Shown: one piece after another, positions 1 to 64,000 of the stretch
Position numbering within the stretch: position 1 is the first letter of the stretch
Layout: each line of letters starts with the position of its first letter
DNA from: a virus
Strand: one strand, 5' to 3'
DNA length: 64,000 bases
Virus record (IMG/VR): IMGVR_UViG_3300035181_001974
Program-made: the position numbers and the translations under genes
Notes under the pieces: model-generated
The model's input: the letters and a program-made list of their open reading frames with translations, nothing else
Told to the model about the DNA's origin: nothing
Databases searched by the model: none

Positions 1-27
1 TGTTCTCTGACAATCTACGTTCCAAAT

Positions 28-99
28 CCCTGAGTAGCTCAAGCTCGAGCGCCGGCCGCCTTAGGTCGGATATGACGGTATCGAATCCGTCCTCGGGGG
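28..99 (+). tRNA. tRNA, anticodon unresolved by eye
   Basis: 7-bp acceptor CCCTGAG/CTCGGGG + GCCA, D-stem GCTC/GAGC, T-loop-like TATCGAA; preceded by conserved CGTTCCA motif. Confidence 0.3.
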
Positions 100-105
100 C
101 CACAT

Positions 106-176
106 TCCGGTATCGTTCAACGGGAGGACGTCTAGCTGTTTACTAGATCATCGAGGTTCGAATCCTTGTGCCGGAG
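106..176 (+). tRNA. tRNA-Asn(GTT)-like (anticodon loop CTGTTTA, pyrimidine at 37)
   Basis: acceptor TCCGGTA/TGCCGGA, D GTTC..GGAC, anticodon stem TCTAG/CTAGA, T-arm GAGGTTCGAATCC, CCA encoded. Confidence 0.45.
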
Positions 177-180
177 CCAT

Positions 181-266
181 TGCGTCGTAGCACAACCGTA
201 AAGCCGGAGAGGCAGTGCACTCGACTGTTAATCGAGGGGATGAGGGTTCGACTCCTTCCGACGCAG
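181..266 (+). tRNA. tRNA with canonical Asn loop CTGTTAA (GTT) and a 21-nt D-loop insertion (86 nt)
   Basis: perfect acceptor TGCGTCG/CGACGCA, D-stem GCAC/GTGC enclosing hairpin GCCGGAGAGGC, anticodon stem CTCGA/TCGAG, T-arm GAGGGTTCGACTCCTTC. Confidence 0.4.
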
Positions 267-288
267 CCAGATCCTTTGGGATCATCAT

Positions 289-372
289 TCACAGGTAGCC
301 TAGTGGCCAGGCAGCGGGCTGTTAACCCGTAACGGTGAAAGCCTAACGCGGGTTCGAATCCTGCCCTGTGAG
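289..372 (+). tRNA. tRNA, GTT-type anticodon loop CTGTTAA, 19-nt variable region (atypical)
   Basis: acceptor TCACAGG/CCTGTGA, anticodon stem GCGGG/CCCGT, T-arm GCGGGTTCGAATCCTGC, CCA encoded. Confidence 0.35.
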
Positions 373-493
373 CCAGCCGTCAGCAAGACAAACCGCAGAC
401 TCCGTAATCGTGGGAGCGGTAGCCTTGCGATGGCGCAGACATGAGAGCCCACGGAGCGACGGCCAAACTCTCAGCAGAACTTCCGTCGCAACC

Positions 494-570
494 TCGGTCC
501 GAGGTGTTACTGGTATTGCATAGCTCCCTCTTAAGGAGACAGGTGCGGGTTCGAATCCCGCCGGACCGAC
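494..570 (+). tRNA. tRNA, anticodon loop CTCTTAA (CTT-like), irregular
   Basis: acceptor TCGGTCC/GGACCGA, T-arm GCGGGTTCGAATCCCGC. Confidence 0.3.
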
Positions 571-631
571 CGATCGAATAGTAACCACTCAACACGACAC
601 ATGAAGTCGAAGGTGAGGTTCGATCATTCAT

Positions 632-706
632 GCGCTTGTAGCTCAGTGGAACCAGAGCAACTAGTTCTTACCTAGAAGGTCGTGGGTTCGAATCCCACCA
701 GACGCA
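632..706 (+). tRNA. tRNA-Lys(CTT)
   Basis: GCGCTTG TA GCTC AGTGG..GAGC, anticodon stem CTAG/CTAG, loop TTCTTAC, T-arm GTGGGTTCGAATCCCAC. Confidence 0.6.
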
Positions 707-753
707 CTAAGTCAGTGTACACGTTCTAGCGGACAGGGTACAGTGACGGTCAC

Positions 754-825
754 GGGGAGGTAGCTCAGTGAAAGAGCGCCGGCAGAATAAGCCGGGGGTC
801 GTAGGTTCAAGTCCTGCCCTCCCCA
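754..825 (+). tRNA. tRNA, non-canonical anticodon loop AGAATAA (AAT; Ile-like?)
   Basis: perfect acceptor GGGGAGG/CCTCCCC, D GCTC/GAGC, anticodon stem CCGGC/GCCGG, T-arm GTAGGTTCAAGTCCTGC, CCA encoded. Confidence 0.45.
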
Positions 826-829
826 CCAT

Positions 830-902
830 GTGCGAGTAGCTCAGGCAGAAGAGCACCAAGGATTATCCTTGGGGGTCGGTGGTTCAACTCCACCCTCGCG
901 CA
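830..902 (+). tRNA. tRNA, anticodon loop GATTATC (positions 34-36 = TTA; A at 33); possible UUA-anticodon tRNA
   Basis: acceptor GTGCGAG/CTCGCGC, D GCTC AGGCAGAA GAGC, anticodon stem CCAAG/CTTGG, T-arm GGTGGTTCAACTCCACC, CCA encoded. Confidence 0.4.
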
Positions 903-924
903 CCAGTCACAGCAAGTAACCAAA

Positions 925-992
925 TGCGAGTGTGATGGTAGCACAGCAGGCTTTGAACCTGCAAGACCTCGGTTCGAATCCGGGGGTAGCAG
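925..992 (+). tRNA. tRNA-like, anticodon loop CTTTGAA (TTG, Gln-like), short D region
   Basis: anticodon stem GCAGG/CCTGC perfect; T-arm CTCGGTTCGAATCCGGG; acceptor only 5/7 paired. Confidence 0.3.
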
Positions 993-1009
993 GTGAAAGG
1001 TGTGATATT

Positions 1010-1081
1010 GGGTCCGTAACTCAAGTGGAAGAGACCAGTCTTTTAAACTGGCGCGTGGGGTTTCGATTACCTCCGGACCCA
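1010..1081 (+). tRNA. tRNA-Lys(TTT)
   Basis: perfect acceptor GGGTCCG/CGGACCC, anticodon stem CCAGT/ACTGG, loop CTTTTAA, T-loop TTCGATT. Confidence 0.55.
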
Positions 1082-1095
1082 CCTAGATAGATCAT

Positions 1096-1167
1096 AGCGG
1101 GATAGAGCAGCGGTAGCTTGCTAGGCTCATAACCTAGAGGTCGGCGGTTCGATTCCGTCTCCCGCTA
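1096..1167 (+). tRNA. tRNA-Met(CAT) (elongator or Ile-lysidine type)
   Basis: AGCGGGA TA GAGC AGCGGTA GCTT, anticodon stem CTAGG/CCTAG, loop CTCATAA, T-arm CGGCGGTTCGATTCCGTC, CCA encoded. Confidence 0.55.
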
Positions 1168-1189
1168 CCAGTATTAGATTGACCCGGAG

Positions 1190-1247
1190 GAGGGACGGTT
1201 CCCGCTGGGGCCCATAATCCAGAGACGTTCGGCTTAAATCCCTCCAG
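1190..1247 (+). tRNA. short tRNA-like element, unresolved
   Basis: perfect 7-bp GGAGGGA/TCCCTCC helix enclosing about 43 nt with CCCATAA loop; no canonical T-arm. Confidence 0.2.
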
Positions 1248-1273
1248 GCACACCAAAACGAATAACCTATTGC

Positions 1274-2032
1274 ATGGCAATCGTCATCACGGTAGGTAGG
1301 CTTAGGACGCTGCTCGAGATCCTCATCCGCGAAGGTGAGGCGATCGATGCTGATAAGTCCAAGGAACTGTTGAAGAAGTTCCCAAAGGGCATGGCCAAGT
1401 TGGGTCTCAACGTCAACAAGATCGATTCACTGCCTGTTCTCGGAACGGGAACGCGTGGAACCGCCTTGGACATCGGCGGGGGCAAGGTCCTGAAGGTGAC
1501 CAATGACGACAAGGAGGCTGAGGCAGCCTCGGCGCTGGTAGGTAAGGACATCAAGAACGTCGTTCACTTCTACGCGGTGTGGCGCTTTGGCGACACGGGA
1601 TTTTTCGGAATCCTGCAGGAAAAGTTGCAACCGCTTCCGAAGGACGAGGCCAAGGCCTTCAATAACGCTCTTGTTGCCACGGGTCTACCAATCTGGATCA
1701 AGCGAGCCGAGGGCTCTTGGGACAATGCCAAGAAGTTGACGAAGGAGTTTATCGTCTCTCAAGTCAAGAAGAAGTACGGCGGCAACCTGAACTCGCCAGA
1801 GGCTCAAGAGTTCGTCAAGGACATCAACAGCAAGTGGAATGCGCTGGTCACCAAGTACGGTCTCCGCGACATGTTCAACACGCTGACGGAACTCGGCATC
1901 GACTTTCACGACTACCATGCGGGCAATATGATGACCCGTGACGATGGGACGCTGGTCCTGATTGATCTTGGCATGTCGAACGTTCGTGGTGGCGGTAAGA
2001 TCAACACGATCACGGAGAGACGCAAGAAGTGA
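1274..2032 (+). CDS. protein-kinase-like (eukaryotic-like kinase / aminoglycoside phosphotransferase fold) protein
   Basis: 252-aa ORF; Gly-rich loop GTGTRGTALDIGGGK, Lys in VLKV, catalytic-loop-like HDYHAGNMM and LIDLG resembling HxDxxxxN...DFG. Confidence 0.5.
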   Translation: MAIVITVGRLRTLLEILIREGEAIDADKSKELLKKFPKGMAKLGLNVNKIDSLPVLGTGTRGTALDIGGGKVLKVTNDDKEAEAASALVGKDIKNVVHFYAVWRFGDTGFFGILQEKLQPLPKDEAKAFNNALVATGLPIWIKRAEGSWDNAKKLTKEFIVSQVKKKYGGNLNSPEAQEFVKDINSKWNALVTKYGLRDMFNTLTELGIDFHDYHAGNMMTRDDGTLVLIDLGMSNVRGGGKINTITERRKK

Positions 2033-2036
2033 AACT

Positions 2037-2060
2037 TCCCCCTCACGGGGATTATCCTGT
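2037..2060 (+). terminator. putative intrinsic terminator
   Basis: CCCC TCAC GGGG hairpin then ATTATCC immediately after the kinase-like stop codon. Confidence 0.3.
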
Positions 2061-2225
2061 TGCTAGGCCGCTAAGCCAATAGCGACCGAACTACTGAGGA
2101 TGCTGCGACAAAGTCCTGTCAGGATTAGACAGAGAAAATGCACGCAGATCCGGACAAGTCAATAGGTGAAATGAAATGTTCCTCTGAAATCATATATGAG
2201 GCGGGCAAAGTAACTGTTGGCACGC

Positions 2226-2298
2226 GGGGCACTAGCTCAGTTGGAAGAGCGCTTGCACGGCATGCAAGAGGTGATGGGTTCGAATCCCTTGTGCTCCA
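2226..2298 (+). tRNA. tRNA-Ala(GGC) (loop ACGGCAT, C at 33)
   Basis: acceptor GGGGCAC/GTGCTCC with G3:U70 Ala identity pair, D GCTC AGTTGGAA GAGC, T-arm TGGGTTCGAATCCCT, CCA encoded. Confidence 0.5.
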
Positions 2299-2381
2299 CC
2301 AAGATGGAATAGTGATGATCAGACCCGGCCACCGGACAAACGCCTCTCAGGTCAAAGTTCATCGTAAAAATCCTATTTCAT

Positions 2382-2454
2382 GGGGCTGTAGCTCAGTTGG
2401 GAGAGCGCCTCGTTCGCAACGAGGAGGTAGAGGGTTCGAATCCCTTCAGCTCCA
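2382..2454 (+). tRNA. tRNA-Ala(CGC)
   Basis: GGGGCTG/CAGCTCC with G3:U70, anticodon stem CCTCG/CGAGG, loop TTCGCAA, T-arm GAGGGTTCGAATCCCTT. Confidence 0.65.
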
Positions 2455-2583
2455 CCGTAGCCAGTAACCGTTTGGGCAGAGGGCGCCTTTTGCAGGTGAA
2501 AGCCGAATCTTGGGTGTAGATCGATAAAAAGGCCCTCGATCTAATCATTGGTGAAGTATCTTCAAAGACACCCGAGAACATTT

Positions 2584-2656
2584 GGGGCTGTAGCTCAACT
2601 GGGAGAGCGCCTGCCTTGCACGCAGGAGGTCGTGGGTTCGAATCCCATCAGCTCCA
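2584..2656 (+). tRNA. tRNA-Ala(TGC)
   Basis: GGGGCTG/CAGCTCC with G3:U70, anticodon stem CCTGC/GCAGG, loop CTTGCAC, T-arm GTGGGTTCGAATCCCAT. Confidence 0.65.
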
Positions 2657-2890
2657 CCGACGCTTCACAGCGTGGTAAGCTCGAATAGGCACGGGTTGAA
2701 CAGGACATCTGACCGGTGGTGTACCACCGCATTGATGATCATTTCACGAAGGCTGAATGAATTTGTCACGTCGGGTACGCTGTGATGGGGTGCGCATGTA
2801 ACCGCCTGAGCCGGGCTAAACACTCGGAAGGTGAATGCGAGAACGAACTAATGACCCCGACGCGAAGCTCAGCGTGATCGGGTTTTCTTG

Positions 2891-2960
2891 GAGGCGTGGG
2901 CCACTGGAGGCCACTCCCCTGTCTAGGGAATGTACGCGGGTTCGAATCCCGTCGTCTCCG
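2891..2960 (+). tRNA. tRNA-Asp(GTC)-like (loop CTGTCTA, T at 37)
   Basis: acceptor GGAGGCG/CGTCTCC, D GGCC/GGCC, T-arm GCGGGTTCGAATCCCGT, CCA encoded. Confidence 0.45.
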
Positions 2961-2980
2961 CCAAGTTCTTCATTCATCAT

Positions 2981-3052
2981 GCCGGCGTCGTTCAGTGGCT
3001 AGGACGCCGCGCTGTCTACCCGGAAACGGGGTTCGAATCCCCCTCGCCGGTG
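2981..3052 (+). tRNA. tRNA-Asp(GTC)-like, second copy (loop CTGTCTA)
   Basis: acceptor GCCGGCG/CGCCGGT, D GTTC AGTGGCTA GGAC, T-arm GGGGTTCGAATCCCC, CCA encoded. Confidence 0.45.
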
Positions 3053-3076
3053 CCAAGATACGTCTTCTCAGTTCAC

Positions 3077-3150
3077 AGGGGTGTGATGTTCAACGGCTAG
3101 CATGGCCGCCTCCAAAACGGCTCGTCTCGGTTCGAATCCGAGCACCCCTG
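3077..3150 (+). tRNA. tRNA-Trp(CCA)
   Basis: perfect acceptor AGGGGTG/CACCCCT, anticodon loop CTCCAAA, T-arm TCGGTTCGAATCCGAG, CCA encoded. Confidence 0.5.
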
Positions 3151-3155
3151 CCAGT

Positions 3156-3250
3156 CACCGTGTTTGAGGAAAGTTGTGAGGTTCACAGAATCTTACCACG
3201 CGAAAGCGAATGCGGCTGCTATCGCAACGTCTGTTCGATCCAGACCACGG
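3156..3250 (+). tRNA. long (class II-like) tRNA-like gene, anticodon unresolved
   Basis: acceptor CACCGTG/CACGGTG, T-arm GTCTGTTCGATCCAGAC; about 94 nt. Confidence 0.25.
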
Positions 3251-3260
3251 TGACGCTTAT

Positions 3261-3333
3261 TGTCCGGTCGTCTAAATGGGAGGACCCTACGCTCTGAACG
3301 TAGAAAATCCAGGTTCGAATCCTGGGCGGGCAG
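3261..3333 (+). tRNA. tRNA-Gln(CTG)
   Basis: anticodon stem CTACG/CGTAG, loop CTCTGAA, Glu/Gln-type D-arm TCGTCTAAATGGGAGGAC, T-arm CCAGGTTCGAATCCTGG, 3' ..GCAGCCA. Confidence 0.55.
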
Positions 3334-3349
3334 CCATAAATGTAAACAT

Positions 3350-3421
3350 TGGGAGATCATTCAGCGGCAAGGATGGCAGACTTTGACTCTGCTCACGGTG
3401 GTTCGAATCCACCTCTCCCAG
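3350..3421 (+). tRNA. tRNA-Gln(TTG)
   Basis: perfect acceptor TGGGAGA/TCTCCCA, anticodon stem GCAGA/TCTGC, loop CTTTGAC, T-arm GGTGGTTCGAATCCACC, CCA encoded. Confidence 0.55.
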
Positions 3422-3513
3422 CCATCCCGAGAATATTCGGGACAATTGGAACGTAGGTTACAGCCACGTTGATCGATCGTCTATACCAGGCAGGACAAGG
3501 CAGCATGAATCAT

Positions 3514-3585
3514 TCAGGGGTCGTCTAACGGCAGGACCTTCCGCTTTGAACGGAAAAAATGTGGGTTCGAATCCCACTCCCTGAT
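3514..3585 (+). tRNA. tRNA-Gln(TTG)-like, second copy (loop CTTTGAA)
   Basis: acceptor TCAGGGG/TCCCTGA, D-arm TCGTCTAACGGCAGGAC, anticodon stem TTCCG/CGGAA, T-arm GTGGGTTCGAATCCCAC, CCA encoded. Confidence 0.45.
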
Positions 3586-3849
3586 CCAAACCGCTTGAAC
3601 TGAGTTGTGTTTCGAACTAAGTTCGAACACGTAAAACATGAGTTTGTGTGAAAAGTGTCAGAATCCCCATGATGGGTCGTATGGATCGGGTAGATTCTGT
3701 TCTATCAAGTGTGCTTGTGGATTCACGACATCACACGTACGTTCAGAATTGTCACTCTCAAACTAAGACTTTTGCGGCAAGAATATTGTTCACAAAAGAC
3801 AGTCGACCAGCCAGTGAACACCAGCCCGTCTCCGTAGTATGATGGGCGC

Positions 3850-4446
3850 ATGCTAAAGAAATCGATTCTCACCGTTGCAGTCGTGTTCTCGTTCGTTGCG
3901 TGCCAGTCATCGACACTGCCGTCCAGCGATTACGAGACTGGAGTGACTTCTTCCGCGTCTGCATCTACTTCCGCTTCTGGCGCCGGTGCAGACGTCGAGG
4001 CCTCTGTGGACGCAGGGGTCGACTCATCGGTCGAGGTCTCAGTGGCAACGCCGTGTCTTACCTCAGATGGGAAGCGGCGGTTGCCCGATCCTGCGTTGAC
4101 GCCGGGCAAGCTGTGCACTAAGGACGATCCTGACTTTAAGGAGCTGCGCTACCCGGGCAAGATCGCCTACTGTCAGCGCCACATCACCAAGAAGATGAAG
4201 GACACCGTCGCCAAGGCCTACGGCATCGCAGAGGCCGACTACTCGAAGTACGAGTTCGACCATTACATCCCGTTGGCCGCCGGCGGCGCCAACGACGTCA
4301 CCAACCTGTGGCCCCAGCCACTCTCGGATGCCAACAAGAAGGATGTGGTGGAGGACAAAGTCTACACGGGCCTGAAGTCGGGTGCGATTTCACAGGCTGA
4401 CGCAGTCACCGCGATCCGCGCGTGGAAGCCCGCCGATTGCCAGTGA
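3850..4446 (+). CDS. secreted/lipoprotein His-Me-finger (HNH, DUF1524-like) nuclease
   Basis: N-terminal signal with lipobox-like FVAC; Ser/Ala/Thr-rich linker; C-terminal EFDHYIPLAAGGANDVTNLWPQP motif. Confidence 0.5.
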   Translation: MLKKSILTVAVVFSFVACQSSTLPSSDYETGVTSSASASTSASGAGADVEASVDAGVDSSVEVSVATPCLTSDGKRRLPDPALTPGKLCTKDDPDFKELRYPGKIAYCQRHITKKMKDTVAKAYGIAEADYSKYEFDHYIPLAAGGANDVTNLWPQPLSDANKKDVVEDKVYTGLKSGAISQADAVTAIRAWKPADCQ

Positions 4447-4477
4447 AAAACCGTTGAGTTGCGTGGTAAAAAAGACC

Positions 4478-4894
4478 ATGCAGCTTGAACGTGAGCGGGC
4501 CTGGTCAACGAACAGGAACCGGGAAACGATGGCCTTGGTCCGGCAGATCAAGGCCATCGTTCACATGATGGGCGAAAATCGCAGCGAAGAACGCAGGTCG
4601 AAGACGCGCAGCATGGTCCGCAAGTGCGTGAACGATTTCAATGCATTGTCGCTGCCATTTTCGTGGCTCGGCGTTGACACCGACGGACGCCTCCACCTGA
4701 CAAGGATCGCTCGCCTCGAGCGCTTGCCCTGGCTGATCATGCCCTCGCCCGCGGGCCTGGAACGTAATGTCGATTTCATCTGGGAGTTGATGCCCGATGG
4801 TCGCTACTCCATCGTCAAGGACCGCACCGGCGAGTTCGCGGCGTACCACGACAAGAAGACCGAGATCAAGCAGGTCATTCGCTTTGCGATTTAA
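4478..4894 (+). CDS. hypothetical protein
   Basis: ORF in same frame as track ORF 4382..4894, ATG after HNH gene stop. Confidence 0.35.
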   Translation: MQLERERAWSTNRNRETMALVRQIKAIVHMMGENRSEERRSKTRSMVRKCVNDFNALSLPFSWLGVDTDGRLHLTRIARLERLPWLIMPSPAGLERNVDFIWELMPDGRYSIVKDRTGEFAAYHDKKTEIKQVIRFAI

Positions 4895-4968
4895 GCACAG
4901 ATTTTACCAATGTTGTACAGACCCTCGCTTAGAGGTTATAGTGCAATGACCTGTGGTGAGACGAGGGA

Positions 4969-5211
4969 ATGATGTTGAGGATTATCGTCAACATCAACAG
5001 GCAGGACATTGTTCAGACCTACACGGCGGGACAATCATGGCCCACGCTCAACGGCAAGCTCGTCTCTGTCGAGGCCAGTGGCAAGGAACTGCAGCGCCTC
5101 CAGGAAGTCCAGGAGATTCCGATCAATGCAATTGACAGTGCTAGCATCACTTGGCGCGGTCGCCACGCAGGTCACATCCTGCGCACCTTCAAGGAAATCT
5201 TCGACAAGTGA
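4969..5211 (+). CDS. hypothetical protein
   Basis: 80-aa ORF, no recognisable motif. Confidence 0.3.
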   Translation: MMLRIIVNINRQDIVQTYTAGQSWPTLNGKLVSVEASGKELQRLQEVQEIPINAIDSASITWRGRHAGHILRTFKEIFDK

Positions 5212-5375
5212 TGGAAGTGCAAACCACCATCACTGGATGGTAGACTGAAGGTCAACAACATGTCATACTACGATGACGGGCCCGGCCCGTTTGCGGTCAT
5301 CTTGGCGACAACCGTCTTGGTATTCAGCGCCTGCGGCGGCACCGAGCGCGTCTACCAAGTGAAAGGACACTGAAC

Positions 5376-5600
5376 ATGGCGAAGACGATCGCTGAGGTCC
5401 GTGGAACCGTCGGCAAACCTGGACCTAAGCAGCCTCTCAATGACGAGGCACAGGCGGCGATGCTCGAGGCCTTGGGCCTGGCAGACAAGTTGGCGACCTC
5501 CGTGGTTCGTGGTGACTCGCAGGGGCAGATGGCCCGGGCCTTGGCCTTCGTCCGTGCCCTGTCAGATCTCAGTCGAACGTACCGTATCAAGGTGCCCTGA
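5376..5600 (+). CDS. hypothetical protein
   Basis: 74-aa ORF with AAAGGA RBS; ATGA overlap with next ORF. Confidence 0.4.
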   Translation: MAKTIAEVRGTVGKPGPKQPLNDEAQAAMLEALGLADKLATSVVRGDSQGQMARALAFVRALSDLSRTYRIKVP

Positions 5601-5989
5601 TGCAGGCTGGGACCTTCAAGGCTCTGAGCAACGTGCGGCTCATGATCTGGCCCGCCTCGTGGGCCAATCAGTACCGCGACAACTACGAGGCCGCGCTCGC
5701 CAAGCAGCCTCAACCACACACAGTCCAGCTGCCTCTCGACATCACCATCAAGGAAGGACAGGAGTTTACGGTGGAGTTTGGCGCCGAGCGTCGCAAGCTG
5801 CTCGAGGTCATTCGCATCACCAAGAACCAAGAGCATCACGAGGACGAGCGCGACATCAACGTCGTCGACGTGATTGTCAAGGTGGGCTCCAAGACGCACA
5901 CCGGCATCTGCATCGTCTATGACGAGTGTCTACCCGTGATCGTCCAAGATGCCAACGCAATTAGGCCTGTTAAGAAACGCGCGAAGTAG
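5600..5989 (+). CDS. hypothetical protein (ends at TAG)
   Basis: 129-aa ORF, translationally coupled to the upstream ORF; stop codon TAG. Confidence 0.45.
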   Translation: MQAGTFKALSNVRLMIWPASWANQYRDNYEAALAKQPQPHTVQLPLDITIKEGQEFTVEFGAERRKLLEVIRITKNQEHHEDERDINVVDVIVKVGSKTHTGICIVYDECLPVIVQDANAIRPVKKRAK

Positions 5990-6066
5990 AAGTGGTGTAT
6001 AAGCCACGCCTGTAGCATAGAATCAACACACGCAGTTGTAAAGGTTGAGTCAATCGGAGGTACACG

Positions 6067-6452
6067 GTGTCGAAGAACAAGAAGTCATCTCAGCGGCAGT
6101 CGCAGCATGAAACGTTTCACAACCACTACGTTGAGCCGCAGCGTCCTCGGTACCCGGTCGCGGTGCCAGAGGTCATCAACATGGACATCCTCGCGGGGAT
6201 GATGGACGAGGACGTCTATGGACGTCTCAATGCCCTCGAGGCCGACCGGGTCAAGGTCGTGGAATCGCGGCTCGATGCCCGTCCATGGGAGGAAGAGATC
6301 GCCTATATTCGCCGTGAGATTCAGCTCCGGCGTGGTCGTCGCGAGGCGCACGAGGCCTTCATCAGGGAGCAGGCACGCCTCTTTGCCGAAGAAGAGCGCG
6401 ATCTGCCCGCGGCCGACTTCGACAACCTCAAGTTCGTGATGGTGTACCGCTG

Positions 6453-6453
<1 letters not shown>
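6067..6453 (+). CDS. hypothetical protein upstream of the sigma factor
   Basis: GTG start preceded by GGAGGT; ATGA overlap with sigma gene. Confidence 0.45.
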
Positions 6454-7256
<803 letters not shown>

Positions 7257-7393
7257 TGGCATGGGCGGTGGAGTCGTCGATGTTTTTGCCTCACTAGGTG
7301 GCGTATTCATCGGCGGCCTCATCGCCCTCGTCCTGCTTCTTGTGCTCAGAACAATCACTCAGGCTGAGTCACTACGAAGAAGAGAAAAAGACG

Positions 7394-7681
7394 ATGATTG
7401 AGATCGGCGTCTTCCTGATGTGCGTTGGAATCGGCCTGGCTTGCCTGATTGTCGCCTGTGCGCACGCTTATAAGGTCATCACCGAGGTCAACATTCGTAA
7501 GCGTTTGTTTGCCCGTGAGGAGACGCCAGAGGAAGAGACCGACCTCGAGAAGCGCCTCAACGCATTCAGGCAGCAGCAGTTCGGCGTGCCTATCGATCGC
7601 ATGCGCTCACCCGCAGGACGGTTGACTCCGACGCGCGGACGTCCGGGAATCGTCGGTCGCACTCCGGCTGGCGACGAGTGA
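7394..7681 (+). CDS. small membrane protein
   Basis: TM segment IEIGVFLMCVGIGLACLIVACAHAY; lies between the sigma gene and the region-4-like gene. Confidence 0.4.
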   Translation: MIEIGVFLMCVGIGLACLIVACAHAYKVITEVNIRKRLFAREETPEEETDLEKRLNAFRQQQFGVPIDRMRSPAGRLTPTRGRPGIVGRTPAGDE

Positions 7682-7725
7682 AGCTCCACCCGCAATGGTG
7701 GTACAACAGAGGAAGAGGAAAAGGC

Positions 7726-8040
7726 ATGGCACTGAAGAAGGGCACCAAGGTCGAGCGTGGGTATTCCACTGTGGCGGAGGACGAGGGCGTCAACTACCGC
7801 GAGATCGCGGATATCATGACAGAACTCGGGTTCTCTATGAACCACTCCTCGGCCCGTAACTATGTCCTCCGCGTCATGCGGAAGTTTGCGGGTGCGCTCT
7901 CAGAGCGCTACGGTCTCGAGCTGACCGAGAAGCGCATTGACGAGATCGCCAAGTCGCCCGATTTCCAGCAGGGTGTCGCTGAAGTGCTCCATGCCATCGA
8001 AGCTCGCCGTCGCGTGATCCGCGTGCGGTCGGAGCCATAG
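7726..8040 (+). CDS. small HTH protein resembling sigma-70 region 4.2 (possible trans-encoded sigma domain or anti-sigma/accessory factor); ends at TAG
   Basis: NYREIADIMTELGFSMNHSSARNYVLRVMRKFAG fits the TLEEVG..GVTRERIRQIE..ALRKLR pattern; RBS AGAGGAAAAGG. Confidence 0.4.
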   Translation: MALKKGTKVERGYSTVAEDEGVNYREIADIMTELGFSMNHSSARNYVLRVMRKFAGALSERYGLELTEKRIDEIAKSPDFQQGVAEVLHAIEARRRVIRVRSEP

Positions 8041-8083
8041 TTAGTACTACGGCCGCGCCCCGCGGCACCTAACCGGAGACAGG

Positions 8084-8512
8084 ATGAGCAGGATTCACGT
8101 TAAGAACTTGCCGCGCCTAAGGTTGACTGATCTGCTGCGCCGCCGCAAGACGGCGCTCCGGTCGTACCTCAATGAGTTCGGCATCACCACATACGAAGGG
8201 CTCCTTGCCCGGTGTGAACGCATGGGCGTCGCGCCGCCAGAACGCGAAGACTTCGAAAAAGTCGTCGTCGTTCGTGTCAGCTCGCCCCCGGAGGGCGTCG
8301 TTGTCCTCGAGGCGCCCAAGGTCATCAAGGAATCGACGGGTGAAGTCATCGACGTAGACGCCGAAGACGCTCAACATGGCGAGGTCGTCGTCTTGACTGA
8401 GCCAGGTCAGATCGACGGTCTGCTCGCGGTCCAGTCTGGGGCCCTGAAAGGTCCCACGAAAAAGGCGAGAAAAAAGAAGGAAGGCCACCAACAAGGCAAC
8501 GCAAATGAGTGA
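8084..8512 (+). CDS. hypothetical protein
   Basis: 142-aa ORF, RBS GGAGACAGG. Confidence 0.4.
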   Translation: MSRIHVKNLPRLRLTDLLRRRKTALRSYLNEFGITTYEGLLARCERMGVAPPEREDFEKVVVVRVSSPPEGVVVLEAPKVIKESTGEVIDVDAEDAQHGEVVVLTEPGQIDGLLAVQSGALKGPTKKARKKKEGHQQGNANE

Positions 8513-8861
8513 ACCGGCGAACTGCCAACGGCCTCGACGCGTGATGATCGAGATGCCGGGCACGGCAAAGGCGGCGCCGACGAATGGCCGCAATCGAAAG
8601 CGAGGGCGTGGTGTTTCCGCGACCCTGCAACAATCCGAGCCCAAGTCGCTCGAGGCCCAACCCGTCATCAGGGCCGCGCAGGAATACGCTAAGCGAGCCC
8701 ACTCGCTCGGTGCACTGCAGGGTGCCTATGAGATCCAACGGCTGGTCGATCGGATCAATCACCTCGGGATTGACGACGAGCGCCTCCGTGAAATTGTGAC
8801 CTCGGGAGAGCGCGCCGCTGACCAACTGCGTTCTTACCTGAGCAAGGTTTACGGTGACTGA
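8505..8861 (+). CDS. hypothetical protein
   Basis: 118-aa ORF overlapping upstream stop. Confidence 0.4.
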   Translation: MSEPANCQRPRRVMIEMPGTAKAAPTNGRNRKRGRGVSATLQQSEPKSLEAQPVIRAAQEYAKRAHSLGALQGAYEIQRLVDRINHLGIDDERLREIVTSGERAADQLRSYLSKVYGD

Positions 8862-8875
8862 CGAGGGCATACATA

Positions 8876-9286
8876 TTGTTGATGGGGACGGTGCAGATCG
8901 TGGTCAGGCTCGATGACTGGTTCGCTGAGCGCCTCGAGGCGGTCAACTGCAGTCCTGATGCCAGGGCCTATGTGGTCAGCGTGTTGAGCAGCTTTAAGCG
9001 TGCAGATGGTGATCTGAGCGATCGCTCGATCGTGGTGGCCTTTGCCAATGCCCGTGATCACGGGAACTTCGAGCACTTTCAACGAATCGGCGACTGGGTC
9101 CTCTGGACCGCGACAATCATGCCAGGTGCCATCGCTGAACACCGTGAGACCATCGAGACCTTGGGGCGCATGTCATACTACACCTGTCACCGGATGGTCC
9201 AGCGAACGTGGCCTGTCTATGAAGAGTTGGCTGACGAGCTCCCGAGCCTTGCGCAAAAGGTTCGTTGCACCCTGCAACTCCCATGA
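8876..9286 (+). CDS. hypothetical protein
   Basis: 136-aa ORF. Confidence 0.4.
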   Translation: MLMGTVQIVVRLDDWFAERLEAVNCSPDARAYVVSVLSSFKRADGDLSDRSIVVAFANARDHGNFEHFQRIGDWVLWTATIMPGAIAEHRETIETLGRMSYYTCHRMVQRTWPVYEELADELPSLAQKVRCTLQLP

Positions 9287-9339
9287 GAAATTGCCCGCGA
9301 GCAGTGTATCTTCAGCTCGCGCTGTGATACACTAAGACT

Positions 9340-9522
9340 ATGTTCACGGTGAGCCTGAAGCACAACAGCAGTGGCCGCCTCGAAGGCGCCATCCTGCGTG
9401 CTCGTGCCTGCCTTGAATTCGGTCTCGAAGAGGCCCGTGTCCATCAACTTCTGGTCGACAGTGGCTTTCGCTCCTACGAGGCGCACCACGCCATCGTCGC
9501 GGCGAAGATCCTAGGTTGGTGA
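9340..9522 (+). CDS. hypothetical small protein
   Basis: 60-aa ORF. Confidence 0.3.
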   Translation: MFTVSLKHNSSGRLEGAILRARACLEFGLEEARVHQLLVDSGFRSYEAHHAIVAAKILGW

Positions 9523-9526
9523 AACC

Positions 9527-9763
9527 ATGTCGCGAGACAACGTCATCGACTTCAACCTGTATTACGACAAGTGGAAGACGGTTTTCGAAGCTGAGTCCGG
9601 CGACGTCGACCTGCAGATCCACGTGGACACGCGTGTTTGGGCGATCGACATCACCATGGTCAACGTTGAAGGCGAGTCGATGGCTGCGCGCCTCGATGTT
9701 GAGAACTCGTGGGCACTCTACGAGTCGCTGCGGAAGCTCTTCGAGCCCAAGGGCGGTGCCTGA
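9527..9763 (+). CDS. hypothetical protein
   Basis: 78-aa ORF. Confidence 0.35.
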   Translation: MSRDNVIDFNLYYDKWKTVFEAESGDVDLQIHVDTRVWAIDITMVNVEGESMAARLDVENSWALYESLRKLFEPKGGA

Positions 9764-9809
9764 TGTCCTCCAAGCGGCGAATCGACTCGACAAGGCCCGC
9801 TATGACCAG

Positions 9810-10103
9810 GTGATATGGTCGCGGGTCTGTCCTAACTGTGGCAACCACACCGTCATCGACATCGTGAGGATGTCGAAGAAGGACGTGCTCTCGCGGGATT
9901 CGAAGTACCTCGGCACGTACCACTCGTGCGGAGGCCCGCGAGGGTATCGTTGTTGGCACATGACGAAGTTCGAGCCCGCCAAGCCCGAAAAAGCTCTCTA
10001 TGAGACGTTCGGGTCCAAATCGAAGATTCGTGAGTGTATTTATCACTCCGAACCTGGTAGGATCGACCCATCATGGCAAGCAAGATTCGCAAGCACAAGA
10101 TGA
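9810..10103 (+). CDS. zinc-ribbon protein (start uncertain, GTG?)
   Basis: CPNCGNH ... HSCGGPRGYRCWH cysteine/histidine pattern in the 3' part of track ORF 9516..10103. Confidence 0.3.
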   Translation: MIWSRVCPNCGNHTVIDIVRMSKKDVLSRDSKYLGTYHSCGGPRGYRCWHMTKFEPAKPEKALYETFGSKSKIRECIYHSEPGRIDPSWQARFASTR

Positions 10104-10246
10104 AGGAGCCGCGTGAGCTCGTCACGCTCGGCATGATCCTCAACTGTAAGGGTGGTCCGATGAAGGATCGCCGCGCACCTCGCGGGGGTGCTCGAAATCA
10201 CAAGCGCGAGTTTCAGGCCGAGGCCGATCTCGGCTGAGAAGTCGCA

Positions 10247-10471
10247 ATGGAACTCGAAGAGCCTCTCGTAAGCGAGGACGGGCTCATTCAGTGGATCGCA
10301 TTCCTCCAGGATGATGCCCAGAAGAATGGCGGCACCGCCAGCACGTTTTTGCGCCTGAAACCCGAAGGACGCCCGGTGAAGGTGACATGCTGCTCGCGGG
10401 TCGTCATCGTGGAGTTCCTGACTGATATTGAGTTCGCAATCGAAAAAGCGACCTTTTTCATTGCCGTCTGA
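10247..10471 (+). CDS. hypothetical protein
   Basis: 74-aa ORF. Confidence 0.35.
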   Translation: MELEEPLVSEDGLIQWIAFLQDDAQKNGGTASTFLRLKPEGRPVKVTCCSRVVIVEFLTDIEFAIEKATFFIAV

Positions 10472-10515
10472 CAGTGTCAGTGTATTCCCTCCTCACGTTG
10501 GGGTAAACTAGAGCC

Positions 10516-11874
10516 ATGAGCGATACCGTCATCGACATCCTGGAGAGTCTCGAGACCACCGCGGGTTCAAACGCGAAGCGCGACATCCTCAAGCGCAACT
10601 GCGACAACGAGCTGCTCCGCCGCGTCTTCGCAGCGGCCCAGGACCCGTACATGGTTTACTACGTCAACAAGTTCAAGATGCCTCAGGCACAGGCGAGTGC
10701 CCCCGTGGGCGACGACAAGACGCTGACGGCGTTTCTCGACGTCCTCCTTCCCGACCTATCGTCGCGGAAGTTGACGGGTAACGAGGCCAAGTTCACGGTC
10801 TCAGCGGCGTTTCAGCTGATGGACGCTCGCCAGCAGAAGTGGTGCCTTCGAATCCTCTTGAAGAACCTGCGCTGCGGCGTCCAGGAGTCGACGGTCAACA
10901 AGATCTGGCCTGGCACCATCAAGAGCTTCGCCGTTGCCCTGGCGTCTTCGGTGAAGAGCACCTTCGTCAAAGGCGAGGGCATCAAGATCCTCGAGAAGAT
11001 CGCATATCCCGTACGCGTGGAGCCCAAGCTTGACGGTCTGCGTTGCATCGCGGTGAAGAAGGACGGCAGGGTCACGTTCTTCACCCGCAATGGCACCGAG
11101 CTCGAGACCCTGCCGCGAATCAAGGCCGCGTTGGAAGCCGCAGAATACGACAACGTCGTCCTCGACGGCGAGGCGATGGGCGAGGACTGGAACGAGTCCA
11201 GTAGTGTCCTGATGTCGTCCAAGAACAAGAAGGACGACAGCAACATATTCTACAACGTCTTCGACGCGATGGCAGTCGACGATTGGATCGACCAAGAGAC
11301 GACGGTCATCTATTCAGACCGCTGCGAGCTGGTCGCCACCGTGGTCGAAATGGTCAACACCGGCTGTGTGCGCCAGGTGCCCCACATCATGGCCAAGGAC
11401 GAGGCTGAGCTCAAGGCCTTCTTCGCCAAGTGCATGAATGAGGGGTACGAGGGTGTCATGCTGAAGACGCTCGATTCCACCTACGAGTGGGACCGCTCGC
11501 GGAACATCCTGAAGCTGAAGCCCGTGACGACCTTCGAGGGCGTCGTAGTGGGCTGGTACGAGGGTCGCCGCGGTACCAAACGCGAGGGACTTTTCGGTGG
11601 CTTCAACGTGGTGCTGCCCAACGGCGTGGTCACTCGCGTGGGCGGGGGCTTCTCTGACAAGCTGCGTGCCGAGATCATGCTTGAGATGGCTGACTCTTGG
11701 TTGGGCAAGATCGTTGAGGTAGAAGGCCAACCTGACCCACTGACGAAGGACGGGCTCACTGTCGACGGCAAGGTTCGCTTTCCAGTCTACATTCGCGTTC
11801 GGTCGCCCGGCGACGTGGATCCTAAGGTGATAGCCGCGGGCGAGGCGTACCTCGCCAAGGAGATGGCCCAGTGA
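10516..11874 (+). CDS. ATP-dependent DNA ligase
   Basis: motif I KLDGLRCIAV, motif IV EGVMLK, motif V LKLKP; 452 aa. Confidence 0.8.
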   Translation: MSDTVIDILESLETTAGSNAKRDILKRNCDNELLRRVFAAAQDPYMVYYVNKFKMPQAQASAPVGDDKTLTAFLDVLLPDLSSRKLTGNEAKFTVSAAFQLMDARQQKWCLRILLKNLRCGVQESTVNKIWPGTIKSFAVALASSVKSTFVKGEGIKILEKIAYPVRVEPKLDGLRCIAVKKDGRVTFFTRNGTELETLPRIKAALEAAEYDNVVLDGEAMGEDWNESSSVLMSSKNKKDDSNIFYNVFDAMAVDDWIDQETTVIYSDRCELVATVVEMVNTGCVRQVPHIMAKDEAELKAFFAKCMNEGYEGVMLKTLDSTYEWDRSRNILKLKPVTTFEGVVVGWYEGRRGTKREGLFGGFNVVLPNGVVTRVGGGFSDKLRAEIMLEMADSWLGKIVEVEGQPDPLTKDGLTVDGKVRFPVYIRVRSPGDVDPKVIAAGEAYLAKEMAQ

Positions 11875-12104
11875 AGTCCATTGCATTCGACGTTCCGTTC
11901 ACTCGCCACAAACACGTGGAGGTCGACGCCGCCCGCGACAATGAGACCGACTTTTCGGTCAGGTTCTCATTCACCACGAAGGGCGACCATCCAGGTCTGA
12001 GATTCCATGTGGAGCTGGGTCCACTCTATTTTGGCGTGTCGGTCTACGATGACCGTCACTGGGATTGGGACAAGAACACGTACTGCGAGTACGACAACGA
12101 GTAA
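11871..12104 (+). CDS. hypothetical protein
   Basis: 77-aa ORF overlapping the ligase stop. Confidence 0.4.
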   Translation: MKSIAFDVPFTRHKHVEVDAARDNETDFSVRFSFTTKGDHPGLRFHVELGPLYFGVSVYDDRHWDWDKNTYCEYDNE

Positions 12105-12604
12105 TGGCCTTGAACATGTTCGCGAAAGTCGGCGGCGTCTTTGCAGTCCTCGTCTTCTGGCATTTCCTCGCAGATTGGGTCTTCCAGTCGCACAAAGAGG
12201 AAATGCAAAAGTCCAATGACAGGCTAGTCCGCGCCTGGCACTGTCTCAAGTATGCCCTGGTGTTCGTTCCGTTGTTCTGGTGGGCGAGCTTCCCAGACGG
12301 GGCCTTCGAGTGGTCGATGGTAATTCTCTTCGCTTCACACTACGTCATCGACTCCTATGTGCCGGTACTACTGTGGGCCAAGTTCCTGCGAAAGGCGCCT
12401 CAATTCGATTCTGTGGGTAAGGACCTGCCGGCTCCCGTGGGTTGGTCTGACCGCGTCATCGAGTCGCCCAGGTATCGCACCAACGAAGAGGCCCTCAAGG
12501 CCTTCGCCCTGACTCCTCGGGGTCTGGTCCTGATGATCACGATGGACCAGTTCCTGCACATCGCCTTCCTGCTGCCCATCGCCTATTTGGCCGTCGTTCG
12601 CTAA
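12104..12604 (+). CDS. integral membrane protein (DUF3307-like?)
   Basis: several hydrophobic helices, WHFLADWVFQSH and SHYVIDSY motifs. Confidence 0.4.
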   Translation: MALNMFAKVGGVFAVLVFWHFLADWVFQSHKEEMQKSNDRLVRAWHCLKYALVFVPLFWWASFPDGAFEWSMVILFASHYVIDSYVPVLLWAKFLRKAPQFDSVGKDLPAPVGWSDRVIESPRYRTNEEALKAFALTPRGLVLMITMDQFLHIAFLLPIAYLAVVR

Positions 12605-12613
12605 AGAAATCAC

Positions 12614-13870
12614 ATGCCCGTCGACATTGTAGAAATGCTGTGGAAGTGTCCTGCCTGCCGTAGCACCGTCCTGGGACGCTACAAGGCTTGCTACAACTGC
12701 GGTCAATTTCGAACTCCTGACGTGGAGGAGTGGCTGCCGGACGATATCTCTCACGAGGCCGCCGTGCGCGATGCCGAACTGCTGAACAAGTTCGAGGGCG
12801 GCGAGGACCGGCACTGCGAGTACTGCGGTTCTTCGCAATGGAAAGTGGACGACAGTTGCCAGCGTTGCGGTTCACCCGCTCATTCCGAGAAAGTCATCCA
12901 GGAGATCGAGGAAGCGTCGAAGTTGCCGATCTCTGCGGCCGAACAGGACGTCCTCGGCGGACGCAATCATTCTGAGTTTGAACGCCGGGTGACCAAGCAG
13001 TCACAGGATTGGCCTCCGAAGCCCGTCGTCAAGAAGCGGGCGAGCCAACTGATGTACGAGGAAGACATGGGATGGCATCCGCCGTCCAAGGTTCTTTGGG
13101 GCATTGTGGGAGGCGTTGCTGGTGCGATCGCCTTCATCAGCCTCGTTCTCTATCTCATCTTTCACACCGTGACGCATTACTCGGTCGTCACCGCCACGCG
13201 ATGGACCGACACGGTCGAGGTCCAGCGCTACCAGATCAATCACCACGATGGGTGGTCGCCGCCCCTTGACGCGCTTAACGTTAACAACGAGGGCGAACGC
13301 ATCCACCACTACAACCACGTCCTCGACCACTACGACACGGTTTCTTATATGTACCAGGAGGCCTGTGGGCAGACGTGCACGCAAATCCCGCGAACCTGTT
13401 CTAAGACCTCGCGGTCTTGCACTTCAAACAAGAACGGTTCTGCAACCTGCACCGGCGGCGACACCGTCTGCACCGGCGGCGGGCAATCATGCTCGACGAA
13501 GTACTGTACTCGGACGGGAACTCGCCGGGAAGCGCGCTATCGCAACGATCCCGTCTACCAGGCGTACTACTCCTGGCGAGTCTGGGAGTGGACGTTCAAT
13601 CGTAACGTGGTCGCGGCAGGCAATGACACTGCGCCGCACAGCCCGACGAGCGACCAACTCGCCCTCAATGCCAACGTTCACGACAGCGAGAAGGAGCGGA
13701 CTGCGGGCGAATCGCTAGAGCTCAACGTCGTCTTTACCGATGACGACGACCACGAGAACCATGACTACACGCCTCACGATGTCAGCGAGTTCAAGTCGCT
13801 GCCGGTCGGGACCCACAAGGTCATCGAGGTGGGTACCATGGGTGGCGTGGCGATCGCTAGGGAAAAGTGA
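12614..13870 (+). CDS. zinc-ribbon / single-pass membrane / Cys-Thr-Gly-rich protein
   Basis: CPACRS..CYNCGQ and CEYCGS..CQRCGS ribbons, TM helix WGIVGGVAGAIAFISLVLYLIF, C/T/G-rich low-complexity stretch. Confidence 0.5.
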   Translation: MPVDIVEMLWKCPACRSTVLGRYKACYNCGQFRTPDVEEWLPDDISHEAAVRDAELLNKFEGGEDRHCEYCGSSQWKVDDSCQRCGSPAHSEKVIQEIEEASKLPISAAEQDVLGGRNHSEFERRVTKQSQDWPPKPVVKKRASQLMYEEDMGWHPPSKVLWGIVGGVAGAIAFISLVLYLIFHTVTHYSVVTATRWTDTVEVQRYQINHHDGWSPPLDALNVNNEGERIHHYNHVLDHYDTVSYMYQEACGQTCTQIPRTCSKTSRSCTSNKNGSATCTGGDTVCTGGGQSCSTKYCTRTGTRREARYRNDPVYQAYYSWRVWEWTFNRNVVAAGNDTAPHSPTSDQLALNANVHDSEKERTAGESLELNVVFTDDDDHENHDYTPHDVSEFKSLPVGTHKVIEVGTMGGVAIAREK

Positions 13871-14139
13871 GATTTGCACAGTAGAATCTCACGGATTTCA
13901 ATGACAGTGTAATCCCACCGTGTCTTCTCGTGTGGTCAGCAATGGGAAACCCCGTCCGGCTTGTGAAAACGGCACGGTGGGTCACGTGAGGGCACCCAGA
14001 GCGGTGCAAAGGCCGGACCTGACCGGGTAGGATGACTTCATGAAGCGCACTCGATTCAATCCCGAGCGCCGCGCTTGGCGCGGGCGTTCCTATCATCGCA
14101 GGGGAACCTGCGTGCGCGAGCTCCGCGATCGCGCGGGCT

Positions 14140-15597
14140 ATGCAAAACACACCTTCGATGGGGTACAGTAATATCATGCACTCCCACTGGAACCCCTGCG
14201 GTCCGAACGACCCAACGTTCAACATCGAACGCCACCTGCTGGTCTTCCTCCAGGAGAACGCCTACTATGCCGAGATCTCGCGTCACCTGCGTAAGGTGGC
14301 GACGCTCGACATACCGACGGCTGCGGTCACCTTCGACGTGGTAAACGATGAGTTCGTCATGTACTACAACCCGGTCTTCTTCGCGGGCGGCAAGTACACC
14401 GACAAGAAGACGGGCGAGGAAATCGAGTGCACGCCGCTCTCCAACTGGGAGGTTCGCGGTGTGGTTCGCCACGAGTTCGACCACCTGACGTTCGGCCACC
14501 TAACGCACCGGCGCCCAGCGAAGCGGGAACTCGCCGTCCGACACAATATCGCAGGCGACCTTGCAATCAACTCGCTGATCGTCTCCTCGGCCGGCATGCG
14601 ACAGGAGGACGACCGCCTCGACGCGCGTCCACTGCCGAAGAGCGCGCTGATCCCCGGGCAGCGACCCTGGGTCGACCCGAAGCAGTTCGCGGCGCTGACT
14701 CCGGAACGCAAGAAGGCCATCGAGGAGTTCTCGGACATCATCGAGAAGTTCCCGAAGGACCAGGCGACTGAGTTCTACTTCAACAAGCTCAACGAAATCG
14801 CACAGAAGAAGCAGAAGCAGTCGGGCGGCTCCTGCGATGCCGATGGCAGCGGCTTCGATATCGACAGCGTCCTGGGCACGCTTGATGACCATGATGGTTG
14901 GGACGATGTCCCGGACGATCAGGTCGACTACGTCGAAGGCAAGATCAAGGCGATGGTCGAAAAGGCCGTCGCCAACGCCGACGGGAAGCCCAACGGTTGG
15001 GGCAGCATTCCGGTACACATCCAGGCTGAGATCCGTCGCAGCATCAGCACCATCGTCGACTGGCGCGCGGTCCTTCGCCAGTTCGTTGGCTCGCTGATGC
15101 GTGGTGAACGCACTACCTCGATCAAGCGCATCAACCGTCGCTACCCATACATTCACCCGGGCGTCAAGCGAGGCTACACGGCTCGCATCCTCGTTGCCAT
15201 CGACCAATCAGGGTCCGTCGACGACGGCCAGATGTCGATGTTCTTCGATGAGCTGGCCACGCTGACCAAGCGCGTGGGTGTCGACATTCTCCCGTTCGAC
15301 TGCGGCGCCGACGTCCGCGAGATCTTCGAATGGAAGAAGGGAACCAACCCGAAGATCAAGCGCACTCGAATGGGTGGCACCGACTTCAACGCCCCATCTG
15401 ACATCGTCAACGACGTCAAGAACCGTGGTCGTTGGGACGGCTACCTCATCATGACCGATGGCGAGTGCAGCGCTCCTCGTGGCTCGCGGGTGAAGCGTGG
15501 TTGGGTCCTGAGCAAGGGTCACAAGTTGCTCTTCAACAGCGATGAGCTTCAGGTTTACCTGGACGACACGAAGCCCATGACCGGCGCCTGGCGCTGA
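14140..15597 (+). CDS. DUF2201-type HExxH metallopeptidase-like domain fused to a von Willebrand factor A domain
   Basis: HEFDHLTFGH motif; MIDAS-like ILVAIDQSGSVDD; 485 aa. Confidence 0.6.
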   Translation: MQNTPSMGYSNIMHSHWNPCGPNDPTFNIERHLLVFLQENAYYAEISRHLRKVATLDIPTAAVTFDVVNDEFVMYYNPVFFAGGKYTDKKTGEEIECTPLSNWEVRGVVRHEFDHLTFGHLTHRRPAKRELAVRHNIAGDLAINSLIVSSAGMRQEDDRLDARPLPKSALIPGQRPWVDPKQFAALTPERKKAIEEFSDIIEKFPKDQATEFYFNKLNEIAQKKQKQSGGSCDADGSGFDIDSVLGTLDDHDGWDDVPDDQVDYVEGKIKAMVEKAVANADGKPNGWGSIPVHIQAEIRRSISTIVDWRAVLRQFVGSLMRGERTTSIKRINRRYPYIHPGVKRGYTARILVAIDQSGSVDDGQMSMFFDELATLTKRVGVDILPFDCGADVREIFEWKKGTNPKIKRTRMGGTDFNAPSDIVNDVKNRGRWDGYLIMTDGECSAPRGSRVKRGWVLSKGHKLLFNSDELQVYLDDTKPMTGAWR

Positions 15598-15604
15598 GGG
15601 TACC

Positions 15605-15829
15605 ATGCACATTCTGTTCATCTTGACGATGATGGGTCTCGGCCTGCTCTTCCCGAAGGGAATGAAGTTCCTCGTCGCCGCGCCGCTGTTCGGCATCGCG
15701 GCCGGTGGCGTGGGATGGGCCATCGTGGCCACAATCGTCAACTCTCTCATCACCCTGCATGCCTTTGGCCTGTTCCTACTGTCGGGCGTGCTACTCGCAG
15801 AGGTCCTCGCGTTGTTCGACACCAACTGA
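15605..15829 (+). CDS. small membrane protein 1 of 3
   Basis: 74 aa, 2-3 predicted TM helices, RBS GAGGG. Confidence 0.45.
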   Translation: MHILFILTMMGLGLLFPKGMKFLVAAPLFGIAAGGVGWAIVATIVNSLITLHAFGLFLLSGVLLAEVLALFDTN

Positions 15830-15846
15830 AAGAAAGGAATCATATC

Positions 15847-16074
15847 ATGCTGCAGCGCGTCACCGTTGCGGGCCTTCTCGTCCTCGTCACCCTGTTGCTC
15901 TGCGCCCTCATGGCGCTGATCAGCAGCGTCTTCCTCTATGCGGGCTGGAACTGGGATCTTGTGCCCGTCACCGGGCTCCACCCGCTCACCGACGTCTTCC
16001 GGGCGTTCTGGTTGGCGTTCGGTCTCACCGTGCTTGGCAGCCTTGTCAAGGGCGCGTCGGCGAAGGTCGAGTGA
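15847..16074 (+). CDS. small membrane protein 2 of 3
   Basis: TM helices LLVLVTLLLCALMALISSVFLY and AFWLAFGLTVLGSLV, RBS AAAGGAA. Confidence 0.45.
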   Translation: MLQRVTVAGLLVLVTLLLCALMALISSVFLYAGWNWDLVPVTGLHPLTDVFRAFWLAFGLTVLGSLVKGASAKVE

Positions 16075-16075
16075 A

Positions 16076-16276
16076 ATGGAAAATCGAAGCAAGTTCGCCA
16101 ACGTGATGGCGATCCTGTGGGCGCTGCTCGTGGCCTTTTGCCTCGTTGGCGCCTTTCTTAAGCACCAGAATGCCACGTTGATGGCGATTCTGGTGGCGGT
16201 GATGTGGACGTTGGTCCGCATCATCAACGAGGGAATCGAAGCCACCAAGGAACTGTTCGCCAACAAGAAGGAGTGA
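16076..16276 (+). CDS. small membrane protein 3 of 3
   Basis: 66 aa, TM helices; start overlaps upstream stop (GTGAAATG). Confidence 0.45.
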   Translation: MENRSKFANVMAILWALLVAFCLVGAFLKHQNATLMAILVAVMWTLVRIINEGIEATKELFANKKE

Positions 16277-16292
16277 GGTCCTACTTGCTCTT

Positions 16293-16541
16293 ATGAGGCT
16301 TAGAGCAGGCGACCTGGTCAAGGCCGCGTCCATCGCCGGGGCGGTGGAATTGACAGCGTCTCCCGCGGGACCCGCGACCATGAGTCACGTCATCAACATC
16401 CTTGAACCCAAGGATGTCGCACTCGTCATTTCGCTCGACCGCCACGATGGTCGCTGCGTCTATGTCTTGGGCCCCCGCGGTGGCGGTTGGGCCCTTGGTG
16501 CATTTCTAGTCCAGGTGGTGACGGATACCTCATCTCAATAA
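16293..16541 (+). CDS. hypothetical protein
   Basis: 82-aa ORF. Confidence 0.35.
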   Translation: MRLRAGDLVKAASIAGAVELTASPAGPATMSHVINILEPKDVALVISLDRHDGRCVYVLGPRGGGWALGAFLVQVVTDTSSQ

Positions 16542-16602
16542 GCGCGAATATTCTGTGTGTCACGGGTGTAACACATTTGGACCCTCAGAGTACCATTAAG
16601 GG

Positions 16603-16800
16603 ATGAAGCAGCCGATCGAGAAGGGTGCATTGGTCGTGGTTTACGGGAGACGGGACATCATCCCTCGCGTGATTGACGTCAACTACGTGGACTGCGAGGC
16701 ACGTTGGGTTATCACCCTTGACTGGGGTGAATTCGGCCTGAGCCGCGTATACGACCACGACGAGGACAAGGTCTGGTATCGCTACAGCAGCGCCAACTGA
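16603..16800 (+). CDS. hypothetical protein
   Basis: 65-aa ORF, RBS AAGGGATG. Confidence 0.35.
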   Translation: MKQPIEKGALVVVYGRRDIIPRVIDVNYVDCEARWVITLDWGEFGLSRVYDHDEDKVWYRYSSAN

Positions 16801-17072
16801 TCAGACACAGTCGACGGGCGTGGGAGGTGGGGACGCGGATCCCGAGGGCGCTAGCGTCAGCGAGCCTGTGAAGTCGGAAGTCAGGATGACGTCGGGCGTC
16901 AAAATTGACGACAACGTTCCCGACAGGGACCCCGTCAACATCACCCTGAAGGCTCCACCGACGTTCGACCAACGATCGACGAGAGGCCTGATCCAAACCT
17001 GCTCGTGATCACGAGATGCTGCGTCGAGTGCCGCCTGTAGTCGAGCCCTTGAGATGATTTGTGTGGTAGATT

Positions 17073-19862
17073 TCACAGCCATCGTAGCACCAGTTCAAGC
17101 TTGAGGACAAAACCCGCGCCGGCGGCGGGTGCCGCAGGGTTCCAGGCACCCGCCAGAACATCAAGGAACTCAACGCTGGGACCCTGATCCGCCAGCCACG
17201 CCGTCACTGACGGCAGCTCGACCTCAAAGAACCCAGGCGCGGTAATCGTGGTGTCGACGACGCTTGATCGATAGATAGTGGCGCCCGGTGAACCGACAGC
17301 ACCATTGGTGTCAATCAGTTTCACCGCTACGTTGCCGGGACCGCCCCCGCCGACGTTGTTGTCGGCCCACATGCAGCCTCGGAGATAAGCACGAATCTTG
17401 TCAGACCTGCCTCTGTCGGCATACACGGTCCGCGTCGCACCACCGCCCGGAAATGAATACCTCTTGGAGTGCCAGGCTGCCCTGATTGGGTGCCACAGGC
17501 GGCACGCGCCGATAGGAAGATACGTCAAAGCATTTACGCCATTGATCTCGCTGTAACCTGCCGTCAAGTTGAGGACATACTCGTTGGAAGTGCCGCCGCC
17601 AAATCGAACTGGCAGCGGTTGGTCCATCCACGAGATGCCCGAGATCGACAGGGACGGTTCGGGTGACGTCACCTCGAGGTCAATCGTGGCAAATGTCCCT
17701 GATTGACCGTGGCTGACGATTGCAGTCCCGGGCGACACTGGGACGATTGCGCCCGTCGTGGTACCAAGCCCGGGTTGACTGACGATCGTGCAGCTGTCAG
17801 GATCGATCATGTATGTGTTGCCCTGGTACCAATTTTCGCTGTACAAGGGGTTGACCGCCGAGTTGACCCAAAGGTATTGACCATCGAACGCGAGACGTAG
17901 GTACTGCCTGGCCCCTGAAACGTTATTGTAACCAGCATTCTTAAAATCAATGAAGCTGCCCCCCGCGGGCGTCGATGTGACCTTGCCGACAATGCAGCCA
18001 GCTCGAGGATCAACCTTCCACACAGTTCCCTGGGGCGCTGAGGGTCCTTCGATTTTGGGAGCTGACAGGGCATCCAGGACCCAGACGTGCTTGCCGTCGA
18101 AGACCAAATCTATGATATTGGGAAATTTAATGGTGACGACTGGGCTTGGGACCAGCTCATTGGTCCAACTGCTGATCCTGTACTTCTCTAGCCTGCATGT
18201 CGTTGCGTTTTCAATGTGTCTCTGCGCGACGGCGACCCACAGGTAGCCTTCGTTGTCGACGCAACCGCACAACGGCGTGTCAAATTGGCGACCCGTGAAG
18301 TCCAGCAGCACTGTTCCAGGGGAGTTCTTGTTGCCATCAAAGCCCAAGATCGACTTTAGAACGGGCGCAAACAGGAAGATCTGCCCCATCTTGTCCTTTG
18401 AACTCTGACCGATAGGCGAGTAGCACAAACGTGCGTCTTGGAACGTACCGGCGACTACCGAGTACTTGTACGTGTAGTTGTATGAAGGAACTGGCCAGAT
18501 ACTGTCGCTGCCCAGGCTCAACAAGAAGAATGCGTTGGCATGGACGACCGCTAGCTGCTGGCCATTGAACCAATTCTTGAGTGCCAGGATGTCTGACGCA
18601 TTTCTTGCACTGATTGACGACGGCCCTGGTCCATCATTCTTCGTGCCTGCCAACGTGAGCCAATCGGTGAAGCGACCCGTGAACTGATTGAACGACAATA
18701 GTTCGCCTTCACCTTCACCTTCACCCGTTCCTGCAGTGAAGAAGAGCTCCTCATCCAACAAGGCTGCGCAAGAAAAAGCCTTTTCGTAGTTGGCGGTGTC
18801 GGTGAGTGTCGGGTGGTCCTGGTCCGTGCCATCCCAATAACCGATCGTCATTGATCCGCTGATGTACGAGCGATTGCTGTGCCGATAGTCGAATGAATCA
18901 TCTGCGTAGCGGCCACCAGATACGCCGCCTCGTGAGAACAACGTCGCCTTCTTGCCAGCTCCTGAATCACCCGGGGCGTATCTCGTGCTGCTGATCTCGT
19001 TGCCTCCACCGATCACGTGCCAGGCACCGCCCCAAGCAACGAACGTGACCTCGTCACCTTGTGCCTTGAGGACGTACGAAGAAGGATACTCGTTCTCGAG
19101 TGTATCTGGATCATTATCAGACACGTAGCCCGAGCCTGAGATGACATCGATCTGCGTGCCTCGTTGAGCATCCTTTAGAGGCAATGGCGTATAGATGTGC
19201 ACTGAGTTGGGACTCGGATCGATTTTCTTGTAGCGCAACATCGACCCAGAAGACCAACTCGTTATGGGCAAATTGTCAGTCTTTGAAAGCTGCCCAGTGT
19301 CGCTGAGGCTCGGCAGCGCAATGAACGCAGGGCTGTTGCCATCTGGATCGATGCTAAGCTGCTGCGCGCCGCTGGCATCGATCAGGTTGATCAGCGCTGT
19401 GGCGGCGCTTGGCAATTTGCCATACGCGTCTTGATTGATCTTATCGTCAAGGAAATACTGCAGATCGTTCGTGCGCCAACCTGGAGAAATTTCGCCCGCT
19501 GCGTACTTGGCCAACTTGGTGTTGAAGCGCAGACCTCCCGCGGGACCAGCGTTGTTACTTGACCATTCATTGCAGTTAGAGTTAAGGATGCTGAGGCTGC
19601 CTGAGATGACCACGTCGCCCGCAAACACCTGCGTGTTTCTGCCGACTTGATTCACTTCGTCAACGTCATTGCCACCATCGACCCATAGTGCCACGTCCCA
19701 ACCAACCGTGGGTCGTTGAGTGCTGTAAGGTGGGTTATGCGCGCCGATGTCACCCGGTCCTTTGTAGACGCTGAGCGGTCCCAGGTAACCCACGCTTCCC
19801 GACAGTGTCGTCAGACGGTAGAACCAACCGGGGCGTTGTGTTGGACGTGCGTACGTTTTCAT
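17073..19862 (-). CDS. large virion/receptor-binding-like protein with beta-propeller-type repeats
   Basis: 929-aa uninterrupted ORF; recurring YLWV / HVWVLD / YLWVNSA repeat signatures, GEGEGEGE linker. Confidence 0.5.
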   Translation of the reverse strand: MKTYARPTQRPGWFYRLTTLSGSVGYLGPLSVYKGPGDIGAHNPPYSTQRPTVGWDVALWVDGGNDVDEVNQVGRNTQVFAGDVVISGSLSILNSNCNEWSSNNAGPAGGLRFNTKLAKYAAGEISPGWRTNDLQYFLDDKINQDAYGKLPSAATALINLIDASGAQQLSIDPDGNSPAFIALPSLSDTGQLSKTDNLPITSWSSGSMLRYKKIDPSPNSVHIYTPLPLKDAQRGTQIDVISGSGYVSDNDPDTLENEYPSSYVLKAQGDEVTFVAWGGAWHVIGGGNEISSTRYAPGDSGAGKKATLFSRGGVSGGRYADDSFDYRHSNRSYISGSMTIGYWDGTDQDHPTLTDTANYEKAFSCAALLDEELFFTAGTGEGEGEGELLSFNQFTGRFTDWLTLAGTKNDGPGPSSISARNASDILALKNWFNGQQLAVVHANAFFLLSLGSDSIWPVPSYNYTYKYSVVAGTFQDARLCYSPIGQSSKDKMGQIFLFAPVLKSILGFDGNKNSPGTVLLDFTGRQFDTPLCGCVDNEGYLWVAVAQRHIENATTCRLEKYRISSWTNELVPSPVVTIKFPNIIDLVFDGKHVWVLDALSAPKIEGPSAPQGTVWKVDPRAGCIVGKVTSTPAGGSFIDFKNAGYNNVSGARQYLRLAFDGQYLWVNSAVNPLYSENWYQGNTYMIDPDSCTIVSQPGLGTTTGAIVPVSPGTAIVSHGQSGTFATIDLEVTSPEPSLSISGISWMDQPLPVRFGGGTSNEYVLNLTAGYSEINGVNALTYLPIGACRLWHPIRAAWHSKRYSFPGGGATRTVYADRGRSDKIRAYLRGCMWADNNVGGGGPGNVAVKLIDTNGAVGSPGATIYRSSVVDTTITAPGFFEVELPSVTAWLADQGPSVEFLDVLAGAWNPAAPAAGAGFVLKLELVLRWL

Positions 19863-19909
19863 TGTCTAGTTTTCTCTCACAGGATCTGTCTTGACTTTGC
19901 GCTCAAAAT

Positions 19910-22105
19910 TCACCAAGGTCCGGGTATCTGCTTCGGCATTGGCATTGGACCTTTGCCATTGGGAGACGCAGCCCAAGCACCCGAGCCCGTCAACACCGTC
20001 CACGGCAAGATGCCTGGCACGATTCTAGTGCCAGTCAGTGTGTCGACGATGGGCGTGTCATACCACTGGCGCTCTTGCGGCATAGACCCTTCGGTGATGT
20101 AATCCAAGATGATGCTGCCGGTAGGGGGCGGTGCAGGAGAGTAACTTGGTGTCGAGTACGGCGTGTAGATGGTCGAATTTTGGTTACGAAGTTCAAAGAC
20201 TGACTTGGGATATCCCAAACGATCAATTCTCGTAAACCACGGGTTCAACGTGTAAATACCATTGTTGGCACCATCCATGACTGTGTCGCCATCGATCAAT
20301 GATCCCACGTCGACTATGGAATCACCGTCCATTGAGAAGACACACCCAGTCACAGCGGCAGGACAACCAGCATCGTCTGGATGACCTGAGGTATCTGTCT
20401 TGTGCCAAGCTGAGGGCCGCGGCATGCCGGCGTCAGCCTTGGCACCCAGGCTGAGTTTAGAACGTTCCATCGAGAAGTTGACGTTGAACAGCGAGCTATC
20501 GTCGACCTCCAACAGTGAGTCCTTCATGTAGACGTTGTTGGGCAGAGGAATGCCTTCCAGTTTTGGCATGAATTGACCCTGATCAGTGCCCGTGATGCCA
20601 GAGAGGCTGAATCCGACCCTTGCGTCTTGGAAGATGACGATGGGCGACTTGTCACTGCAATAGAACCAGCCTTTGCCCATGGGTGGACCAGGGTTGGCTC
20701 CAAAGCCTTCTGGGTAATTTTCGGTGTATGGCACAGCCGTCAACAACGATGCGTTGAACGTGATGGGTCCACCTTGGATGATAAGCTTGCCCAGGGTATT
20801 GAAAACATTACACTTAGTGAAGATCAGCCTTGAGGCCTCGTCACCCGTCACAGTCATGTCTGGTGCGATCTTATTGTTGAAGAACTCGAGTTCTCCAGCT
20901 ATTCCCACATCAAGCGAGTGGAAGACGCAGGTGCCAGCGCCTTCGACAGAGACCTCACTCGTGTTGATCTTTGCGAAGTCAACGTTGTAAACCTTAAGTT
21001 GAGTGCCAGTGCCCCAGTCAGTTGGCCACATGGGTGCGTATGGGCCAGCATAGGGTCCACCCGCGCCCGGCTGCGCATCGGGCCACATGTGTAGACCAGC
21101 TCGGGCATACTGTGAGTTGGTGTCACCTTCCCGCGGAAAAGGCGTGATCATGTACTTGAACGACGTGGCGCTGGCATACGTGTTATCGTAGACCTCTTCC
21201 ATGAACCAACCGAAGAACATTGGCTGCGAACCCTCAAATTTGGGTTCCACAAAGATGCACTGCGGCTTTTTGAATGGAGGTTCGATGTTGTAGGCATCGT
21301 ACGACGACGAGATCATCGGAATCATCAAGATCGATCCTCCATCACCACGTGCCTGGTAACCGTACGCAATGCTTCCGGTGGCTCCGTAGTCGGCATAGCC
21401 GATCTGTGAGATGTACACGTGGCGTCCGTACTGCCACGGATCGAGCGCAGTGATTCCGTAACCGGGCCCTCCACCACCGTAGGTGCGGTAGCCTTCGAAC
21501 TTGATGCTGCCGGACGCAAACTTGACGTTGACGCCAAGTTTTGCCTGAACCGACGATGTGACCTGTGACGTGACGTTGACAACGTAGTCGCCTTCAAGGC
21601 CATCTGGGCGGCTAAGCAAGCGTAGCGTCAATTCGTCGATGGTACGCAGCGCTGTCTCGGGCGTCTTGCCGTCGTTCTCATCGTAGCCGTAGTCGGCATT
21701 GACCCACCAAGTCTGCTGTGCAGACCATTCGCGGCTCAACCTCAATCGTAGCCAGTACATCAAGGGATACGGTGCGATGGTCCCGTTGGCAGGCACCGCG
21801 TCGGTGTGCGTACCTGAATACGGAAACATAGTGGGCTGCGTTGTTGGATCAAGGAACGATGAAAAAGGCAGCAGCGAGAAGTAATCGCCGACTGACTTGA
21901 CGTAAGCGATCATGCCGCGGGAGGCGCAGCCGGTCGCCGCGGCCGCTGCAACGTCGAATGCCGCCAACTCTGCGATGTTGTTGAAGGTTTGCAATTTAGA
22001 CCCCGGGCATCCTGTCACGGCCGCGGCTACCATGGCCTCGACCACGGGAGGAGACCGGTAGAACGAGTACGTCTTTCGTGATCGAGTCTTGTCTCTGATG
22101 GTCAT
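19910..22105 (-). CDS. large virion protein, tail-spike / beta-helix-like
   Basis: 731-aa ORF, Gly/Asn/Thr-rich with repetitive short-strand character. Confidence 0.45.
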   Translation of the reverse strand: MTIRDKTRSRKTYSFYRSPPVVEAMVAAAVTGCPGSKLQTFNNIAELAAFDVAAAAATGCASRGMIAYVKSVGDYFSLLPFSSFLDPTTQPTMFPYSGTHTDAVPANGTIAPYPLMYWLRLRLSREWSAQQTWWVNADYGYDENDGKTPETALRTIDELTLRLLSRPDGLEGDYVVNVTSQVTSSVQAKLGVNVKFASGSIKFEGYRTYGGGGPGYGITALDPWQYGRHVYISQIGYADYGATGSIAYGYQARGDGGSILMIPMISSSYDAYNIEPPFKKPQCIFVEPKFEGSQPMFFGWFMEEVYDNTYASATSFKYMITPFPREGDTNSQYARAGLHMWPDAQPGAGGPYAGPYAPMWPTDWGTGTQLKVYNVDFAKINTSEVSVEGAGTCVFHSLDVGIAGELEFFNNKIAPDMTVTGDEASRLIFTKCNVFNTLGKLIIQGGPITFNASLLTAVPYTENYPEGFGANPGPPMGKGWFYCSDKSPIVIFQDARVGFSLSGITGTDQGQFMPKLEGIPLPNNVYMKDSLLEVDDSSLFNVNFSMERSKLSLGAKADAGMPRPSAWHKTDTSGHPDDAGCPAAVTGCVFSMDGDSIVDVGSLIDGDTVMDGANNGIYTLNPWFTRIDRLGYPKSVFELRNQNSTIYTPYSTPSYSPAPPPTGSIILDYITEGSMPQERQWYDTPIVDTLTGTRIVPGILPWTVLTGSGAWAASPNGKGPMPMPKQIPGPW

Positions 22106-22125
22106 ATGCCTGCGCCGTCATTGCG

Positions 22126-22548
22126 GTGACTGCAGATACGTATCTGTCGACGTTCGGAATGGTACCCGGCACGCGCAATCGGGTGTTATATGATGAAACA
22201 CACAGGACGCACGACATGATTGATTTGAGCGGGTTCGACCTAGACGTTGTTTCGAGCATTGTCGATGCTCACGAGGAGGCAATCGATTGGCCCATCGGGG
22301 ATTACCGCGTTGAAGCTCACGAGTTATACCAGTCACTGTTCACCTCGGCAGTCTGGCATGTCGTTGTCAAGATCAATGGCAAGGAGGTCGACATGTCCGA
22401 AGAGTCCACGTGGCCTCATGGTGAGTCGTTCATCAAGCTCTGGATGGAGCAACTGATCAGGCAGCGCTGTGATGACTGGCTACGGTGGGTGGGCGTTGAC
22501 GTTGAAAACGAGTATGAACGTTGGGCCAGCGCCGGAGACGACCTGTGA
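22126..22548 (+). CDS. hypothetical protein (true start possibly ATG near 22216)
   Basis: 140-aa ORF. Confidence 0.35.
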   Translation: MTADTYLSTFGMVPGTRNRVLYDETHRTHDMIDLSGFDLDVVSSIVDAHEEAIDWPIGDYRVEAHELYQSLFTSAVWHVVVKINGKEVDMSEESTWPHGESFIKLWMEQLIRQRCDDWLRWVGVDVENEYERWASAGDDL

Positions 22549-22763
22549 CGTACGCTCATTGGTCCGTCGATGCCTTGCGCGGTTACCTCGTCATGGCTGA
22601 TGCCCTCCTATCGGGCACCACGTCGCCGGAGCTTCGCGCAAGCTATGCGACAAAGATCCACGATGTCAAAGCTGAACTCGGTAAGAGGTCTGACTCCGCG
22701 CTGGACCACCGAAGCCTCGCCTATCCCGCTGAGTCGGCCATGAGTGGGTCAGCTGGCAGCTAG
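22521..22763 (+). CDS. hypothetical protein (ends TAG)
   Basis: 80-aa ORF. Confidence 0.3.
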   Translation: MGQRRRRPVTYAHWSVDALRGYLVMADALLSGTTSPELRASYATKIHDVKAELGKRSDSALDHRSLAYPAESAMSGSAGS

Positions 22764-22774
22764 TTAAAGCTGCC

Positions 22775-23548
22775 ATGACATCGCCCATCATCCCAGTTTC
22801 CGAGACGCCGATCACCGCCGCACAGTTCGTCAGCGAAGTGACGGGCATGGATCACATCACCCGTGACGCTCACGCCGTCGCAGCCTTGCTCGCGGGCAAC
22901 GTGCCTGCGCACATGCGATCATTTGTCGACGTGACGACGACGTTTCGCTCAGCCGACAACCAGACGCACACTCTGACGCTCCACGTGATGCCCGACGTGT
23001 TGTGCATCGGCACTAATGCTGACTACCTACGTACCTCGTTGTCTCCGCTCGCGGCGCAGCAGGTGTGCGATGCGTGGGATTGCATGCTACCGACGACTAG
23101 GATGTCTGACCTGATTTGGGCCGCAGCGGTCAACAAGCTGCAACCTCTCCCATGGGGCCCGCCTTATGATGCGTCAATGATGACAACTGAGCGTCTGGTC
23201 ATTCACAACCAGCGCATCAACAAGCAACTCGAGATGATGAAGCTCGATGCCACCAAGTTGACCGCGGGTCACAAGAAGGATGTCGTCATGACGCAGCGCT
23301 TGGAGCGTCAGACGAAGCAGGTCGCCATCTATGGTTGGCAGCAGCTCAATGGGCGGCCGATCCAGCCTCTGTACCTAGGCCATGAGAACACGTACGCCGA
23401 CTACAGCCACGGTCTGAGGCTGGTGAGCCTAGACTGCGAGCTGGATGGGACGACGATGCGGTTGCCCGTGATCCTCGCCGACGCTAATCTTTCGCTTGGG
23501 ATTTCGTCTGAGGGCGCGCAGACCGTCTACCGCCAGCCTCCCGCATAA
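22775..23548 (+). CDS. hypothetical protein
   Basis: 257-aa ORF. Confidence 0.45.
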   Translation: MTSPIIPVSETPITAAQFVSEVTGMDHITRDAHAVAALLAGNVPAHMRSFVDVTTTFRSADNQTHTLTLHVMPDVLCIGTNADYLRTSLSPLAAQQVCDAWDCMLPTTRMSDLIWAAAVNKLQPLPWGPPYDASMMTTERLVIHNQRINKQLEMMKLDATKLTAGHKKDVVMTQRLERQTKQVAIYGWQQLNGRPIQPLYLGHENTYADYSHGLRLVSLDCELDGTTMRLPVILADANLSLGISSEGAQTVYRQPPA

Positions 23549-23645
23549 GTTCGCAGAGAGCCCATCGAAAAAAGTGAAAAAAGCAGTGTACGAGACCCAA
23601 GGAGCATGATACTGTATGTTCACGATGGTTGCAAGGCCATCAAAT

Positions 23646-23718
23646 GGCCCTATCTTCTAACGGCTCAGGATGCTAGCCTCTCACGCTGGCGACCCGGGTT
23701 CGAATCCCGTTAGGGTCA
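23646..23718 (+). tRNA. tRNA-Glu(CTC)
   Basis: acceptor GGCCCTA/TAGGGTC, Glu-type D-arm TCTTCTAACGGCTCAGGA, anticodon stem CTAGC/GCTGG, loop CTCTCAC, T-arm CGGGTTCGAATCCCG. Confidence 0.45.
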
Positions 23719-23929
23719 CCGAGTCACTACAACTCACTCCTAACCGAAAACGAGATTTACAATGTCACGCGGAACCACAACGACGATGATGAGCATGGAA
23801 GGCGAAAGCCTCTGTTGCCTCTTGTCTGTGACCACGTTGTCGTTGCCGTTTCGGTCGCCGCACCCCCATAGGGGTTGAAAGTGGCGCAGCCGGGCAGAGA
23901 CAACCGGCAGACAGACAGAAGAAACTCAT

Positions 23930-24003
23930 CGGGGTGTAGCACAACCTGGTAGTGCGCGTGCTTTGGGTGCACGATGTTGTCGGTTCAAATCCGACCTCCC
24001 CGA
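23930..24003 (+). tRNA. tRNA-Pro(TGG)
   Basis: C1-G72 acceptor CGGGGTG/CTCCCCG, D GCAC AACCTGGTA GTGC, anticodon stem CGTGC/GCACG, loop TTTGGGT, T-arm GTCGGTTCAAATCCGAC, CCA encoded. Confidence 0.55.
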
Positions 24004-24061
24004 CCAGGAAACAGACCGCAAGGTCCGTTCTTCCTTGTTCTCTGACAACCTGCGTTCCAAT

Positions 24062-24156
24062 GGACCCGTGGTGTAACGGGCATACACGGTGTTGCTGTTC
24101 CTCCATGTCAGGAGGTTACGGGCACCCGACAGGGCGGTTCGATCCCGCCGGGTCCA
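24062..24156 (+). tRNA. long (about 95 nt) class II-like tRNA, anticodon unresolved
   Basis: perfect acceptor GGACCCG/CGGGTCC, D GTGT/ACAC, variable-arm hairpin CGGGCACCCG, T-arm GGCGGTTCGATCCCGCC; 11 extra nt before a CCTCC/GGAGG stem with 6-nt loop ATGTCA. Confidence 0.35.
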
Positions 24157-24161
24157 CTAAT

Positions 24162-24234
24162 CGGCACTTAGCTCAGGGGCTAGATCGCTGCTCTCACACA
24201 GCAGAGGTCGTGGGTTCAGATCCCATCGTGCCGA
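24162..24234 (+). tRNA. tRNA-Val(CAC)
   Basis: TA GCTC AGGGGCTA GATC, anticodon stem CTGCT/AGCAG, loop CTCACAC, T-arm GTGGGTTCAGATCCCAT. Confidence 0.5.
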
Positions 24235-24551
24235 CCGTCGATCGTCTGATCGTCTCGTGGCTGAAGTTCATCCCTGCTCGGGGAAAGGCACTGGCACCGG
24301 GAACTGGTCAGGTCCGAGGCGCATGGAAGCGTAACGTCGTCCGACGTGGGATCAGGCAGTTCCCTATTCTCACGAGAGACAGTGCACCGACAATACCGGA
24401 TCAGAGCTGGGGTGCATGCAGGTAAATTCCTGCTGGGATGTTGAGGCGGTCTAGCTAACTGCTGAGTCCTATGACGGAACAACGCGACTGCTGCGAGGTA
24501 GGTGAGAGGGAGTGATGCCCTTCTCCTAGACGATCAGTCGATCGACGCTAT

Positions 24552-24623
24552 CAGGGTGTAAGTCAGAAGCAGACGGCCTCGTTCGGATCGAGGAGGACGG
24601 GAGTGCAAGTCTCCCCACCCTGA
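24552..24623 (+). tRNA. tRNA-Pro(CGG) with unusual T-loop TGCAAGT
   Basis: C1-G72 acceptor CAGGGTG/CACCCTG, 3-bp D-stem GTC/GAC, anticodon stem CCTCG/CGAGG, loop TTCGGAT, T-stem GGGAG/CTCCC, CCA encoded. Confidence 0.45.
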
Positions 24624-24636
24624 CCAAGTTTCACAT

Positions 24637-24712
24637 CGGAATGTAGCGTAGTTTGGTTTAGCGCACCCGTCTGGGGGACAGGGGGTCGCCGGTTCGAATC
24701 CGGCCATTCCGA
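24637..24712 (+). tRNA. tRNA-Pro(GGG)
   Basis: C1-G72 acceptor CGGAATG/CATTCCG, anticodon loop CTGGGGG, T-arm GCCGGTTCGAATCCGGC, CCA encoded. Confidence 0.45.
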
Positions 24713-24837
24713 CCAATCGCCACGTGGCGATGGCATACCTCTGAAACCGGATTCACCGGCGAGGGTAGTAAGACGGTCGGCACAGGGGTGATTCTCAGCG
24801 TCGAGTGAGAAACGTGGGGTGTACAAGCACCCCACAT

Positions 24838-24910
24838 GCTGGTGTAGCACAAAGGCAGATGCGCCTCTCTCGTAAGGAGGATCATGTGGGTTCGACTCCC
24901 ATCGCCAGCT
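24838..24910 (+). tRNA. tRNA-Thr(CGT)
   Basis: acceptor GCTGGTG/CGCCAGC, anticodon stem CCTCT/GGAGG, loop CTCGTAA, T-arm TGGGTTCGACTCCCA, CCA encoded. Confidence 0.55.
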
Positions 24911-24965
24911 CCACGTCGTGATGGCCAACTCGAAATCTCGCCGTGTTTCACGGTGCCATCAAATT

Positions 24966-25037
24966 CAGGATGTAAGTCAGCGGCAGACAACCTCGTCTGG
25001 AGCGAGGGAGCCGTGGGTTCGAGTCCCACCATCCTGA
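24966..25037 (+). tRNA. tRNA-Pro(TGG)-like second copy (loop TCTGGAG, C at 33)
   Basis: perfect C1-G72 acceptor CAGGATG/CATCCTG, D GTC/GAC, anticodon stem CCTCG/CGAGG, T-arm GTGGGTTCGAGTCCCAC. Confidence 0.4.
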
Positions 25038-25039
25038 CT

Positions 25040-25108
25040 GTGACCGCCCGATAACGGGTCATTTGACTGTGAATCAGACAAGTGCGGGTGCAACTCCCGT
25101 CGGTCACC
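25040..25108 (+). tRNA. tRNA-His(GTG)-like with compact D region and T-loop TGCAACT
   Basis: acceptor GTGACCG/CGGTCAC with discriminator C, anticodon stem TTTGA/TCAGA, loop CTGTGAA. Confidence 0.35.
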
Positions 25109-25187
25109 CATGCATGTGTCGTCTAATGCAAGACGCCGGAAAAAGCAAATCCGGAAATGTTGGGTTGGAACCAACGACACGTTCCAT

Positions 25188-25260
25188 CCCCGAGTAGCCG
25201 GGGTGGCTTTAGCGCCTGCCTGAAGAACAGGAGATGTCGGTTCGACTCCGACCTTGGGGA
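25188..25260 (+). tRNA. tRNA-Phe(GAA) (loop CTGAAGA)
   Basis: acceptor CCCCGAG/CTTGGGG, T-arm GTCGGTTCGACTCCGAC; preceded by conserved ACGTTCCA motif. Confidence 0.45.
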
Positions 25261-25275
25261 CCGGATTTCATGCAT

Positions 25276-25352
25276 CCACCCTTGGCGTAATGGTAGCGCA
25301 CTTGGTTGAAACCCAGGAGGCCTCGATTCAATCCTGAGAGGGAGAGGGTGGA
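25276..25352 (+). tRNA. tRNA-Phe(GAA) (canonical loop TTGAAAC), irregular T region
   Basis: perfect acceptor CCACCCT/AGGGTGG with CCA, D GCGT AATGGTA GCGC, anticodon stem CTTGG/CCAGG; 6 extra nt before the acceptor 3' strand. Confidence 0.4.
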
Positions 25353-25369
25353 CCACATACTTAGATCGT

Positions 25370-25756
25370 ATGAAGATCAGGTTGTCTGAGCTGCGGCAGA
25401 TCATCCGCAACGTTGTCAAGGAGTGCTACGGTTGGCCCGTCGAAAAGGAAGAACACCTCTACGGTGCACCTACCAAGATCGACGTGCAGAATCCGCGTGA
25501 TCCTAAGAACAGTTTGGTCAGTATGCCAAAGGGGCCCAACAGCCGCTCAGGAATGAATGAATCATTCCAGAAGATCTCACAGGCCGAACTCAAGGCTTGG
25601 AAGCAGGGCGACTACCGCGAAATCAATGAGGTGGACGGTTCGTTTGATCCTTGCGAGGGCTGTGGTGAAATGGTCCCGTCTAACCAGCTGCAGCAGGTCG
25701 AAGGCAAGTATATGTGCCAGGCCTGCTCGGGCGGAATGGATCAGTCCAGCTACTAA
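25370..25756 (+). CDS. hypothetical protein, member of a small paralogous family (N-terminus MKIRLSELRQIIRNVV)
   Basis: 128-aa ORF inside tRNA array; N-terminus similar to ORF 33660..34043; C-terminal CEGCGEM..CQAC Cys pairs. Confidence 0.45.
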   Translation: MKIRLSELRQIIRNVVKECYGWPVEKEEHLYGAPTKIDVQNPRDPKNSLVSMPKGPNSRSGMNESFQKISQAELKAWKQGDYREINEVDGSFDPCEGCGEMVPSNQLQQVEGKYMCQACSGGMDQSSY

Positions 25757-26036
25757 CAGTGCAAACCACTCGATCGGTGTGGTACAACCGATCTCATGTC
25801 GAGGTACGCCATTGGAGAGCGGCCTGTCTGCAAAACAGGTGTCTGCGAGCTCAACTCTCGCCCTCGACTCTAATCTCTTCGCGAGTAATCCAGATGCCTA
25901 CTGCGAGCAATCGTGTGTAGTGGTGGAATGGCAAACGCGATCGGCGTAAAAACCCGGCGACTCGGTCGACACTTGATGTCGAACTAGGGTTTGTGGGCTC
26001 GAGTCCCGGTGGGTGAAAGCTAGAGAAATGTTTTGC

Positions 26037-26107
26037 TGACATGGTGTAAGTGGCATCACGCTTCCTTGGTACGGAAGAATCCCGAGTTCGATTCTCGGTG
26101 TCAGCTC
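26037..26107 (+). tRNA. tRNA-Thr(GGT)
   Basis: perfect acceptor GCTGACA/TGTCAGC, anticodon stem CTTCC/GGAAG, loop TTGGTAC, T-arm CCGAGTTCGATTCTCGG. Confidence 0.55.
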
Positions 26108-26129
26108 CGATTGCTCAAGTAACCACACA

Positions 26130-26215
26130 GCACAGTGGTGGAATCGGCATACACGGCCGGCAGAAAACCGGCTCGCCTCGCGAGGGGTGGTGGGGGTTCA
26201 AGTCCCTCCTGTCGA
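26130..26215 (+). tRNA. class II-like tRNA, anticodon loop CAGAAAA (A at 33), unresolved
   Basis: anticodon stem GCCGG/CCGGC perfect, variable-arm hairpin CCTCGCGAGG, T-arm GGGGGTTCAAGTCCCTC; acceptor not resolved. Confidence 0.25.
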
Positions 26216-26236
26216 AGGTGAAAGATCGATCGCAAT

Positions 26237-26310
26237 GCGGCCGTGGCCCAGTGGTACGGCGTCTCCTTGCCATGGAGAATCTCACGGGTTCGATTCCTGT
26301 CGGCCGCTCA
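26237..26310 (+). tRNA. tRNA-Gly(GCC)
   Basis: perfect acceptor GCGGCCG/CGGCCGC, D GCC CAGTGGTAC GGC, anticodon stem TCTCC/GGAGA, loop TTGCCAT, T-arm ACGGGTTCGATTCCTGT. Confidence 0.6.
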
Positions 26311-26329
26311 GAGTTAGTAACTCTTGGGC

Positions 26330-26400
26330 GCTAACGCGTCTGACTTAGTGTAACGGTAGCACATTTGCCTAAAAAGCGAGTAGAACGGTTCGATTCCGTG
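26330..26400 (+). tRNA. tRNA-like gene, loop CTAAAAA, unresolved
   Basis: D-like TAGTGTAACGGTAGCAC, T-arm ACGGTTCGATTCCGT; acceptor pairing not found by eye. Confidence 0.2.
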
Positions 26401-26417
26401 CAAGTGAAAATTCATGC

Positions 26418-26489
26418 TGGTGTAGCATAATGGCGATGCAGCTGCCTTGTAAGCAGCAGACTGTCGGTTCGAGTCCGACCATCAGCTCC
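26418..26489 (+). tRNA. tRNA-Thr(TGT)
   Basis: acceptor GCTGGTG/CATCAGC, D GCAT AATGGCG ATGC, anticodon stem GCTGC/GCAGC, loop CTTGTAA, T-arm GTCGGTTCGAGTCCGAC, CCA encoded. Confidence 0.6.
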
Positions 26490-26496
26490 ATTGAAG

Positions 26497-26588
26497 CGTG
26501 GTAGAACGGTTTATCACACCTGTCTCGAAGCTTAGCAGGAGGGTCCTCATGGGCCCAGAGGTTTGAATCCCTTCGCTTCCGCCAACTG
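26497..26588 (+). tRNA. class II tRNA, Ser-like (contains CTCGAAG, possible anticodon CGA), unresolved
   Basis: 3' strand CGCTTCC G CCA identical to Ser(GCT) at 32461; variable-arm hairpin TGGGCCCA; T-loop TTTGAAT. Confidence 0.3.
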
Positions 26589-26803
26589 TGTACACCCTCT
26601 GACGAGGGTGGTAAGGTAGCATTATGCAATTTTCCAAGCTTGTCAGGGTGGCAACTGTCGCAACACTTACGGCCGCAGCTGTTGCAGCGGTGGTCTTCAT
26701 CGTCAAGAAGGTCAAGGCAGCGTCCGAGAAATCTAACAGCTGAAGTTTGCGACCCTTCGGGTGATCGCAGGGTCCGCCGGACTCCCCAAAAAGTCCGGTC
26801 TAT

Positions 26804-26877
26804 GGTGGGCGTGGTATAGTGGTTCTGCACGTCAGGTTGTGGCCCTGAAGGTGGGGGTTCGAATCCCCTCGCTCACC
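26804..26877 (+). tRNA. tRNA-His(GTG)
   Basis: extra 5' G (G-1) pairing with discriminator C73, acceptor GTGGGCG/CGCTCAC, anticodon stem TCAGG/CCTGA, loop TTGTGGC, T-arm GGGGGTTCGAATCCCC. Confidence 0.5.
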
Positions 26878-27053
26878 CTGTGCAACTCGATCGAATATCG
26901 AAGTTGTCGATAAATAGATCGTGTTTCATTACGTCTACTGCATCGAAAATCTCGTTTAACGGAAAGGTCTACGTCGGGAAACACTCGTCTGATGATCTCG
27001 ATGATGGGTGCATGGGTAGTGGTAAGTTGCTAACACGTGCAATCGCCAAGTAT

Positions 27054-27125
27054 GGCCCCATCGACCAGTGGCTAAGTCGCCTGGCTTTCAACCAGGAGAA
27101 GCGGGATCGAAACCCGCTGGGGTCA
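27054..27125 (+). tRNA. tRNA-Glu(TTC)
   Basis: acceptor GGCCCCA/TGGGGTC, 3-bp D-stem GAC/GTC, anticodon stem CCTGG/CCAGG, loop CTTTCAA, T-arm GCGGGATCGAAACCCGC, CCA encoded. Confidence 0.55.
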
Positions 27126-27260
27126 CCAAGCATTAGTTACGTCGCCGTGGAGGAATTAGGCAGACGCGCTAGTCTCAGACCCTAGTTAGGGTAACTTCTC
27201 TAGGCAGGTCCGATCCCCTGTCATCGACACCAGAATTGACTCGAGAATATTCAACGTAAT

Positions 27261-27343
27261 GCCAGTGTGGTGGAACCAGGCAGACACAGCGGTCTCAAAA
27301 ACCGCCGCCCACAAGCGTGAGGGTTCGAATCCCTCCACTGGCA
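27261..27343 (+). tRNA. tRNA-Leu(CAA), class II
   Basis: perfect acceptor GCCAGTG/CACTGGC, D GTG GAACCAGGCAGA CAC, anticodon stem GCGGT/ACCGC, loop CTCAAAA, long variable arm, T-arm GAGGGTTCGAATCCCTC, CCA encoded. Confidence 0.55.
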
Positions 27344-27363
27344 CCAGAAACGTAAGTAACTCA

Positions 27364-27440
27364 TGAGACGTAGCTCAGTCTGGTAGAGCAGGTGGTGTCC
27401 AACTACTGGGTCGTCGGTTCGAATCCGATCGTGAAGGTGA
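27364..27440 (+). tRNA. tRNA-like gene with canonical D-arm but unpaired acceptor, unresolved
   Basis: TAGCTCAGTCTGGTAGAGCA D-arm, T-arm GTCGGTTCGAATCCGAT; no complementary acceptor strands found. Confidence 0.2.
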
Positions 27441-27548
27441 AGCGTTTCAACCTTTGAGGTGGGGACAGGTAACTGTCAACCAAGAGGAATGATCGTCCAC
27501 CCGCTTAGGGTGAACAAACCCGGTTTACGACTCACCTCACTAAATCAT

Positions 27549-27621
27549 GCGCCCGTAGCCTAGTGGATGAGGCACTTGTCTACGAAACAAGTTTACGTAG
27601 GTTCAAATCCTGCCGGGCGCG
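27549..27621 (+). tRNA. tRNA-Arg(ACG)
   Basis: perfect acceptor GCGCCCG/CGGGCGC, D GCC TAGTGGATGA GGC, anticodon stem CTTGT/ACAAG, loop CTACGAA, T-arm GTAGGTTCAAATCCTGC, CCA encoded. Confidence 0.65.
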
Positions 27622-27739
27622 CCAGCAAGTAACCACTGGCTCGGGTGAAACTCCCAGGATGGCAGCAAGTGCTGTTATCGGCGGTGTCCACCAGCACAGG
27701 TCATGGAGACCTGTGGGTGAACGCTTGGCTGAAGAAAAG

Positions 27740-27920
27740 TCTGATTAGATCGGGACTTAAGAAAATGAGTGTGAAGAGTGCGGATTCCCAGAATAGAGAG
27801 GAAACATCTCTGCGTTCATGTTGATCATGTGAACCGGAATCCACGGGATCACAGGCTTGAAAATTTTCGCATGCTGTGTCCCAATTGCCACAGTCAAACA
27901 CCTACCTACTGCGGTAGAAA
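27740..27920 (+). pseudogene. frameshifted remnant of an HNH (homing-type) endonuclease
   Basis: CEECG zinc-finger motif in one frame followed in a different frame by HVDHVNRNPRDHRLENFRMLCPNCH (HNH core); stops interrupt both frames. Confidence 0.4.
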
Positions 27921-27921
27921 T

Positions 27922-28001
27922 GCCAGAGTGGTGGAACGGCAGACACACTCCGTTTAGAGCGGAGCGCCAAAAGCGTGCGGGTTCAAATCCCGCCTCTGGT
28001 A
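27922..28001 (+). tRNA. tRNA-Leu(TAG), class II
   Basis: acceptor GCCAGAG/CTCTGGT, D GTG GAACGGCAGA CAC, anticodon stem CTCCG/CGGAG, loop TTTAGAG, variable arm, T-arm GCGGGTTCAAATCCCGC, CCA encoded. Confidence 0.55.
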
Positions 28002-28059
28002 CCAGAATGAAGAGATCTTCGTAGAAGTAACCACTCGAGTTGGGTTGGCGCGTGATGCC

Positions 28060-28150
28060 CACCCCCTGTAGGTGAGCGCAGGTTGGCCTCCCAATGGCTC
28101 AGCGGCAACAGCACCCATCTCATACGTGGGGAATCGTGGATTCGAGTCCC
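28060..28150 (+). tRNA. tRNA-like element, unresolved
   Basis: T-arm-like CGTGGATTCGAGTCCCA; acceptor not resolved; preceded by AGTAACCA motif. Confidence 0.2.
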
Positions 28151-28246
28151 ATCTCAACAGGAACCATCATGACAGACTGATCTCTCTTCAACGTCCAGGC
28201 TCTACGTGAGGGTCAGACGGTCAAGTTTCGCCCACACGGGAACAGT

Positions 28247-28480
28247 ATGGTCCCGCGGATCTGCAGCGGGCAGCTGGTCACGGTCGCCCCTGTCACGGAC
28301 GAAACGTTGGTCGAGGTTGACGACGTTGTCCTGTGCAAGGTCAACGGCATCCAGATGCTTCACAAGGTGTCAGCTATCGGCAGCGATGGTCGCTACCAGA
28401 TCAGCAACAATCACGGCCACATCAACGGTTGGTGCACGAGGAAGACCGTCTTCGGCATCCTCGTTGCCGTGGAGGACTAA
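28247..28480 (+). CDS. hypothetical small protein upstream of prfB
   Basis: 77-aa ORF. Confidence 0.4.
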   Translation: MVPRICSGQLVTVAPVTDETLVEVDDVVLCKVNGIQMLHKVSAIGSDGRYQISNNHGHINGWCTRKTVFGILVAVED

Positions 28481-28481
28481 C

Positions 28482-29151
28482 ATGGAAACTGTCATCATCG
28501 AGATCAGGGCCGCCGAGGGCGGCGAGGACGCAAGACTTCTCGTTCAGGAGCAGCTCCGGGCATACGCCAACGCGGCGGCCCGGAGGGGTCTTTGAGGCGA
28601 CTGTAATCGATGATCGACCAGGGATGGTGATGCTCTCTGTCTCCGGCCCAGGAACCCTGCAGACCTTTGCAAATGAAGGCGGCGGGCACAGGTGGCAGCG
28701 CGTTCCACCGACAGAAAAGCGTGGTCGTGTGCAAACGTCGACAGTGACGGTCGCGGTCTTAAACCCAGACACCGTCATCGGCCAGGCACTAGACCCCCGT
28801 GATGTGGAAATCACCACTGCCCGAGGCTCGGGTCCGGGCGGCCAAAATCGCAACAAGACAGAGTCGTGCGTCATCGCGGTCCACAAGCCCACCGGCTTTC
28901 AGGTTCGCATTGACAACGAGCGCTCGCAGCACCAGAACCGGGCGATGGCCTTCAAGGTCTTGGCCGCTCGCCTCTACGAGGCTGAGTCTGAACGGCTCTA
29001 CCGCGAGCGCTCCAACGAGCGCAAGCAACAGGTGGGCTCAGGTCAGCGCGGCGACAAGGTACGAACCTACCGGACACAGGACGACCTGGTCACTGACCAT
29101 AGGACAGGTCAGAAGTACAACCTGTCGAAGTGGCTCAAGGGTGACTGGTGA
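28482..29151 (+). CDS. prfB: peptide chain release factor 2 (prfB) with +1 programmed ribosomal frameshift; coding as join(28482..28592,28594..29151)
   Basis: N-terminal METVIIEIRAAEGGEDARL (PCRF) ending at in-frame TGA inside GGAGGGG-T-CTT-TGA-G (SD-like + CUU UGA shift site); +1 frame continues FEATVIDDR..., universal GGQ motif in RGSGPGGQNRNKTESC, RSQHQNR. Confidence 0.85.
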
Positions 29152-29192
29152 ACAGTTGCCGTTCCCTTTGATAGGGTGAGGCGGAGGCCAAA

Positions 29193-29654
29193 GTGTCAGC
29201 AAAGATCGACAGGTTCATCAATGAGTTCGCGTTCTTGTCGAACTTTCATCCATCCACCATCATCGTCGACGGCCGGCATTATGCCACGGTTGAGCATGCC
29301 TATCAGGCTGCCAAGACCCTAGACGAGACGCAACGTGAGATGGTGCGCAAGTCGAAGACGGCGGCCGAGGCCAAGAAGCTCGGCCGCTCTGTCACCCTCC
29401 GCGAGGATTGGGACCAGGTCAAGGTCGACTTGATGCGAAAGTTCGTCAAGGCCAAGTTCGAGAACCCGCTGCTCCGCGAGATGTTGCTGGCGACTGAGGA
29501 TGCTGAGCTCATCGAGGGCAACCACTGGAACGATAAGTTTTGGGGCGTTTGTCGCGGGCAGGGACAGAATTGGTTGGGTCGTATCTTGCAGGAGGTTCGT
29601 GATGAAATCAGGGCCGAAGTTGATGCAGAGTCAGCCCTCGATGACATTCCCTGA
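29193..29654 (+). CDS. NADAR (YbiA/DUF1768) family protein
   Basis: GTG start with GGAGG RBS; FLSNFHPS..HYATVEHAYQAAK..NHWNDKFWGV, a strong YbiA/NADAR signature. Confidence 0.75.
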   Translation: MSAKIDRFINEFAFLSNFHPSTIIVDGRHYATVEHAYQAAKTLDETQREMVRKSKTAAEAKKLGRSVTLREDWDQVKVDLMRKFVKAKFENPLLREMLLATEDAELIEGNHWNDKFWGVCRGQGQNWLGRILQEVRDEIRAEVDAESALDDIP

Positions 29655-30053
29655 CGCCTCGGGTCGCCTGTCACCAAAATACAGGTCACCGCCGAAGAGG
29701 ACCAACACGGGTGGCTACCGCGTCAAGCTCTTTCACGGGCTCGACCAGATTGGTTACGTCAATGTCTGTGAGTCGTTCGTTCGTGCGGCGAAGCGTAATG
29801 TCAAGGTCCTTGAGACGCACTCATTGCTGAAAAAGAATACCGTGGTCGCGGTCTCGGCATCGCCATGTGCGCGGCTGCCATCAAGTATGCCCTCGACAGA
29901 GGCAAGACGATCACCTCGTCATACTCGCCCAGCGCCTTCGCACAGCGCGTGTGGCGTTCCAAGCGATTGTCAGCGATGTTCTTTGTCACGAAGTTTGCGC
30001 GGAGGTGGTGGGTCTCGCTCTCGCGAGCTGTGAACGAAGCGACAGGAGGGTGA
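29641..30053 (+). CDS. GNAT N-acetyltransferase, reading frame split by -1 at an A5G run (29829-29835): programmed slippage, indel or pseudogene
   Basis: frame 1 29641..~29835 (MTFPDAS...KVLETHSLLKK); frame -1 continues EYRGRGLGIAMCAAAIKYALDRGK...SPSAFAQRVW (GNAT motif A/B) to TGA at 30053. Confidence 0.45.
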
Positions 30054-30207
30054 TAGAGTATTCAAGGTGTAGCGATGAAATTCGAAGACGTAAAGAGGGC
30101 AAGTTGGTACGTCCTGGTAGCGACCGGGTACGCGCTTGTGGCCCTCATTCTGGCTACTGCTGCGTTGGGTCTCTATGGCCTCGTGCAGTTATTCTTCAAG
30201 TGATACA

Positions 30208-30290
30208 CGCGGTCGTGGCGGAATGGCAGACGCGCTGGTTTCAGGTACCAGTGGGGCAATACCTGTGTGGGTTCAAGTCCCACCGACCGT
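30208..30290 (+). tRNA. tRNA-Leu(CAG), class II
   Basis: acceptor GCGGTCG/CGACCGT, D GCG GAATGGCAGA CGC, anticodon stem CTGGT/ACCAG, loop TTCAGGT, variable arm, T-arm TGGGTTCAAGTCCCA, CCA encoded. Confidence 0.55.
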
Positions 30291-30315
30291 ACCAATCAAC
30301 GGTAACCTACAGCCA

Positions 30316-30388
30316 GTTAGACATCGAGTGGAGCAATGGTAGCTTACCTGACTTGTACTCAGGGGGTTGCAGGTTCGATTCCTGCCTC
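30316..30388 (+). tRNA. tRNA-like, anticodon loop CTTGTAC (TGT), weak acceptor
   Basis: D GAGC AATGGTA GCTT, anticodon stem CCTGA/TCAGG, T-arm GCAGGTTCGATTCCTGC; acceptor 5/7. Confidence 0.3.
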
Positions 30389-30429
30389 GAATGAAGGTGA
30401 AGTTGATTGAACAGTGACGTGCGCACAAT

Positions 30430-30505
30430 TAGTAACCATCGATGGTGTATGGGTTAACACACCGGGCTCGTGATCCGGGGCAGCAGGTTCGAATCCTGCA
30501 TCAGG
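30430..30505 (+). tRNA. tRNA-like, anticodon loop CTCGTGA (CGT), acceptor unpaired
   Basis: D GTGT ATGGGTTA ACAC, anticodon stem CCGGG/TCCGG, T-arm GCAGGTTCGAATCCTGC. Confidence 0.25.
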
Positions 30506-30574
30506 TGAAGCACGTTTGACACGAGAAAGATCGCATGACTTCCACCAAAGGAGGCTATCACGTTAGCAAGAATT

Positions 30575-30648
30575 TCTCCCCGTAGCTCAGCGGATCAGAG
30601 CGCGTGTCTCCGAAGCACGAGGTCGTGGGTTCAAATCCCACCGGGGAG
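30575..30648 (+). tRNA. tRNA-Arg(CCG)
   Basis: perfect acceptor CTCCCCG/CGGGGAG, D GCTC AGCGGATCA GAGC, anticodon stem CGTGT/GCACG, loop CTCCGAA, T-arm GTGGGTTCAAATCCCAC, CCA encoded. Confidence 0.6.
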
Positions 30649-30656
30649 GCCAACTA

Positions 30657-30733
30657 TGCCGCTGTATCCCCTCGGTTTCCTAAACCGTTGAAAGGGTAGC
30701 TGGATGCACGTGGGTTCGAATCCCTCCAGCGGT
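30657..30733 (+). tRNA. atypical tRNA-Arg(CCT)-like: no D-arm at normal position, 22-nt region after anticodon arm
   Basis: acceptor GCCGCTG/CAGCGGT + GCCA, anticodon hairpin CGGT TTCCTAA ACCG, segment TTGAAAGGGTAGCTGGATGCAC, T-arm GTGGGTTCGAATCCCTC. Confidence 0.35.
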
Positions 30734-30743
30734 GCCACCATCA

Positions 30744-30818
30744 CGCCCCCGTATGCCGCGTGCCTTCGAAGCACGAGAAAGCTAACGGACACATGCAGGT
30801 TCGAATCCTGTCGGGGGT
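30744..30818 (+). tRNA. atypical tRNA-Arg(TCG)-like: 5 nt between position 9 and anticodon stem, 18-nt post-anticodon region
   Basis: acceptor GCCCCCG/CGGGGGT + GCCA, anticodon arm CGTGC CTTCGAA GCACG (near-identical to Arg(CCG) at 30575), segment AGAAAGCTAACGGACAC, T-arm GCAGGTTCGAATCCTGT. Confidence 0.35.
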
Positions 30819-30825
30819 GCCATCA

Positions 30826-30902
30826 TGCCCCTGTATCGACTCTGCCTTCTAAGCAGGTGAAATCGTAATTGGACACATGCGAGTTCGACTCTCGCCAGGG
30901 GT
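30826..30902 (+). tRNA. atypical tRNA-Arg(TCT)-like, same architecture
   Basis: acceptor GCCCCTG/CAGGGGT + GCCA, anticodon arm TCTGC CTTCTAA GCAGG, segment TGAAATCGTAATTGGACAC, T-arm GCGAGTTCGACTCTCGC. Confidence 0.35.
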
Positions 30903-31065
30903 GCCAGTGTAACTCGAGCGGTCGGTATGGTATCTTGAATCAAGAGGCCACGCATGGCGAAGGCAAAAGCGATTTCCGGTCGTCTCCTAAGAATGGAACG
31001 AGTTTGAACGAGGTTGGAGCTGTCGCCCTGACGGGGCCACGCTTCACCTGACCGAGGCAGACCAC

Positions 31066-31257
31066 GTGGCATTCGAGAAGGACTATTGGGCCAAGATGCT
31101 CAAGGAGGTCCTAGATGAGTATAACCGACCCAGCGGCAGCCCCAAGATCATCGATGTTGATTCGGACATGTACAATCGCATCAAAGAGAGCCACAATGGC
31201 ATCTGGTTCCGGCAGATGGACTACTCGAAGCTCCTTCGGGAGATGAGGGCCATGTGA
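31066..31257 (+). CDS. hypothetical protein
   Basis: 63-aa ORF, GTG start. Confidence 0.3.
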   Translation: MAFEKDYWAKMLKEVLDEYNRPSGSPKIIDVDSDMYNRIKESHNGIWFRQMDYSKLLREMRAM

Positions 31258-31442
31258 AGAAGCTAATCGTCACGGTGATTGCGATTGCGACCCTCGCTGT
31301 CGCTGGTTGCTACACGGAATGGGACATTCCCAAGGTGCGACGCCGCGATCCTTGCACTCGTCTTCTCGAAGAAGGTTATGTCTACGTCAACCCCACGTGT
31401 CGCTATCCAGCGCCACCTCCACATCCAAAGTCACCTGACTGA
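31254..31442 (+). CDS. small lipoprotein
   Basis: MKKLIVTVIAIATLAVAGC signal with lipobox; ATGTGA overlap with upstream ORF. Confidence 0.4.
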   Translation: MKKLIVTVIAIATLAVAGCYTEWDIPKVRRRDPCTRLLEEGYVYVNPTCRYPAPPPHPKSPD

Positions 31443-31460
31443 AGAAGGAAACGGAATCAC

Positions 31461-31790
31461 ATGAACCTGAAGGCTACCAAGAAGCTCAACAACGTCCGTA
31501 AGTTCACCGGCGGCGGCCCGCGGCCCGATCTGCGCAAGCTGCGTCAAAAAGAGGCGAAGGAACGCCTCACGGTGTGGCAGAAGCTGTCGCCTCGGGAACA
31601 GCTCGCCAGCCTCGACGGCCGGCTTGGCAAGGGTGTTGGTGCCCAGAAGCAGCGCGCCCGGATCGCGGTGGCTCTCGCAGAGTCCAAGCCGTTGACCGGC
31701 ATTGGCAAGCGAACTGCGCCCGCTGAGCAGGTGAAGCAGAAGGCGAAGGAACGTCGCGCACAAGAAAAGGCGGAGCGCCCCAGCAAGTGA
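31461..31790 (+). CDS. Lys/Arg-rich basic protein
   Basis: 109-aa highly basic ORF (KKLNNVRKF, KQKAKERRAQEKAERPSK). Confidence 0.4.
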   Translation: MNLKATKKLNNVRKFTGGGPRPDLRKLRQKEAKERLTVWQKLSPREQLASLDGRLGKGVGAQKQRARIAVALAESKPLTGIGKRTAPAEQVKQKAKERRAQEKAERPSK

Positions 31791-31948
31791 ACTGAACCTC
31801 GAACTTCCGATACTTATCAAGGCCGGTTATGCGCCCGCAAGACCTATCAACTCCCAAGACGCGCAAGCGTCCGAGATTCGGCGAAGAGCCGAGGGGGAAG
31901 CCCGTGCCGAAAGGCACGAGACCGATCCTTGACAAGCCGGAGGACACC

Positions 31949-32335
31949 ATGAGTGACGTGAAGCAGGTCATCGTCGTACGAAAGGACCTGAACATGAAAA
32001 AGGGCAAATTGGCCGCCCAGGTCGCCCATGCTTCGATGAAGTTTCTCGTTGACAACAACGAAGCGCAACGTGGAGACGAGGTCGTCATCAAGCTGACACC
32101 CGCAGAGGCCACATGGTTGTCGGGTTCCTTCACCAAGATCGTGGTGGGTGTGGATTCGGAAGATGCCTTGAAGGACCTCATCTTCAAGGCAGAAATTGAG
32201 GACGTCGAGGTGCATCCCATCATCGACGCCGGAAGGACAGAGTTCAATGGAGTTCCGACATTGACTTGTGCAGCCTTCGGACCATGCGAGGGTGCGCTGC
32301 TCGACAGGATCACAGGTAACCTGAAGTTGATTTGA
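31949..32335 (+). CDS. peptidyl-tRNA hydrolase, PTH2 family
   Basis: KQVIVVRKDLNMKKGKLAAQVAHASMKF and IDAGRTEFNGVPTLTCAAFGP match the PTH2 signature; RBS GGAGG. Confidence 0.7.
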   Translation: MSDVKQVIVVRKDLNMKKGKLAAQVAHASMKFLVDNNEAQRGDEVVIKLTPAEATWLSGSFTKIVVGVDSEDALKDLIFKAEIEDVEVHPIIDAGRTEFNGVPTLTCAAFGPCEGALLDRITGNLKLI

Positions 32336-32364
32336 GGCGAGCGGGGGTGCTATCCCCCGCAATC

Positions 32365-32447
32365 GGAGCATAGTTCAGCGGTAGAATGCCTGGTTTACAC
32401 CCAGGAGGCCCATAGGGTTCACGGGGGTTCGAATCCCTCTGCTCCGA
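32365..32447 (+). tRNA. tRNA-Val(TAC)-like with long variable region
   Basis: acceptor CGGAGCA/TGCTCCG, D GTTC AGCGGTA GAAT, anticodon stem CCTGG/CCAGG, loop TTTACAC, T-arm GGGGGTTCGAATCCCTC. Confidence 0.4.
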
Positions 32448-32460
32448 CCCGAACGAACTT

Positions 32461-32547
32461 GGAAGCGTGCGAGAGTGGTTTATTCGACCGGTTTGCTAAA
32501 CCGGAGGGTTTGAAAGGGCCTCGGGGGTTCGAATCCCCCCGCTTCCG
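32461..32547 (+). tRNA. tRNA-Ser(GCT), class II
   Basis: perfect acceptor GGAAGCG/CGCTTCC, anticodon stem CCGGT/ACCGG, loop TTGCTAA, long variable arm, T-arm GGGGGTTCGAATCCCCC, CCA encoded. Confidence 0.55.
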
Positions 32548-32552
32548 CCATC

Positions 32553-32804
32553 ATGCAGACGATTTGTCCCAACTGCCGTCATGAGGTCATTGCCAACTCG
32601 GCACCCGTGCGTGGGCTAAGCAATGACGGGACCGAGATTTGGCTGTGCCTCAAATGCCCAGTCATTGTCTGCGGAAATCCCATCGATCTCGGGAATGGTA
32701 ACAGCGTTCCTTGCTATGCAAGCCACCTCGAGAAGGCCCATCCAGAAGTCTATGGCCTCAAACCTGGGCCCACGAAAGGTGGCAAGAAAAATAAGAAAAA
32801 GTAG
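32553..32804 (+). CDS. small zinc-ribbon protein (paralog 1); ends at TAG
   Basis: CPNCRH...CLKCPVIVC...basic tail GGKKNKKK. Confidence 0.45.
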   Translation: MQTICPNCRHEVIANSAPVRGLSNDGTEIWLCLKCPVIVCGNPIDLGNGNSVPCYASHLEKAHPEVYGLKPGPTKGGKKNKKK

Positions 32805-32818
32805 AGTGTGGTATATTG

Positions 32819-32899
32819 GAGGATTGGTAGAGTGGTTTATTCGACCGGTTTGCTAGACCGAAGGGTCTGCAAGGATCATGGGTTCAAATCCCCGCTTCC
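32819..32899 (+). tRNA. degenerate second copy of tRNA-Ser(GCT) (possible pseudo-tRNA)
   Basis: anticodon arm CCGGT TTGCTAG ACCGA, 3' strand CGCTTCCGCC retained, 5' acceptor strand diverged (GGAGGAT). Confidence 0.3.
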
Positions 32900-32904
32900 G
32901 CCGG

Positions 32905-33105
32905 ATGATCATTCCCTGTCCAAGCTGTAGTTCGAAGGTTGAATTAAAGAGAGTGCGTCCGTCCGCTGGCACGCCTCTGACACGTCAGAAGTGTGGATCT
33001 GCATCAAGTGTGCAGTGATCGTCTGCATCGATTGTTACCACGAACACTCACGAAAAAAGCACCCGGAGACGGTGAACGAAATCAAGAAGCCGAAGAAGAA
33101 GTGAC
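32905..33105 (+). pseudogene. zinc-ribbon protein paralog 2, needs a -1 frame change near 32975 to align with paralog 1
   Basis: MIIPCPSCSSKVELKRVRPSAGTP in one frame, SDTSEVWICIKCAVIVCIDCYHEHSRKKHPETVNEIKKPKKK in the -1 frame. Confidence 0.35.
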
Positions 33106-33107
33106 TT

Positions 33108-33194
33108 GGAAGGTTTGGGCATTGGCAGGCCCATCGGTCTTGAAAACCGACATAGGTGATGAGCCTATTGCGAGTTCGACTCTCGCACCTTCCG
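33108..33194 (+). tRNA. tRNA-Ser(TGA), class II
   Basis: acceptor GGAAGGT/ACCTTCC, anticodon stem TCGGT/ACCGA, loop CTTGAAA, long variable arm, T-arm GCGAGTTCGACTCTCGC. Confidence 0.5.
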
Positions 33195-33244
33195 CAAGTT
33201 AGAACAGGCGCTTTACACCATTTACATGCAAAGCATGATTCTAA

Positions 33245-33472
33245 ATGCCTCAATGTGATTATGGATGTGGCAACGAAGGAGTGAAATTCTTCATAAGCAC
33301 AAAACGCTGGTGTTGCAACACTAGTGTCAATGCATGTCCCGCTAAGAAAGAACGAGATGCTTCACATAAACGAGGCAAGAATCCCCTTGAGGGTCGTGAA
33401 CATCCACGCGGAATCTTAGGAAAGAAAAGTTGGAGTCACGGGCAGACAACTTCTCCCGAAGTGCGCGAGTAA
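33245..33472 (+). CDS. Cys-rich hypothetical protein inside a low-GC insert
   Basis: 75-aa ORF CDYGCGNEG...WCCNTSVNAC in a visibly AT-richer about 450-bp segment. Confidence 0.25.
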   Translation: MPQCDYGCGNEGVKFFISTKRWCCNTSVNACPAKKERDASHKRGKNPLEGREHPRGILGKKSWSHGQTTSPEVRE

Positions 33473-33582
33473 ATTAGGATAGCACTCACGAATAATCTTA
33501 ATTGTCGTGGCATAGCCTCCTCTCCTGAAAAGGATGTCGTTCGACGACAACGTATTCGTGAAGCAGCTAAACGTGACGGAAA

Positions 33583-33657
33583 TATTGGAGGTTATCGCAA
33601 AGGTAGCGGGGAGGGCCCCAAGGGTTCGAATTCCTCCTCTTCCGCCATAGTTACTGG
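33583..33657 (+). tRNA. tRNA-like gene, unresolved
   Basis: T-arm-like AAGGGTTCGAATTCC and 3' CTTCCGCCA end; 5' half not resolved. Confidence 0.2.
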
Positions 33658-33659
33658 AC

Positions 33660-34043
33660 ATGAAGATTACCCTTGGCAAACTGAGGAACCTCATTAAAGA
33701 GGTTGTCTTGGCAGAATCGTATCCGACTTGGGATAAGTCGACCCGTAAGCAGCAGATTGAGCCTGAGCCTGAGTATTCGGACCTCTACGACGAAGAAGGC
33801 TACGATTACATGGATGATGACATCGTGGAGCCTCCTCTAGAGAATCCTCCGCTCGATGGTGAAGTCTCGCCCGAAGAACCCGCGAGCCCGTATGAGGACA
33901 TGGACCCACCCACCAGGATCCCGTTGAAGGGCGGCGATGAGGTTGATGCTCTGACCGGATGGAAGAATATGTTGAAGTGGAAGCCTGGTCAGCGCGCGGC
34001 AGCAAAGAACTCATACAACCGACGTTTGAGGCGAGCAGGTTGA
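33660..34043 (+). CDS. hypothetical protein, paralog family (N-terminus MKITLGKLRNLIKEVV), acidic middle
   Basis: 127-aa ORF; N-terminal 17 aa resemble ORF 25370..25756. Confidence 0.45.
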   Translation: MKITLGKLRNLIKEVVLAESYPTWDKSTRKQQIEPEPEYSDLYDEEGYDYMDDDIVEPPLENPPLDGEVSPEEPASPYEDMDPPTRIPLKGGDEVDALTGWKNMLKWKPGQRAAAKNSYNRRLRRAG

Positions 34044-34057
34044 GGGACGCAGGTTAC

Positions 34058-34129
34058 AATAGCACAGTGCAGGTGTAGTTCAGTAGTAGAACATCTCGTT
34101 GCCAATGAGATGGTCGTGGGTTTGAATTT
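34058..34129 (+). tRNA. tRNA-Gly(GCC)-like with weak, AT-rich T-stem
   Basis: perfect acceptor GCAGGTG/CACCTGC, D GTTC AGTAGTA GAAC, anticodon stem TCTCG/TGAGA, loop TTGCCAA, T-loop TTTGAAT, CCA encoded. Confidence 0.4.
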
Positions 34130-34153
34130 TATCACCTGCTCCAAAATTCAAGT

Positions 34154-34224
34154 GCGGGTCTGGTATAGTGGTTGTGCCCTAGCCTTCCAAGCTAGAGAGA
34201 TCGGTTCGATTCCGGTGACCCGCT
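34154..34224 (+). tRNA. tRNA-Gly(TCC)
   Basis: perfect acceptor GCGGGTC/GACCCGC, anticodon stem CTAGC/GCTAG, loop CTTCCAA, T-arm ATCGGTTCGATTCCGGT, CCA encoded. Confidence 0.55.
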
Positions 34225-34368
34225 CCAGCAAGTAATCACCACCAAGGCCGTCCCCAATGGCCTACATGTGAAAGCTTTTGTGATCGTGGCGTAGTGGTAT
34301 CGTACCACCGACGATCTAGGGCTATCGATGACATCGATGGCGACGAATGTTTTTCTGTGAAGAAAGTC

Positions 34369-34986
34369 ATGAAATCATATCCCTCAATCCCCTACGCCAC
34401 CGAGTGCCGAGTCCCAATCGTCGCCTTCGACAAGCTCGACGGGTCCAACGTCCGCGCCGAGTGGTCGCGCAAAAAAGGCTTCTACAAGTTCGGCACCCGC
34501 ACGCGGCTAGTGGACGCATCCGATCCTGTCTTCGGTAAGGTGCCCGGACTGATCAACGACAAGTACGGCAAGGGCATCGACGAGGTGCTCAAGGAATCGA
34601 AGTGGGTCTCGGCCTGCTGCTTCTTCGAATTTTGGGGGCCCAATAGTGCCTTCGGCATGCACGACCTCAAGGAAGACCAGACGGTAACCCTGATCGACGT
34701 GGCGCCCTTCGGCGCCGGCATTCTGGAGCCTGAGCTCTACCTGAAGTTGTTTGGTCACCTCGACCACGCCAAGGTCTTGTACGAAGGCGAAGTGACGGAA
34801 GCCTTCATAGAGAGCGTTCGGGACGGTTCGCTGCCCGGCATGACCTTTGAAGGCGTCGTCTGCAAAGGCAAGAACGACAAGAAAACCAAGGCACCCGTGA
34901 TGTTCAAGCAGAAGTCGCGGGCCTGGTTCGACAAGCTGAAGGCTTACTGCGGCGACAATAACGAGTTGTTCCGGACTCTACGGTAA
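34369..34986 (+). CDS. small nucleotidyltransferase-superfamily RNA ligase-like protein (KxDG)
   Basis: motif I FDKLDGSNVRAEW, downstream EFWGPNS and EGVVCKGKNDKK (motif IV/V-like); true start likely ATG 34369 (MKSYPSIPY). Confidence 0.55.
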   Translation: MKSYPSIPYATECRVPIVAFDKLDGSNVRAEWSRKKGFYKFGTRTRLVDASDPVFGKVPGLINDKYGKGIDEVLKESKWVSACCFFEFWGPNSAFGMHDLKEDQTVTLIDVAPFGAGILEPELYLKLFGHLDHAKVLYEGEVTEAFIESVRDGSLPGMTFEGVVCKGKNDKKTKAPVMFKQKSRAWFDKLKAYCGDNNELFRTLR

Positions 34987-34994
34987 CATAACAA

Positions 34995-35067
34995 CCGCCC
35001 GGGTCGGAGTGGTCCTCCGAGCGCGTCTTATAAGCGCGCCAAGCCGGTTCAATTCCGGACGGTCGGA
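34995..35067 (+). tRNA. tRNA with anticodon loop CTTATAA (TAT; Ile-UAU-like)
   Basis: acceptor CCGCCCG/CGGTCGG (6/7), D TCGG AGTGGTCCT CCGA, anticodon stem CGCGT/GCGCG, T-arm GCCGGTTCAATTCCGGA. Confidence 0.4.
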
Positions 35068-35105
35068 CCGTTGAAGTACACGTGGGCATGGAGTAGAATC
35101 ATCCC

Positions 35106-35495
35106 ATGGCAGATCGTCCTGACGTGAAGGTAGCACTTGCAAAGTTGGTTATGCGTCATGAGAGGCTAATTAACGCCCTGTCTGACGGTTTCTTCGACGT
35201 TGTTAAGCTGCTGATTCCTCAGGTTGAGAGGTGTAACGCAGGGGAGTGCAGTGTTCCGGCGACAGTCCGGCACAAGCGCCTCAACGTTGCCATGTGCGAT
35301 CATCACTGCGCGGCGGCAATCGTCAATGCTGAAAAGAACCTCATCAAGTCACAGCCAAGAGACACCCTCAACTCAATCCGAGGGACCCTGATGAAGGAAG
35401 AAGATTGGGACGACGTTCCCAATGCCGAGAGCATCAGGCGACTCACGGATTACCTAGGATTGGTGGGCAACTCTTCTAGCCACACGATCAATTGA
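35106..35495 (+). CDS. hypothetical protein
   Basis: 129-aa ORF. Confidence 0.4.
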   Translation: MADRPDVKVALAKLVMRHERLINALSDGFFDVVKLLIPQVERCNAGECSVPATVRHKRLNVAMCDHHCAAAIVNAEKNLIKSQPRDTLNSIRGTLMKEEDWDDVPNAESIRRLTDYLGLVGNSSSHTIN

Positions 35496-35504
35496 GGGAA
35501 CACC

Positions 35505-35966
35505 GTGAAAAAAATCCGCATTGAGTTGAAGAACAAGGCGTTGGGCAAGCCCTTCAGGTTCTTCGATTCTGCCGAGGCGCTCTACCTCTGGCTAAACGAC
35601 GTGGGTGCAGGTCCCGATCCAGATGGCTCGTCAGTGGTGACGTTGTTGCCCGGTGACTTTCTTGAAGTTGAGTGGCGTGGTTGTGAGTTCGCTCACGAGG
35701 GAGCCGATCGCTATCGACGTCTCGACTACGTGAGGTTCGCCAAGGGCTCACCGACCAAGAACGCCTCTGGGCTGGTTGTCTCAGTCGATCACGGTTGGGT
35801 CGCTGATGATACGTTCATCTTTCGCGATATTGAAGACGAACTCACGCGCACCAGGCTGCTGACCTCTGAGGCTGAGTGGCGCCTCGATTTGGATGCTCTG
35901 TTCCAGGACGGCAGCGACGATCCAGATGAGGAGGATCCTGATGGAAGCGACGTTGAAGACGGGTGA
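35505..35966 (+). CDS. hypothetical protein with acidic C-terminus
   Basis: 153-aa ORF, GTG start, DDPDEEDPDGSDVEDG tail. Confidence 0.4.
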   Translation: MKKIRIELKNKALGKPFRFFDSAEALYLWLNDVGAGPDPDGSSVVTLLPGDFLEVEWRGCEFAHEGADRYRRLDYVRFAKGSPTKNASGLVVSVDHGWVADDTFIFRDIEDELTRTRLLTSEAEWRLDLDALFQDGSDDPDEEDPDGSDVEDG

Positions 35967-36236
35967 TCTGGTCAGATTCATCGACATGTATGAGAGGACT
36001 CATGCCGAGGCTATCATCGTCAAGCGCTTGACAGAGGCGGACTTCGTCACCCATCGCTTCGCTTGAAGCATGATACAGTGATGATCGTCCTCGTTGAGAC
36101 GATGCCAAAGTCTACCAGATACTGCGCGACGAAATGCAAATGCAGCCGAGCGATGATCCCGGCGGGCTATTCATCGTACTCAACCGCGCAGAAGATCAGT
36201 GGTCGCTGTGTCTAACCTCTAACGGCATCTACGCAA

Positions 36237-36860
36237 TCAAATCTTGTTCCTTGATCGCGGTTGCAGCGGAGGATATGGGTGTGGCATCGGCTTCGACTGG
36301 TGCACAATGTGTCGCGCAATCACCTTGACGTCAGGGTGTTTGTCCTGCAGGGCGCGGACTGCCTCAACATTCTTGCTCGAGTCATCAAAGAACTCAATCA
36401 AGTGCAGGTCATCACGCACGATGCGGGCATCGATCCAATTGGCTTTGGCCTGCGGGTTGGAGGTGCCCAGAGCAATGACCTCAATCCCGTCAAATCCTGC
36501 TTGATGCAGGAACTGATGAATGGGCGCTGTCGCGTGGCGTGCTGTCAGGATGACGACACCACTAGGTCCGTACTTGTCGTAGATGTTCTTTAGGACGCGG
36601 CCCGTCCAGACGTAGGCCTTGGGCTCGATCAACTGACCAAACTCAGTGAAGTCAAACTGCTCGTCGGGCGTAGGCTGGTAGACAGCAAATTCTCCCGGCA
36701 ACAATGACTTCCGCGAACCATCGGGTCGAATGACCCAGACCTTGGAACCTGTCTGCGCCAGAGTGTCATCGAAGTCGAACACACGCAGTTTTCGCGGGCC
36801 GATGACTTCCAGGACGAGACCCTCGACGCACTCTTTCAAGAGTTTCGTCTTGGATTGCAT
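36237..36860 (-). CDS. HAD-family polynucleotide 3'-phosphatase (T4 Pnk phosphatase-domain-like); no kinase P-loop seen
   Basis: DxDxT motif LRVFDFDDTLA, downstream VVILTAR and IEFFDDS motifs; start taken at the internal Met (MQSKTKLL). Confidence 0.55.
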   Translation of the reverse strand: MQSKTKLLKECVEGLVLEVIGPRKLRVFDFDDTLAQTGSKVWVIRPDGSRKSLLPGEFAVYQPTPDEQFDFTEFGQLIEPKAYVWTGRVLKNIYDKYGPSGVVILTARHATAPIHQFLHQAGFDGIEVIALGTSNPQAKANWIDARIVRDDLHLIEFFDDSSKNVEAVRALQDKHPDVKVIARHIVHQSKPMPHPYPPLQPRSRNKI

Positions 36861-36937
36861 GTATAATCGTACATGGTCTCGACGCAGTGTATTAGTCCGT
36901 CCCGGCATGGTATGCTAGAGTAACTAGGAGGCATGAG

Positions 36938-38209
36938 ATGAAGCCGTTGGTGTTGGAGTACCTGCGTTCCCATACGTTCCGTGAGCTCGAGGACGAGCAC
37001 GGTGTCTGTGCGCGGCCCAACTCGCGCTTCGATAAGTTCTCACTCAACTATGATCAGATCTTGGCGAAGTCGGGCAATGCCTTGATGGAACAGTGCCGCG
37101 GCATGGTGATTCGTCCATCTCGCGAGCAGACGGAGCAGTTCCTCCACGATGAGGCCCGGCGTGGTGGCGCGCCTCTGTCGACAGCAAAGTGGCGCGACCG
37201 CGTCGTAGGCGACTGCGAGCTGTTGGCCTGGCCCATGAATCGCTTCTACAACCACGGCGATGTCGCGGCCGCGGGGGTCGACTGGTCGGATCCCGAGCTC
37301 CGCGTCTACGAGAAGCTCGATGGCACGTGTTGCATCGTCTACTGGGACGAACTTCATGGTCAGTGGCACGTCGGTACGCGGTCGGTTCCCGAGGCTGACC
37401 TGCCGATCCGCAAGGATGACATGTCGATCGGCAACATGACGTTCCGCGACCTGTTCTTCAAGGCCCTGATCGAGACCCGTGAGGCGAACTCGGGCCAAAA
37501 GCTAGACTGGGTTCCGAGCGACTTCGATCAGGTCGTTCATCTCAACAAGGAACTGACGTACGTCTTCGAGCTAACGAGCCCGCACAACCGCATCGTGGTT
37601 CGCTATGACGAGCCTCGTGTGACGCTGTTGGCGATTCGTCACACGGCATCGGGCAATGAATCGGTCATCGAGGAGCTGCAACTGCAGCACGTCAACCGGC
37701 CGCAGCGTTGGAAGTTGTCGGAACCGAAGGCGCTGGCAGCGTTTGTTGAGGCGGCGGACCCATCAAAGTTGGAAGGCGCGGTCGTCGTTGACTCGAATTT
37801 CAACCGTCAGAAGGTCAAGTCTCGGGCCTGGGTCCTGTCTTCCAAAGCGAAGGACCTAGTGACTGTCTCGAAGCGATCCGCAGTCGAGGCCATCATCCGC
37901 GGCACGATTGATGACGTCATCCCGTTGGTCGAGGCCGACGTGGCTGGGGAGCTGCGTTCGATGCAGGCTGCGGTGCGCGAGTATCTCATCTCTGTCGATC
38001 GCAACTTCGAGGCCTGGCGTGATTACGCAGCGGGTTCGCGGAAGCTCTTCGCTGAGAAGGTGATGCAGTCCAACGATTGGGCGGCGCCCTACTTCAACTT
38101 GTGGGAAAGCCGTGCGGCCAATGCCCGCGAGTGGTGTGAGTTGATGGCGTCCAAGGAAAAGCTCAACGCCTCGTCCTACGACACCATCCTGAATAAGATC
38201 GGCCGCTGA
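36938..38209 (+). CDS. ATP-dependent RNA ligase (Rnl-type)
   Basis: motif I YEKLDGTCCIVYWD, 423 aa, further nucleotidyltransferase motifs (FELTSPHNRIV, EGAVVVD); RBS TAGGAGG. Confidence 0.7.
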   Translation: MKPLVLEYLRSHTFRELEDEHGVCARPNSRFDKFSLNYDQILAKSGNALMEQCRGMVIRPSREQTEQFLHDEARRGGAPLSTAKWRDRVVGDCELLAWPMNRFYNHGDVAAAGVDWSDPELRVYEKLDGTCCIVYWDELHGQWHVGTRSVPEADLPIRKDDMSIGNMTFRDLFFKALIETREANSGQKLDWVPSDFDQVVHLNKELTYVFELTSPHNRIVVRYDEPRVTLLAIRHTASGNESVIEELQLQHVNRPQRWKLSEPKALAAFVEAADPSKLEGAVVVDSNFNRQKVKSRAWVLSSKAKDLVTVSKRSAVEAIIRGTIDDVIPLVEADVAGELRSMQAAVREYLISVDRNFEAWRDYAAGSRKLFAEKVMQSNDWAAPYFNLWESRAANAREWCELMASKEKLNASSYDTILNKIGR

Positions 38210-38225
38210 AGGCTGAACACAACCG

Positions 38226-38268
38226 GGGGTATTACGCGAATATTCGTGGGTGCCCCCGTGTTCCATTT
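38226..38268 (+). terminator. putative terminator hairpin after RNA ligase
   Basis: ACCGGGGG ... CCCCCGTG stem followed by TTCCATTTGG. Confidence 0.25.
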
Positions 38269-38310
38269 GGGCCTTCCCACGGGCCCGGAATGTGTTACGG
38301 TGGTTAGAGG

Positions 38311-38505
38311 GTGCCCGATACTTACGTTTCGGAGGTTAACATGATCGTAATTGATTTGGGCAGTGAGGGGGAAGACGTCGTGGTTACTCGCAATGATGGT
38401 CCGCCCGTCGACAAGGCAGAACAAGAGCGACTACGCCACGAGCGGTGGTACGAGTACCTAAAGCGAGCTCCTCAACCCCAAGTGATTCTGGTTGAGAAGC
38501 CTTAG
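38311..38505 (+). CDS. hypothetical small protein (ends TAG TAG)
   Basis: 64-aa ORF with RBS GGAGG. Confidence 0.35.
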   Translation: MPDTYVSEVNMIVIDLGSEGEDVVVTRNDGPPVDKAEQERLRHERWYEYLKRAPQPQVILVEKP

Positions 38506-39770
38506 TAGCGACCGTTCTCTGCTGCAAAAACGGCGGTGAACCAAGAACCTGGTCGTGCCACGTCGCACACGCGCAAGGCATTGACGTAAGTGTTCGGGTA
38601 CTCGCTGTTATTGGGATCTGACCCGGTGCACCAGCTCCCGCAAGCGTCTGCTCCCGCATTGTTCCAATCGATCGTGCTACTGCCAAATGCGGGTGACGTA
38701 TAGACGAGATTACCGTTGACATACACTCGATACTTGCTGTCAGCTTGATCGAACGTCAGACCTACGAAGACCCACTCTCCATACGGGATAATCTTGGGCG
38801 TGTCAAACTGAAAACGTGTGCCTGCTCCGTCGGGGCCCAATGTGAGGTACAATGACGTGGTATTGTCAGAGTGCCAGGTCATCAACACAGTGGCAAATGG
38901 CGCAAACCAGCCGTAAGCCGACCCTGTAATGCGATACCGTTTGTAGAACAATAACGTATCAGATGCGGCCAAGAGCTTAAACCAACCAGCAACAGTGAAG
39001 CTACCCGTCGGTGATAGGTTACCTGATGTTCCAGCTGGGCCGCCAAGGTACGACCAACCAGAGTGAAAAACGCACTGTGTCACTCGACCAAATTGACACG
39101 GGATATCTTGACCTGCAGTGCCAAGCTGCGTTGCATCATAGCCAACTATAGTTCCATAGTTGAGGTACGGACCTCCTGGTGTAGTGTCGTCAAACTTCCA
39201 CAAGATTTTGTCGTGTGAATCGAGAGGATAAAGCGATGCGGCTCCTCCACCAGCACCATTGGTCGCACCCCCGCCCCCGCTGGTGCCAGTCTTCGTCAAC
39301 AGGATCCAGATGCGTTCCGGGCCAGACCAGACAAAGCCACACGAGTCGTATGGTGTAGTCATACTGACGGGTGACGCACTGCCATCGATCGGCGTCTTAC
39401 CATCGGCGCTGCCGTAGACGTCGATTCTAGCGTTGCCTGCGCTGCCAGAAACATCCTTAATGAAGTGAAGTTGACCATCCCTGGGCTTGGCCGGCAGGTT
39501 GACGCGAATGATGTTTGTTGACGGTGTGTATGCGTTAATAATGCAGGCGACGGTGTCGTACGGCTTCAGGTTGATGATGCCGTTGTTCGCTGGCGCGGTT
39601 CGGTACGTCGTCACGTTGACAGACAGACTGCCCAACACAGACAGTTCGGTTGGATTGCCGGCCATGCCGACCTGCACGGCGCCCGGAAAGGCAACACGCG
39701 AGATCTTGCCCGTGTTGACGTCCTTGACGAACACAAAGAATGAGTGCGCTGCGTCGTCCTTCGTCGGCAT
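38502..39770 (-). CDS. tail-fibre-like structural protein
   Basis: 422 aa, Gly-rich GGGGATNGAGGGAAS segment; first gene of the long minus-strand structural operon. Confidence 0.45.
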   Translation of the reverse strand: MPTKDDAAHSFFVFVKDVNTGKISRVAFPGAVQVGMAGNPTELSVLGSLSVNVTTYRTAPANNGIINLKPYDTVACIINAYTPSTNIIRVNLPAKPRDGQLHFIKDVSGSAGNARIDVYGSADGKTPIDGSASPVSMTTPYDSCGFVWSGPERIWILLTKTGTSGGGGATNGAGGGAASLYPLDSHDKILWKFDDTTPGGPYLNYGTIVGYDATQLGTAGQDIPCQFGRVTQCVFHSGWSYLGGPAGTSGNLSPTGSFTVAGWFKLLAASDTLLFYKRYRITGSAYGWFAPFATVLMTWHSDNTTSLYLTLGPDGAGTRFQFDTPKIIPYGEWVFVGLTFDQADSKYRVYVNGNLVYTSPAFGSSTIDWNNAGADACGSWCTGSDPNNSEYPNTYVNALRVCDVARPGSWFTAVFAAENGRY

Positions 39771-39773
39771 CGT

Positions 39774-42700
39774 TTAGACCGTCAAGTTGCCAAAGACATT
39801 GGACGTGAACGTGATGATCGACTGGTTTAGCGCCGCCGGGTTGGGGTCTGGGCGATTCACGGCTTGACCGTCAAAGTACGGCATCGACGATGTAGCCTCA
39901 GTGCTCAAGTTCTGCGACCAGGTGTTTTCTGGCGGTGTGATCCTGCCTTGTGAGTCGACGAAGGTAACTTGCACCGCACTGCGTAGAACTCCAGCCTTAT
40001 TGTCGGCGGTGTCGGTCGCCTGGTAGTACTTGGTGAACGGGCGCTGCTCGAGCATATCACGGTTTTGACCGTAACGATCACGACGGAACGTAGCGTGGCT
40101 CTTGACCGGCAGTCCGTTATAGAGCCCGTATTTCCAACCTCTGATGATCGGACCGACCAGGTACGTTGCGTATAGGCCCTTTGCAATTTCTTGGTCACGC
40201 CAAGCAGGTTGATTGTTGCAACCCGCCACTGACGATGACGTATAATCTGGCGTGACGTTAGGCCAACTTCCGGTGACCTTTTGGGGCACCATGGTGTTGA
40301 TGTCACCATAGCCATACATGACCCTGATCATATCATCTGGCGACAGTGAGCTGGTGAGGTAATAGGGCGACGATCTTCGAAGGTCAACGTCAGCAGCGAT
40401 CTGCCAGGAGATGGCGAACTGATTCAATGCCAAGTGTAGATAATCTTCAAAGAATCCAACGTGAGGCGTAGTGCCAACAAAGATTGGATAGAACGTGTCG
40501 ATTTCGTGCGGGGTGATCGGAGAGATCATGTTTGACCCACTCGAGTATTCGCGCTCAGCCACCAGCGACTTTGACATGCCTATTGAGCGAGGAATGTCGC
40601 TGTAGCGCGGCTCAAATGGATAAGACCACGTCCAAACGCCGTTAGCGAGGGATTCGATTGTCTCGCTAGCCGAGTCCACTTGATTGTTGAAATAGAGGTA
40701 GCCCACTGTTGGACCTACCTTGACTTTCGTCGAGTCAAACGGCGCGGGTGGAACGTCGCCATTCTTCAAGATCCAGATTCCATTGCCACTTGCCTTGAGG
40801 CACTGCGCGAGGTCTGGAACCATAGAATCATAGTATGTCTCAGAATCAGACAGGAGCTGAGTGACAATGGGCCGGTTTGCTCGCTCGTACCACGGCTGCA
40901 ATCTGAATGACTTCGAGTTGTTCTGCTGAACCTCGTACGAGGTGATTGGAGAAGAGGCGGGCGCGGGCTGCGAACGAGCATCCAACCTCTGAAAGACCTT
41001 GCCCCGCGAGCCGGTCACAAAGTAGCGGCTGCCTCCTGACGAGACGATCGACAACATGCTTCCGGTGATGTAGTCGTCCGTGTACGTCCCCCAGTACGAA
41101 CCAGGGTACTCTACGTTGTACTGATCGAGTACAGGATCATCGCCGATCGTCTCGTGAATTGTGTCAGAACTCAGTGGCTGGTTCAATGTGCTGTGTCGTT
41201 CCCTTGATTCCCGCAGCAACGTGCCGTACAACGTGATCTTGATGGTCCCCGTCGGCAGTGTCACATCGTGACGTAGTGATGCGGTGAAGTAATCCACCGG
41301 CAACGACGACGTCAAATTGTCCTGACCGTTTGTGAAGATCGACGGTCGCATCTTGGAAAGCGCCAACGTCAACTTATCGCCAGGCAGGACCAGATAGGGT
41401 GACGGGTAGGTGCTGCCGACGTTGATGGCAGAGATGACTGCGGCAACGAAGTTGGGATCATTGATCGCGTTTTGGTAGTTCTGCGGCAGTGAGCTCGTCG
41501 ATGAGGTGGTCGAGGCAGAGATGAAGAGGGGATTCTTGAACTGTCCTCGTGAGTTGATAGACGTCTGAGTGGTAACGAACTCTTTTCCGAATACTGAGCG
41601 TCCCGAGGGGTTGAACCCGGTCGCGGCTCGACCAAATGGATCAACGTCCTTGACGACAGTGATGCCGCTACCGCCTTCGAAGATCTCGGTCGTCGAATTG
41701 ACGTCGACGGTTGGGCTCGTCAACCACTTCAACACATTGACGCGGTTGCTTTCGATGTCAGGGTCTGCAAAGATAGACGTGTACTCTGCAATAATTCCAT
41801 TTGAAACGCCCGCGATGGTCGGAATCTCGATGCTACCCGTGAAGTAGTTGTCACCATCAGGTCGCACAACGCTCGAGGGCGTGGCGTTGTATGAGACGAA
41901 GCCTTCAGGAGAGAAGATCCAGGCTGGCAGAATGCCTATGCCGGTATAGTAGTAGACCTTGGTCGCCTTGACGTTTGCGTAGTTATCACCCAACGGGATG
42001 ACGGTTCCTGACGTGATCAGGTCGCGGTACGTGTTGGGCCCGGCTTGCTGTTGGTTGAAGAGCGAGACCGTGATTGCAGGGCCAGCGAAGTCGTACGTAT
42101 AGAAGTTGATGCCACCGTTATAGGCTGAAGTAATCGGAACGCTTGTGGTCGTTCTATCGTTGAACCAGCCAGGACCCATTGTCATCGGAATCTCGAAGAT
42201 GACCTTCTCGATCAAGAATGGGTGGTTGATGGGCAGTTCAAACTGCTCGTCTGAGGTCGCAAGGTATTTCGGATTCGTCTGGACACTATTCGGGTACTGC
42301 CTTGACAGAATGCTGCTTAGCTTGTCGAGGTTGAGATTGAACGGTGGTGGGCTACTGAATCCCAACACGGCGTCTGTCTGCTGTCCCAGATTTTGGTTGT
42401 GTGATCCAGATGAGATGGAGTTGCCGAGCGCACCGAAACCTCGAGCATCTTCAGGATTGACGAGGTAATCGAGCGCCGCCAGCGGATCACTCAGGTCGTA
42501 ATTTCCGTGTCCAAGATTCGTGACAACGTTTCGAGGAACGTACCACCCGCGTGACTGCACATTGTAGTAATAGATGCTGGACGTTGTCTCAAACATCCAG
42601 GTCGCATATTCAATCGGTAGCTCGAGTTTAATCTGAGTCTTGGCTGACAGCGGTTCCTTCAGGTTATCGCCGAAGATGTCGACGTTTGAGCCCGTGGCAT

Positions 42701-44042
42701 AGTATACCTGGCTCGACCTGGACTGCTCGGGTCGTTCATGGTCAGAAAATGGCGTGATGAATTGCTTGGGTTCATTGCCAATGAACGTGTCAGCATTTCC
42801 TTTGATGATGCTGCCAGTGACCTCCATGCTACCGAACAGGTTGATCCTGTCAGGTGCTCCTGGTTCAGAGTCAGCATAACGACGAGGAATTGTCGTCGGA
42901 TAGTCGACGACCACGCCGGGAACGTAGGTCAACGTTCGACGATCATCGAACGCACTCAAACGCGTGCCCAACCTGTCCCCGTCGCCAGTCCTGGCCGCCA
43001 GAGGATACGAGGTTCTTGCGTCACGCTGAGCGAGCTCTCTACGGGGCAGAATCTTGCGACGGTTCTGCGGCGGTGTGAACCGCATTACGCAGCCTTCACT
43101 GTTGAGACCGGGCCAGTGAAGTTCCGGCGTCAGGTTGACGGTGTACGGCACTGACGATAGGCCATCGACATACGTTGAATCGTACACGTAACCGCCCAAC
43201 CTGTACGGCGTGCGATCCTGGTCACGGTAACCCATCCCGACCGTGAAGTCGCGGAATCGCCAGTAACTCGGCGAATTGGGATCGTTGTTCAGGAAGACGC
43301 CGATGGTCGCAGACTCTAGGTGCACTGGGTCGGTCTTGTAGATGCCGATGCGCGTGTGGTAGCGATACTCGATGACGCCGTTTTCGTAGATGACAAGATC
43401 AAAGCGCAGCTTTGAACCTGCGAACGAAAAGTTGCTCAATGAGTTCCAACGAAATACCGTCGCCCGGATGCCTTCCTTCGTCGTGACATAGGCATACTTG
43501 ATGCCGTACTCGACGGCATTGTAACGCTCGTTCGGCAGATCAAGGCCACGCTGCTGATATAGCAGTTGCTGATCCGTGATCTGAGACGGAAAATCATCGC
43601 GGAAATCTTTTCCTGTCTTGTACAGGTTGCGAAGGTCGTCAAACCAGACACACAGCAACACGTGATTGGCAGTGGCGTTGAAAGGCGACCTGATCGAAGA
43701 GTTGTCGTAGGTGACAAACGTACAGTCACCGATGACTGTACCTGATATCGGGCTCGTGGCCGGATCGATCAACACGGCGACGCCGTTGGGGGTCACCTCA
43801 ATTTGAGTGTAGTCGATGCCGTCGAAGTGAAAGACAAATCCCAGGTCGAGATTGATCGACGGACCGTCATCAGCGCCAGGAGCCCCGCCCGTCGGTCCCG
43901 AGGTTGTCCAGCCCGGAACTTCCGTCATCGCAGAAGTTGCGATCGGATACAGGCCCACCTCAGGACTGACGATTCGATTGAGGGTGTAGTCCTCAAATCT
44001 GCGCTGAGGTGCTTTACGAAGTTGGGTCGATGAAGCCGGCAT
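39774..44042 (-). CDS. very large (1422 aa) virion structural protein (fibre/baseplate-associated)
   Basis: uninterrupted 4.3-kb ORF, translationally coupled to flanking structural genes. Confidence 0.5.
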   Translation of the reverse strand: MPASSTQLRKAPQRRFEDYTLNRIVSPEVGLYPIATSAMTEVPGWTTSGPTGGAPGADDGPSINLDLGFVFHFDGIDYTQIEVTPNGVAVLIDPATSPISGTVIGDCTFVTYDNSSIRSPFNATANHVLLCVWFDDLRNLYKTGKDFRDDFPSQITDQQLLYQQRGLDLPNERYNAVEYGIKYAYVTTKEGIRATVFRWNSLSNFSFAGSKLRFDLVIYENGVIEYRYHTRIGIYKTDPVHLESATIGVFLNNDPNSPSYWRFRDFTVGMGYRDQDRTPYRLGGYVYDSTYVDGLSSVPYTVNLTPELHWPGLNSEGCVMRFTPPQNRRKILPRRELAQRDARTSYPLAARTGDGDRLGTRLSAFDDRRTLTYVPGVVVDYPTTIPRRYADSEPGAPDRINLFGSMEVTGSIIKGNADTFIGNEPKQFITPFSDHERPEQSRSSQVYYATGSNVDIFGDNLKEPLSAKTQIKLELPIEYATWMFETTSSIYYYNVQSRGWYVPRNVVTNLGHGNYDLSDPLAALDYLVNPEDARGFGALGNSISSGSHNQNLGQQTDAVLGFSSPPPFNLNLDKLSSILSRQYPNSVQTNPKYLATSDEQFELPINHPFLIEKVIFEIPMTMGPGWFNDRTTTSVPITSAYNGGINFYTYDFAGPAITVSLFNQQQAGPNTYRDLITSGTVIPLGDNYANVKATKVYYYTGIGILPAWIFSPEGFVSYNATPSSVVRPDGDNYFTGSIEIPTIAGVSNGIIAEYTSIFADPDIESNRVNVLKWLTSPTVDVNSTTEIFEGGSGITVVKDVDPFGRAATGFNPSGRSVFGKEFVTTQTSINSRGQFKNPLFISASTTSSTSSLPQNYQNAINDPNFVAAVISAINVGSTYPSPYLVLPGDKLTLALSKMRPSIFTNGQDNLTSSLPVDYFTASLRHDVTLPTGTIKITLYGTLLRESRERHSTLNQPLSSDTIHETIGDDPVLDQYNVEYPGSYWGTYTDDYITGSMLSIVSSGGSRYFVTGSRGKVFQRLDARSQPAPASSPITSYEVQQNNSKSFRLQPWYERANRPIVTQLLSDSETYYDSMVPDLAQCLKASGNGIWILKNGDVPPAPFDSTKVKVGPTVGYLYFNNQVDSASETIESLANGVWTWSYPFEPRYSDIPRSIGMSKSLVAEREYSSGSNMISPITPHEIDTFYPIFVGTTPHVGFFEDYLHLALNQFAISWQIAADVDLRRSSPYYLTSSLSPDDMIRVMYGYGDINTMVPQKVTGSWPNVTPDYTSSSVAGCNNQPAWRDQEIAKGLYATYLVGPIIRGWKYGLYNGLPVKSHATFRRDRYGQNRDMLEQRPFTKYYQATDTADNKAGVLRSAVQVTFVDSQGRITPPENTWSQNLSTEATSSMPYFDGQAVNRPDPNPAALNQSIITFTSNVFGNLTV

Positions 44043-44974
44043 CAGTATGTCATGCCTCCGAAAGCGATCGAGTCGGTGCCGACCGCCGCCGCAGTATCAT
44101 AATCCCAACCCGTCGCCTGTGACCTCTGTTTGCTCGACACGTAGTTGTCGGTCGAGCCTGACATCAGTGACAACGCGGCATCCATGTCGCTGCCGCGTGA
44201 AGAAGAGGCTACATTTCTCGGATAACGCTCATCCTTGAAGGGTTTGAGGTAGACCTTGTCGTAGCGGAAGAAGCCCGTCGAGACGCCCATGGTCCCAAGC
44301 ATGTCGACGTCATCCAGGTACTCGACGATGCGTGATTCGGGATCAAAGTCATCAATGCCGACGATCTGACATGAGGCCCGCGATTGATCCTCGCTGCCAC
44401 CCATGAAAGAACCCTTGATGCTGTGACTCTCGAAGGGAATGTCCATCGAGTAGAAAGCAGCAGGTGCGCGGATCGCCAATGGTTCAATGACACCGTTGGT
44501 GTTGAACGACTCGAGTTGGTCAGAGTCGCCAGTAACGATCGGGAACGTCAGAATTTCCTTGTCAAGGTACGAAATGTGTTCTTGTGCCTCCAGGAAGCGC
44601 ACTGGGTTGAACAGGTCGAGGTCCCCGTAACGTGGGTCCGGGAAGAAGTTCTTGTCTTCACCAAAGTTGTTCTTGCGAAGCACGTGCCCGGGCTCACCAG
44701 CGTGAATCTTGACGAGACCAGCGTCAAAGTGTTTCATCTGTGTCAGCTCAACGCCCTGACGGTAACCGTCGATTTGCGACGTATCGTGGCCCTGCTGCAC
44801 AGCAGTGGCGATCGTGTCAATCTTATTGACAATCATGCCGTTAATCAAAACTGATGCGCTGAAGTATGTGTACTCGTACTTGACGTTGGACTTAGCAGTG
44901 ACGAGAGGTCCCTCATCGAACCAATCGGGCTCCTGAAAGCCTGGATTTCGGAAGAAGTTCAGGTTGACGCCCAT
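44042..44974 (-). CDS. baseplate/tail structural protein
   Basis: 310-aa ORF with 1-nt and 3-nt junctions to neighbours. Confidence 0.45.
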   Translation of the reverse strand: MGVNLNFFRNPGFQEPDWFDEGPLVTAKSNVKYEYTYFSASVLINGMIVNKIDTIATAVQQGHDTSQIDGYRQGVELTQMKHFDAGLVKIHAGEPGHVLRKNNFGEDKNFFPDPRYGDLDLFNPVRFLEAQEHISYLDKEILTFPIVTGDSDQLESFNTNGVIEPLAIRAPAAFYSMDIPFESHSIKGSFMGGSEDQSRASCQIVGIDDFDPESRIVEYLDDVDMLGTMGVSTGFFRYDKVYLKPFKDERYPRNVASSSRGSDMDAALSLMSGSTDNYVSSKQRSQATGWDYDTAAAVGTDSIAFGGMTY

Positions 44975-44975
44975 T

Positions 44976-47900
44976 TTAGTATTTCCTTATGATGCCGGTC
45001 ACTTGCTGCACCAGCAACACGTCGCGGATGCGGCTGCGGTCTTCTTCGCCGAGATAAATCTCGGAGGAGAGGTGTTCCAACTTTGCACGCTCCAACATGT
45101 GCGACTCGATGGTGAAGTTGGTCCCCTTGAACCGCGTCTTGCGGGGAATCAATTGCTCGATGAAGGTTCCCAGCGTCTTGTCGAACCACCTGAAGAACTC
45201 GAAGAAGTCCTGAAAGTTCAGCCTACGGGTGATCCTGTTGAAGTATACGTTACGCAGGTGATCGAGGTTCGGGTAATCAGGTGAATACACCAGCTCCGGT
45301 GCGCCCAAAGCGTTGTCCAGTGCATCGAAGGTGGAAAACAGAGTGACGATGTCGCGGTTCAAGGCGTCGACCAGTGAAAACTCAATGCTCAGCCGCGTGT
45401 CGTCGGTCGGGCGCTCGCTCCTGACGATCTCGTGAACGGGTGCCACCGATGCCCAAGGAGTTGCGTCAACCAGGTCTTGATTCTGGTAGCCTCGAACGCG
45501 GATCTTCTCGTCTGTTGCTGCCTCGTCAAAGTAAGGCGACAGGTAGGAGTGATCAAAGATCTCGCCCACCACCGAATTGACGCCCGGTGGAAAACCAGAT
45601 CCTGTCAAGTGAAGGCCATTGAGCGAGAAGTCGATGAAGGTGATGCTGCCCGAGATTCCCATTGAGCTCGTCACCGCCGCGCGATCCACCTGTTTCTGCA
45701 GTGCATCAATGCGGACGCGGTTCCAGGAGCCCGTGCTCGTCTGGTTAAAGTTGTAGTTGACCAGCGGGTTCTCAACGCCCAGTGACTTGTAGTTTCGAGT
45801 GTGCTCACGGAACTCTGCGTCGGACACGGCCTTTGACCAGAATCGAAGGTTAGACGCACGACCAGTAAATGCCGTCGTCCGGGCCTCCTCAGGGACTGCT
45901 AGAATATCTGCCAAAAACAGACTGCTGGATACTGAAGCCTGGTTTTCGCCAATTGCTAGGTAGCTGCCAGACGGTGCCTCGAGCGTGATGGCTTGCCAGA
46001 CATTTGCTTCTCCAGCAGGATTCTCGAGGAAGAAGCTGCTGGTGCTGGCGAACCAAGTGACATCACCATCGTTCTGTGTGGCAACGCGGAGGAAGTAGCT
46101 CGAGGAAACGTTAGACTTCACCTCGTCGTTGCGGTAGCGACCGAACGAGATGTTCCAACGATCGTAATTGAAGATGCCGCCTGGTGGCAGATCGATCTCC
46201 ATGCGCAGCAGCGGTGACGTCGATGCATTGCCAGGACGTACGTAGAGCAGGACCTTGGGATCAAATGACGACGAGATTGCCAGCAGGTTGGCCACAAAGC
46301 TACCTGACGTGCCCGGAGCGTCACCGACCGCGAGGCGAGCCAACGACTGTGTCGCAGACGTCATCAGTGCAATGTTCTGAGGTGTGAACTTGAAAATGCC
46401 CTCAACGGTCCACGAGCCGCTCGTCAGCAGCCCATCGTTCTGATTCTGCGAAATGCCATGCGGCGGGTAGAGGTCCTGCTGAACCATCGAGCCCGCGGGT
46501 TTGGGAAATCCGACCTCAACACGTGATGCTGAAAGAAAGGGAGACGTTGCCAATGATGAGGTGACGAACTGCACCATGGCGCCAGAATCGAACTTGCGTT
46601 CACGGGAGAATGACAGTGGGCGTTCAGTGGGCCCGCCGTACTCGCGGATCCGCAGCGAGTTCTCGGGGTCGATGCCCATGGCGCGGAGGAATGACTTGAT
46701 CGCGTGCTGCGTGCCCTTTGACCTGACGACTTGGGGCATGTTGATCAACACGCGGCGCAGTAGCTCGTTCTGAACAACCTTCAACGGAAATGCGGAAGTC
46801 GCGATCTCGTAGCCTACGTTCTCGGCGTTGACGTATTGGTCAATCGTCGCACCGCCGAAGAGGGGAGGCAGGTGGAACCCGTATGCACGGACAAAGTCAT
46901 ACAAGAAGTTGTTGGGAGAGTTATCGTGACCCGTGTAGTCAAGGTAGCGCAGGGCGCTGAACGAATCGAGGTACAGCTTCATCTCATCGAAGAAGCGTGC
47001 CCAGATGTAAAGGAACGACAGGACGATCTGCTGCGACGAGGCCTTGCTTTGGCCCGGCATGCCCGTGCCCCCGTAGGGCGCCAGTGGTTCTGTCCAGTCG
47101 ACAGTTCCATCCTGTGCATCGCCCTCGAGGAGGTAATGCTGTGGAACCAGCCTGGTGATCAAATTTGGATTGTGCTTGTCGTATTCAGACGCAGACGCCA
47201 GAAGTTGGGTGTTTAGGTTGACTGTCGTTGGATAGGCCGGGAACAAGACGGGGTACGTCTCTGGCTTCTCATAGATCATCAAGCTCGCAGGATCCTGACT
47301 AGCGTCATGCCTCAACGTGGGCTCGAAATTTGTGATCAAAGCATGCAACGAGTTGCCGCTCGAATCTAGAACAATGGCATTGACCGGGTCGTTGGGATCA
47401 GGCGTCAGCGGAGGAGGTGGCTCATTGAAACGGTAGTAGAGCTTCAGGTCAGGCGTTGCGTAGATCGCCTTCTTGGCATAGAGCTCCTGTTGATTGACTG
47501 TCCGAGCCGAGTGAAAGACACGCAGCTCATCAAGAGAACCGCTGAACGTCGTCTTGGGAATGACGTCAGTGGCACCCAACGAGATCATGGTGCCCGTTCC
47601 GATCAGCACGTCAGAGGCGTCGATGTCGAGCTCTCCGATGTTACTGCTCATACGTGAGCGTTCCTGCAACACCTCATCGACGTAGAAGTCGACGAAGTCG
47701 GTGGTCGACTCGCGGTTCAACGTCACGCAGACGTGATTGAAGCAACCCTTGCGGAGGGTTGCAGCTGCTGTGACATAGCTGCTGCCAGAGACGACAGCAA
47801 ATCGTGCCACACATGAACCCGTCGAGATTGACTTCTCAAGGTACAGCGACAGGCCTTGCTGCGAACCCGACAACTTCTGAAAAATTGTCGAGACGCTATT

Positions 47901-48449
47901 TGTCTTAGGCGGCAGGAAAACGTTGAGCTCTAGGGTGAACGAGACGCCATCCTTGGGATTGATGACGCCTTCACCCGACTTTTTCTTGGAGATTTCTGGG
48001 TACAACGCGCCAGCGAAATCGTTGAGCTTGATCCAGCTGCCCAACGTTCCGTCGACGTCCTCTCCGTACTGCGTACCTGAGAACATCAACTGGCCCTTGA
48101 ACTTCGGAAACTGATCGAAGACCCACCTATCAAAGCCCGTCAGACGCTCAAAGAAGGCTTCGATCTCGGCCCGAGAACCGTCGAACGGGTAACCGTTGAT
48201 GACCTGGTCAAACGCTAGATTGACCTTTGCCTCGGCCGACGAGAAAAAGGTGTGATTCTCGAACTTCGACCAGTCGATGTTGAGCTGCTGCGTGTTCTTC
48301 AGCGGCGCATTCGTCGGATCATAGAGAAATGACGAGGTACTCTGTATGTTGGTATGCTTCACCTCGCTGAACGTCAACTGAACGGGTTTGTTGTCCTCGA
48401 GCGCTGACCTCAGGAAAGAGGGAATGTAGGGTGAAGCTGTGTTCGGCAT
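44976..48449 (-). CDS. large (1157 aa) baseplate/tail structural protein
   Basis: 3.5-kb ORF in structural operon. Confidence 0.5.
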   Translation of the reverse strand: MPNTASPYIPSFLRSALEDNKPVQLTFSEVKHTNIQSTSSFLYDPTNAPLKNTQQLNIDWSKFENHTFFSSAEAKVNLAFDQVINGYPFDGSRAEIEAFFERLTGFDRWVFDQFPKFKGQLMFSGTQYGEDVDGTLGSWIKLNDFAGALYPEISKKKSGEGVINPKDGVSFTLELNVFLPPKTNSVSTIFQKLSGSQQGLSLYLEKSISTGSCVARFAVVSGSSYVTAAATLRKGCFNHVCVTLNRESTTDFVDFYVDEVLQERSRMSSNIGELDIDASDVLIGTGTMISLGATDVIPKTTFSGSLDELRVFHSARTVNQQELYAKKAIYATPDLKLYYRFNEPPPPLTPDPNDPVNAIVLDSSGNSLHALITNFEPTLRHDASQDPASLMIYEKPETYPVLFPAYPTTVNLNTQLLASASEYDKHNPNLITRLVPQHYLLEGDAQDGTVDWTEPLAPYGGTGMPGQSKASSQQIVLSFLYIWARFFDEMKLYLDSFSALRYLDYTGHDNSPNNFLYDFVRAYGFHLPPLFGGATIDQYVNAENVGYEIATSAFPLKVVQNELLRRVLINMPQVVRSKGTQHAIKSFLRAMGIDPENSLRIREYGGPTERPLSFSRERKFDSGAMVQFVTSSLATSPFLSASRVEVGFPKPAGSMVQQDLYPPHGISQNQNDGLLTSGSWTVEGIFKFTPQNIALMTSATQSLARLAVGDAPGTSGSFVANLLAISSSFDPKVLLYVRPGNASTSPLLRMEIDLPPGGIFNYDRWNISFGRYRNDEVKSNVSSSYFLRVATQNDGDVTWFASTSSFFLENPAGEANVWQAITLEAPSGSYLAIGENQASVSSSLFLADILAVPEEARTTAFTGRASNLRFWSKAVSDAEFREHTRNYKSLGVENPLVNYNFNQTSTGSWNRVRIDALQKQVDRAAVTSSMGISGSITFIDFSLNGLHLTGSGFPPGVNSVVGEIFDHSYLSPYFDEAATDEKIRVRGYQNQDLVDATPWASVAPVHEIVRSERPTDDTRLSIEFSLVDALNRDIVTLFSTFDALDNALGAPELVYSPDYPNLDHLRNVYFNRITRRLNFQDFFEFFRWFDKTLGTFIEQLIPRKTRFKGTNFTIESHMLERAKLEHLSSEIYLGEEDRSRIRDVLLVQQVTGIIRKY

Positions 48450-48464
48450 GCTGGCGACTCGAAC

Positions 48465-49964
48465 TTACTGTACTGGGTTGACTTTGAAAACTCCGGACGC
48501 TGCTGGGTGCCGCTGCTGCGTGCCTCCCACGATGACCATGACGTCGACGACGTAGCTGCGCCCAGGGTCCAGATTGCTCATGTCCAGTGCGAAGTACATG
48601 CCAGAACCGTCGGACGACAACCGCGTCGATCCCTTTGAAGTATCGTACGGGATGACGACCCTGTCAGTTGCAACATCGCGAACTGAATAGAAGGCATCGG
48701 AGGCCACGCCCTGCAGACCACCAGGCGATTCGACTGGAATCTTGACCGCTGTGATGCGAGGAGAGGTGTAGTCGAACAGGTTGACGCGGCAGGCCACGAT
48801 CTCGTCTGCATCGTGCTCAGAGTTCAAACCGTTGACAGTGACGACAAAGTGTTTGGGTGCCAGGTTTCTCGAACCACGCGTAGGTGGATAGACTGTGATG
48901 GCAGATGATGCAGTCAAGAACGCCAGCGTGCCATCGAGTGAACCCCAGATCGGTGTCAAGTTGATGCTCGAGCCAGAGGCAACCATCGCCGCTGCGATTA
49001 CAGGATCTGATGATGGGATGAAGACGTTGACATCATACTCACCGACAACAGGATTTACGCCAGCACTGTGTTGGCTGCCCGTGAACACCAGCTCATAGAC
49101 GCCGCCCGAGACGGGCAGTTGCAGCTTCACGATCAGACAATTGGAGCCAGTGACCGGTGAGCTGCCTGACATCAGGTTGGCAGGCCTTCCCTTGTCATAG
49201 TTCCACATGAACAGGTTGCTGTTAGAATCCAACGTCAATCCCTCGGAATCATCGCGGATTGAGTCATCGAATCCTACAAGTAGCCGCGGCCGCTTCGAGT
49301 CGTCGTAGGCGTGCCGTGAAGCAAACCTCTTGACGAAGCGGGTGTATTCATCATTTTCTTCGGCTGCAGTGAATGCGATGCGGAATCCAGCATCTGGAAC
49401 TGTTCCCGACAGGATACCTTTGATGATAGGAGTGACGTCGACCAGCAGGTCCTCTTCGCCCGTGACGAATGACTGTGTGGCCTCGAGATCTGTGAAGTAG
49501 TCACAGGGTCCGGGCAGCGTACCAGAGGCTGTGCAACCAGCTCCCAACCATGGGTTACCGCGTGAGGCTGTCAAGAAGTTACATTCGTCGTAGTCACTGT
49601 AGTAGACCACGTCTTTGCCACGACCTTCATCAAACGACTGCGACAACGGTGTTACCGACAAGGTGAAGTTGTCGGGCGTCGGTTGGCCACCGTAAACGTC
49701 GAACAGGTGAAGTTTGGCCCAAAAGCTGCTGTCAGTTGGATCAATTGAACCTGCGGTGACGGCCTGTTTGAGGGCCGTCAGGTCGAAGTGAACCAGCAAC
49801 CTCGACAACTCTGTATTGGGAACGCTGCCTGACGAGGTCGCGCCATACAGCTTGAAGACATCGAGGGTGCCAGCGATGCCAGTGTTTGACCCGTAGGCCC
49901 GAACACCCTTGACCACGCGATCATTGATGTAGGCATCTTTGTCAGCGCGCAGTGACTTGAACAT
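48465..49964 (-). CDS. baseplate structural protein
   Basis: 499-aa ORF; ATGA-type overlap with the gp6-like gene. Confidence 0.45.
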   Translation of the reverse strand: MFKSLRADKDAYINDRVVKGVRAYGSNTGIAGTLDVFKLYGATSSGSVPNTELSRLLVHFDLTALKQAVTAGSIDPTDSSFWAKLHLFDVYGGQPTPDNFTLSVTPLSQSFDEGRGKDVVYYSDYDECNFLTASRGNPWLGAGCTASGTLPGPCDYFTDLEATQSFVTGEEDLLVDVTPIIKGILSGTVPDAGFRIAFTAAEENDEYTRFVKRFASRHAYDDSKRPRLLVGFDDSIRDDSEGLTLDSNSNLFMWNYDKGRPANLMSGSSPVTGSNCLIVKLQLPVSGGVYELVFTGSQHSAGVNPVVGEYDVNVFIPSSDPVIAAAMVASGSSINLTPIWGSLDGTLAFLTASSAITVYPPTRGSRNLAPKHFVVTVNGLNSEHDADEIVACRVNLFDYTSPRITAVKIPVESPGGLQGVASDAFYSVRDVATDRVVIPYDTSKGSTRLSSDGSGMYFALDMSNLDPGRSYVVDVMVIVGGTQQRHPAASGVFKVNPVQ

Positions 49965-51805
49965 CAGACCACCTTACCCAGAATGTCGACTTCGGGGTAA
50001 CGTACCTCGAAGATTCCGCCAGGAGGCGGCAAAATGATTCCCCTAACCGTGTTGCTGGCCACGTCAAAGGTGTCGTTGCTGTAAGTTCGGTTGTTGACGG
50101 TGCCCGTGATGCTGTTGAACTGCACGCGGTCGACCGCAACGATGCCAGAAACCGAGAAGATCGTGTTGACGATGTCAGAGACGATCAAAGGCTGATCGAT
50201 GTGGTAGTTCTTGATGTTGAACGTCGACTGCAACTTGGTCAGGACGTTTTGCAGCACCGTGCTCTTGTTCAAGGCAGGATCAACGACGACCTCAAAGTCC
50301 AACGTCAAGTTGATGATCCGAGCATCCAGGATGTCGATGGCGTCTGAGATCATCCTGTAGGGATTCAAATACTTCTGCAGGTTGGTCTTCAGAGTGTCAG
50401 GCGACGTGATTAGCTTCTGTTCTGGTGACCGCGAGACGATGAACAGCTGCGTGGCCAGTGGGTTGTTCGAATTCGACTTGACAGATGCGCGAAAGACGCG
50501 ACCGAAGTTGGATGGAATCGTGTAGACTCGAGCGACCAGATCCTCACGGGAAACGATGCGCTCTTGGCTGTTCCTGACCGACGGGATCAAGGCCTTCAGG
50601 TCGTCCGCCGAGGGCGCGTCCTCACCGCCAGATGCTTGGATCAGGTTGGCACACTCCATCGTGTTGCGGACCTGCGCCGCGATGGCAGCAGGCGGATTGC
50701 CGGGAAAAAAGAGGTTGGCGATCTTGATCGTCTTGATGCTACCTGCAGAGACGTTGTGATTCAGGCCGCCGCCGTAGCGATAGTCGACGGTCACTGTCGT
50801 GTTGACAGCAGCCACGCCCAGAGTTTTGGTCTGCAGCAACTGCTGCGGATTGACTGAAATCCGCGAGAAGGTGCGAGAGTACGGAAACGAGATCGCAAAC
50901 TCTGAGGGATCGGGAATGACGTCGTCTTCTAGACTGTCAGCGCTGCCGCCGCCGAACGTTAGCACTGTGCGCCGTGTTGCCAAATCGACGTCAGAGGTGT
51001 ACCTGTAAGGCGCCGGAATGACCTTGATCGATTCTGGTACGATGTCATTGTCACTGGCGGTGTTCAGGACGTTGCGGTAAACGACATCGTGGCTCAGGGC
51101 CGAGACCTGGTAGTAGATGTTGCCCAGCGTGTCTGTGACGTTGATAATGTCAGTGACGTTAGCGTTGCTCAACGTCAACTGCCTAAACGGGACAAACGCT
51201 TGACTGATCGGAAAGGCGTCCTGTCCAACCTTGCCTGAAACGCAGAGGCCTGTTTGGGCCATGATGAAAGTTCGAGGCACGCCGGCCGGAGACTTGTTTC
51301 CCACTTTGACGGTGGCCTTGAGTGATCCATCGGCGCGTCGCGCGCCGAAGTCGATGTCCTCGAGGAGGATGAACTCAGTTCCGTTATCAGCGGTGAAGAT
51401 CGTGTTCATCTGCATCACCGGGATGCAGTCGGGCCGCGGGCCGATTGAGTTGCCGATGGCGGCAGCCGGAACCTGGATATAGACTGTGACAGGAACCAAC
51501 GCGGGTGCTGCTCCAGTGATCGGGACGCCTGCTGTTCTGAGGTGACGCTGAATGTTGTTTGTCTCGACTGCAGTCTCGGGATTCAGTTCCGAGTACTGGT
51601 GATCGAGGTAGAACGACATGTTGTCGCCCACGTAGGCCGCCATGTCAAGGAACAAGCCACCCAGTGACGCCTCTGAAAAGTCACGCAACCTGTCAGGGTA
51701 GTACAACCGAGCGTACTCCAACAGCTGCGCGCGCAGACTGTCAAAGTCTTTGCCCAAATACTTCCGTTGCCTGACAGGCACGATGTCGTCACGCTTTAGC
51801 GCCAT
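49964..51805 (-). CDS. baseplate wedge protein, gp6 / Baseplate_J-like
   Basis: 613 aa, lies immediately upstream of the gp25-like gene as in T4-like and Mu-like baseplate modules. Confidence 0.5.
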   Translation of the reverse strand: MALKRDDIVPVRQRKYLGKDFDSLRAQLLEYARLYYPDRLRDFSEASLGGLFLDMAAYVGDNMSFYLDHQYSELNPETAVETNNIQRHLRTAGVPITGAAPALVPVTVYIQVPAAAIGNSIGPRPDCIPVMQMNTIFTADNGTEFILLEDIDFGARRADGSLKATVKVGNKSPAGVPRTFIMAQTGLCVSGKVGQDAFPISQAFVPFRQLTLSNANVTDIINVTDTLGNIYYQVSALSHDVVYRNVLNTASDNDIVPESIKVIPAPYRYTSDVDLATRRTVLTFGGGSADSLEDDVIPDPSEFAISFPYSRTFSRISVNPQQLLQTKTLGVAAVNTTVTVDYRYGGGLNHNVSAGSIKTIKIANLFFPGNPPAAIAAQVRNTMECANLIQASGGEDAPSADDLKALIPSVRNSQERIVSREDLVARVYTIPSNFGRVFRASVKSNSNNPLATQLFIVSRSPEQKLITSPDTLKTNLQKYLNPYRMISDAIDILDARIINLTLDFEVVVDPALNKSTVLQNVLTKLQSTFNIKNYHIDQPLIVSDIVNTIFSVSGIVAVDRVQFNSITGTVNNRTYSNDTFDVASNTVRGIILPPPGGIFEVRYPEVDILGKVV

Positions 51806-51854
51806 TGGTTCACCGTCAACCGTAAGTATCGTATCCTAACGCGTGGGCTACCGC

Positions 51855-52328
51855 TCACATCGCGTAGAGATTGATCTCAAGCAGTTTATTGACGATGTTC
51901 AACGTTGGGACGCTGTAGGTGATCTTGATGTTAACGTGAGCAGTGTTCTTGTTGTCAGTGCGATCCGTGTTGGACAGGTAGTTCTCGAGGGAGACGTAGG
52001 GCATCCACCGCGAGACCGCGTTGGAGATTCTGTCAATCGCCTTGCCGTCGAAATCATCGAGTGAGACGAACTCTGCCATCAGAGGTCGCAAGTTCCCACC
52101 AAAATCGTAGAGGCCCAAGCGCTCGCCCCAGTTGGTCAACAACAGGTTGCGCAGGTTATCGTGTACAGTGTCAGCCAGATTGTCGTAGGTGGCCACGATC
52201 TCGGTCCCGTCGCCTTCGTTCAATTGTAGAGGCGTTCGGATGCCAATGGGCGTCTTGCTGCTCTCGAGTGTCTCGACGAGCTTTTGCTCTTGCGTCTTGC
52301 CAGAGCTCTTGAATGAATACACGGCCAT
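51855..52328 (-). CDS. baseplate wedge protein, gp25 / GPW-like
   Basis: 157 aa; motif TNWGERLGLYDFGGNLRPLM matches the gp25 GERxxxPxFG signature. Confidence 0.7.
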   Translation of the reverse strand: MAVYSFKSSGKTQEQKLVETLESSKTPIGIRTPLQLNEGDGTEIVATYDNLADTVHDNLRNLLLTNWGERLGLYDFGGNLRPLMAEFVSLDDFDGKAIDRISNAVSRWMPYVSLENYLSNTDRTDNKNTAHVNIKITYSVPTLNIVNKLLEINLYAM

Positions 52329-52344
52329 GATCTATCTACCATCC

Positions 52345-53184
52345 TCAAGCCGCCGGAGGCGTCTCTCCGTTTGACCGAGCCACGGCACCCACCATCCCAC
52401 CGGGCGCAGCACCCAATGTTGATCCGATGGCGGCATAGACGATGCAATTTGCAGTCTTACGCAGTAGAACCAACGCAACAGTTGCCATCATTGTCGGCAT
52501 GGGCGTCAGCTTGAAGGCCGGATTACCCAGGACGAGCGGGCCCAATGCGTCGGTAAATGCCTTGCAGAGTCCCATCTTGGGAAATTGTAGGATGGCCGTC
52601 GGAATACTAAGCGTGAAATTCAGGAAGACTTCGGGCAGCTTCGGGACAAGGTCGAACACCGCCGTCAGGGTAAACGATAGCCTGGAATCATCAATCTGAG
52701 GCAGCTCGAACTTTGGCATCGGGATAGCAGGCGACACCGGAGGCGGGAACTGGATGTCCAGCGAGGGCAACTTTGCCACGATTTCTGGAAGGGCTAGTTT
52801 AGCAGCGATCTTGGGCGACCATGCTGGAATATCGGGAGGCAGTGACACGTCAATGTCAAAGTCGATTCCCAGCTTGAGGCCGAGCGCGATCGGATCAACG
52901 ACGGGTAGAAACTTGAAGTCGCTATCAAGGTTCAGGCCTCTTGCGATCGACTCGTAGAGGTTGAAGACGTATCGGTGGAACTCTGGGAACTTCGAGGCAT
53001 CTTCGAGAGGAATCGAGTCAGATCCAGGCGTGGGTGGCACTTCAAAACACAGCAACTTGCCATCATCGATGCCAGTGACGCCATTGACGAGAATGCTCTT
53101 GACCTCCTTGATGAAGGAGTCCTTTGCAGATTGCGTCAGTTTTTCCTTTGCGTCGAGGATGCCTGCCGCTTCCTGTGACTTCAT
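52345..53184 (-). CDS. baseplate component (start set at internal Met to avoid 130-nt overlap)
   Basis: track ORF 52345..53310; Met at FDEMKSQEA gives an ATGA junction with the upstream gene. Confidence 0.4.
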   Translation of the reverse strand: MKSQEAAGILDAKEKLTQSAKDSFIKEVKSILVNGVTGIDDGKLLCFEVPPTPGSDSIPLEDASKFPEFHRYVFNLYESIARGLNLDSDFKFLPVVDPIALGLKLGIDFDIDVSLPPDIPAWSPKIAAKLALPEIVAKLPSLDIQFPPPVSPAIPMPKFELPQIDDSRLSFTLTAVFDLVPKLPEVFLNFTLSIPTAILQFPKMGLCKAFTDALGPLVLGNPAFKLTPMPTMMATVALVLLRKTANCIVYAAIGSTLGAAPGGMVGAVARSNGETPPAA

Positions 53185-54635
53185 TTCATCAAAACTTTCT
53201 TGGCGTATTGGCCTTGACCTGGCGCGCCTGTTCCCTGCTGCCCACCCATGGAGTCCGTGATTGGAATCGCGGACACTTGGCCGTCGATGGGCGTCGGACT
53301 GTCCTGACACAGGACCGCAAGATTCGCATCATCGCCGCCCAACTTGACGTAGCCCTTCTTCGAAGGCCTGTGGATGATGTCTCCGTTGCTTCTGATCACG
53401 ATGGCGGCATAGTTGTCAGGGTCGTTCAGCGCCTTGGCATTGCCTCTTGCGTCGGTCTCGTAGCCCGAGACGAGAATTTCGACGTCCATTCGAGCCACGA
53501 TCCTGACCTTGTCGGTGCGAATCAACACGGCGCCGGCACCCTTGCTCGGATCCTTGACGTCTGGAAAGTTGCTGGCATTGTAGCCATCGAGTCCAATGTT
53601 CTTGTCGATCATGGTGCGCTGGACAATGAGGACCCGAGAGCGGTCGTTCTTGAGGTCCGGGTCGCCCTCCTTTTCAGAGAGCTCCGCGCCTGATTTGCCC
53701 AACTCCTTATTGAAGTCTGACTTGTCGAGTTTCTTGTTGGTGACCTCCTTGCCTCGCGTGTCGTCTGTCTGTCCACGGCCAGCGACCAGGTCGATCATGC
53801 CTGCATCGCCGTCCATGTCAGAGTCAAGCTTAGCGGGCACCGTCCCCTTCTTTGGATCAGCGGGCCTCGTCAGGTCGGCAGCGGGTCCCACGCGGTCAGT
53901 GCCCAGGACGATCAACGTATTGTTGCTACCCTCAAAAGCAAGGTCCCCGGGCCTCTTACGGTACCTGGGAATTGCCTCGTATTTCATCACCTGGCTACCA
54001 TCTGAGTTTGTCAACAATTTTTCGTAGATCGCCTCGTCATCACTGGGCACCACGTGGCTGCTGGCCACGGTGTAACGCTCGCCTTCTTGGATATCGACGC
54101 GGCCGTTGCGGAACTCGTACTTGGCCTCGGCAGTTCCGTCAAAGACGTCTTTGATCTTGGGCGTAAATGATGGGTCCCAGGCCCGCGGCCCATGAGTGTG
54201 GTTGACATCGTCAACGTGACCCAACTCGGTGATCTTGCAAAACCAGTAACCCAATGAGGTCTCAACGGTTCCCGGAGCCTCGTACATCACCCAAACGTGT
54301 TCACCTGGTTTACATGGCATTGCCAAGTGACTCGAGAAGAATGGAAACAGAAAGACGGGTGCCTCGGTGGCTCCGTCCAGTATCCGTTGAGCGATGATGG
54401 CATTGCGCGGTAGCACGGCAGCGTACTCCATGTTGGCGACGCCGATGCCGTGCTCCCAGAAGTCGAGCTTAGCCTTGTCAATGATCGTTGGGTCGAAGAC
54501 CACGTCCAGGACAACATAGCGATAGAACGCTGGAAACTGAGCGTGTGTGCCGTGTTCCAGGGCCGACCGGTCCCGCATGATGCGGCCGGCTTCGCCCTCG
54601 ACGATGTGCTTCGTTAGCTTGGCATAGTCTGTCAT
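53181..54635 (-). CDS. baseplate hub / central spike-like protein
   Basis: 484 aa, position at head of baseplate module. Confidence 0.4.
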   Translation of the reverse strand: MTDYAKLTKHIVEGEAGRIMRDRSALEHGTHAQFPAFYRYVVLDVVFDPTIIDKAKLDFWEHGIGVANMEYAAVLPRNAIIAQRILDGATEAPVFLFPFFSSHLAMPCKPGEHVWVMYEAPGTVETSLGYWFCKITELGHVDDVNHTHGPRAWDPSFTPKIKDVFDGTAEAKYEFRNGRVDIQEGERYTVASSHVVPSDDEAIYEKLLTNSDGSQVMKYEAIPRYRKRPGDLAFEGSNNTLIVLGTDRVGPAADLTRPADPKKGTVPAKLDSDMDGDAGMIDLVAGRGQTDDTRGKEVTNKKLDKSDFNKELGKSGAELSEKEGDPDLKNDRSRVLIVQRTMIDKNIGLDGYNASNFPDVKDPSKGAGAVLIRTDKVRIVARMDVEILVSGYETDARGNAKALNDPDNYAAIVIRSNGDIIHRPSKKGYVKLGGDDANLAVLCQDSPTPIDGQVSAIPITDSMGGQQGTGAPGQGQYAKKVLMK

Positions 54636-54664
54636 GTCCTACGTACCTAATCGACCCAGTGCGT

Positions 54665-55042
54665 TCAGCCACCCTTCTTGATGCGCTCGAACATATCTTC
54701 AGGATCGATCTCTTCATCAGCACGTTCAGCCTTGGCAATCAACTCCGCCAGCTTGATGAGTTGATCGTTAGCCTTGCTCATGCGTTCGATATAGGTGGCG
54801 ATTGTCTTACCGTGAACGGCGTGTTCGGAACTCTTGTCCGACACGATTTTGACCAGGCGAGCGAACATGGCGTAGGAGTTCTGGCGATCTGAGATTGCAT
54901 TCTCGTAGATCTCCAACCACAGCTTGCGCTTCTTGTCGTTTAGGCTTTCGATCTGGTTGAGTAGGCCAGAAAAGTCCTTAATGCGCTCCTCGACGGTGCG
55001 ATCCTCGACTTCAACCAGATCATTCTTTTCTTCGACCGCCAT
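54665..55042 (-). CDS. hypothetical acidic protein (possible late-transcription accessory factor)
   Basis: 125 aa, immediately downstream of gp55-like gene. Confidence 0.35.
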   Translation of the reverse strand: MAVEEKNDLVEVEDRTVEERIKDFSGLLNQIESLNDKKRKLWLEIYENAISDRQNSYAMFARLVKIVSDKSSEHAVHGKTIATYIERMSKANDQLIKLAELIAKAERADEEIDPEDMFERIKKGG

Positions 55043-55050
55043 GATCTTCC

Positions 55051-55863
55051 TCAGAACAGGCGAAACTTAGCGTCGCCCTTCAACTTGCGATAGTGCTTCT
55101 TGACCATCTGCATCGTCGTTGTCAACTGCTTAGGACTCAGGCCCGACAGTTCACGCATGTAGAGCAGGATGGCACTCTTGCTCAACAAGTCAACATCATC
55201 AACGTTTTCGAAGATGGTGATGATGGAGTTGATGCACGCCAGCTCATTCTCTGTCTTGACGCGGGTCCTGATTTCGTACAACATCTTCAGGACGCCAGCT
55301 GCGCTGGTCTCATTCTCCATGATCATCTCAGCAGACGGGACCATGTTGTGCTCTTCGACGATGTTGAACTCATGAGCATTCAGCGAGTTGGGATCGTCCA
55401 GCGACACCGAACGCTTGACGCGCTGTGCCTTCTGCTTTGTCCTGATGATCAACCAGTTCTTGGCGACCACGTTGAAGTACGAAAAAGCGTTGGTCCCTCG
55501 CGTGCCGTCGAACTTGTGAATCGTCTCAAAGAGGAAGTTGACGCAGTCGTTCTTCAAATCATCGTAGGTGTCGTGCAGGCTGGTGAACTTGTGAATGTTG
55601 ATCAGGTTCTCTGTCAACTTCTCAAACGCTGGCATGATTTCATTGACGTAGAGCCTCTCGCGTTCCTTCCTGTCAGTTTCCTTCTGGTAGGCGCAGATCG
55701 CGGCCTGCGTATTTTGATTGAAGTACATCCTCGACTGCTTCGCAGCCTTCTTCTGTTCCTCCGTCTTGGGCTCTTCCTTCTCAGGGGGAGAAGATGGGAC
55801 GATTGCGGCGAGTGCTGCCTTCTTTGCGGGTGATTTCTGGGTCGTCTTTTTGCGGGCGGCCAT
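55051..55863 (-). CDS. gp55-like late-transcription sigma factor
   Basis: segment DCVNFLFETIHKFDGTRGTNAFSYFNVVAKNWLIIRTKQKAQR parallels T4 gp55 [39 protein letters not shown]; basic N-terminal extension. Confidence 0.55.
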   Translation of the reverse strand: MAARKKTTQKSPAKKAALAAIVPSSPPEKEEPKTEEQKKAAKQSRMYFNQNTQAAICAYQKETDRKERERLYVNEIMPAFEKLTENLINIHKFTSLHDTYDDLKNDCVNFLFETIHKFDGTRGTNAFSYFNVVAKNWLIIRTKQKAQRVKRSVSLDDPNSLNAHEFNIVEEHNMVPSAEMIMENETSAAGVLKMLYEIRTRVKTENELACINSIITIFENVDDVDLLSKSAILLYMRELSGLSPKQLTTTMQMVKKHYRKLKGDAKFRLF

Positions 55864-56172
55864 CTATTTGTTGCCTTCCTCGTCGTCCTGAATCGGCTCG
55901 ACAATCAAGTTTGCAACAAGCAGTATGGCGTCACGGGACATTTTGATGTCCTGCACGAGCTCACGGACGACGGGTTCGTCGCTCATGACCTCGAGCTCTG
56001 CCCGTGCGGCCGCTCGTTGATAGCACGTGTTCAACACGTCAAGCGCTACCTCTGTCTGATCGACGATTTCCTGCATCTTGTCTTGGTACTCGAGGTTCCT
56101 CTTTACGCTAACGTAGATGAAGAACGCAAGTGTCAGACAGAGCAGCGACAGTATGACAATCGTCGTAATCAT
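55864..56172 (-). CDS. small membrane protein (ends TAG, abuts gp55-like ATG)
   Basis: N-terminal TM helix ITTIVILSLLCLTLAFFIYV. Confidence 0.4.
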   Translation of the reverse strand: MITTIVILSLLCLTLAFFIYVSVKRNLEYQDKMQEIVDQTEVALDVLNTCYQRAAARAELEVMSDEPVVRELVQDIKMSRDAILLVANLIVEPIQDDEEGNK

Positions 56173-57332
56173 CAGAGCACGTCTTTCAGGAGTTCGTCAT
56201 ATTGTTTGGCGATCTCCGGGAAACTGAAGTGTCCTCGCAGGCGAGTGGCTAGCTCGTCGGCCCACTCCTTCGGGATGGTATGAGAGTTGCGAAACTTGAC
56301 GATTCGCTTCTTGAAGTCCTCCTCGGAAGGATTGGCCCACTTGGAGCCCTTCACGAAGATCTGGCCATCGATCCTGGACGGGTGTACCTCACCGAGTTGA
56401 TAGTAGATGCTAACGTACTTGCCCAGCTTCATAAAATCGAGGTGCCCTGACCATCCGGTTGCGATGACTGGTAGGCCACTGGCAGCTGCCTCGAGGATCG
56501 GCAATCCATAGCCTTCGCCCCGCGTCAAGGTGACCAGGCCCTTGATCTGTGGGTGACGGTACAACGCTGCTACCTCAAGGTCATCCATGTCACCGTGAAG
56601 CAGGTGAACCTTGGGATACGGACCCTTGCGAGCCTCAGCCAGGACGCCCGACAGGACATTCTTGATGATGTTCCTGTCGATCTTTGTATTACGCCCGGCG
56701 TTGGTCTTGATGACGATGCCCACGTCCTTGTCATCCTTGAATGCTTCACACAGCCATTTCAGGGTGAAGAAGGTGTTCTTGCGATCGTTGAACGGGTTGT
56801 TACCCGTCAACTGACCAAAAACCAAGAAGTTGAACTTGGTTGAGAACTCGGGCAACTTAGGCAGCTTGTCGTCGTCCAACAGCACCGAATCAACGAACGA
56901 CTCAGGAACCACTGCGATGGGCGTCGACACCTTGCCCGTGCTTGTCAGGTTGGCCAACACGTGCTGACTTGGAACGATGATCTGTGACATCCTGTTGCAG
57001 TATTCAATCCACGATGGGTTGCAGCGATCTGTCTCGACACCGGCTGTCATGCCTACGTTCCAAGCAGCAACCTTTGGGTCCCACTCATTGGGCAACTGCA
57101 GCTGAAATGACACGTCACTATGGGCGTCAGGGCCGACCGAGCGCTTCATCACTTCGCCCACCAGACCTTCATGTGCGTTGCTGTCGAGCAACCAAGGCGT
57201 GTCACCCCAAGGCAGCAAGTGAAATTTGACATCGATACCGGGCTTGTCGAGCAACCAACGTGCAACCTGGCGAGCGTGAACGCCGTATCCTGATTGGGTC
57301 AACGTTGGACCCCGAAGAATCACAGTCTTCAT
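56172..57332 (-). CDS. glycosyltransferase
   Basis: Rossmann-like GT pattern; track ORF 56172..57386 trimmed to internal Met MKTVILRGP to remove a 50-nt overlap. Confidence 0.5.
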   Translation of the reverse strand: MKTVILRGPTLTQSGYGVHARQVARWLLDKPGIDVKFHLLPWGDTPWLLDSNAHEGLVGEVMKRSVGPDAHSDVSFQLQLPNEWDPKVAAWNVGMTAGVETDRCNPSWIEYCNRMSQIIVPSQHVLANLTSTGKVSTPIAVVPESFVDSVLLDDDKLPKLPEFSTKFNFLVFGQLTGNNPFNDRKNTFFTLKWLCEAFKDDKDVGIVIKTNAGRNTKIDRNIIKNVLSGVLAEARKGPYPKVHLLHGDMDDLEVAALYRHPQIKGLVTLTRGEGYGLPILEAAASGLPVIATGWSGHLDFMKLGKYVSIYYQLGEVHPSRIDGQIFVKGSKWANPSEEDFKKRIVKFRNSHTIPKEWADELATRLRGHFSFPEIAKQYDELLKDVL

Positions 57333-57336
57333 CTGA

Positions 57337-58590
57337 TCAAAGCTCCACGTGTTCCCAGCGCTTATGTCGTGTGCGCCAATTATCAATGGTGTCGGTCAGC
57401 GTTTCGTCCCAACGATTGATGATCGTCTGCAGGTCATAGTCCCTGTGAGCATGCGCCAATGCCTTCTGGCCCAACTCGGCACGAGCCTCAGGGCCCAATT
57501 CATACATCTTCATGAATGCATTGGCAACTGTCTCATGAGAGACAAAATCCTCGAAAATGTAGGGTACCAGTTGGTTGCCGACCAGCGACTTGACCTCGGG
57601 CTCAAGGGCGATGCCGTACTGTTCACCAGTCTCATGGTCCTCGACCTGCCGAGTCAAACCTCCCGTCTTCAAGGCAATGATCGGCTTGCCGCACATCATG
57701 GCCTCAAGGGTGCCGAGACCGAAGCCCTCGTTGCACGAACGATTGATGATGACATCGCTCATGTTATAGAGACCCACCATCTCCGGGAACCCGACTCTGT
57801 CCTTCGAGAAGACCACATGTTCCTTCAACTGTAGGACGTCGAGCACATGGTGCAGGTTGGCACCTTCTGGATCGAGCGGATCGGCATGCATGACCAGCGT
57901 GGCCTTGGTGTGACCATACTTAGCGCGGAGCTGTTCAATGAACATGCGCCAGGAGACCAGGATGTCACCCGGCATCTTGCGGCGGGCGTTTCTGGAGACA
58001 AACAACACAATGAAGTGGTCCTCGCGGGCCGGGCCCAACAACGACTTCTTGAACCGCGCAACATCCGCGGGCGGCAGCGGGCGGAATAGATCCTTGGGCA
58101 CTCCATGTGGAATGTAGTTGGTCTTCTCCGGAAATCGCTTGCTGACCATCTCGTACGTTGGGTAGTTGATGCAGTTAATCAAGTCGGTGCTGTCGTACAG
58201 CGTTCTGTTGAACTCAGGCCAAGGCGGATTGTCCCACAGGTGATTGTAGGTGATCGGACAGATCTGGTGAACCTCGTCTTCCATCTCCCAGACCCAGATG
58301 AAGAACCGTGGGTCGGTGAAAAGCAACAAGGCGTCTGGCTTCACCTGAACCAGGGCCTTGCGAAGGAGATTCTTGTCACCAAAGCCGTTAGTCGGCTTGA
58401 TGATGAAGTCCTCACTGACAGCGATCTCGTCGTAGTTCTCGTGACGAATGGCGCCGCCGAAGACGCGAAAGCTGTACTTGCCGGTTCCGATCAGTCCATT
58501 GATCAACCAGCGGGCTTGCGTGCCGACGCCACTTGTGCTAAGAGGATGGTCACTTAGCATCAAAATCTTTTTCTTTTCAACCACTTGCAT
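57337..58590 (-). CDS. glycosyltransferase, family 1 (GT4-like)
   Basis: EGFGLGTLEAMMCGKPIIA resembles the GT-B E-x7-E motif; 417 aa. Confidence 0.65.
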   Translation of the reverse strand: MQVVEKKKILMLSDHPLSTSGVGTQARWLINGLIGTGKYSFRVFGGAIRHENYDEIAVSEDFIIKPTNGFGDKNLLRKALVQVKPDALLLFTDPRFFIWVWEMEDEVHQICPITYNHLWDNPPWPEFNRTLYDSTDLINCINYPTYEMVSKRFPEKTNYIPHGVPKDLFRPLPPADVARFKKSLLGPAREDHFIVLFVSRNARRKMPGDILVSWRMFIEQLRAKYGHTKATLVMHADPLDPEGANLHHVLDVLQLKEHVVFSKDRVGFPEMVGLYNMSDVIINRSCNEGFGLGTLEAMMCGKPIIALKTGGLTRQVEDHETGEQYGIALEPEVKSLVGNQLVPYIFEDFVSHETVANAFMKMYELGPEARAELGQKALAHAHRDYDLQTIINRWDETLTDTIDNWRTRHKRWEHVEL

Positions 58591-58620
58591 CTCTTTTGCT
58601 GCACGAAAGTGCTGTCTCAG

Positions 58621-59322
58621 TTAACCTTTGAAACACGTTCTGCTTGTCAGAATAGTACTCACTCTCTCACACTGTGATCGTGTAGCAACCTTTTGTTGCA
58701 TCACGCTCATTCGTTCTGCGTCTTCAGCCCAAATCTGTTCTGCGTACTTCTTCTTCAGTGGATGGTAGAAGGAACCGCTGTACTTGATAGGATTGCAGTG
58801 CCAGTAGTCGCCGTTGTACTCAACGACCATCTTGGCTTTGTCGCTGAAGATGTCGATGCAGTACTTGTGTGTGCCTCCATGGAACAGTTTCTCACCTTCA
58901 AACTGTGCTGCAGGTATGCTGCTGGATAGGTGATCGATGATTTCCTGCTGGGCTTTTGAAACCGTACGGTGCTTGCTCAGAAAGAATGCGTTGGTTACGC
59001 CGTGGTTCTGCAACAATGTTCGTCTAGACTTGTCGAGGACTTCTTCACTGTTTTTGCGACCGAACATAGGATTGCCAGAACCCATGAACTTGCGTCCAAA
59101 ATACGTTCTACCACACTGTCGACACGTCCGCTCGACCTTATGAGACTCGATGTTCTTGGCGCCGTACTCCTTGCGGTGCTCAGAGAAACACATCGGGCCG
59201 CAAAACCGCTTGCTGGCGACTGCGGCCTCAAAGGGTCGTTGACAACGCTCACATGTTCGGATGAACATCCAGACCAGATGTATCTGGTCCATTGAATCTG
59301 TAAAGCGTAGCAATACAGGCAC
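58621..59322 (-). CDS. zinc-ribbon + DUF559 / Vsr-like (PD-(D/E)xK) endonuclease
   Basis: N-terminal CERCQ..C..C and CRQCGR ribbons; C-terminal YCIDIFSDKAKMVVEYNGDYWH matches the DUF559 D..EvDG..H core. Confidence 0.5.
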   Translation of the reverse strand: MPVLLRFTDSMDQIHLVWMFIRTCERCQRPFEAAVASKRFCGPMCFSEHRKEYGAKNIESHKVERTCRQCGRTYFGRKFMGSGNPMFGRKNSEEVLDKSRRTLLQNHGVTNAFFLSKHRTVSKAQQEIIDHLSSSIPAAQFEGEKLFHGGTHKYCIDIFSDKAKMVVEYNGDYWHCNPIKYSGSFYHPLKKKYAEQIWAEDAERMSVMQQKVATRSQCERVSTILTSRTCFKG

Positions 59323-59586
59323 CCCAGGGAGTGAATGAAGCTACACACATTGCGTCACACACCCGTCGAGGCGGTTCACTTAACAGAACCTTCACAGCAA
59401 ATTTGTCATCATCAAGTTGAAGGCACGCAACGACAAGACCGATCGTTTCGAAATCCAGATACGCTACGTCATCTTCGTCTTTGCGCTTCAAGCCTTCAAA
59501 TGTGCGGTAAGCAACTGTCGGAGGCAAAGATCCGTCTAGGTGGCTGACAATGAAATTTATAGTTGAGCCGGGCTTGATCGGTGTTA

Positions 59587-60417
59587 TCAAGTGCAGTGCT
59601 CGGTATTCTTGTAGTCGCAATAGGTGCAAGAGTCCCTGTTCTTGATGAAGATCTTACGGCGGATGGAAACCACCGCATTGTTGAGGACCTTCAGCGACCT
59701 ACCAGTGGTGACGTCACCCACTGACACCTTGACGAGTTCGCAGTGACTGCCTACCTTGGCACTGCGTTTCAACAGGACGAAGCCACAGCGGACGTGCTTG
59801 GGATCGGTGCCTGTCTTGGATGACCAGAAGTTCTTGTAGAAGACCAGTTGCTGCAGCACGCGTGGGTCAGACTTCTTGTCGGCTGTCCATCCCCATGCGG
59901 TTGTCTTCCAGTCGATCAGCCAATAGACGGGTTCACCACGCTTGCCTTTGGCCTTGATGATGCCGTCGATGAAGCCCTTGAAGGCATGTGGATGCTTTTC
60001 CATCGACTCGTAGAGCTCGTGTTCGGCGTCAACGTATTCCCAATCCGGGAAGTTCTCGTCCATGAATGCCGGCACGTCTGCACAAATCGAGGTGGCCTCA
60101 GCCAACATCTGTTGCAGGAGCTCAGGCGTGTATGCAGGACGGGCCTTGTGCGTCTCGAAGAACTTCCTCAGAGAAATATGGGCAATCTCGGGTTCCATCA
60201 CACGCGTCTCTAGGAACTTCTCACAGGCCGAGTGGACCGCGGTCCCAAAGTCGATGATGGGAACAGGCTCGAAGACGCCGATCTTGTCGATGTACTTCAG
60301 CTTGTGACGATATGAGCAATCCTGCCAGTCGCGCAGTTCAGAAAACGAAATGTGAGGCTTCCCGGTGGGAAGGTTCTCGAAAATGGGCTTCGCCTCATCC
60401 AGGCCGCTGTCGCTCAT
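59587..60417 (-). CDS. PD-(D/E)xK exonuclease of the Cas4 / RecB-nuclease-domain type with Fe-S Cys cluster
   Basis: one N-terminal Cys (WQDCSYRH) plus C-terminal CTYCDYKNTEHC; central DxK-type motifs (IDWKT). Confidence 0.6.
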   Translation of the reverse strand: MSDSGLDEAKPIFENLPTGKPHISFSELRDWQDCSYRHKLKYIDKIGVFEPVPIIDFGTAVHSACEKFLETRVMEPEIAHISLRKFFETHKARPAYTPELLQQMLAEATSICADVPAFMDENFPDWEYVDAEHELYESMEKHPHAFKGFIDGIIKAKGKRGEPVYWLIDWKTTAWGWTADKKSDPRVLQQLVFYKNFWSSKTGTDPKHVRCGFVLLKRSAKVGSHCELVKVSVGDVTTGRSLKVLNNAVVSIRRKIFIKNRDSCTYCDYKNTEHCT

Positions 60418-60898
60418 TCCAACAATGTATCAACGTTTCTGCGCGAAGTTCATCGAGCCACCAACCCAGTGAATGAAGTACTCCTGCTCTGTCTCGTGAT
60501 ACATCGGTCCACAGGGCACCATGCGCCATGTACCGCCATAGCGATGATACTCATGACACAGATGATAACGTTGAAGCGGTTCTTCTGGCTCATCGCGCCG
60601 GAGTCGAAACTATTCAGCGAGCCTCTCTAGACCAGAGTTGTTGTAGAAGGCTGGATCACTCACGGAGCTCAAGCATTTGCTCGAGGCTACAACGCTTGCC
60701 GCAGTGATCACAGATAAAGGCAGTTTCCATGACGCTCCCGAAGGGACTTGAACCCTCAACGCATGGTGTTAGAATCCGTCACTCTGCCATTGAGTTACAG
60801 GAGCAGTGCCCCGAGTGGGAGTCGAACCCACGATCGCGGTTTTAGAGACCGCAGCTTTAGCCCGCTAAGCTACCGAGGCAAACCTCAAAATTGTACGG

Positions 60899-61507
60899 TC
60901 AGTAGCAGCACTTGTTTCTCCGTCTCGGCTCGGACCAGGTCACGCAGCGTCTGGGGGTGATTGAGATAGGTGCGGGCGTCAGAGTCATCATGACGTCGAA
61001 CAACGGAAAGTACTTCTCGCGGGTCTCTGCGACCTGCTTGACACGGAACTCCTTAGAGGCTGCCCCCAACGTCCTGAGATTGTCGAGCCGATCACGTGCC
61101 TTGATGAACGGACGCCAGTCGGTCGACATGTTGAAGCACTCAAAATAACCTTCCTCGGGCACCTTGTTCAAAGTCTTGATGATCTCGATGACATCGGTGC
61201 CGAAGCAGCGCTCGATCAACACGGGCGGCAGGTTGGGAGCGTCTTCCGCCACGTCATGGAGCAACGCAGAGATTATCATCTCTGACTTGACGATCTTGGC
61301 CTTGTCGATCAGGACGATGGCCACTTGGCGCACGTGCTCGAAGTACCTGACGGGATCACCGTGGTCGTCCAATTCCTTTCGAACCTACGCGCGGTTGCCA
61401 TACTTTGCCATCGTGTAGGCATGCTGCACGTTGAGGATGACGCTCGGGGCTAGGAACGAATCCAAATGCCTGAAGAAACTTTCGCGATTTCCGTTGCCAT
61501 GATTCAT
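60899..61507 (-). CDS. RelA/SpoT-type HD hydrolase (small alarmone hydrolase-like) interrupted by an in-frame TAG at 61385-61387
   Basis: HD motif ISALLHDVAEDAP and upstream YFEHVRQVAIVL; ATG 61505-61507 ORF hits TAG between ..AKYGNRA and VRKELDDHG.., aligning with the conserved Gln of the H.GQ.RK motif. Confidence 0.5.
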
Positions 61508-61548
61508 GGCAAGCAAAACGGGCGGTGAATTTCACCGCCCGCCCTTGC

Positions 61549-61905
61549 TCAACCGATTCGTTCTCCCCAGGGAACTCCCATACACGTGGCAAGTGTAACT
61601 GTGCCCGTCACCGGGTCATGTCCTGCTAGAAGCATTCCGTGTGATTCAACGCCCATCATCTTGCGAGGCGCAAGGTTGACCACGGCCAACACCCGAGTGC
61701 CGACCAACATCTCCACGTGGTAGCTCTTAGCGATGCCGGCCATAATGGTGCGATAGCCGATCTCGGATCCAAAGTAGACCTCGAGCTTGACAAGTTTGTC
61801 GCTCTTGGGCACTGCCTCTGACTTAGTGATTTCGCCCACACGAATATCGACCTTCAAGAAGTCATCGAAGGTGATTGTGTCGGGCGCCTTGTGTTCGTCG
61901 CTCAT
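61549..61905 (-). CDS. tRNA-binding domain protein (Trbp111 / CsaA / EMAP-II-like)
   Basis: FLKVDIRVGEITKSE...KLVKLEVYFG...VGTRVLAVVNLAPRKMMGVESHGMLL classic OB-fold tRNA-binding signature. Confidence 0.7.
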   Translation of the reverse strand: MSDEHKAPDTITFDDFLKVDIRVGEITKSEAVPKSDKLVKLEVYFGSEIGYRTIMAGIAKSYHVEMLVGTRVLAVVNLAPRKMMGVESHGMLLAGHDPVTGTVTLATCMGVPWGERIG

Positions 61906-62261
61906 GACAGTTCCTTGAGCGCCAGTGGCAGGTTCTTACAGAGCTCTGCCGTCTTGGGATGTGGCTCGATGGCGATCGCCGTGATGGCGCCTCCCACGTT
62001 AGGTTCACGGAAAGCACTCCAACGCAGGCCATGGTCCTTGGCAGCGGTGATAAGACGCATCAGCTCTACCTCATCGGCCACTGACAGCAACGCGAGGTAG
62101 TTAGAGTTGGTAAACCACTCACCATCGCGATCAGGATGATCAGCCGTGAACTGTCGAATGGCATGGCAAGACTGCACGGCCTGGTAACCAGGCGCAATGT
62201 CTCGCCGCGTGACGAGGTACAATTTATCCCCCGTCTTAACCTTGTGGTTTCCACCACTCAT
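61902..62261 (-). CDS. second PTH2-fold (peptidyl-tRNA hydrolase 2-like) protein
   Basis: KLYLVTRRDIAPGYQAVQSCHA and NVGGAITAIAIEPH parallel PTH2 motifs; start at internal Met MSGGNHKV directly after the upstream stop. Confidence 0.45.
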   Translation of the reverse strand: MSGGNHKVKTGDKLYLVTRRDIAPGYQAVQSCHAIRQFTADHPDRDGEWFTNSNYLALLSVADEVELMRLITAAKDHGLRWSAFREPNVGGAITAIAIEPHPKTAELCKNLPLALKELS

Positions 62262-62644
62262 TTTTCGAGCCTTTTTTCCGTGGGCTCGAGAAGGGCCTGC
62301 ACCGCCTCCACCGTGAGCTTTTTTGCCTCCCAAGGAGGCATGTGGGCGAGCATCAGCTCGTGAATCCTTGCGGGACTGGGTCGATTTACGTTTGAGCAAT
62401 GTTCAATCCTCTCATACGGGATGCCGCGAAGCAAACCGTAAGCAATCAGGTGCTCCCTGTTGAAGGTTCCAATCCTTCGCTTTTCCTGCCACAGCGAATC
62501 ACGTCGCTTGCCGCTCGTCTTGCGGATACGATTGTGGATCGAAACGCCGGTGGCCTGCAGACCGCGGATCTTGGCGCGAAGTACGCGCAAATAGATGTTC
62601 TTCATGATGTCCTCTCTTTTCTTTCTGAAAGTGCACTCAATCAC
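62258..62644 (-). CDS. hypothetical basic protein
   Basis: 128-aa ORF. Confidence 0.35.
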   Translation of the reverse strand: MIECTFRKKREDIMKNIYLRVLRAKIRGLQATGVSIHNRIRKTSGKRRDSLWQEKRRIGTFNREHLIAYGLLRGIPYERIEHCSNVNRPSPARIHELMLAHMPPWEAKKLTVEAVQALLEPTEKRLEK

Positions 62645-62879
62645 GGGTGAGGTAAGAGCGCGAAAAGGAGGACCTCGCGGCAGCTAATGCTCGCGGAGAA
62701 TCATCTGTGGATAGTTCTGCGTATACATGACGTACATGGCGATGCCTTTGTATTGTAAATACAACACAGGTGGCGTCTTGTACAGGTCCCTAAAACTTCT
62801 GTAATCTTTGCACATAAAGGACACATGTTGATGTCAAATTCGTCTTTTATGTACAAAGATTGACACAGAGGGCTTAAAC

Positions 62880-63359
62880 CTACTTGAGGTTGTCGTGGAC
62901 CCAAGCCACAAATGTCTTGTTCGACAAGGCATACTGACGGCGCCGTTTGATCGTCTCGACGCAGACGTGGCCATTCCAACCTGTCAACTCATGAAGGGCC
63001 ATCGCGGTCACAATCCCGCTGCGATTGTACCCTGACATGCATGTGACTAGGACCTTCTTGCCTGACCTGACGTGGCTGGCTACCTCTCGGGCGGCCGCCT
63101 GCCATGTCGGCAAGAAGTTCATAAGTCGATGTGGACGTTCATCGTCATCGCCCGGTGCGAGGATGACATGAAGACCCGGGTACCATGAGGCGTCCTGGTG
63201 ATCACTTGCTGCGAGCACCACGACATCAAAACCCTTATCACGCAGCAGGCTGCCTGCCGGCGGAATGGCACCCTGCCAAAGGGTACCGTGGATGTTGTTG
63301 ATGTCCAATACGTTCATGATGTCATCGTAATCCGGATCGTCGTCCATGTCAACCCTCAC
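62880..63359 (-). CDS. dual-specificity / tyrosine-type protein phosphatase (CX5R)
   Basis: VLVTCMSGYNRSGIVTAMA active-site loop; ATGA overlap with NAMPT gene. Confidence 0.65.
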   Translation of the reverse strand: MRVDMDDDPDYDDIMNVLDINNIHGTLWQGAIPPAGSLLRDKGFDVVVLAASDHQDASWYPGLHVILAPGDDDERPHRLMNFLPTWQAAAREVASHVRSGKKVLVTCMSGYNRSGIVTAMALHELTGWNGHVCVETIKRRRQYALSNKTFVAWVHDNLK

Positions 63360-64000
63360 AGGGCTGCGCGGGCTCGCACCTCATCGAGGGTGTATTCTTT
63401 CAGGACCTCACCGTCCAGGAACACCGTCTCCATGATTGAGTACGGCAGCTTCTCTTTGCCAACTGGGACTCGGCCCGTGGTGAATCGCCCCTCAAAGACC
63501 TCGAGGTCCAGACGCCCCTTCTTCGAGCGCTTGCCCGAGTCGGTCACTGGTTCCTTGAAGACGTCGATCTCAAGGCCGTCTGCCACAATATGACTACACT
63601 TCATGGCGAACTTCTGCGTATCGCGGTTGTGTTGCTGCAACAACGCGCCTCCCATGCCGAAGGCGATGTTGGTCGCCGAGAAGCCGGCCTTCACCGCCGC
63701 GTCCAGGATCGCATAGATGCTGTCACGGTTGATTCCGTCACCTTGGATGACGCGAACGTTGTTCAGGACCTTGTAGCCCTTCGAGTTGACAGTTGAACCG
63801 AACTTGGACTCCAAGAGTCGCAGACAGTTGAGCACCACGGTTGGCGGGTGACCCGAATCCGGACGTACCACCACGATGGCGCCCGAATCCTTGACCTCCT
63901 GACGCAGGGTCTCGCCCCAGATGTGCTCACAGGCATTGTAGATGTCGTACGAGTCGCTGACCACCGCGACCAGTGCTCCAGGCTTAGCGAAGTTCCGTAG
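63356..64000 (-). CDS. nicotinamide phosphoribosyltransferase (NAMPT), C-terminal part; gene continues beyond the window
   Basis: VRPDSG, VIQGDGI, FGMGGALLQ motifs typical of NAMPT. Confidence 0.8.
   Translation of the reverse strand, partial: LRNFAKPGALVAVVSDSYDIYNACEHIWGETLRQEVKDSGAIVVVRPDSGHPPTVVLNCLRLLESKFGSTVNSKGYKVLNNVRVIQGDGINRDSIYAILDAAVKAGFSATNIAFGMGGALLQQHNRDTQKFAMKCSHIVADGLEIDVFKEPVTDSGKRSKKGRLDLEVFEGRFTTGRVPVGKEKLPYSIMETVFLDGEVLKEYTLDEVRARAAL

What the first reader, a model, noticed from the sequence alone, without database searches (positions are those of the whole stretch)
60899..62261. SAH-type (p)ppGpp/alarmone hydrolase + Trbp111 tRNA-binding protein + PTH2-like protein in a row: candidate tRNA 3'-end detoxification module
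Three adjacent minus-strand genes: a RelA/SpoT-family HD hydrolase, a stand-alone tRNA-binding OB domain (Trbp111/CsaA-like) and a PTH2-fold protein. Toxic small alarmone synthetases (toxSAS such as CapRel/FaRel2-type defence toxins) pyrophosphorylate tRNA 3'-CCA ends, and small alarmone hydrolases reverse this. A phage carrying an SAH next to a tRNA-binding module and a tRNA-ester hydrolase would be a plausible anti-toxSAS counter-defence. I do not recognise this combination from described systems.
Basis: inference. Interest (0 to 1): 0.75.

Follow-up and report, generated by a model that had tools for sequence, protein, structure and literature searches.

The report
Damaged alarmone hydrolase beside suppressor-tRNA cassette
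Three tRNA-related genes of an uncultured giant phage are real, but the alarmone hydrolase among them is broken, and the part that recurs across phages is a peptidyl-tRNA-hydrolase-like gene paired with stop-codon-reading tRNAs, a link I did not find described.

Summary
All three domain calls hold: HD_4 RelA/SpoT-type hydrolase, stand-alone Trbp111-like tRNA-binding protein, PTH2-fold protein.

1. The hydrolase ORF it gave (60899-61372) is a fragment of a ~205-codon gene (60885-61507). That gene carries an in-frame TAG where 37 of 37 homologues have Gln, a 1-nt deletion near its 3' end, and six further changes at invariant residues. It has also lost translational coupling behind a strong hairpin.
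2. Two tRNAs with anticodon CUA (amber suppressors) start 6 nt after the gene's ancestral stop codon.

The trio is adjacent only in one collinear clade of huge phages (13 of 17 distinct loci). About ten further collinear loci lack both the hydrolase and the tRNA-binding gene. In the sister clade the hydrolase lies 55-70 kb from the PTH2-like gene, though again among tRNA genes (canonical PTH2, Thg1, PheRS-like).

The widely conserved pair is PTH2-like plus a stop-codon-reading tRNA, seen in 59 of 66 loci. In about 33 loci with a CUA tRNA, the PTH2-like ORF itself has TAG as codon 2-5.

Best reading: a suppressor-tRNA and tRNA-maintenance cassette with a decaying, or at most suppression-dependent, hydrolase. 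The anti-toxSAS idea stays plausible for intact relatives. It is untested, and for phage alarmone hydrolases it is already published.

The parts
61902..62261 (-). PTH2-like gene (119 aa). Its start overlaps the stop of the upstream 128-aa gene (ATGA), and its stop overlaps the start of the tRNA-binding gene (ATGA).
   Evidence: Pfam PTH2 32 bits. NCBIfam Pth2 models only 24 bits, far below cut-off. Model pLDDT 93 matches only Pth2 structures. 72-89% identical to homologues and normal at invariant sites, 1 deviation in 31. Overlaps read from the sequence.
61549..61905 (-). Stand-alone Trbp111/CsaA-like tRNA-binding OB-fold protein (118 aa).
   Evidence: Pfam tRNA_bind 79 bits. PDB 1pyb Trbp111 E 7.7e-21. 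NCBIfam metG C-terminal and tRNA-binding protein models.
61508..61554 (-). Strong hairpin followed by a U-run, between the tRNA-binding gene's stop and the hydrolase start. It is terminator-like and leaves no Shine-Dalgarno sequence.
   Evidence: RNA fold -31.7 kcal/mol, z -5.5, 0 of 200 shuffles as stable. Not flagged by the consensus terminator scan. In relatives the hydrolase start abuts or overlaps the upstream gene.
60885..61507 (-). SAH-type RelA/SpoT HD hydrolase gene, disrupted. Codons 1-40 are followed by TAG. The C-terminal 30 codons are readable only in the -1 frame and end at TGA 60885-60887.
   Evidence: Three-frame translation. Homologues of 204-206 aa cover 92-97% of the reconstruction. 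PDB hits to Rel/SpoT hydrolase domains and Mesh1. 7 of 45 invariant and 14 of 83 nearly invariant positions changed, against homologue means of 0.5 and 2.8.
61385..61387 (-). In-frame amber codon (TAG) at the position of an invariant Gln (GHRAQVRK motif).
   Evidence: Q38 invariant in 37 homologues. Alignments from 36 other loci span the codon.
60968..60976 (-). Site of a 1-nt deletion (between 60973 and 60972) that shifts the last ~30 codons. There is no slippery heptamer.
   Evidence: DNA alignment with five relatives shows a single 1-nt gap only in the window. Protein alignment of the -1 frame peptide.
60806..60879 (-). tRNA with anticodon CUA (amber-suppressor type), regular cloverleaf, starting 6 nt after the hydrolase's ancestral stop codon.
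   Evidence: ARAGORN. Rfam tRNA 60.4 bits.
60731..60805 (-). Second tRNA with anticodon CUA. Two mismatches in the anticodon stem. A close counterpart exists in L019.
   Evidence: ARAGORN. Rfam tRNA 48.8 bits with two non-canonical pairs marked. Sequence comparison.
62258..62644 (-). Conserved 128-aa gene of unknown function, translationally coupled to the PTH2-like gene. It is part of the conserved core together with PTH2-like, the tRNA(s) and the PD-(D/E)XK nuclease gene.
   Evidence: No Pfam, PHROG or PADLOC hit. Present next to PTH2-like in all collinear loci.

Best explanation
The locus belongs to the translation-takeover gene set of an uncultured huge phage. The window holds 46 tRNAs, and related contigs reach 300-480 kb.

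Its evolutionarily stable core is a phage-specific PTH2-like hydrolase that travels with one or two stop-codon-reading tRNAs. In one sub-lineage a Trbp111-like tRNA-binding gene and an SAH-type HD hydrolase gene were added between them.

In this genome the 128-aa gene, PTH2-like and Trbp111-like form one translationally coupled operon. The SAH gene behind it is decaying. It is cut off by a strong hairpin. It carries TAG in place of an invariant Gln, has lost one base near its 3' end, and has changed six other invariant residues. At most it yields a little C-terminally altered enzyme through read-through by the two amber-suppressor tRNAs that follow it.

Shown:
- gene identities and folds;
- the lesions in the hydrolase gene;
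- the tRNAs;
- the conservation patterns across loci.

Inferred:
- PTH2-like hydrolyses acyl- or peptidyl-tRNA esters, so that tRNAs (especially the suppressors) are recycled.
- Trbp111-like chaperones the phage tRNAs.
- The intact SAH of relatives removes 3'-pyrophosphate from alarmones or from tRNA CCA ends, which keeps translation running against the stringent response or toxSAS.
- The presence of an amber suppressor is what allowed the CAG-to-TAG change to persist.
For: Identity of the three proteins.

Lesions in the hydrolase gene:
- In-frame TAG at an invariant Gln, and the frameshift.
- Identical sequence in at least four samples.
- Excess of changes at invariant sites in the hydrolase (7 of 45, against a maximum of 4 and a mean of 0.5 in 37 homologues) but not in PTH2-like (1 of 31).
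- Hairpin of -31.7 kcal/mol and loss of the start/stop overlap seen in relatives.

Suppressor tRNAs: two tRNA(CUA) confirmed.

Conservation patterns:
- Trio adjacent in 13 of 17 distinct clade-A loci, in variable order.
- About ten collinear loci have 128-aa gene, PTH2-like, tRNA and PD-(D/E)XK without the hydrolase or tRNA_bind.
- In clade B the hydrolase and PTH2-like lie 55-70 kb apart on the same contigs.
- PTH2-like with a CUA, UUA or UUCAA-loop tRNA within 3.5 kb in 59 of 66 dereplicated loci, with CUA the nearest tRNA in 35 of 64. In 27 control loci, 0 have a CUA tRNA (Fisher 7.7e-8, not corrected for phylogeny).
- The same pairing in LR756500 and LR756501, and in mycobacteriophages Cane17 and Myrna.

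In-frame TAG events:
- Early in-frame TAG in PTH2-like co-varies with a CUA tRNA.
- Among more than 50 hydrolase-centred loci, only two in-frame TAG events are cleanly supported by homologues: the window hydrolase and the L009 PTH2-like gene. Both lie beside CUA tRNA pairs.

The hydrolase recurs in tRNA-gene islands: canonical PTH2 in 17 of 30 loci, Thg1 in 16 of 30, PheRS-like in 14 of 30, and in the XacN1 terminal repeat.

Literature: PMC7229694, 10.1101/2021.04.30.441581 and 10.1101/2021.08.26.457843.
Against: - No enzymatic activity, expression or suppression was measured.
- All window-type contigs are one genotype, so the age of the lesions is unknown, and a recent laboratory-irrelevant variant cannot be excluded.
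- The catalytic motifs of the hydrolase are still intact, and only two frame-breaking lesions exist. It may therefore still work when TAG is read as Gln, if the C-terminal helix is dispensable.
- The PTH2-like family lacks the canonical Lys (GK motif) and the DAGxT motif. Its substrate may not be peptidyl-tRNA.
- Association statistics are inflated by shared ancestry and collinearity of many loci.
- XacN1 keeps its PTH gene away from its CUA tRNAs.
- The window's own PTH2-like gene has no early TAG.
- The phage also encodes an RF1-like factor, which should oppose amber suppression.
Confidence: 0.55

Rival explanations
1. One reading: SAH, Trbp111-like and PTH2-like work together in this phage as a counter-defence that repairs tRNA 3' ends. 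The SAH removes the pyrophosphate added by toxSAS (CapRel or FaRel2 type). PTH2-like removes acyl groups. Trbp111-like recruits the tRNA.
For: - SAHs neutralise all tested toxSAS, including two phage SAHs.
- The SAHs MESH1 and ATfaRel restore aminoacylation of FaRel2-modified tRNA.
- The trio is adjacent in 13 of 17 clade-A loci despite reshuffled order.
- The hydrolase and tRNA_bind genes are mostly gained or lost together.
- The hydrolase sits with a non-orthologous canonical PTH2 in clade B.
- A NARP2-like NAD+ salvage pair, a known counter-defence, lies 1-3 kb away.
Against: - Here the SAH gene has an amber codon, a frameshift, six further changes at invariant residues and no translational coupling.
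- The trio is absent from about ten collinear relatives and is split by 55-70 kb in clade B.
- The PTH2-like gene's universal partner is a suppressor tRNA.
- No toxSAS or other defence-related hit for any neighbour.
- No activity data.
Confidence: 0.13
2. The SAH is functional and deliberately gated. Its amber codon makes synthesis depend on the two suppressor tRNAs transcribed just downstream, so it would be timed or dosed expression as proposed for recoded late genes. The altered C-terminus is tolerated.
For: - TAG sits exactly at an invariant Gln, the amino acid that phage amber recoding inserts.
- The suppressors are the next genes.
- A parallel in-frame TAG occurs in the L009 PTH2-like gene beside a CUA pair.
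- An early TAG is conserved in many PTH2-like genes with an SD-spaced upstream ATG.
- Catalytic motifs are intact.
Against: - The frameshift removes about 30 residues that include nearly invariant R and D.
- Excess substitutions at invariant sites.
- Hairpin and no SD before the start.
- None of 40+ homologous hydrolase genes carries a TAG at this or any other position.
- The rest of the window uses standard code, and TAG is a true stop, for example for the DSPc gene.
- An RF1-like factor is encoded.
Confidence: 0.2
3. There is no functional link. Translation-related genes of huge phages simply cluster for co-expression or by drift, and the adjacency of the three genes and the tRNAs is historical accident within one collinear lineage.
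For: - The whole region (NAMPT, DSPc, 128-aa gene, PTH2-like, tRNA(s), PD-(D/E)XK, glycosyltransferases) is collinear in clade A, so conservation of neighbours is expected from ancestry.
- The trio is not conserved beyond that clade.
Against: - The PTH2-like/suppressor-tRNA pairing recurs in otherwise non-collinear contexts and in distant phages.
- It co-varies with an amber codon in the gene.
- The hydrolase is found among tRNA genes in three different arrangements.
Confidence: 0.12

Closest known systems
Stand-alone phage small alarmone hydrolases (Salmonella phage PVP-SE1 PbcSpo, SSU5 PaSpo) and the SAH antitoxin ATfaRel
   Same: Single-domain RelA/SpoT HD hydrolase of about 200 aa encoded by a phage. 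H / HD / ED / DxxDN motifs present. Published role: neutralising toxSAS by hydrolysing (pp)pApp, with ATfaRel and MESH1 also shown to restore aminoacylation of 3'-pyrophosphorylated tRNA.
   Different: Only about 30% identical to any deposited phage SAH. Subfamily not assigned. Here the gene is interrupted by TAG and a frameshift. It lies next to tRNA-handling genes and suppressor tRNAs rather than alone. No toxSAS partner.
'Code-change module' of recoded phages (suppressor tRNA + aminoacyl-tRNA synthetase + release factor; Borges et al., bioRxiv 10.1101/2021.08.26.457843)
   Same: Suppressor tRNA genes clustered with protein genes that act on translation. In-frame stop codons appear in genes of phages that carry the suppressor. 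TAG at a Gln position.
   Different: The partners here are a PTH2-like hydrolase, a Trbp111-like protein and an SAH, not a synthetase and a release factor. The genome is otherwise standard code. The release factor is RF1-like and lies 32 kb away.
Translation gene sets of jumbo phages XacN1 and Atu_ph07
   Same: Dozens of tRNAs, CUA or UCA suppressor tRNAs, peptidyl-tRNA hydrolase genes. XacN1 also has an SAH-type HD gene (ORF077, annotated GTP pyrophosphokinase) in its tRNA-rich terminal repeat.
   Different: No DNA or structural-protein similarity to the window. The XacN1 authors found no gene targeted by the suppressors, whereas candidates are seen here. In XacN1 no PTH2-like gene lies in the 50 kb that hold the suppressor tRNAs.
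Archaeal/eukaryotic peptidyl-tRNA hydrolase 2 (Pth2; e.g. MJ0051 2zv3, human Bit1 1q7s)
   Same: Same fold (TM 0.70-0.78), same length, conserved Q..HA helix.
   Different: GK Lys replaced by Tyr. DAGxT replaced by FREPD/N. Scores far below the NCBIfam equivalog cut-offs, whereas the window's other PTH2 (31829-32335) scores 87-98 bits and passes the TIGR00283 cut-off of 82. Genomically tied to suppressor tRNAs.
Trbp111 (Aquifex aeolicus) / CsaA / YgjH / MetRS C-terminal domain
   Same: Stand-alone ~115-aa OB-fold tRNA-binding domain, about 45% similar over 89 residues.
   Different: Phage-encoded, which is rare: only a few credible stand-alone hits among 50,697 phage records. Function in infection unknown.

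Membership tests
Small alarmone hydrolase (single-domain RelA/SpoT homologue, Pfam HD_4) | HD_4 domain above Pfam gathering score; only domain in a ~180-210 aa protein | tested here: met
   37 bits against cut-off 27.2 even for the fragment. Homologues are 204-206 aa with HD_4 only. PDB matches to Rel/SpoT hydrolase domains and Mesh1.
Small alarmone hydrolase (single-domain RelA/SpoT homologue, Pfam HD_4) | Catalytic motifs: His (..YFEH..), HD, ED, D-R-L-x-N | tested here: met
   FEHV, LLHDVAED and RDRLDNLRT read directly and aligned to T. thermophilus Rel.
Small alarmone hydrolase (single-domain RelA/SpoT homologue, Pfam HD_4) | Uninterrupted reading frame under purifying selection | tested here: not met
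   In-frame TAG, 1-nt deletion, 7 of 45 invariant positions changed.
Small alarmone hydrolase (single-domain RelA/SpoT homologue, Pfam HD_4) | Mn2+-dependent hydrolysis of (p)ppGpp/(pp)pApp or of 3'-pyrophosphorylated tRNA | not testable with these tools
   Needs enzyme assays.
Anti-toxSAS SAH (type IV antitoxin / phage counter-defence) | Adjacent toxSAS gene, or demonstrated neutralisation of toxSAS | tested here: not met
   No RelA_SpoT synthetase domain in any neighbour, in the window or in relatives. No PADLOC hit. Neutralisation itself is not testable.
Trbp111/CsaA stand-alone tRNA-binding protein (Pfam tRNA_bind) | tRNA_bind OB domain as the whole protein (~110 aa), not fused to a synthetase | tested here: met
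   79 bits; 118 aa; own start and stop.
Trbp111/CsaA stand-alone tRNA-binding protein (Pfam tRNA_bind) | Dimer that binds the outer corner of the tRNA L shape | not testable with these tools
   Not modelled. Would need binding assays.
Peptidyl-tRNA hydrolase 2 (PTH2) | PTH2 fold and Pfam PF01981 above gathering score | tested here: met
   32 bits against 23. Model pLDDT 93. The top 14 PDB matches are all Pth2.
Peptidyl-tRNA hydrolase 2 (PTH2) | Canonical active-site motifs (GK..AQ..HA Lys; DAGxT Asp/Thr) and equivalog-level score | tested here: not met
   GYQAVQ..HA and FREPD/N instead. 24 bits against cut-offs of 82 and 126.
Peptidyl-tRNA hydrolase 2 (PTH2) | Hydrolysis of the peptidyl-tRNA ester bond | not testable with these tools
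   Needs assays.
Phage stop-codon recoding / code-change module | Suppressor tRNA encoded by the phage | tested here: met
   Two tRNA(CUA) plus one tRNA(UUA).
Phage stop-codon recoding / code-change module | Many genes (typically late or lysis genes) with in-frame reassigned stops; coding density rises under the alternative code | tested here: not met
   Long ORFs are intact under standard code. The hydrolase gene is the only convincing in-frame TAG in 64 kb. TAG ends real genes.
Phage stop-codon recoding / code-change module | Cognate synthetase and a release factor that spares the reassigned codon, next to the tRNA | tested here: not met
   No synthetase nearby. The release factor is RF1-like, which reads UAG, and lies at 28.5-29.2 kb.

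The most novel reading that the evidence does not exclude
The phage-specific PTH2-like protein and the amber-suppressor tRNA form a dedicated, self-gated unit. The gene carries an amber codon at position 2-5 in many lineages, so it is made only when the suppressor works. In the window's lineage, a Trbp111-like tRNA chaperone and an SAH extend this unit into a tRNA acceptor-end maintenance system, which keeps phage tRNAs usable under host attack on tRNA 3' ends (toxSAS pyrophosphorylation, GNAT acylation) or under stringent control. The window's amber codon in the SAH would then be a second suppressor-gated gene rather than decay.
Probability: 0.15. Interest if true: 0.8.

Novelty: new variant of a known kind. 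Interest (0 to 1): 0.55.

Why it matters
Suppressor tRNAs are common in standard-code jumbo phages, yet their targets are unknown. The XacN1 authors state that they could not identify any (PMC5852040).

This locus and its relatives give concrete, testable candidates:
- an alarmone-hydrolase gene with TAG at an invariant Gln, directly upstream of two amber suppressors;
- more generally, a PTH2-like gene family that lies next to suppressor tRNAs in most lineages and often begins Met-x-TAG.

If the coupling is functional, it adds a tRNA-recycling enzyme to the known code-change toolkit of suppressor tRNA, synthetase and release factor. It also gives a handle on how phages run partial stop-codon suppression in a standard-code host.

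For the anti-toxSAS idea, the comparative data show where to test it: in relatives with an intact hydrolase. They also show that the hydrolase is repeatedly placed among tRNA-maintenance genes.

Tried and rejected
- DNA search of the 2-kb region against 50,697 phage records found nothing. tblastn of two large structural proteins also found nothing, so no cultured relative can be named.
- PADLOC gave no hit for any of eight proteins.
- The consensus terminator scan did not report the hairpin upstream of the hydrolase. It was shown by folding instead.
- Genome-wide TAG recoding was considered and rejected. Coding density and long ORFs are fine under standard code, TAG ends real genes, and the read-through extensions of 15 TAG-terminated ORFs are short or implausible.
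- A programmed -1 frameshift in the hydrolase gene was considered and rejected, because there is no slippery heptamer at the shift site.
- Assembly error was rejected, because the sequence is 100% identical in four samples.
- The first read-through homology screens were swamped by antisense ORF similarity and one script result was lost. The screen became usable only after restricting subjects to greedy gene calls.
- Assigning the amino-acid identity of the two CUA tRNAs by similarity to the phage's other tRNAs was inconclusive: best match 75% to tRNA-Val.
- Whether the 8-nt-loop tRNAs of relatives read UGA (anticodon UCA) or GAA (anticodon UUC) could not be settled. Infernal prefers UUC with an insertion, while the canonical Y32/U33/R37 rules favour UCA.
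- The L009 TAG aligns to a variable column, so it says nothing about the amino acid inserted.
- For mycobacteriophages Cane17 and Myrna, the 'ATG/GTG TAG GTG' arrangement is better explained by a start at the GTG after the TAG, judging by SD spacing. They are not counted as early-TAG cases.
- A link between the DSPc phosphatase and the published NARP1-associated phosphatase was checked and rejected. That enzyme is a Macro-domain protein.
Full report
**1. What is at the coordinates**

- The 157-aa ORF 60899-61372 matches Pfam HD_4, the RelA/SpoT hydrolase domain, at 37 bits against a cut-off of 27.2.
- The 118-aa ORF 61549-61905 matches tRNA_bind at 79 bits.
- The ORF ending at 61902 matches PTH2 at 32 bits against a cut-off of 23. 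Gene callers start it at ATG 62261, giving 119 aa.

Further checks agree.

- The tRNA-binding protein matches Aquifex Trbp111 (1pyb) at E 7.7e-21. It has its own start and stop codons.
- The PTH2-like protein was modelled at pLDDT 93. Its top 14 PDB matches are all Pth2 structures, with TM 0.70-0.78.
- At sequence level this PTH2-like protein is divergent. It has GYQAVQ..HA in place of GK..AQ..HA, and FREPD/N in place of DAGxT. Against the NCBIfam Pth2 equivalogs it scores only 24 bits.
- The window contains a second, canonical PTH2 at 31829-32335, inside the tRNA array. It scores 87-98 bits on the NCBIfam Pth2 models and passes the TIGR00283 cut-off of 82.

**2. The hydrolase gene is broken**

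Translating upstream of the 157-aa ORF in the same frame gives ...LNVQHAYTMAKYGNRA*VRKELDDHGDPVRYFEHV.... This is a 40-codon N-terminal piece that starts at ATG 61507 and ends in TAG at 61385-61387.

A search with the reconstructed protein found 550 homologues. The best are 204-206 aa long, 65-71% identical, and cover 92-97% of the reconstruction.

- In the alignments the TAG falls on a Gln (GHRAQVRK) that is invariant in 37 of 37 diverse homologues.
- The last ~30 residues of the homologues (..YxxRVQxLRDxIRxETERQA..) align with the -1 frame of the window, not with the ORF's own C-terminus (..YLNHPQTLRDLVRAETEKQVLLLTVQF*, stop at 60885-60887).
- A DNA alignment with five relatives shows exactly one 1-nt gap, in the window only, at about 60972/60973. 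There is no slippery heptamer there.
- The window protein differs at 7 of 45 positions that are invariant in 37 homologues, and at 14 of 83 positions that are at least 90% conserved. Leave-one-out values for the homologues are mean 0.5 (maximum 4) and mean 2.8 (maximum 10).
- By the same measure the window's PTH2-like protein is normal, with 1 deviation in 31.
- In relatives the hydrolase start abuts or overlaps the stop of the gene before it.
- In the window a 41-nt spacer holds a hairpin of -31.7 kcal/mol (z -5.5) followed by a U-run, with no Shine-Dalgarno sequence.
- By contrast, the 128-aa gene, PTH2-like and Trbp111-like are joined by ATGA overlaps.
- The sequence is 100% identical on contigs from at least four samples, so the lesions are real. 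All of these contigs are one genotype.

The catalytic motifs (FEH, HD, ED, DRLDN) are still present.

**3. Two amber-suppressor tRNAs follow**

Six nucleotides after the ancestral stop codon lie two tRNAs with anticodon CUA: 60806-60879 and 60731-60805.

- They score 60.4 and 48.8 bits against Rfam tRNA. The second has two mismatches in its anticodon stem.
- They sit apart from the window's 44 other tRNAs, which lie at 0.1-3.6 kb and 23.6-34.2 kb.
- The window is otherwise standard code. Long ORFs are intact, TAG ends real genes such as the DSPc gene, and no other in-frame TAG is convincing.

**4. Relatives**

Hydrolase homologues were found on 42 IMG/VR viral contigs and on several ENA and Logan contigs of 200-480 kb. 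They fall into two clades.

*Clade A.* These hydrolases are at least ~60% identical. The loci are collinear: NAMPT, DSPc, 128-aa gene, PTH2-like, (tRNA_bind), hydrolase, tRNA(s), PD-(D/E)XK, two glycosyltransferases.

- PTH2-like lies upstream of the hydrolase in all 16 distinct untruncated loci.
- tRNA_bind is present in 12 of them. With the window that makes 13 of 17.
- The order varies. L005, for example, has PTH2-like, DUF3307, hydrolase, tRNA_bind.

*Clade B.* These hydrolases are ~50-57% identical, and there is no PTH2-like or tRNA_bind gene within 6 kb.

- On five contigs the PTH2-like gene lies 55-70 kb from the hydrolase.
- The clade B hydrolase instead sits in another tRNA island. 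It has a canonical PTH2 0.2-4.8 kb upstream in 17 of 30 loci, Thg1 in 16 of 30, and a monomeric PheRS-like gene directly upstream in 14 of 30.

Searching from the PTH2-like side gave 80 loci. About ten distinct collinear loci have the 128-aa gene, PTH2-like, tRNA and PD-(D/E)XK, with neither the hydrolase nor tRNA_bind. The hydrolase and tRNA_bind genes therefore look like an insertion into an older core.

In the cultured jumbo phage XacN1, an SAH-type HD gene (ORF077, annotated GTP pyrophosphokinase) lies in the tRNA-rich terminal repeat, 6.8 kb from two CUA tRNAs.

**5. The conserved pair is PTH2-like plus a stop-codon-reading tRNA**

- In 66 dereplicated PTH2-like loci, 36 have a tRNA(CUA) within 3.5 kb.
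- 59 have a CUA tRNA, a UUA tRNA, or an unusual tRNA with the loop N-Y-U-U-C-A-A-N.
- The nearest tRNA is CUA in 35 of 64 loci.
- None of 27 hydrolase-only control loci has a CUA tRNA (Fisher 7.7e-8, not corrected for phylogeny).
- The pairing also appears in deposited huge-phage genomes LR756500 and LR756501. It also appears in mycobacteriophages Cane17 (CUA tRNA 250 nt downstream) and Myrna.
- Every clade-A locus has one or two tRNAs in this slot. Most have an 8-membered loop with invariant UUCAA. Read by the usual Y32/U33/R37 rules this is anticodon UCA (opal). Infernal prefers UUC with an insertion. This stays unresolved.
- Atu_ph07 is reported to carry a UCA suppressor and two PTH genes. 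[quoted passage not shown]

**6. Amber codons in the genes beside the suppressors**

A screen looked for in-frame stops spanned by alignments to genes of other loci. Over more than 50 hydrolase-centred loci it found only two clean TAG events. One is the window hydrolase, supported by 36 loci. The other is the PTH2-like gene of L009, supported by 20 loci. Both lie beside CUA tRNA pairs.

Outside clade A, most PTH2-like genes begin Met-x(0-3)-TAG-Ile/Val.

- Examples: L061 MA*IKEGDKLY, L062 MCL*IKEGDKLY, L119 MK*INNHKLII.
- This is in register with clade A's MATIKMGDKLY.
- Where the host type uses a Shine-Dalgarno sequence, it lies 6-9 nt before the upstream ATG.
- The codon after TAG is often not a possible start codon (GTT, GTA, GAA, AGA).
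- Early TAG and a CUA tRNA within 4 kb co-occur in about 33 loci. About 5 loci have TAG only, about 6 have CUA only, and about 23 have neither. The script's stricter count was 29/4/11/24, p 2e-6.
- The window's own PTH2-like gene has no TAG.
- Cane17 and Myrna are better read as starting at the GTG after the TAG, and are not counted.

I found no paper in the held library that links PTH genes to suppressor tRNAs.

**7. How it most likely works**

*Shown:* the identities, the lesions, the tRNAs and the conservation patterns.

*Inferred:*

- The core unit supplies a stop-codon-reading tRNA together with an ester hydrolase of the PTH2 fold. The hydrolase would recycle tRNAs trapped as peptidyl- or acyl-tRNA. 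Suppression and read-through should raise that load.
- The Trbp111-like protein would chaperone structurally odd phage tRNAs.
- The SAH of intact relatives would hydrolyse (p)ppGpp or (pp)pApp, or the 3'-pyrophosphate on tRNA. This keeps translation going against the stringent response or toxSAS. Two phage SAHs neutralise toxSAS in vivo, and MESH1 and ATfaRel restore charging of pyrophosphorylated tRNA.
- In this genome the SAH is decaying. The suppressor next door makes a CAG-to-TAG change tolerable, which fits the route proposed by Borges et al..

I give this reading 0.55. The rivals are:

- a deliberately suppressor-gated but functional SAH: 0.20;
- no functional link: 0.12.

**8. Comparison and novelty**

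Each component belongs to a known kind.

- The SAH membership test passes for domain and motifs, and fails for an intact frame.
- Trbp111 membership is met.
- PTH2 membership is met for fold and Pfam score, but not for the canonical active-site motifs.
- The locus is not a code-change module as defined. It has no synthetase, the release factor is RF1-like and distant, and recoding is not genome-wide.

Three things appear new. The first is the combination of components. The second is the near-universal PTH2-like/suppressor-tRNA pairing with a co-varying early amber codon. The third is a concrete candidate target gene for amber suppressors in a standard-code huge phage. The anti-toxSAS role of phage SAHs is already published.

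**9. Caveats**

- Nothing here measures activity or expression.
- Many loci are related, so counts overstate independence.
- Gene starts in metagenomic loci are inferred.
- The window lineage is a single genotype.

Noticed in passing
window 28482-29151 (+): Phage-encoded class-I release factor lacking domain 1. It is RF1-like (NCBIfam prfA 190 bits against prfB 119; RVPPTEKRGR = PxT motif; GGQ present). The N-terminal 37 codons are in another frame, and the junction AGG GGT CTT TGA GGC resembles the prfB +1 programmed frameshift site (CUU UGA with an SD-like run upstream). An RF1-type factor in a phage that carries amber suppressors is unexpected.
   Followed up: partly
L061-L140 (e.g. L061:3780-3800, L062:5990-6010, L119, L121, L132): Most PTH2-like genes outside the window's clade begin ATG-x(0-3)-TAG-ATT/GTT..., in register with MATIK of the window's clade. 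This co-varies with a tRNA(CUA) within 4 kb, so PTH2-like looks like a conserved target of the suppressor.
   Followed up: partly
L005:6998-7148, L007:6622-6785, L013, L014, L017, L020, L024, L048, L049 and others: The tRNA slot downstream of the cluster in relatives holds tRNAs with an 8-membered anticodon loop N-Y-U-U-C-A-A-N (Rfam 44-52 bits). ARAGORN calls them ttca, ttc or tc. They may be UCA opal suppressors with an extra 5' loop base, or Glu tRNAs with an extra 3' base.
   Followed up: partly
window 31829-32335 (+): A second, canonical PTH2 gene (Pfam 101.6 bits; NCBIfam Pth2 models 87-98 bits, passing the TIGR00283 cut-off of 82) inside the main tRNA array. The phage therefore has two PTH2-family genes.
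   Followed up: yes
window 830-905 (+) and 24062-24157 (+): A tRNA with anticodon UUA (ochre-suppressor type) and a tRNA-like gene with a 4-base anticodon call (gttc), among 46 tRNAs in 64 kb.
   Followed up: no
window 63356-64000 (-) and beyond (L001:6099-8550): NAMPT (cut by the window end) and a NadM-type NMN adenylyltransferase-Nudix gene lie 1-3 kb from the trio. This is the NARP2-type NAD+ reconstitution pair described as a phage counter-defence. A DSPc phosphatase (62880-63359) sits between them and the trio.
   Followed up: partly
L027-L053 (clade B hydrolase loci), e.g. L033:2700-6630: In the sister clade the SAH gene lies in a conserved island: canonical PTH2, Thg1, monomeric PheRS-like (tRNA-synt_2d + FDX-ACB), SAH, HslV-like, NAD-dependent DNA ligase.
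   Followed up: yes
L033:3023-4183 (+): The Thg1 gene has an in-frame TGA aligned with Trp of its homologues (FQKGINxNDCP against FQKGFNWDKCP), supported by 14 loci. It could be opal read-through or a nonsense mutation.
   Followed up: no
L009:1171-1560 (-) and L059:7990-8372 (+), L128: PTH2-like genes with internal in-frame TAG. L009 has one, convergent with a CUA tRNA pair. LR756501 (735 kb) and L128 have two each, which suggests TAG-recoded genomes.
   Followed up: partly
L141 (XacN1 AP018399):28637-29275 and 36047-36205: ORF077, annotated 'GTP pyrophosphokinase', is an SAH-type HD-only protein. It lies in the tRNA-rich terminal repeat, 6.8 kb upstream of the two CUA suppressor tRNAs.
   Followed up: partly
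window 55051-56172 (-): A 102-aa gene ends in TAG and is immediately followed, in the same frame, by the ATG of a 270-aa gene, so amber read-through would fuse them. In relatives the two genes are in different frames, so this is probably chance.
   Followed up: partly
window 58621-59322 (-): An ORF with weak homing-endonuclease similarity (phrog_3339) between the PD-(D/E)XK nuclease and the glycosyltransferase genes. The content of this slot varies among relatives.
   Followed up: no
window 17073-22105, 39774-51805 (-): Very large structural-region proteins (929, 731, 1422, 1157, 499 aa) have no PHROG hit, and the 929-aa and 499-aa proteins tested have no tblastn match among 50,697 phage records. 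Only a baseplate-wedge and a gp25-like hit mark the region as a myovirus-type tail module.
   Followed up: partly

Follow-up and report, generated by a model that had tools for sequence, protein, structure and literature searches.

The locus raises the question of whether an in-frame amber codon, lying on a glutamine that almost every homologue conserves, marks programmed recoding in an uncultivated huge phage or the early decay of a gene. The gene, a putative HD hydrolase, lies on the minus strand of the window, by which we mean the whole stretch of 64,000 nucleotides that was analysed. Its parts are as follows.

61388..61507, minus strand: HD hydrolase codons 1-40 (MNHGNGNRESFF...KYGNRA), with Asn38 where the homologues have His (116/116)
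61385..61387, minus strand: in-frame TAG, codon 41, at the conserved Gln of H-R-x-Q-x-R-K, one C->T from the nearest relative's CAG
60977..61384, minus strand: HD hydrolase codons 42-177, with catalytic H84-D85, E88-D89, and D139..D142-N143 kept
60974..60976, minus strand: C-run (Pro178), the frameshift site, with one base fewer than in all relatives
60885..60973, minus strand: ancestral C-terminal coding sequence, now out of frame, which reads RTYLNHPQTLRDLVRAETEKQVLLLTVQF and ends at TGA 60887-60885

The frame is opened by ATG 61507-61505, meets TAG 61387-61385 as codon 41, continues beyond it, and at present terminates at TGA 60901-60899, all on the minus strand. With the TAG read as an amino acid, the product matched Pfam HD_4 at 36.7 bits (cut-off 27.2), and the hydrolase matched the NCBIfam spoT_relA subfamily with an E-value of 6.5e-11. 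A search of 5.8 billion proteins found 634 homologues, most of them ~ 204–210 residues long and on contigs of up to 475 kb, and 116 of these were aligned for the column counts given here. The metal-binding and catalytic residues (H58, H84-D85, E88-D89, and D139/D142-N143) are all present in the window copy and are invariant in 115–116 of the 116. Judged by these matches, the gene is that of a small alarmone hydrolase with a Mesh1/SpoT-type HD domain. Like other small alarmone hydrolases it would encode a single-domain protein of ~ 205 residues, and candidate substrates of the phage family could be (p)ppGpp, (pp)pApp, or pyrophosphorylated tRNA.

The amber codon falls within the N-terminal motif of this domain. 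The hydrolase domains of Drosophila and human Mesh1 and of Rel/SpoT (PDB 3NQW, 3NR1/5VXA, 6S2T, and 6YVC) align with the window product in HD_4, in H-R-x-Q-x-R-K, and in the HD, ED, and DxxDN residues, with N-R-A-stop-V-R-K placed against H-R-Q-Q-R-R-K of Mesh1 and H-R-G-Q-L-R-R of Rel. In the window copy, by contrast, Asn replaces the His of the motif, a stop replaces its Gln, and the C-terminus is shifted. Of the 116 aligned homologues, 115 have Gln in the TAG column, and tblastn placed Q opposite the TAG in 31/31 single-stop alignments. At the DNA level the relatives' codon is CAG (13) or CAA (8), and all 34 relatives have one or the other. The nearest relative, L003, reads CAC CGC GCG CAG where the window reads AAC CGC GCG TAG, and by this comparison the TAG is a single C->T transition from CAG. 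The original prediction had given the same start codon and the same amber position, had set the TAG on the conserved Gln, and had called CAG to TAG a single transition; all of this holds, and the homologues do not lack Gln at this column.

An error of sequencing or assembly, with the true base giving CAG, is hardly credible. The TAG and the C-run are identical in five contigs from at least four samples and two assembly pipelines, among them two JGI and two Logan contigs (SRR11727985, SRR11727740) from other samples that match the window with 100% identity over the gene and the surrounding 9–13 kb. Assembly error as the source of the TAG was rejected on the strength of these identical, independent contigs. 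The recovered copies are clonal, with 0 SNPs among the five, and because they point to a clonal population, the age of the TAG is not one that strain variation can judge.

The gene callers of JGI and Logan predict a 157-aa product downstream of the TAG, on record on nine contigs, and the product records P0121 and P0001 differ solely in the translation of the TTG start. This annotation could mean that the functional product is the truncated 157-residue protein starting at TTG 61372 (the JGI call), with the TAG just closing a short upstream ORF. We consider that very improbable, given that such a protein would lack 44 N-terminal residues, among them the invariant R43-K44 of the substrate-binding motif conserved in Mesh1 and Rel, and that the 40 codons upstream share its frame and are clearly coding sequence with homology to the family. 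The AAGGA ahead of the TTG is just 1 nt from it, and the truncated architecture occurs in 0 of the 634 homologues.

Further lesions were found in the gene. A DNA alignment with four relatives shows a 1-nt gap in the window's C-run at 60976-60974, which shifts the final ~ 28 codons into another frame. Past Leu-Thr-Pro178, translation in the window frame gives APISITPRRCVTWSEPRRRNKCCY and has no match, and the alternative frame reads RTYLNHPQTLRDLVRAETEKQVLLL and fits the homologues' xEYxxRVQxLRDLVRxETERQxxLL. The same break is seen with tblastn, which divides the gene into two frames (residues 4–176 and 179–201). Three codons ahead of the TAG, the motif His38, a His in every aligned homologue, is Asn, and one residue is deleted in 'DWRPYVIKACDRLDN' of the window copy. 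The N-terminal H-R-x-Q-x-R-K motif is not intact (His to Asn, Gln to stop), and there is no uninterrupted frame of ~ 205 codons, with the TAG at codon 41 and the 1-nt deletion at codon 178. Compared with its intact orthologues, the gene has a premature stop together with a frameshift, H38N, and a 1-aa deletion, and a premature stop with at least one further disabling lesion is one mark of a pseudogene. The earlier description of the gene as intact except for one TAG was right about the TAG but missed the 1-nt deletion, H38N, and the missing residue. Likewise, the expectation that a TAG-to-Gln reading would restore a textbook HD domain agrees with the HD_4 score and the preserved catalytic residues but not with the Asn at position 38 or the shifted tail.

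These lesions are best described as recent. The window copy departs from the family at 13 of the 81 columns conserved in at least 90% of homologues, where the 116 homologues have a median of 2 and a maximum of 9 departures; homologues with comparably long terminal branches show 6–7, which makes the excess only about two-fold. In a neighbour-joining tree the window branch is the longest in the clade (0.167 vs. 0.06–0.15). A gene-specific acceleration was considered and rejected: the effect was gone after normalising to neighbouring genes, which ties the long branch to the genome as a whole and not to the HD gene. Gene-wide identity to relatives matches the prediction from the neighbouring glycosyltransferase and PD-(D/E)XK nuclease genes (z from -1.4 to +1.6), and since it is not below that expectation, we place the lesions late in the history of the gene. 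A frameshift search across the neighbourhood, with an E-value cut-off that excluded short tails, returned nothing.

The reading we prefer, and hold with moderate confidence, is recent inactivation: a decaying hydrolase gene with a leaky stop, not programmed recoding. Several observations speak against it. Phage genomes seldom retain dead genes, and in this one the catalytic HD, ED, and DxxDN residues are intact. The shifted tail falls in the least conserved, most variable region of the family and may be dispensable, overall divergence is not raised, the excess at conserved sites is only the two-fold one given above, and the copies recovered are all clonal. Suppression of TAG as Gln would also make precisely this kind of substitution neutral. 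Candidate suppressors lie directly beside the gene.

60807..60879, minus strand: t1, tRNA with anticodon CUA; canonical cloverleaf, 7-nt loop CU-CUA-AA, A73, no encoded CCA; Rfam 60.4 bits
60733..60804, minus strand: t2, tRNA with anticodon CUA; loop UU-CUA-AC, two non-standard anticodon-stem pairs, G73; Rfam 48.8 bits

ARAGORN listed 46 tRNA genes in the window, 44 of them in plus-strand arrays, with t1 and t2 the only ones on the minus strand; its own boundaries for these two are 60879-60806 and 60805-60731. The pair had been absent from the original prediction, which had advised looking for tRNAs with a CUA anticodon. The first of them, t1, begins 5–6 nt past the ancestral TGA 60887-60885 of the HD gene on the same strand, and this spacing makes co-transcription of the gene with the tRNAs likely. 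Both t1 and t2 have the features of an amber suppressor, namely a cloverleaf, a 7-nt anticodon loop, U33, CUA, and a purine at 37. Neither body resembles the phage's own tRNA-Gln genes, and similarity to its other 44 tRNAs indicated no clear parent. CUA suppressors tend to be glutaminylated (10.1101/2021.08.26.457843), so read-through would restore the ancestral Gln; that Gln is the residue inserted here is our guess by analogy with this tendency.

A pyrrolysine tRNA was rejected. The ARAGORN label 'Pyl' reflects the anticodon only, the general tRNA model aligns end to end, and the D-loop, the 5-bp anticodon stem, and the variable loop are ordinary; no pyl genes were seen among the scanned window proteins. 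An ARAGORN tRNA-UUA at 830-905 on the plus strand was also rejected as a suppressor, as it scores under the Rfam tRNA threshold and has an odd loop. This tRNA-like call lies inside a tRNA array and has an encoded CCA; its anticodon stem is 6 bp long, and the loop either has 5 nt or reads GAUUAUC. For window positions 1-34300, we noted no tRNA-Tyr among the 46 ARAGORN tRNAs, to which Rfam adds a few weak ones, and a 96-nt ARAGORN call with a 4-base anticodon 'gttc' at 24062-24157 has no Rfam support.

Downstream tRNA genes are shared with relatives. Thirteen of the 34 IMG/VR relatives, with the HD gene intact, have one or two of them, either within ~ 100 nt or at 0.5–1.1 kb, scoring 44–57 bits with Rfam. 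Positions on the relatives' contigs include the following.

L003: 6613-6771
L004: 6600-6673 and 7136-7212
L007: 6615-6767
L009: 6621-6693
L010: 7072-7224
L016: 7041-7194
L030: 6617-6769
L032: 6617-6767

In most of these tRNAs the anticodon loop is 8 nt long and reads A-CUUCAAR or A-UUUCAAC. The loop flanks are those of the window pair and the anticodon differs, with CU-UCA-AA and UU-UCA-AC in relatives against CU-CUA-AA and UU-CUA-AC in the window. This suggests opal-type (UCA) versions in relatives, amber-type (CUA) versions in the window, and switching of the anticodon between the two; for some of the relatives' loops, UUC or the quadruplet UUCA is an alternative reading. One relative, L009, has a CUA tRNA beside an HD gene whose CAG codon is intact, so the suppressor exists independently of the TAG. 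By this comparison of loci, the tRNA pair is a conserved module of the clade and not an adaptation to the HD TAG codon, with UCA in unusual 8-nt loops in the relatives and CUA in 7-nt loops in the window phage and L009. One could go further and suppose that the clade keeps an alarmone hydrolase gene and a nonsense-suppressor tRNA pair together as a module, and that the HD TAG is the first natural target of such suppressors, with full-length expression of the hydrolase gated by tRNAs processed from its own transcript. We rate this stronger claim as unlikely; if true, it would represent an incipient high-GC route to TAG-to-Gln recoding.

The tRNA pair also bears on a simpler alternative to decay, in which the gene is functional and dependent on suppression: the TAG is read by the two tRNA-CUA, probably as Gln, selection still acts on the gene, and its product tolerates the shifted tail and N38. 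We regard this as a possibility to be taken seriously, though doubtful. It accounts for two tRNA-CUA genes immediately downstream on the same strand, and for CUA in place of the relatives' UCA in both tRNA lineages with the flanks kept, which suggests selection on the anticodon. It also fits a TAG at a position that is Gln in nearly all homologues, the rarity of TAG as a terminator (at most 5/63), intact catalytic residues, and normal gene-wide divergence. A preprint further proposes that acquisition of a suppressor lets in-frame stops accumulate (10.1101/2021.08.26.457843). Against it, the frameshift and the loss of an invariant His are in this same gene and no other disabling lesion was detected in the window, where the window-wide scan covered in-frame stops and the frameshift search was blind to short tails. 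The TAG is also not conserved, with CAG or CAA in 34/34 relatives including the CUA-bearing L009.

The rest of the window was consistent with the standard code. No second TAG-interrupted gene was found among the ~ 60 genes of the window, and a single in-frame TAG in that many genes weighs against dependence on suppression. In a codon-usage scan, 168 TAGs in any frame had open flanks, and coding-like sequence on both sides was seen only at the HD TAG and at a TAG|ATG junction at 55866-55864. The latter is an ordinary junction, at which the TAG of a small membrane-protein gene is followed immediately and in frame by the ATG of the next gene. Efficient suppression would fuse these two proteins, a further point against a tRNA pair that routinely decodes TAG. 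At this junction we also noted a 108-bp in-frame segment, 55755-55862, that is present in the window, L002, L037, and L038 and absent from L001. The segment, located N-terminally in the 270-aa protein that starts immediately after the membrane-protein gene's TAG, is the only substantial difference among otherwise near-identical contigs.

Among 63 likely gene ends, TGA was used 45 times, TAA 13 times, and TAG 5 times. TAG terminates at least three credible genes: a DSP phosphatase gene (with TAA one codon on), the small membrane-protein gene, and ORF 5600-5989. Under the standard code the window is densely packed with long intact ORFs (400–1422 aa) and has no large unexplained gaps. The block at 38.5–55 kb includes a baseplate wedge homologue, which identifies it as the late structural cluster, and has no in-frame TAG interruption; the nine genes in the 7 kb past the window end have no TAG interruption either. 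ORF statistics under alternative codes were uninformative at the G+C of the window (genome G+C 53–59%). We rejected genome-wide TAG recoding (code 15), as there is one interrupted gene only, TAG is still used as a terminator, and the structural genes are clean. The phage does not use a recoded genetic code.

A homology scan for in-frame stops on the coding strand of the 34 relatives' syntenic loci found only the HD TAG and one TGA in L019 (IMGVR_UViG_3300043177_000122, 359 kb). That TGA, at 4004-4006, is in frame at a Trp conserved in 9/9 homologues (GxNWND), in a gene that its motifs mark as putatively Thg1-like (tRNA-His guanylyltransferase). It parallels the TAG at Gln, in a relative of lower GC, and no tRNA was found within the 12.5-kb L019 locus.

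The phage encodes a release factor of its own, which has the following features.

28483..29151, plus strand: phage release factor gene, without domain 1; RF1-like (PPT motif, GGQ)
28585-28597, plus strand: prfB-style +1 frameshift site AGGGGT CTT TGA G, within the release factor gene

The factor begins METVIIEIRAAEGG..., meets the TGA in GG AGG GGT CTT TGA G, and resumes in the +1 frame with ...GGHRWQRVPPTEKRGRVQTS... and then ...GSGPGGQNRNKTES.... The reconstructed 222-residue protein scores 213–219 bits on prfA (RF1) models and 135 on prfB (RF2), and its tripeptide, PPT, is of the RF1 PxT type and not SPF. The gene pairs an RF1-like reader head with an RF2-style, UGA-sensing autoregulation cassette. 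RF1-type factors read UAG, and a phage factor that is RF1-like by these scores would be expected to do the same. One option of the original prediction had been a regulatory stop, with read-through set by a phage RF2 that cannot recognise UAG. The prfB-type CUU UGA +1 frameshift site is in keeping with that idea, but the PPT tripeptide and the prfA scores are not, and an RF1-type factor would favour termination at codon 41. We consider a stop regulated in this way the least probable of all the explanations. The same factor would compete with the tRNA pair at UAG, which also lowers the standing of a functional, suppression-dependent gene.

The region ahead of the start codon holds one further feature.

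61515..61545, minus strand: G+C-rich hairpin followed by TTTT, terminator-like, 8 nt upstream of the HD start codon

The hairpin has the sequence GGGCGGTG-AAATT-CACCGCCC, with GTTTTGC after it, and is situated between the tRNA-binding-protein gene and the HD start codon. It resembles a terminator, and it was not among the sites listed by a consensus terminator scan. No Shine-Dalgarno sequence was visible ahead of the HD ATG. Relatives have an overlapping stop-start at the same junction and no such hairpin arrangement. A terminator-like hairpin without a Shine-Dalgarno sequence ahead of the start codon is a further argument against a gene still maintained through suppression.

We favour recent inactivation over maintained recoding because a nonsense codon, a frameshift, and the loss of an invariant motif residue coincide in one 207-codon gene, no relative has the TAG, and there is no second target among the ~ 60 genes. 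In this preferred reading, a CAG-to-TAG nonsense substitution would have become fixed in the small alarmone hydrolase gene of an uncultivated huge phage, and the gene would be in early decay, with an invariant His lost, a base lost near the 3' end, and an unusual number of conserved residues changed. The two amber-suppressor tRNA genes are probably co-transcribed with the HD gene and, if expressed and charged, t1 and t2 would make UAG leaky in infected cells. Some full-length protein would then probably still be made, perhaps with Gln at codon 41, and this leakiness would explain how the nonsense allele reached fixation. The lesions, the tRNA genes, the lack of other interrupted genes, and the RF1-like factor are observations; tRNA expression and charging, the level of read-through, and the loss of function are inferred. 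A very recent nonsense mutation was the best supported of the three options originally put forward, in view of the single C->T change, the frameshift and H38N in the same gene, and a divergence that is not raised. Read-through by a phage suppressor, another of the three, is physically plausible with two tRNA-CUA genes adjacent, but its programming is unsupported by the CAG and CAA codons of all 34 relatives, by L009, and by the lack of any other TAG-dependent gene.

Suppressor tRNAs encoded by phages and TAG-to-Gln recoding are both established. Phages that read TAG as Gln (code 15) include crAss-like, Lak, and Agate phages (10.1101/2021.08.26.457843; PMC9523058). The window phage shares with them a phage tRNA-CUA, an in-frame TAG at Gln, and the rarity of TAG as a terminator, and it fits their proposed intermediate, in which a suppressor is acquired and in-frame stops can then accumulate. 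In contrast to them, it has one in-frame TAG in ~ 60 genes and none in structural genes, a G+C of 53–59% where theirs is low, an RF1-like factor rather than RF2, and other degenerative lesions in the affected gene. Code 15 phages concentrate recoded codons in late and lysis genes and, in some clades, have RF2; neither is the case in the window phage.

Standard-code jumbo phages with tRNA-CUA are also known, XacN1 with two such genes and RsoM2USA with one (PMC5852040, PMC8504454). Like the window phage, both are jumbo phages that use the standard code and carry many tRNA genes, one or two tRNA-CUA genes among them. For XacN1, read-through of all 18 amber stops was carried out in silico and gave no target gene (PMC5852040), whereas in the window phage one gene with an internal TAG adjoins the tRNAs. 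Classical amber mutants grown on supE or supF hosts offer another parallel, as a CAG-to-TAG change there is rescued only with a CUA suppressor tRNA; here, the suppressor is phage-encoded and lies beside the mutated gene. Deposited phages have no detectable DNA similarity to the window, and the closest deposited phage record, LR745208.1, is an uncultured 485-kb phage with 46% protein identity. The locus fits the known picture, possibly as an early intermediate, and is not a new kind of system.

What the locus means depends on whether the hydrolase functions. If the gene is decaying, as we think more likely, a stop that replaces a conserved Gln next to a suppressor tRNA does not by itself establish recoding, and the other lesions of a gene and the rest of its genome should be checked before doing so. 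If the hydrolase is functional, it provides a concrete, testable target locus for jumbo-phage amber suppressors and a snapshot of a suppressor-first path to recoding, in a high-GC genome where this is unexpected. Were the gene indeed dependent on suppression, the TAG would be a first step of TAG-to-Gln recoding in a standard-code, high-GC huge phage and, for the orphan amber suppressors that such phages carry, the first target within the genome itself.

Finally, the neighbourhood of the HD gene is rich in translation, tRNA, and anti-defence functions, including PTH2, a tRNA-binding domain protein, NAMPT, an NMNAT-Nudix protein, and RNA ligases. An NAD salvage pair was observed at window positions 63356-64000 (minus strand) and at 5566-8017 of L037, consisting of NAMPT (462 aa) and a CTP_transf_like + NUDIX protein (NMNAT-like, 336 aa). 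The pair is located just upstream of the phosphatase, PTH2, tRNA-binding, HD, and tRNA block, and past it are sugar-nucleotide genes for a UDP-glucose dehydrogenase, a DegT aminotransferase, and an epimerase. Elsewhere in the window, on the plus strand, we noted an ATP-dependent DNA ligase, two proteins of the RNA-ligase family (one of T4 Rnl1 type), and a sigma-70 family factor (10516-11874, 34294-34986, 36938-38209, and 6453-7256). Taken with PTH2 and the release factor, the predicted functions of these ligases and of the sigma-70 factor suggest a toolkit for tRNA and translation repair.
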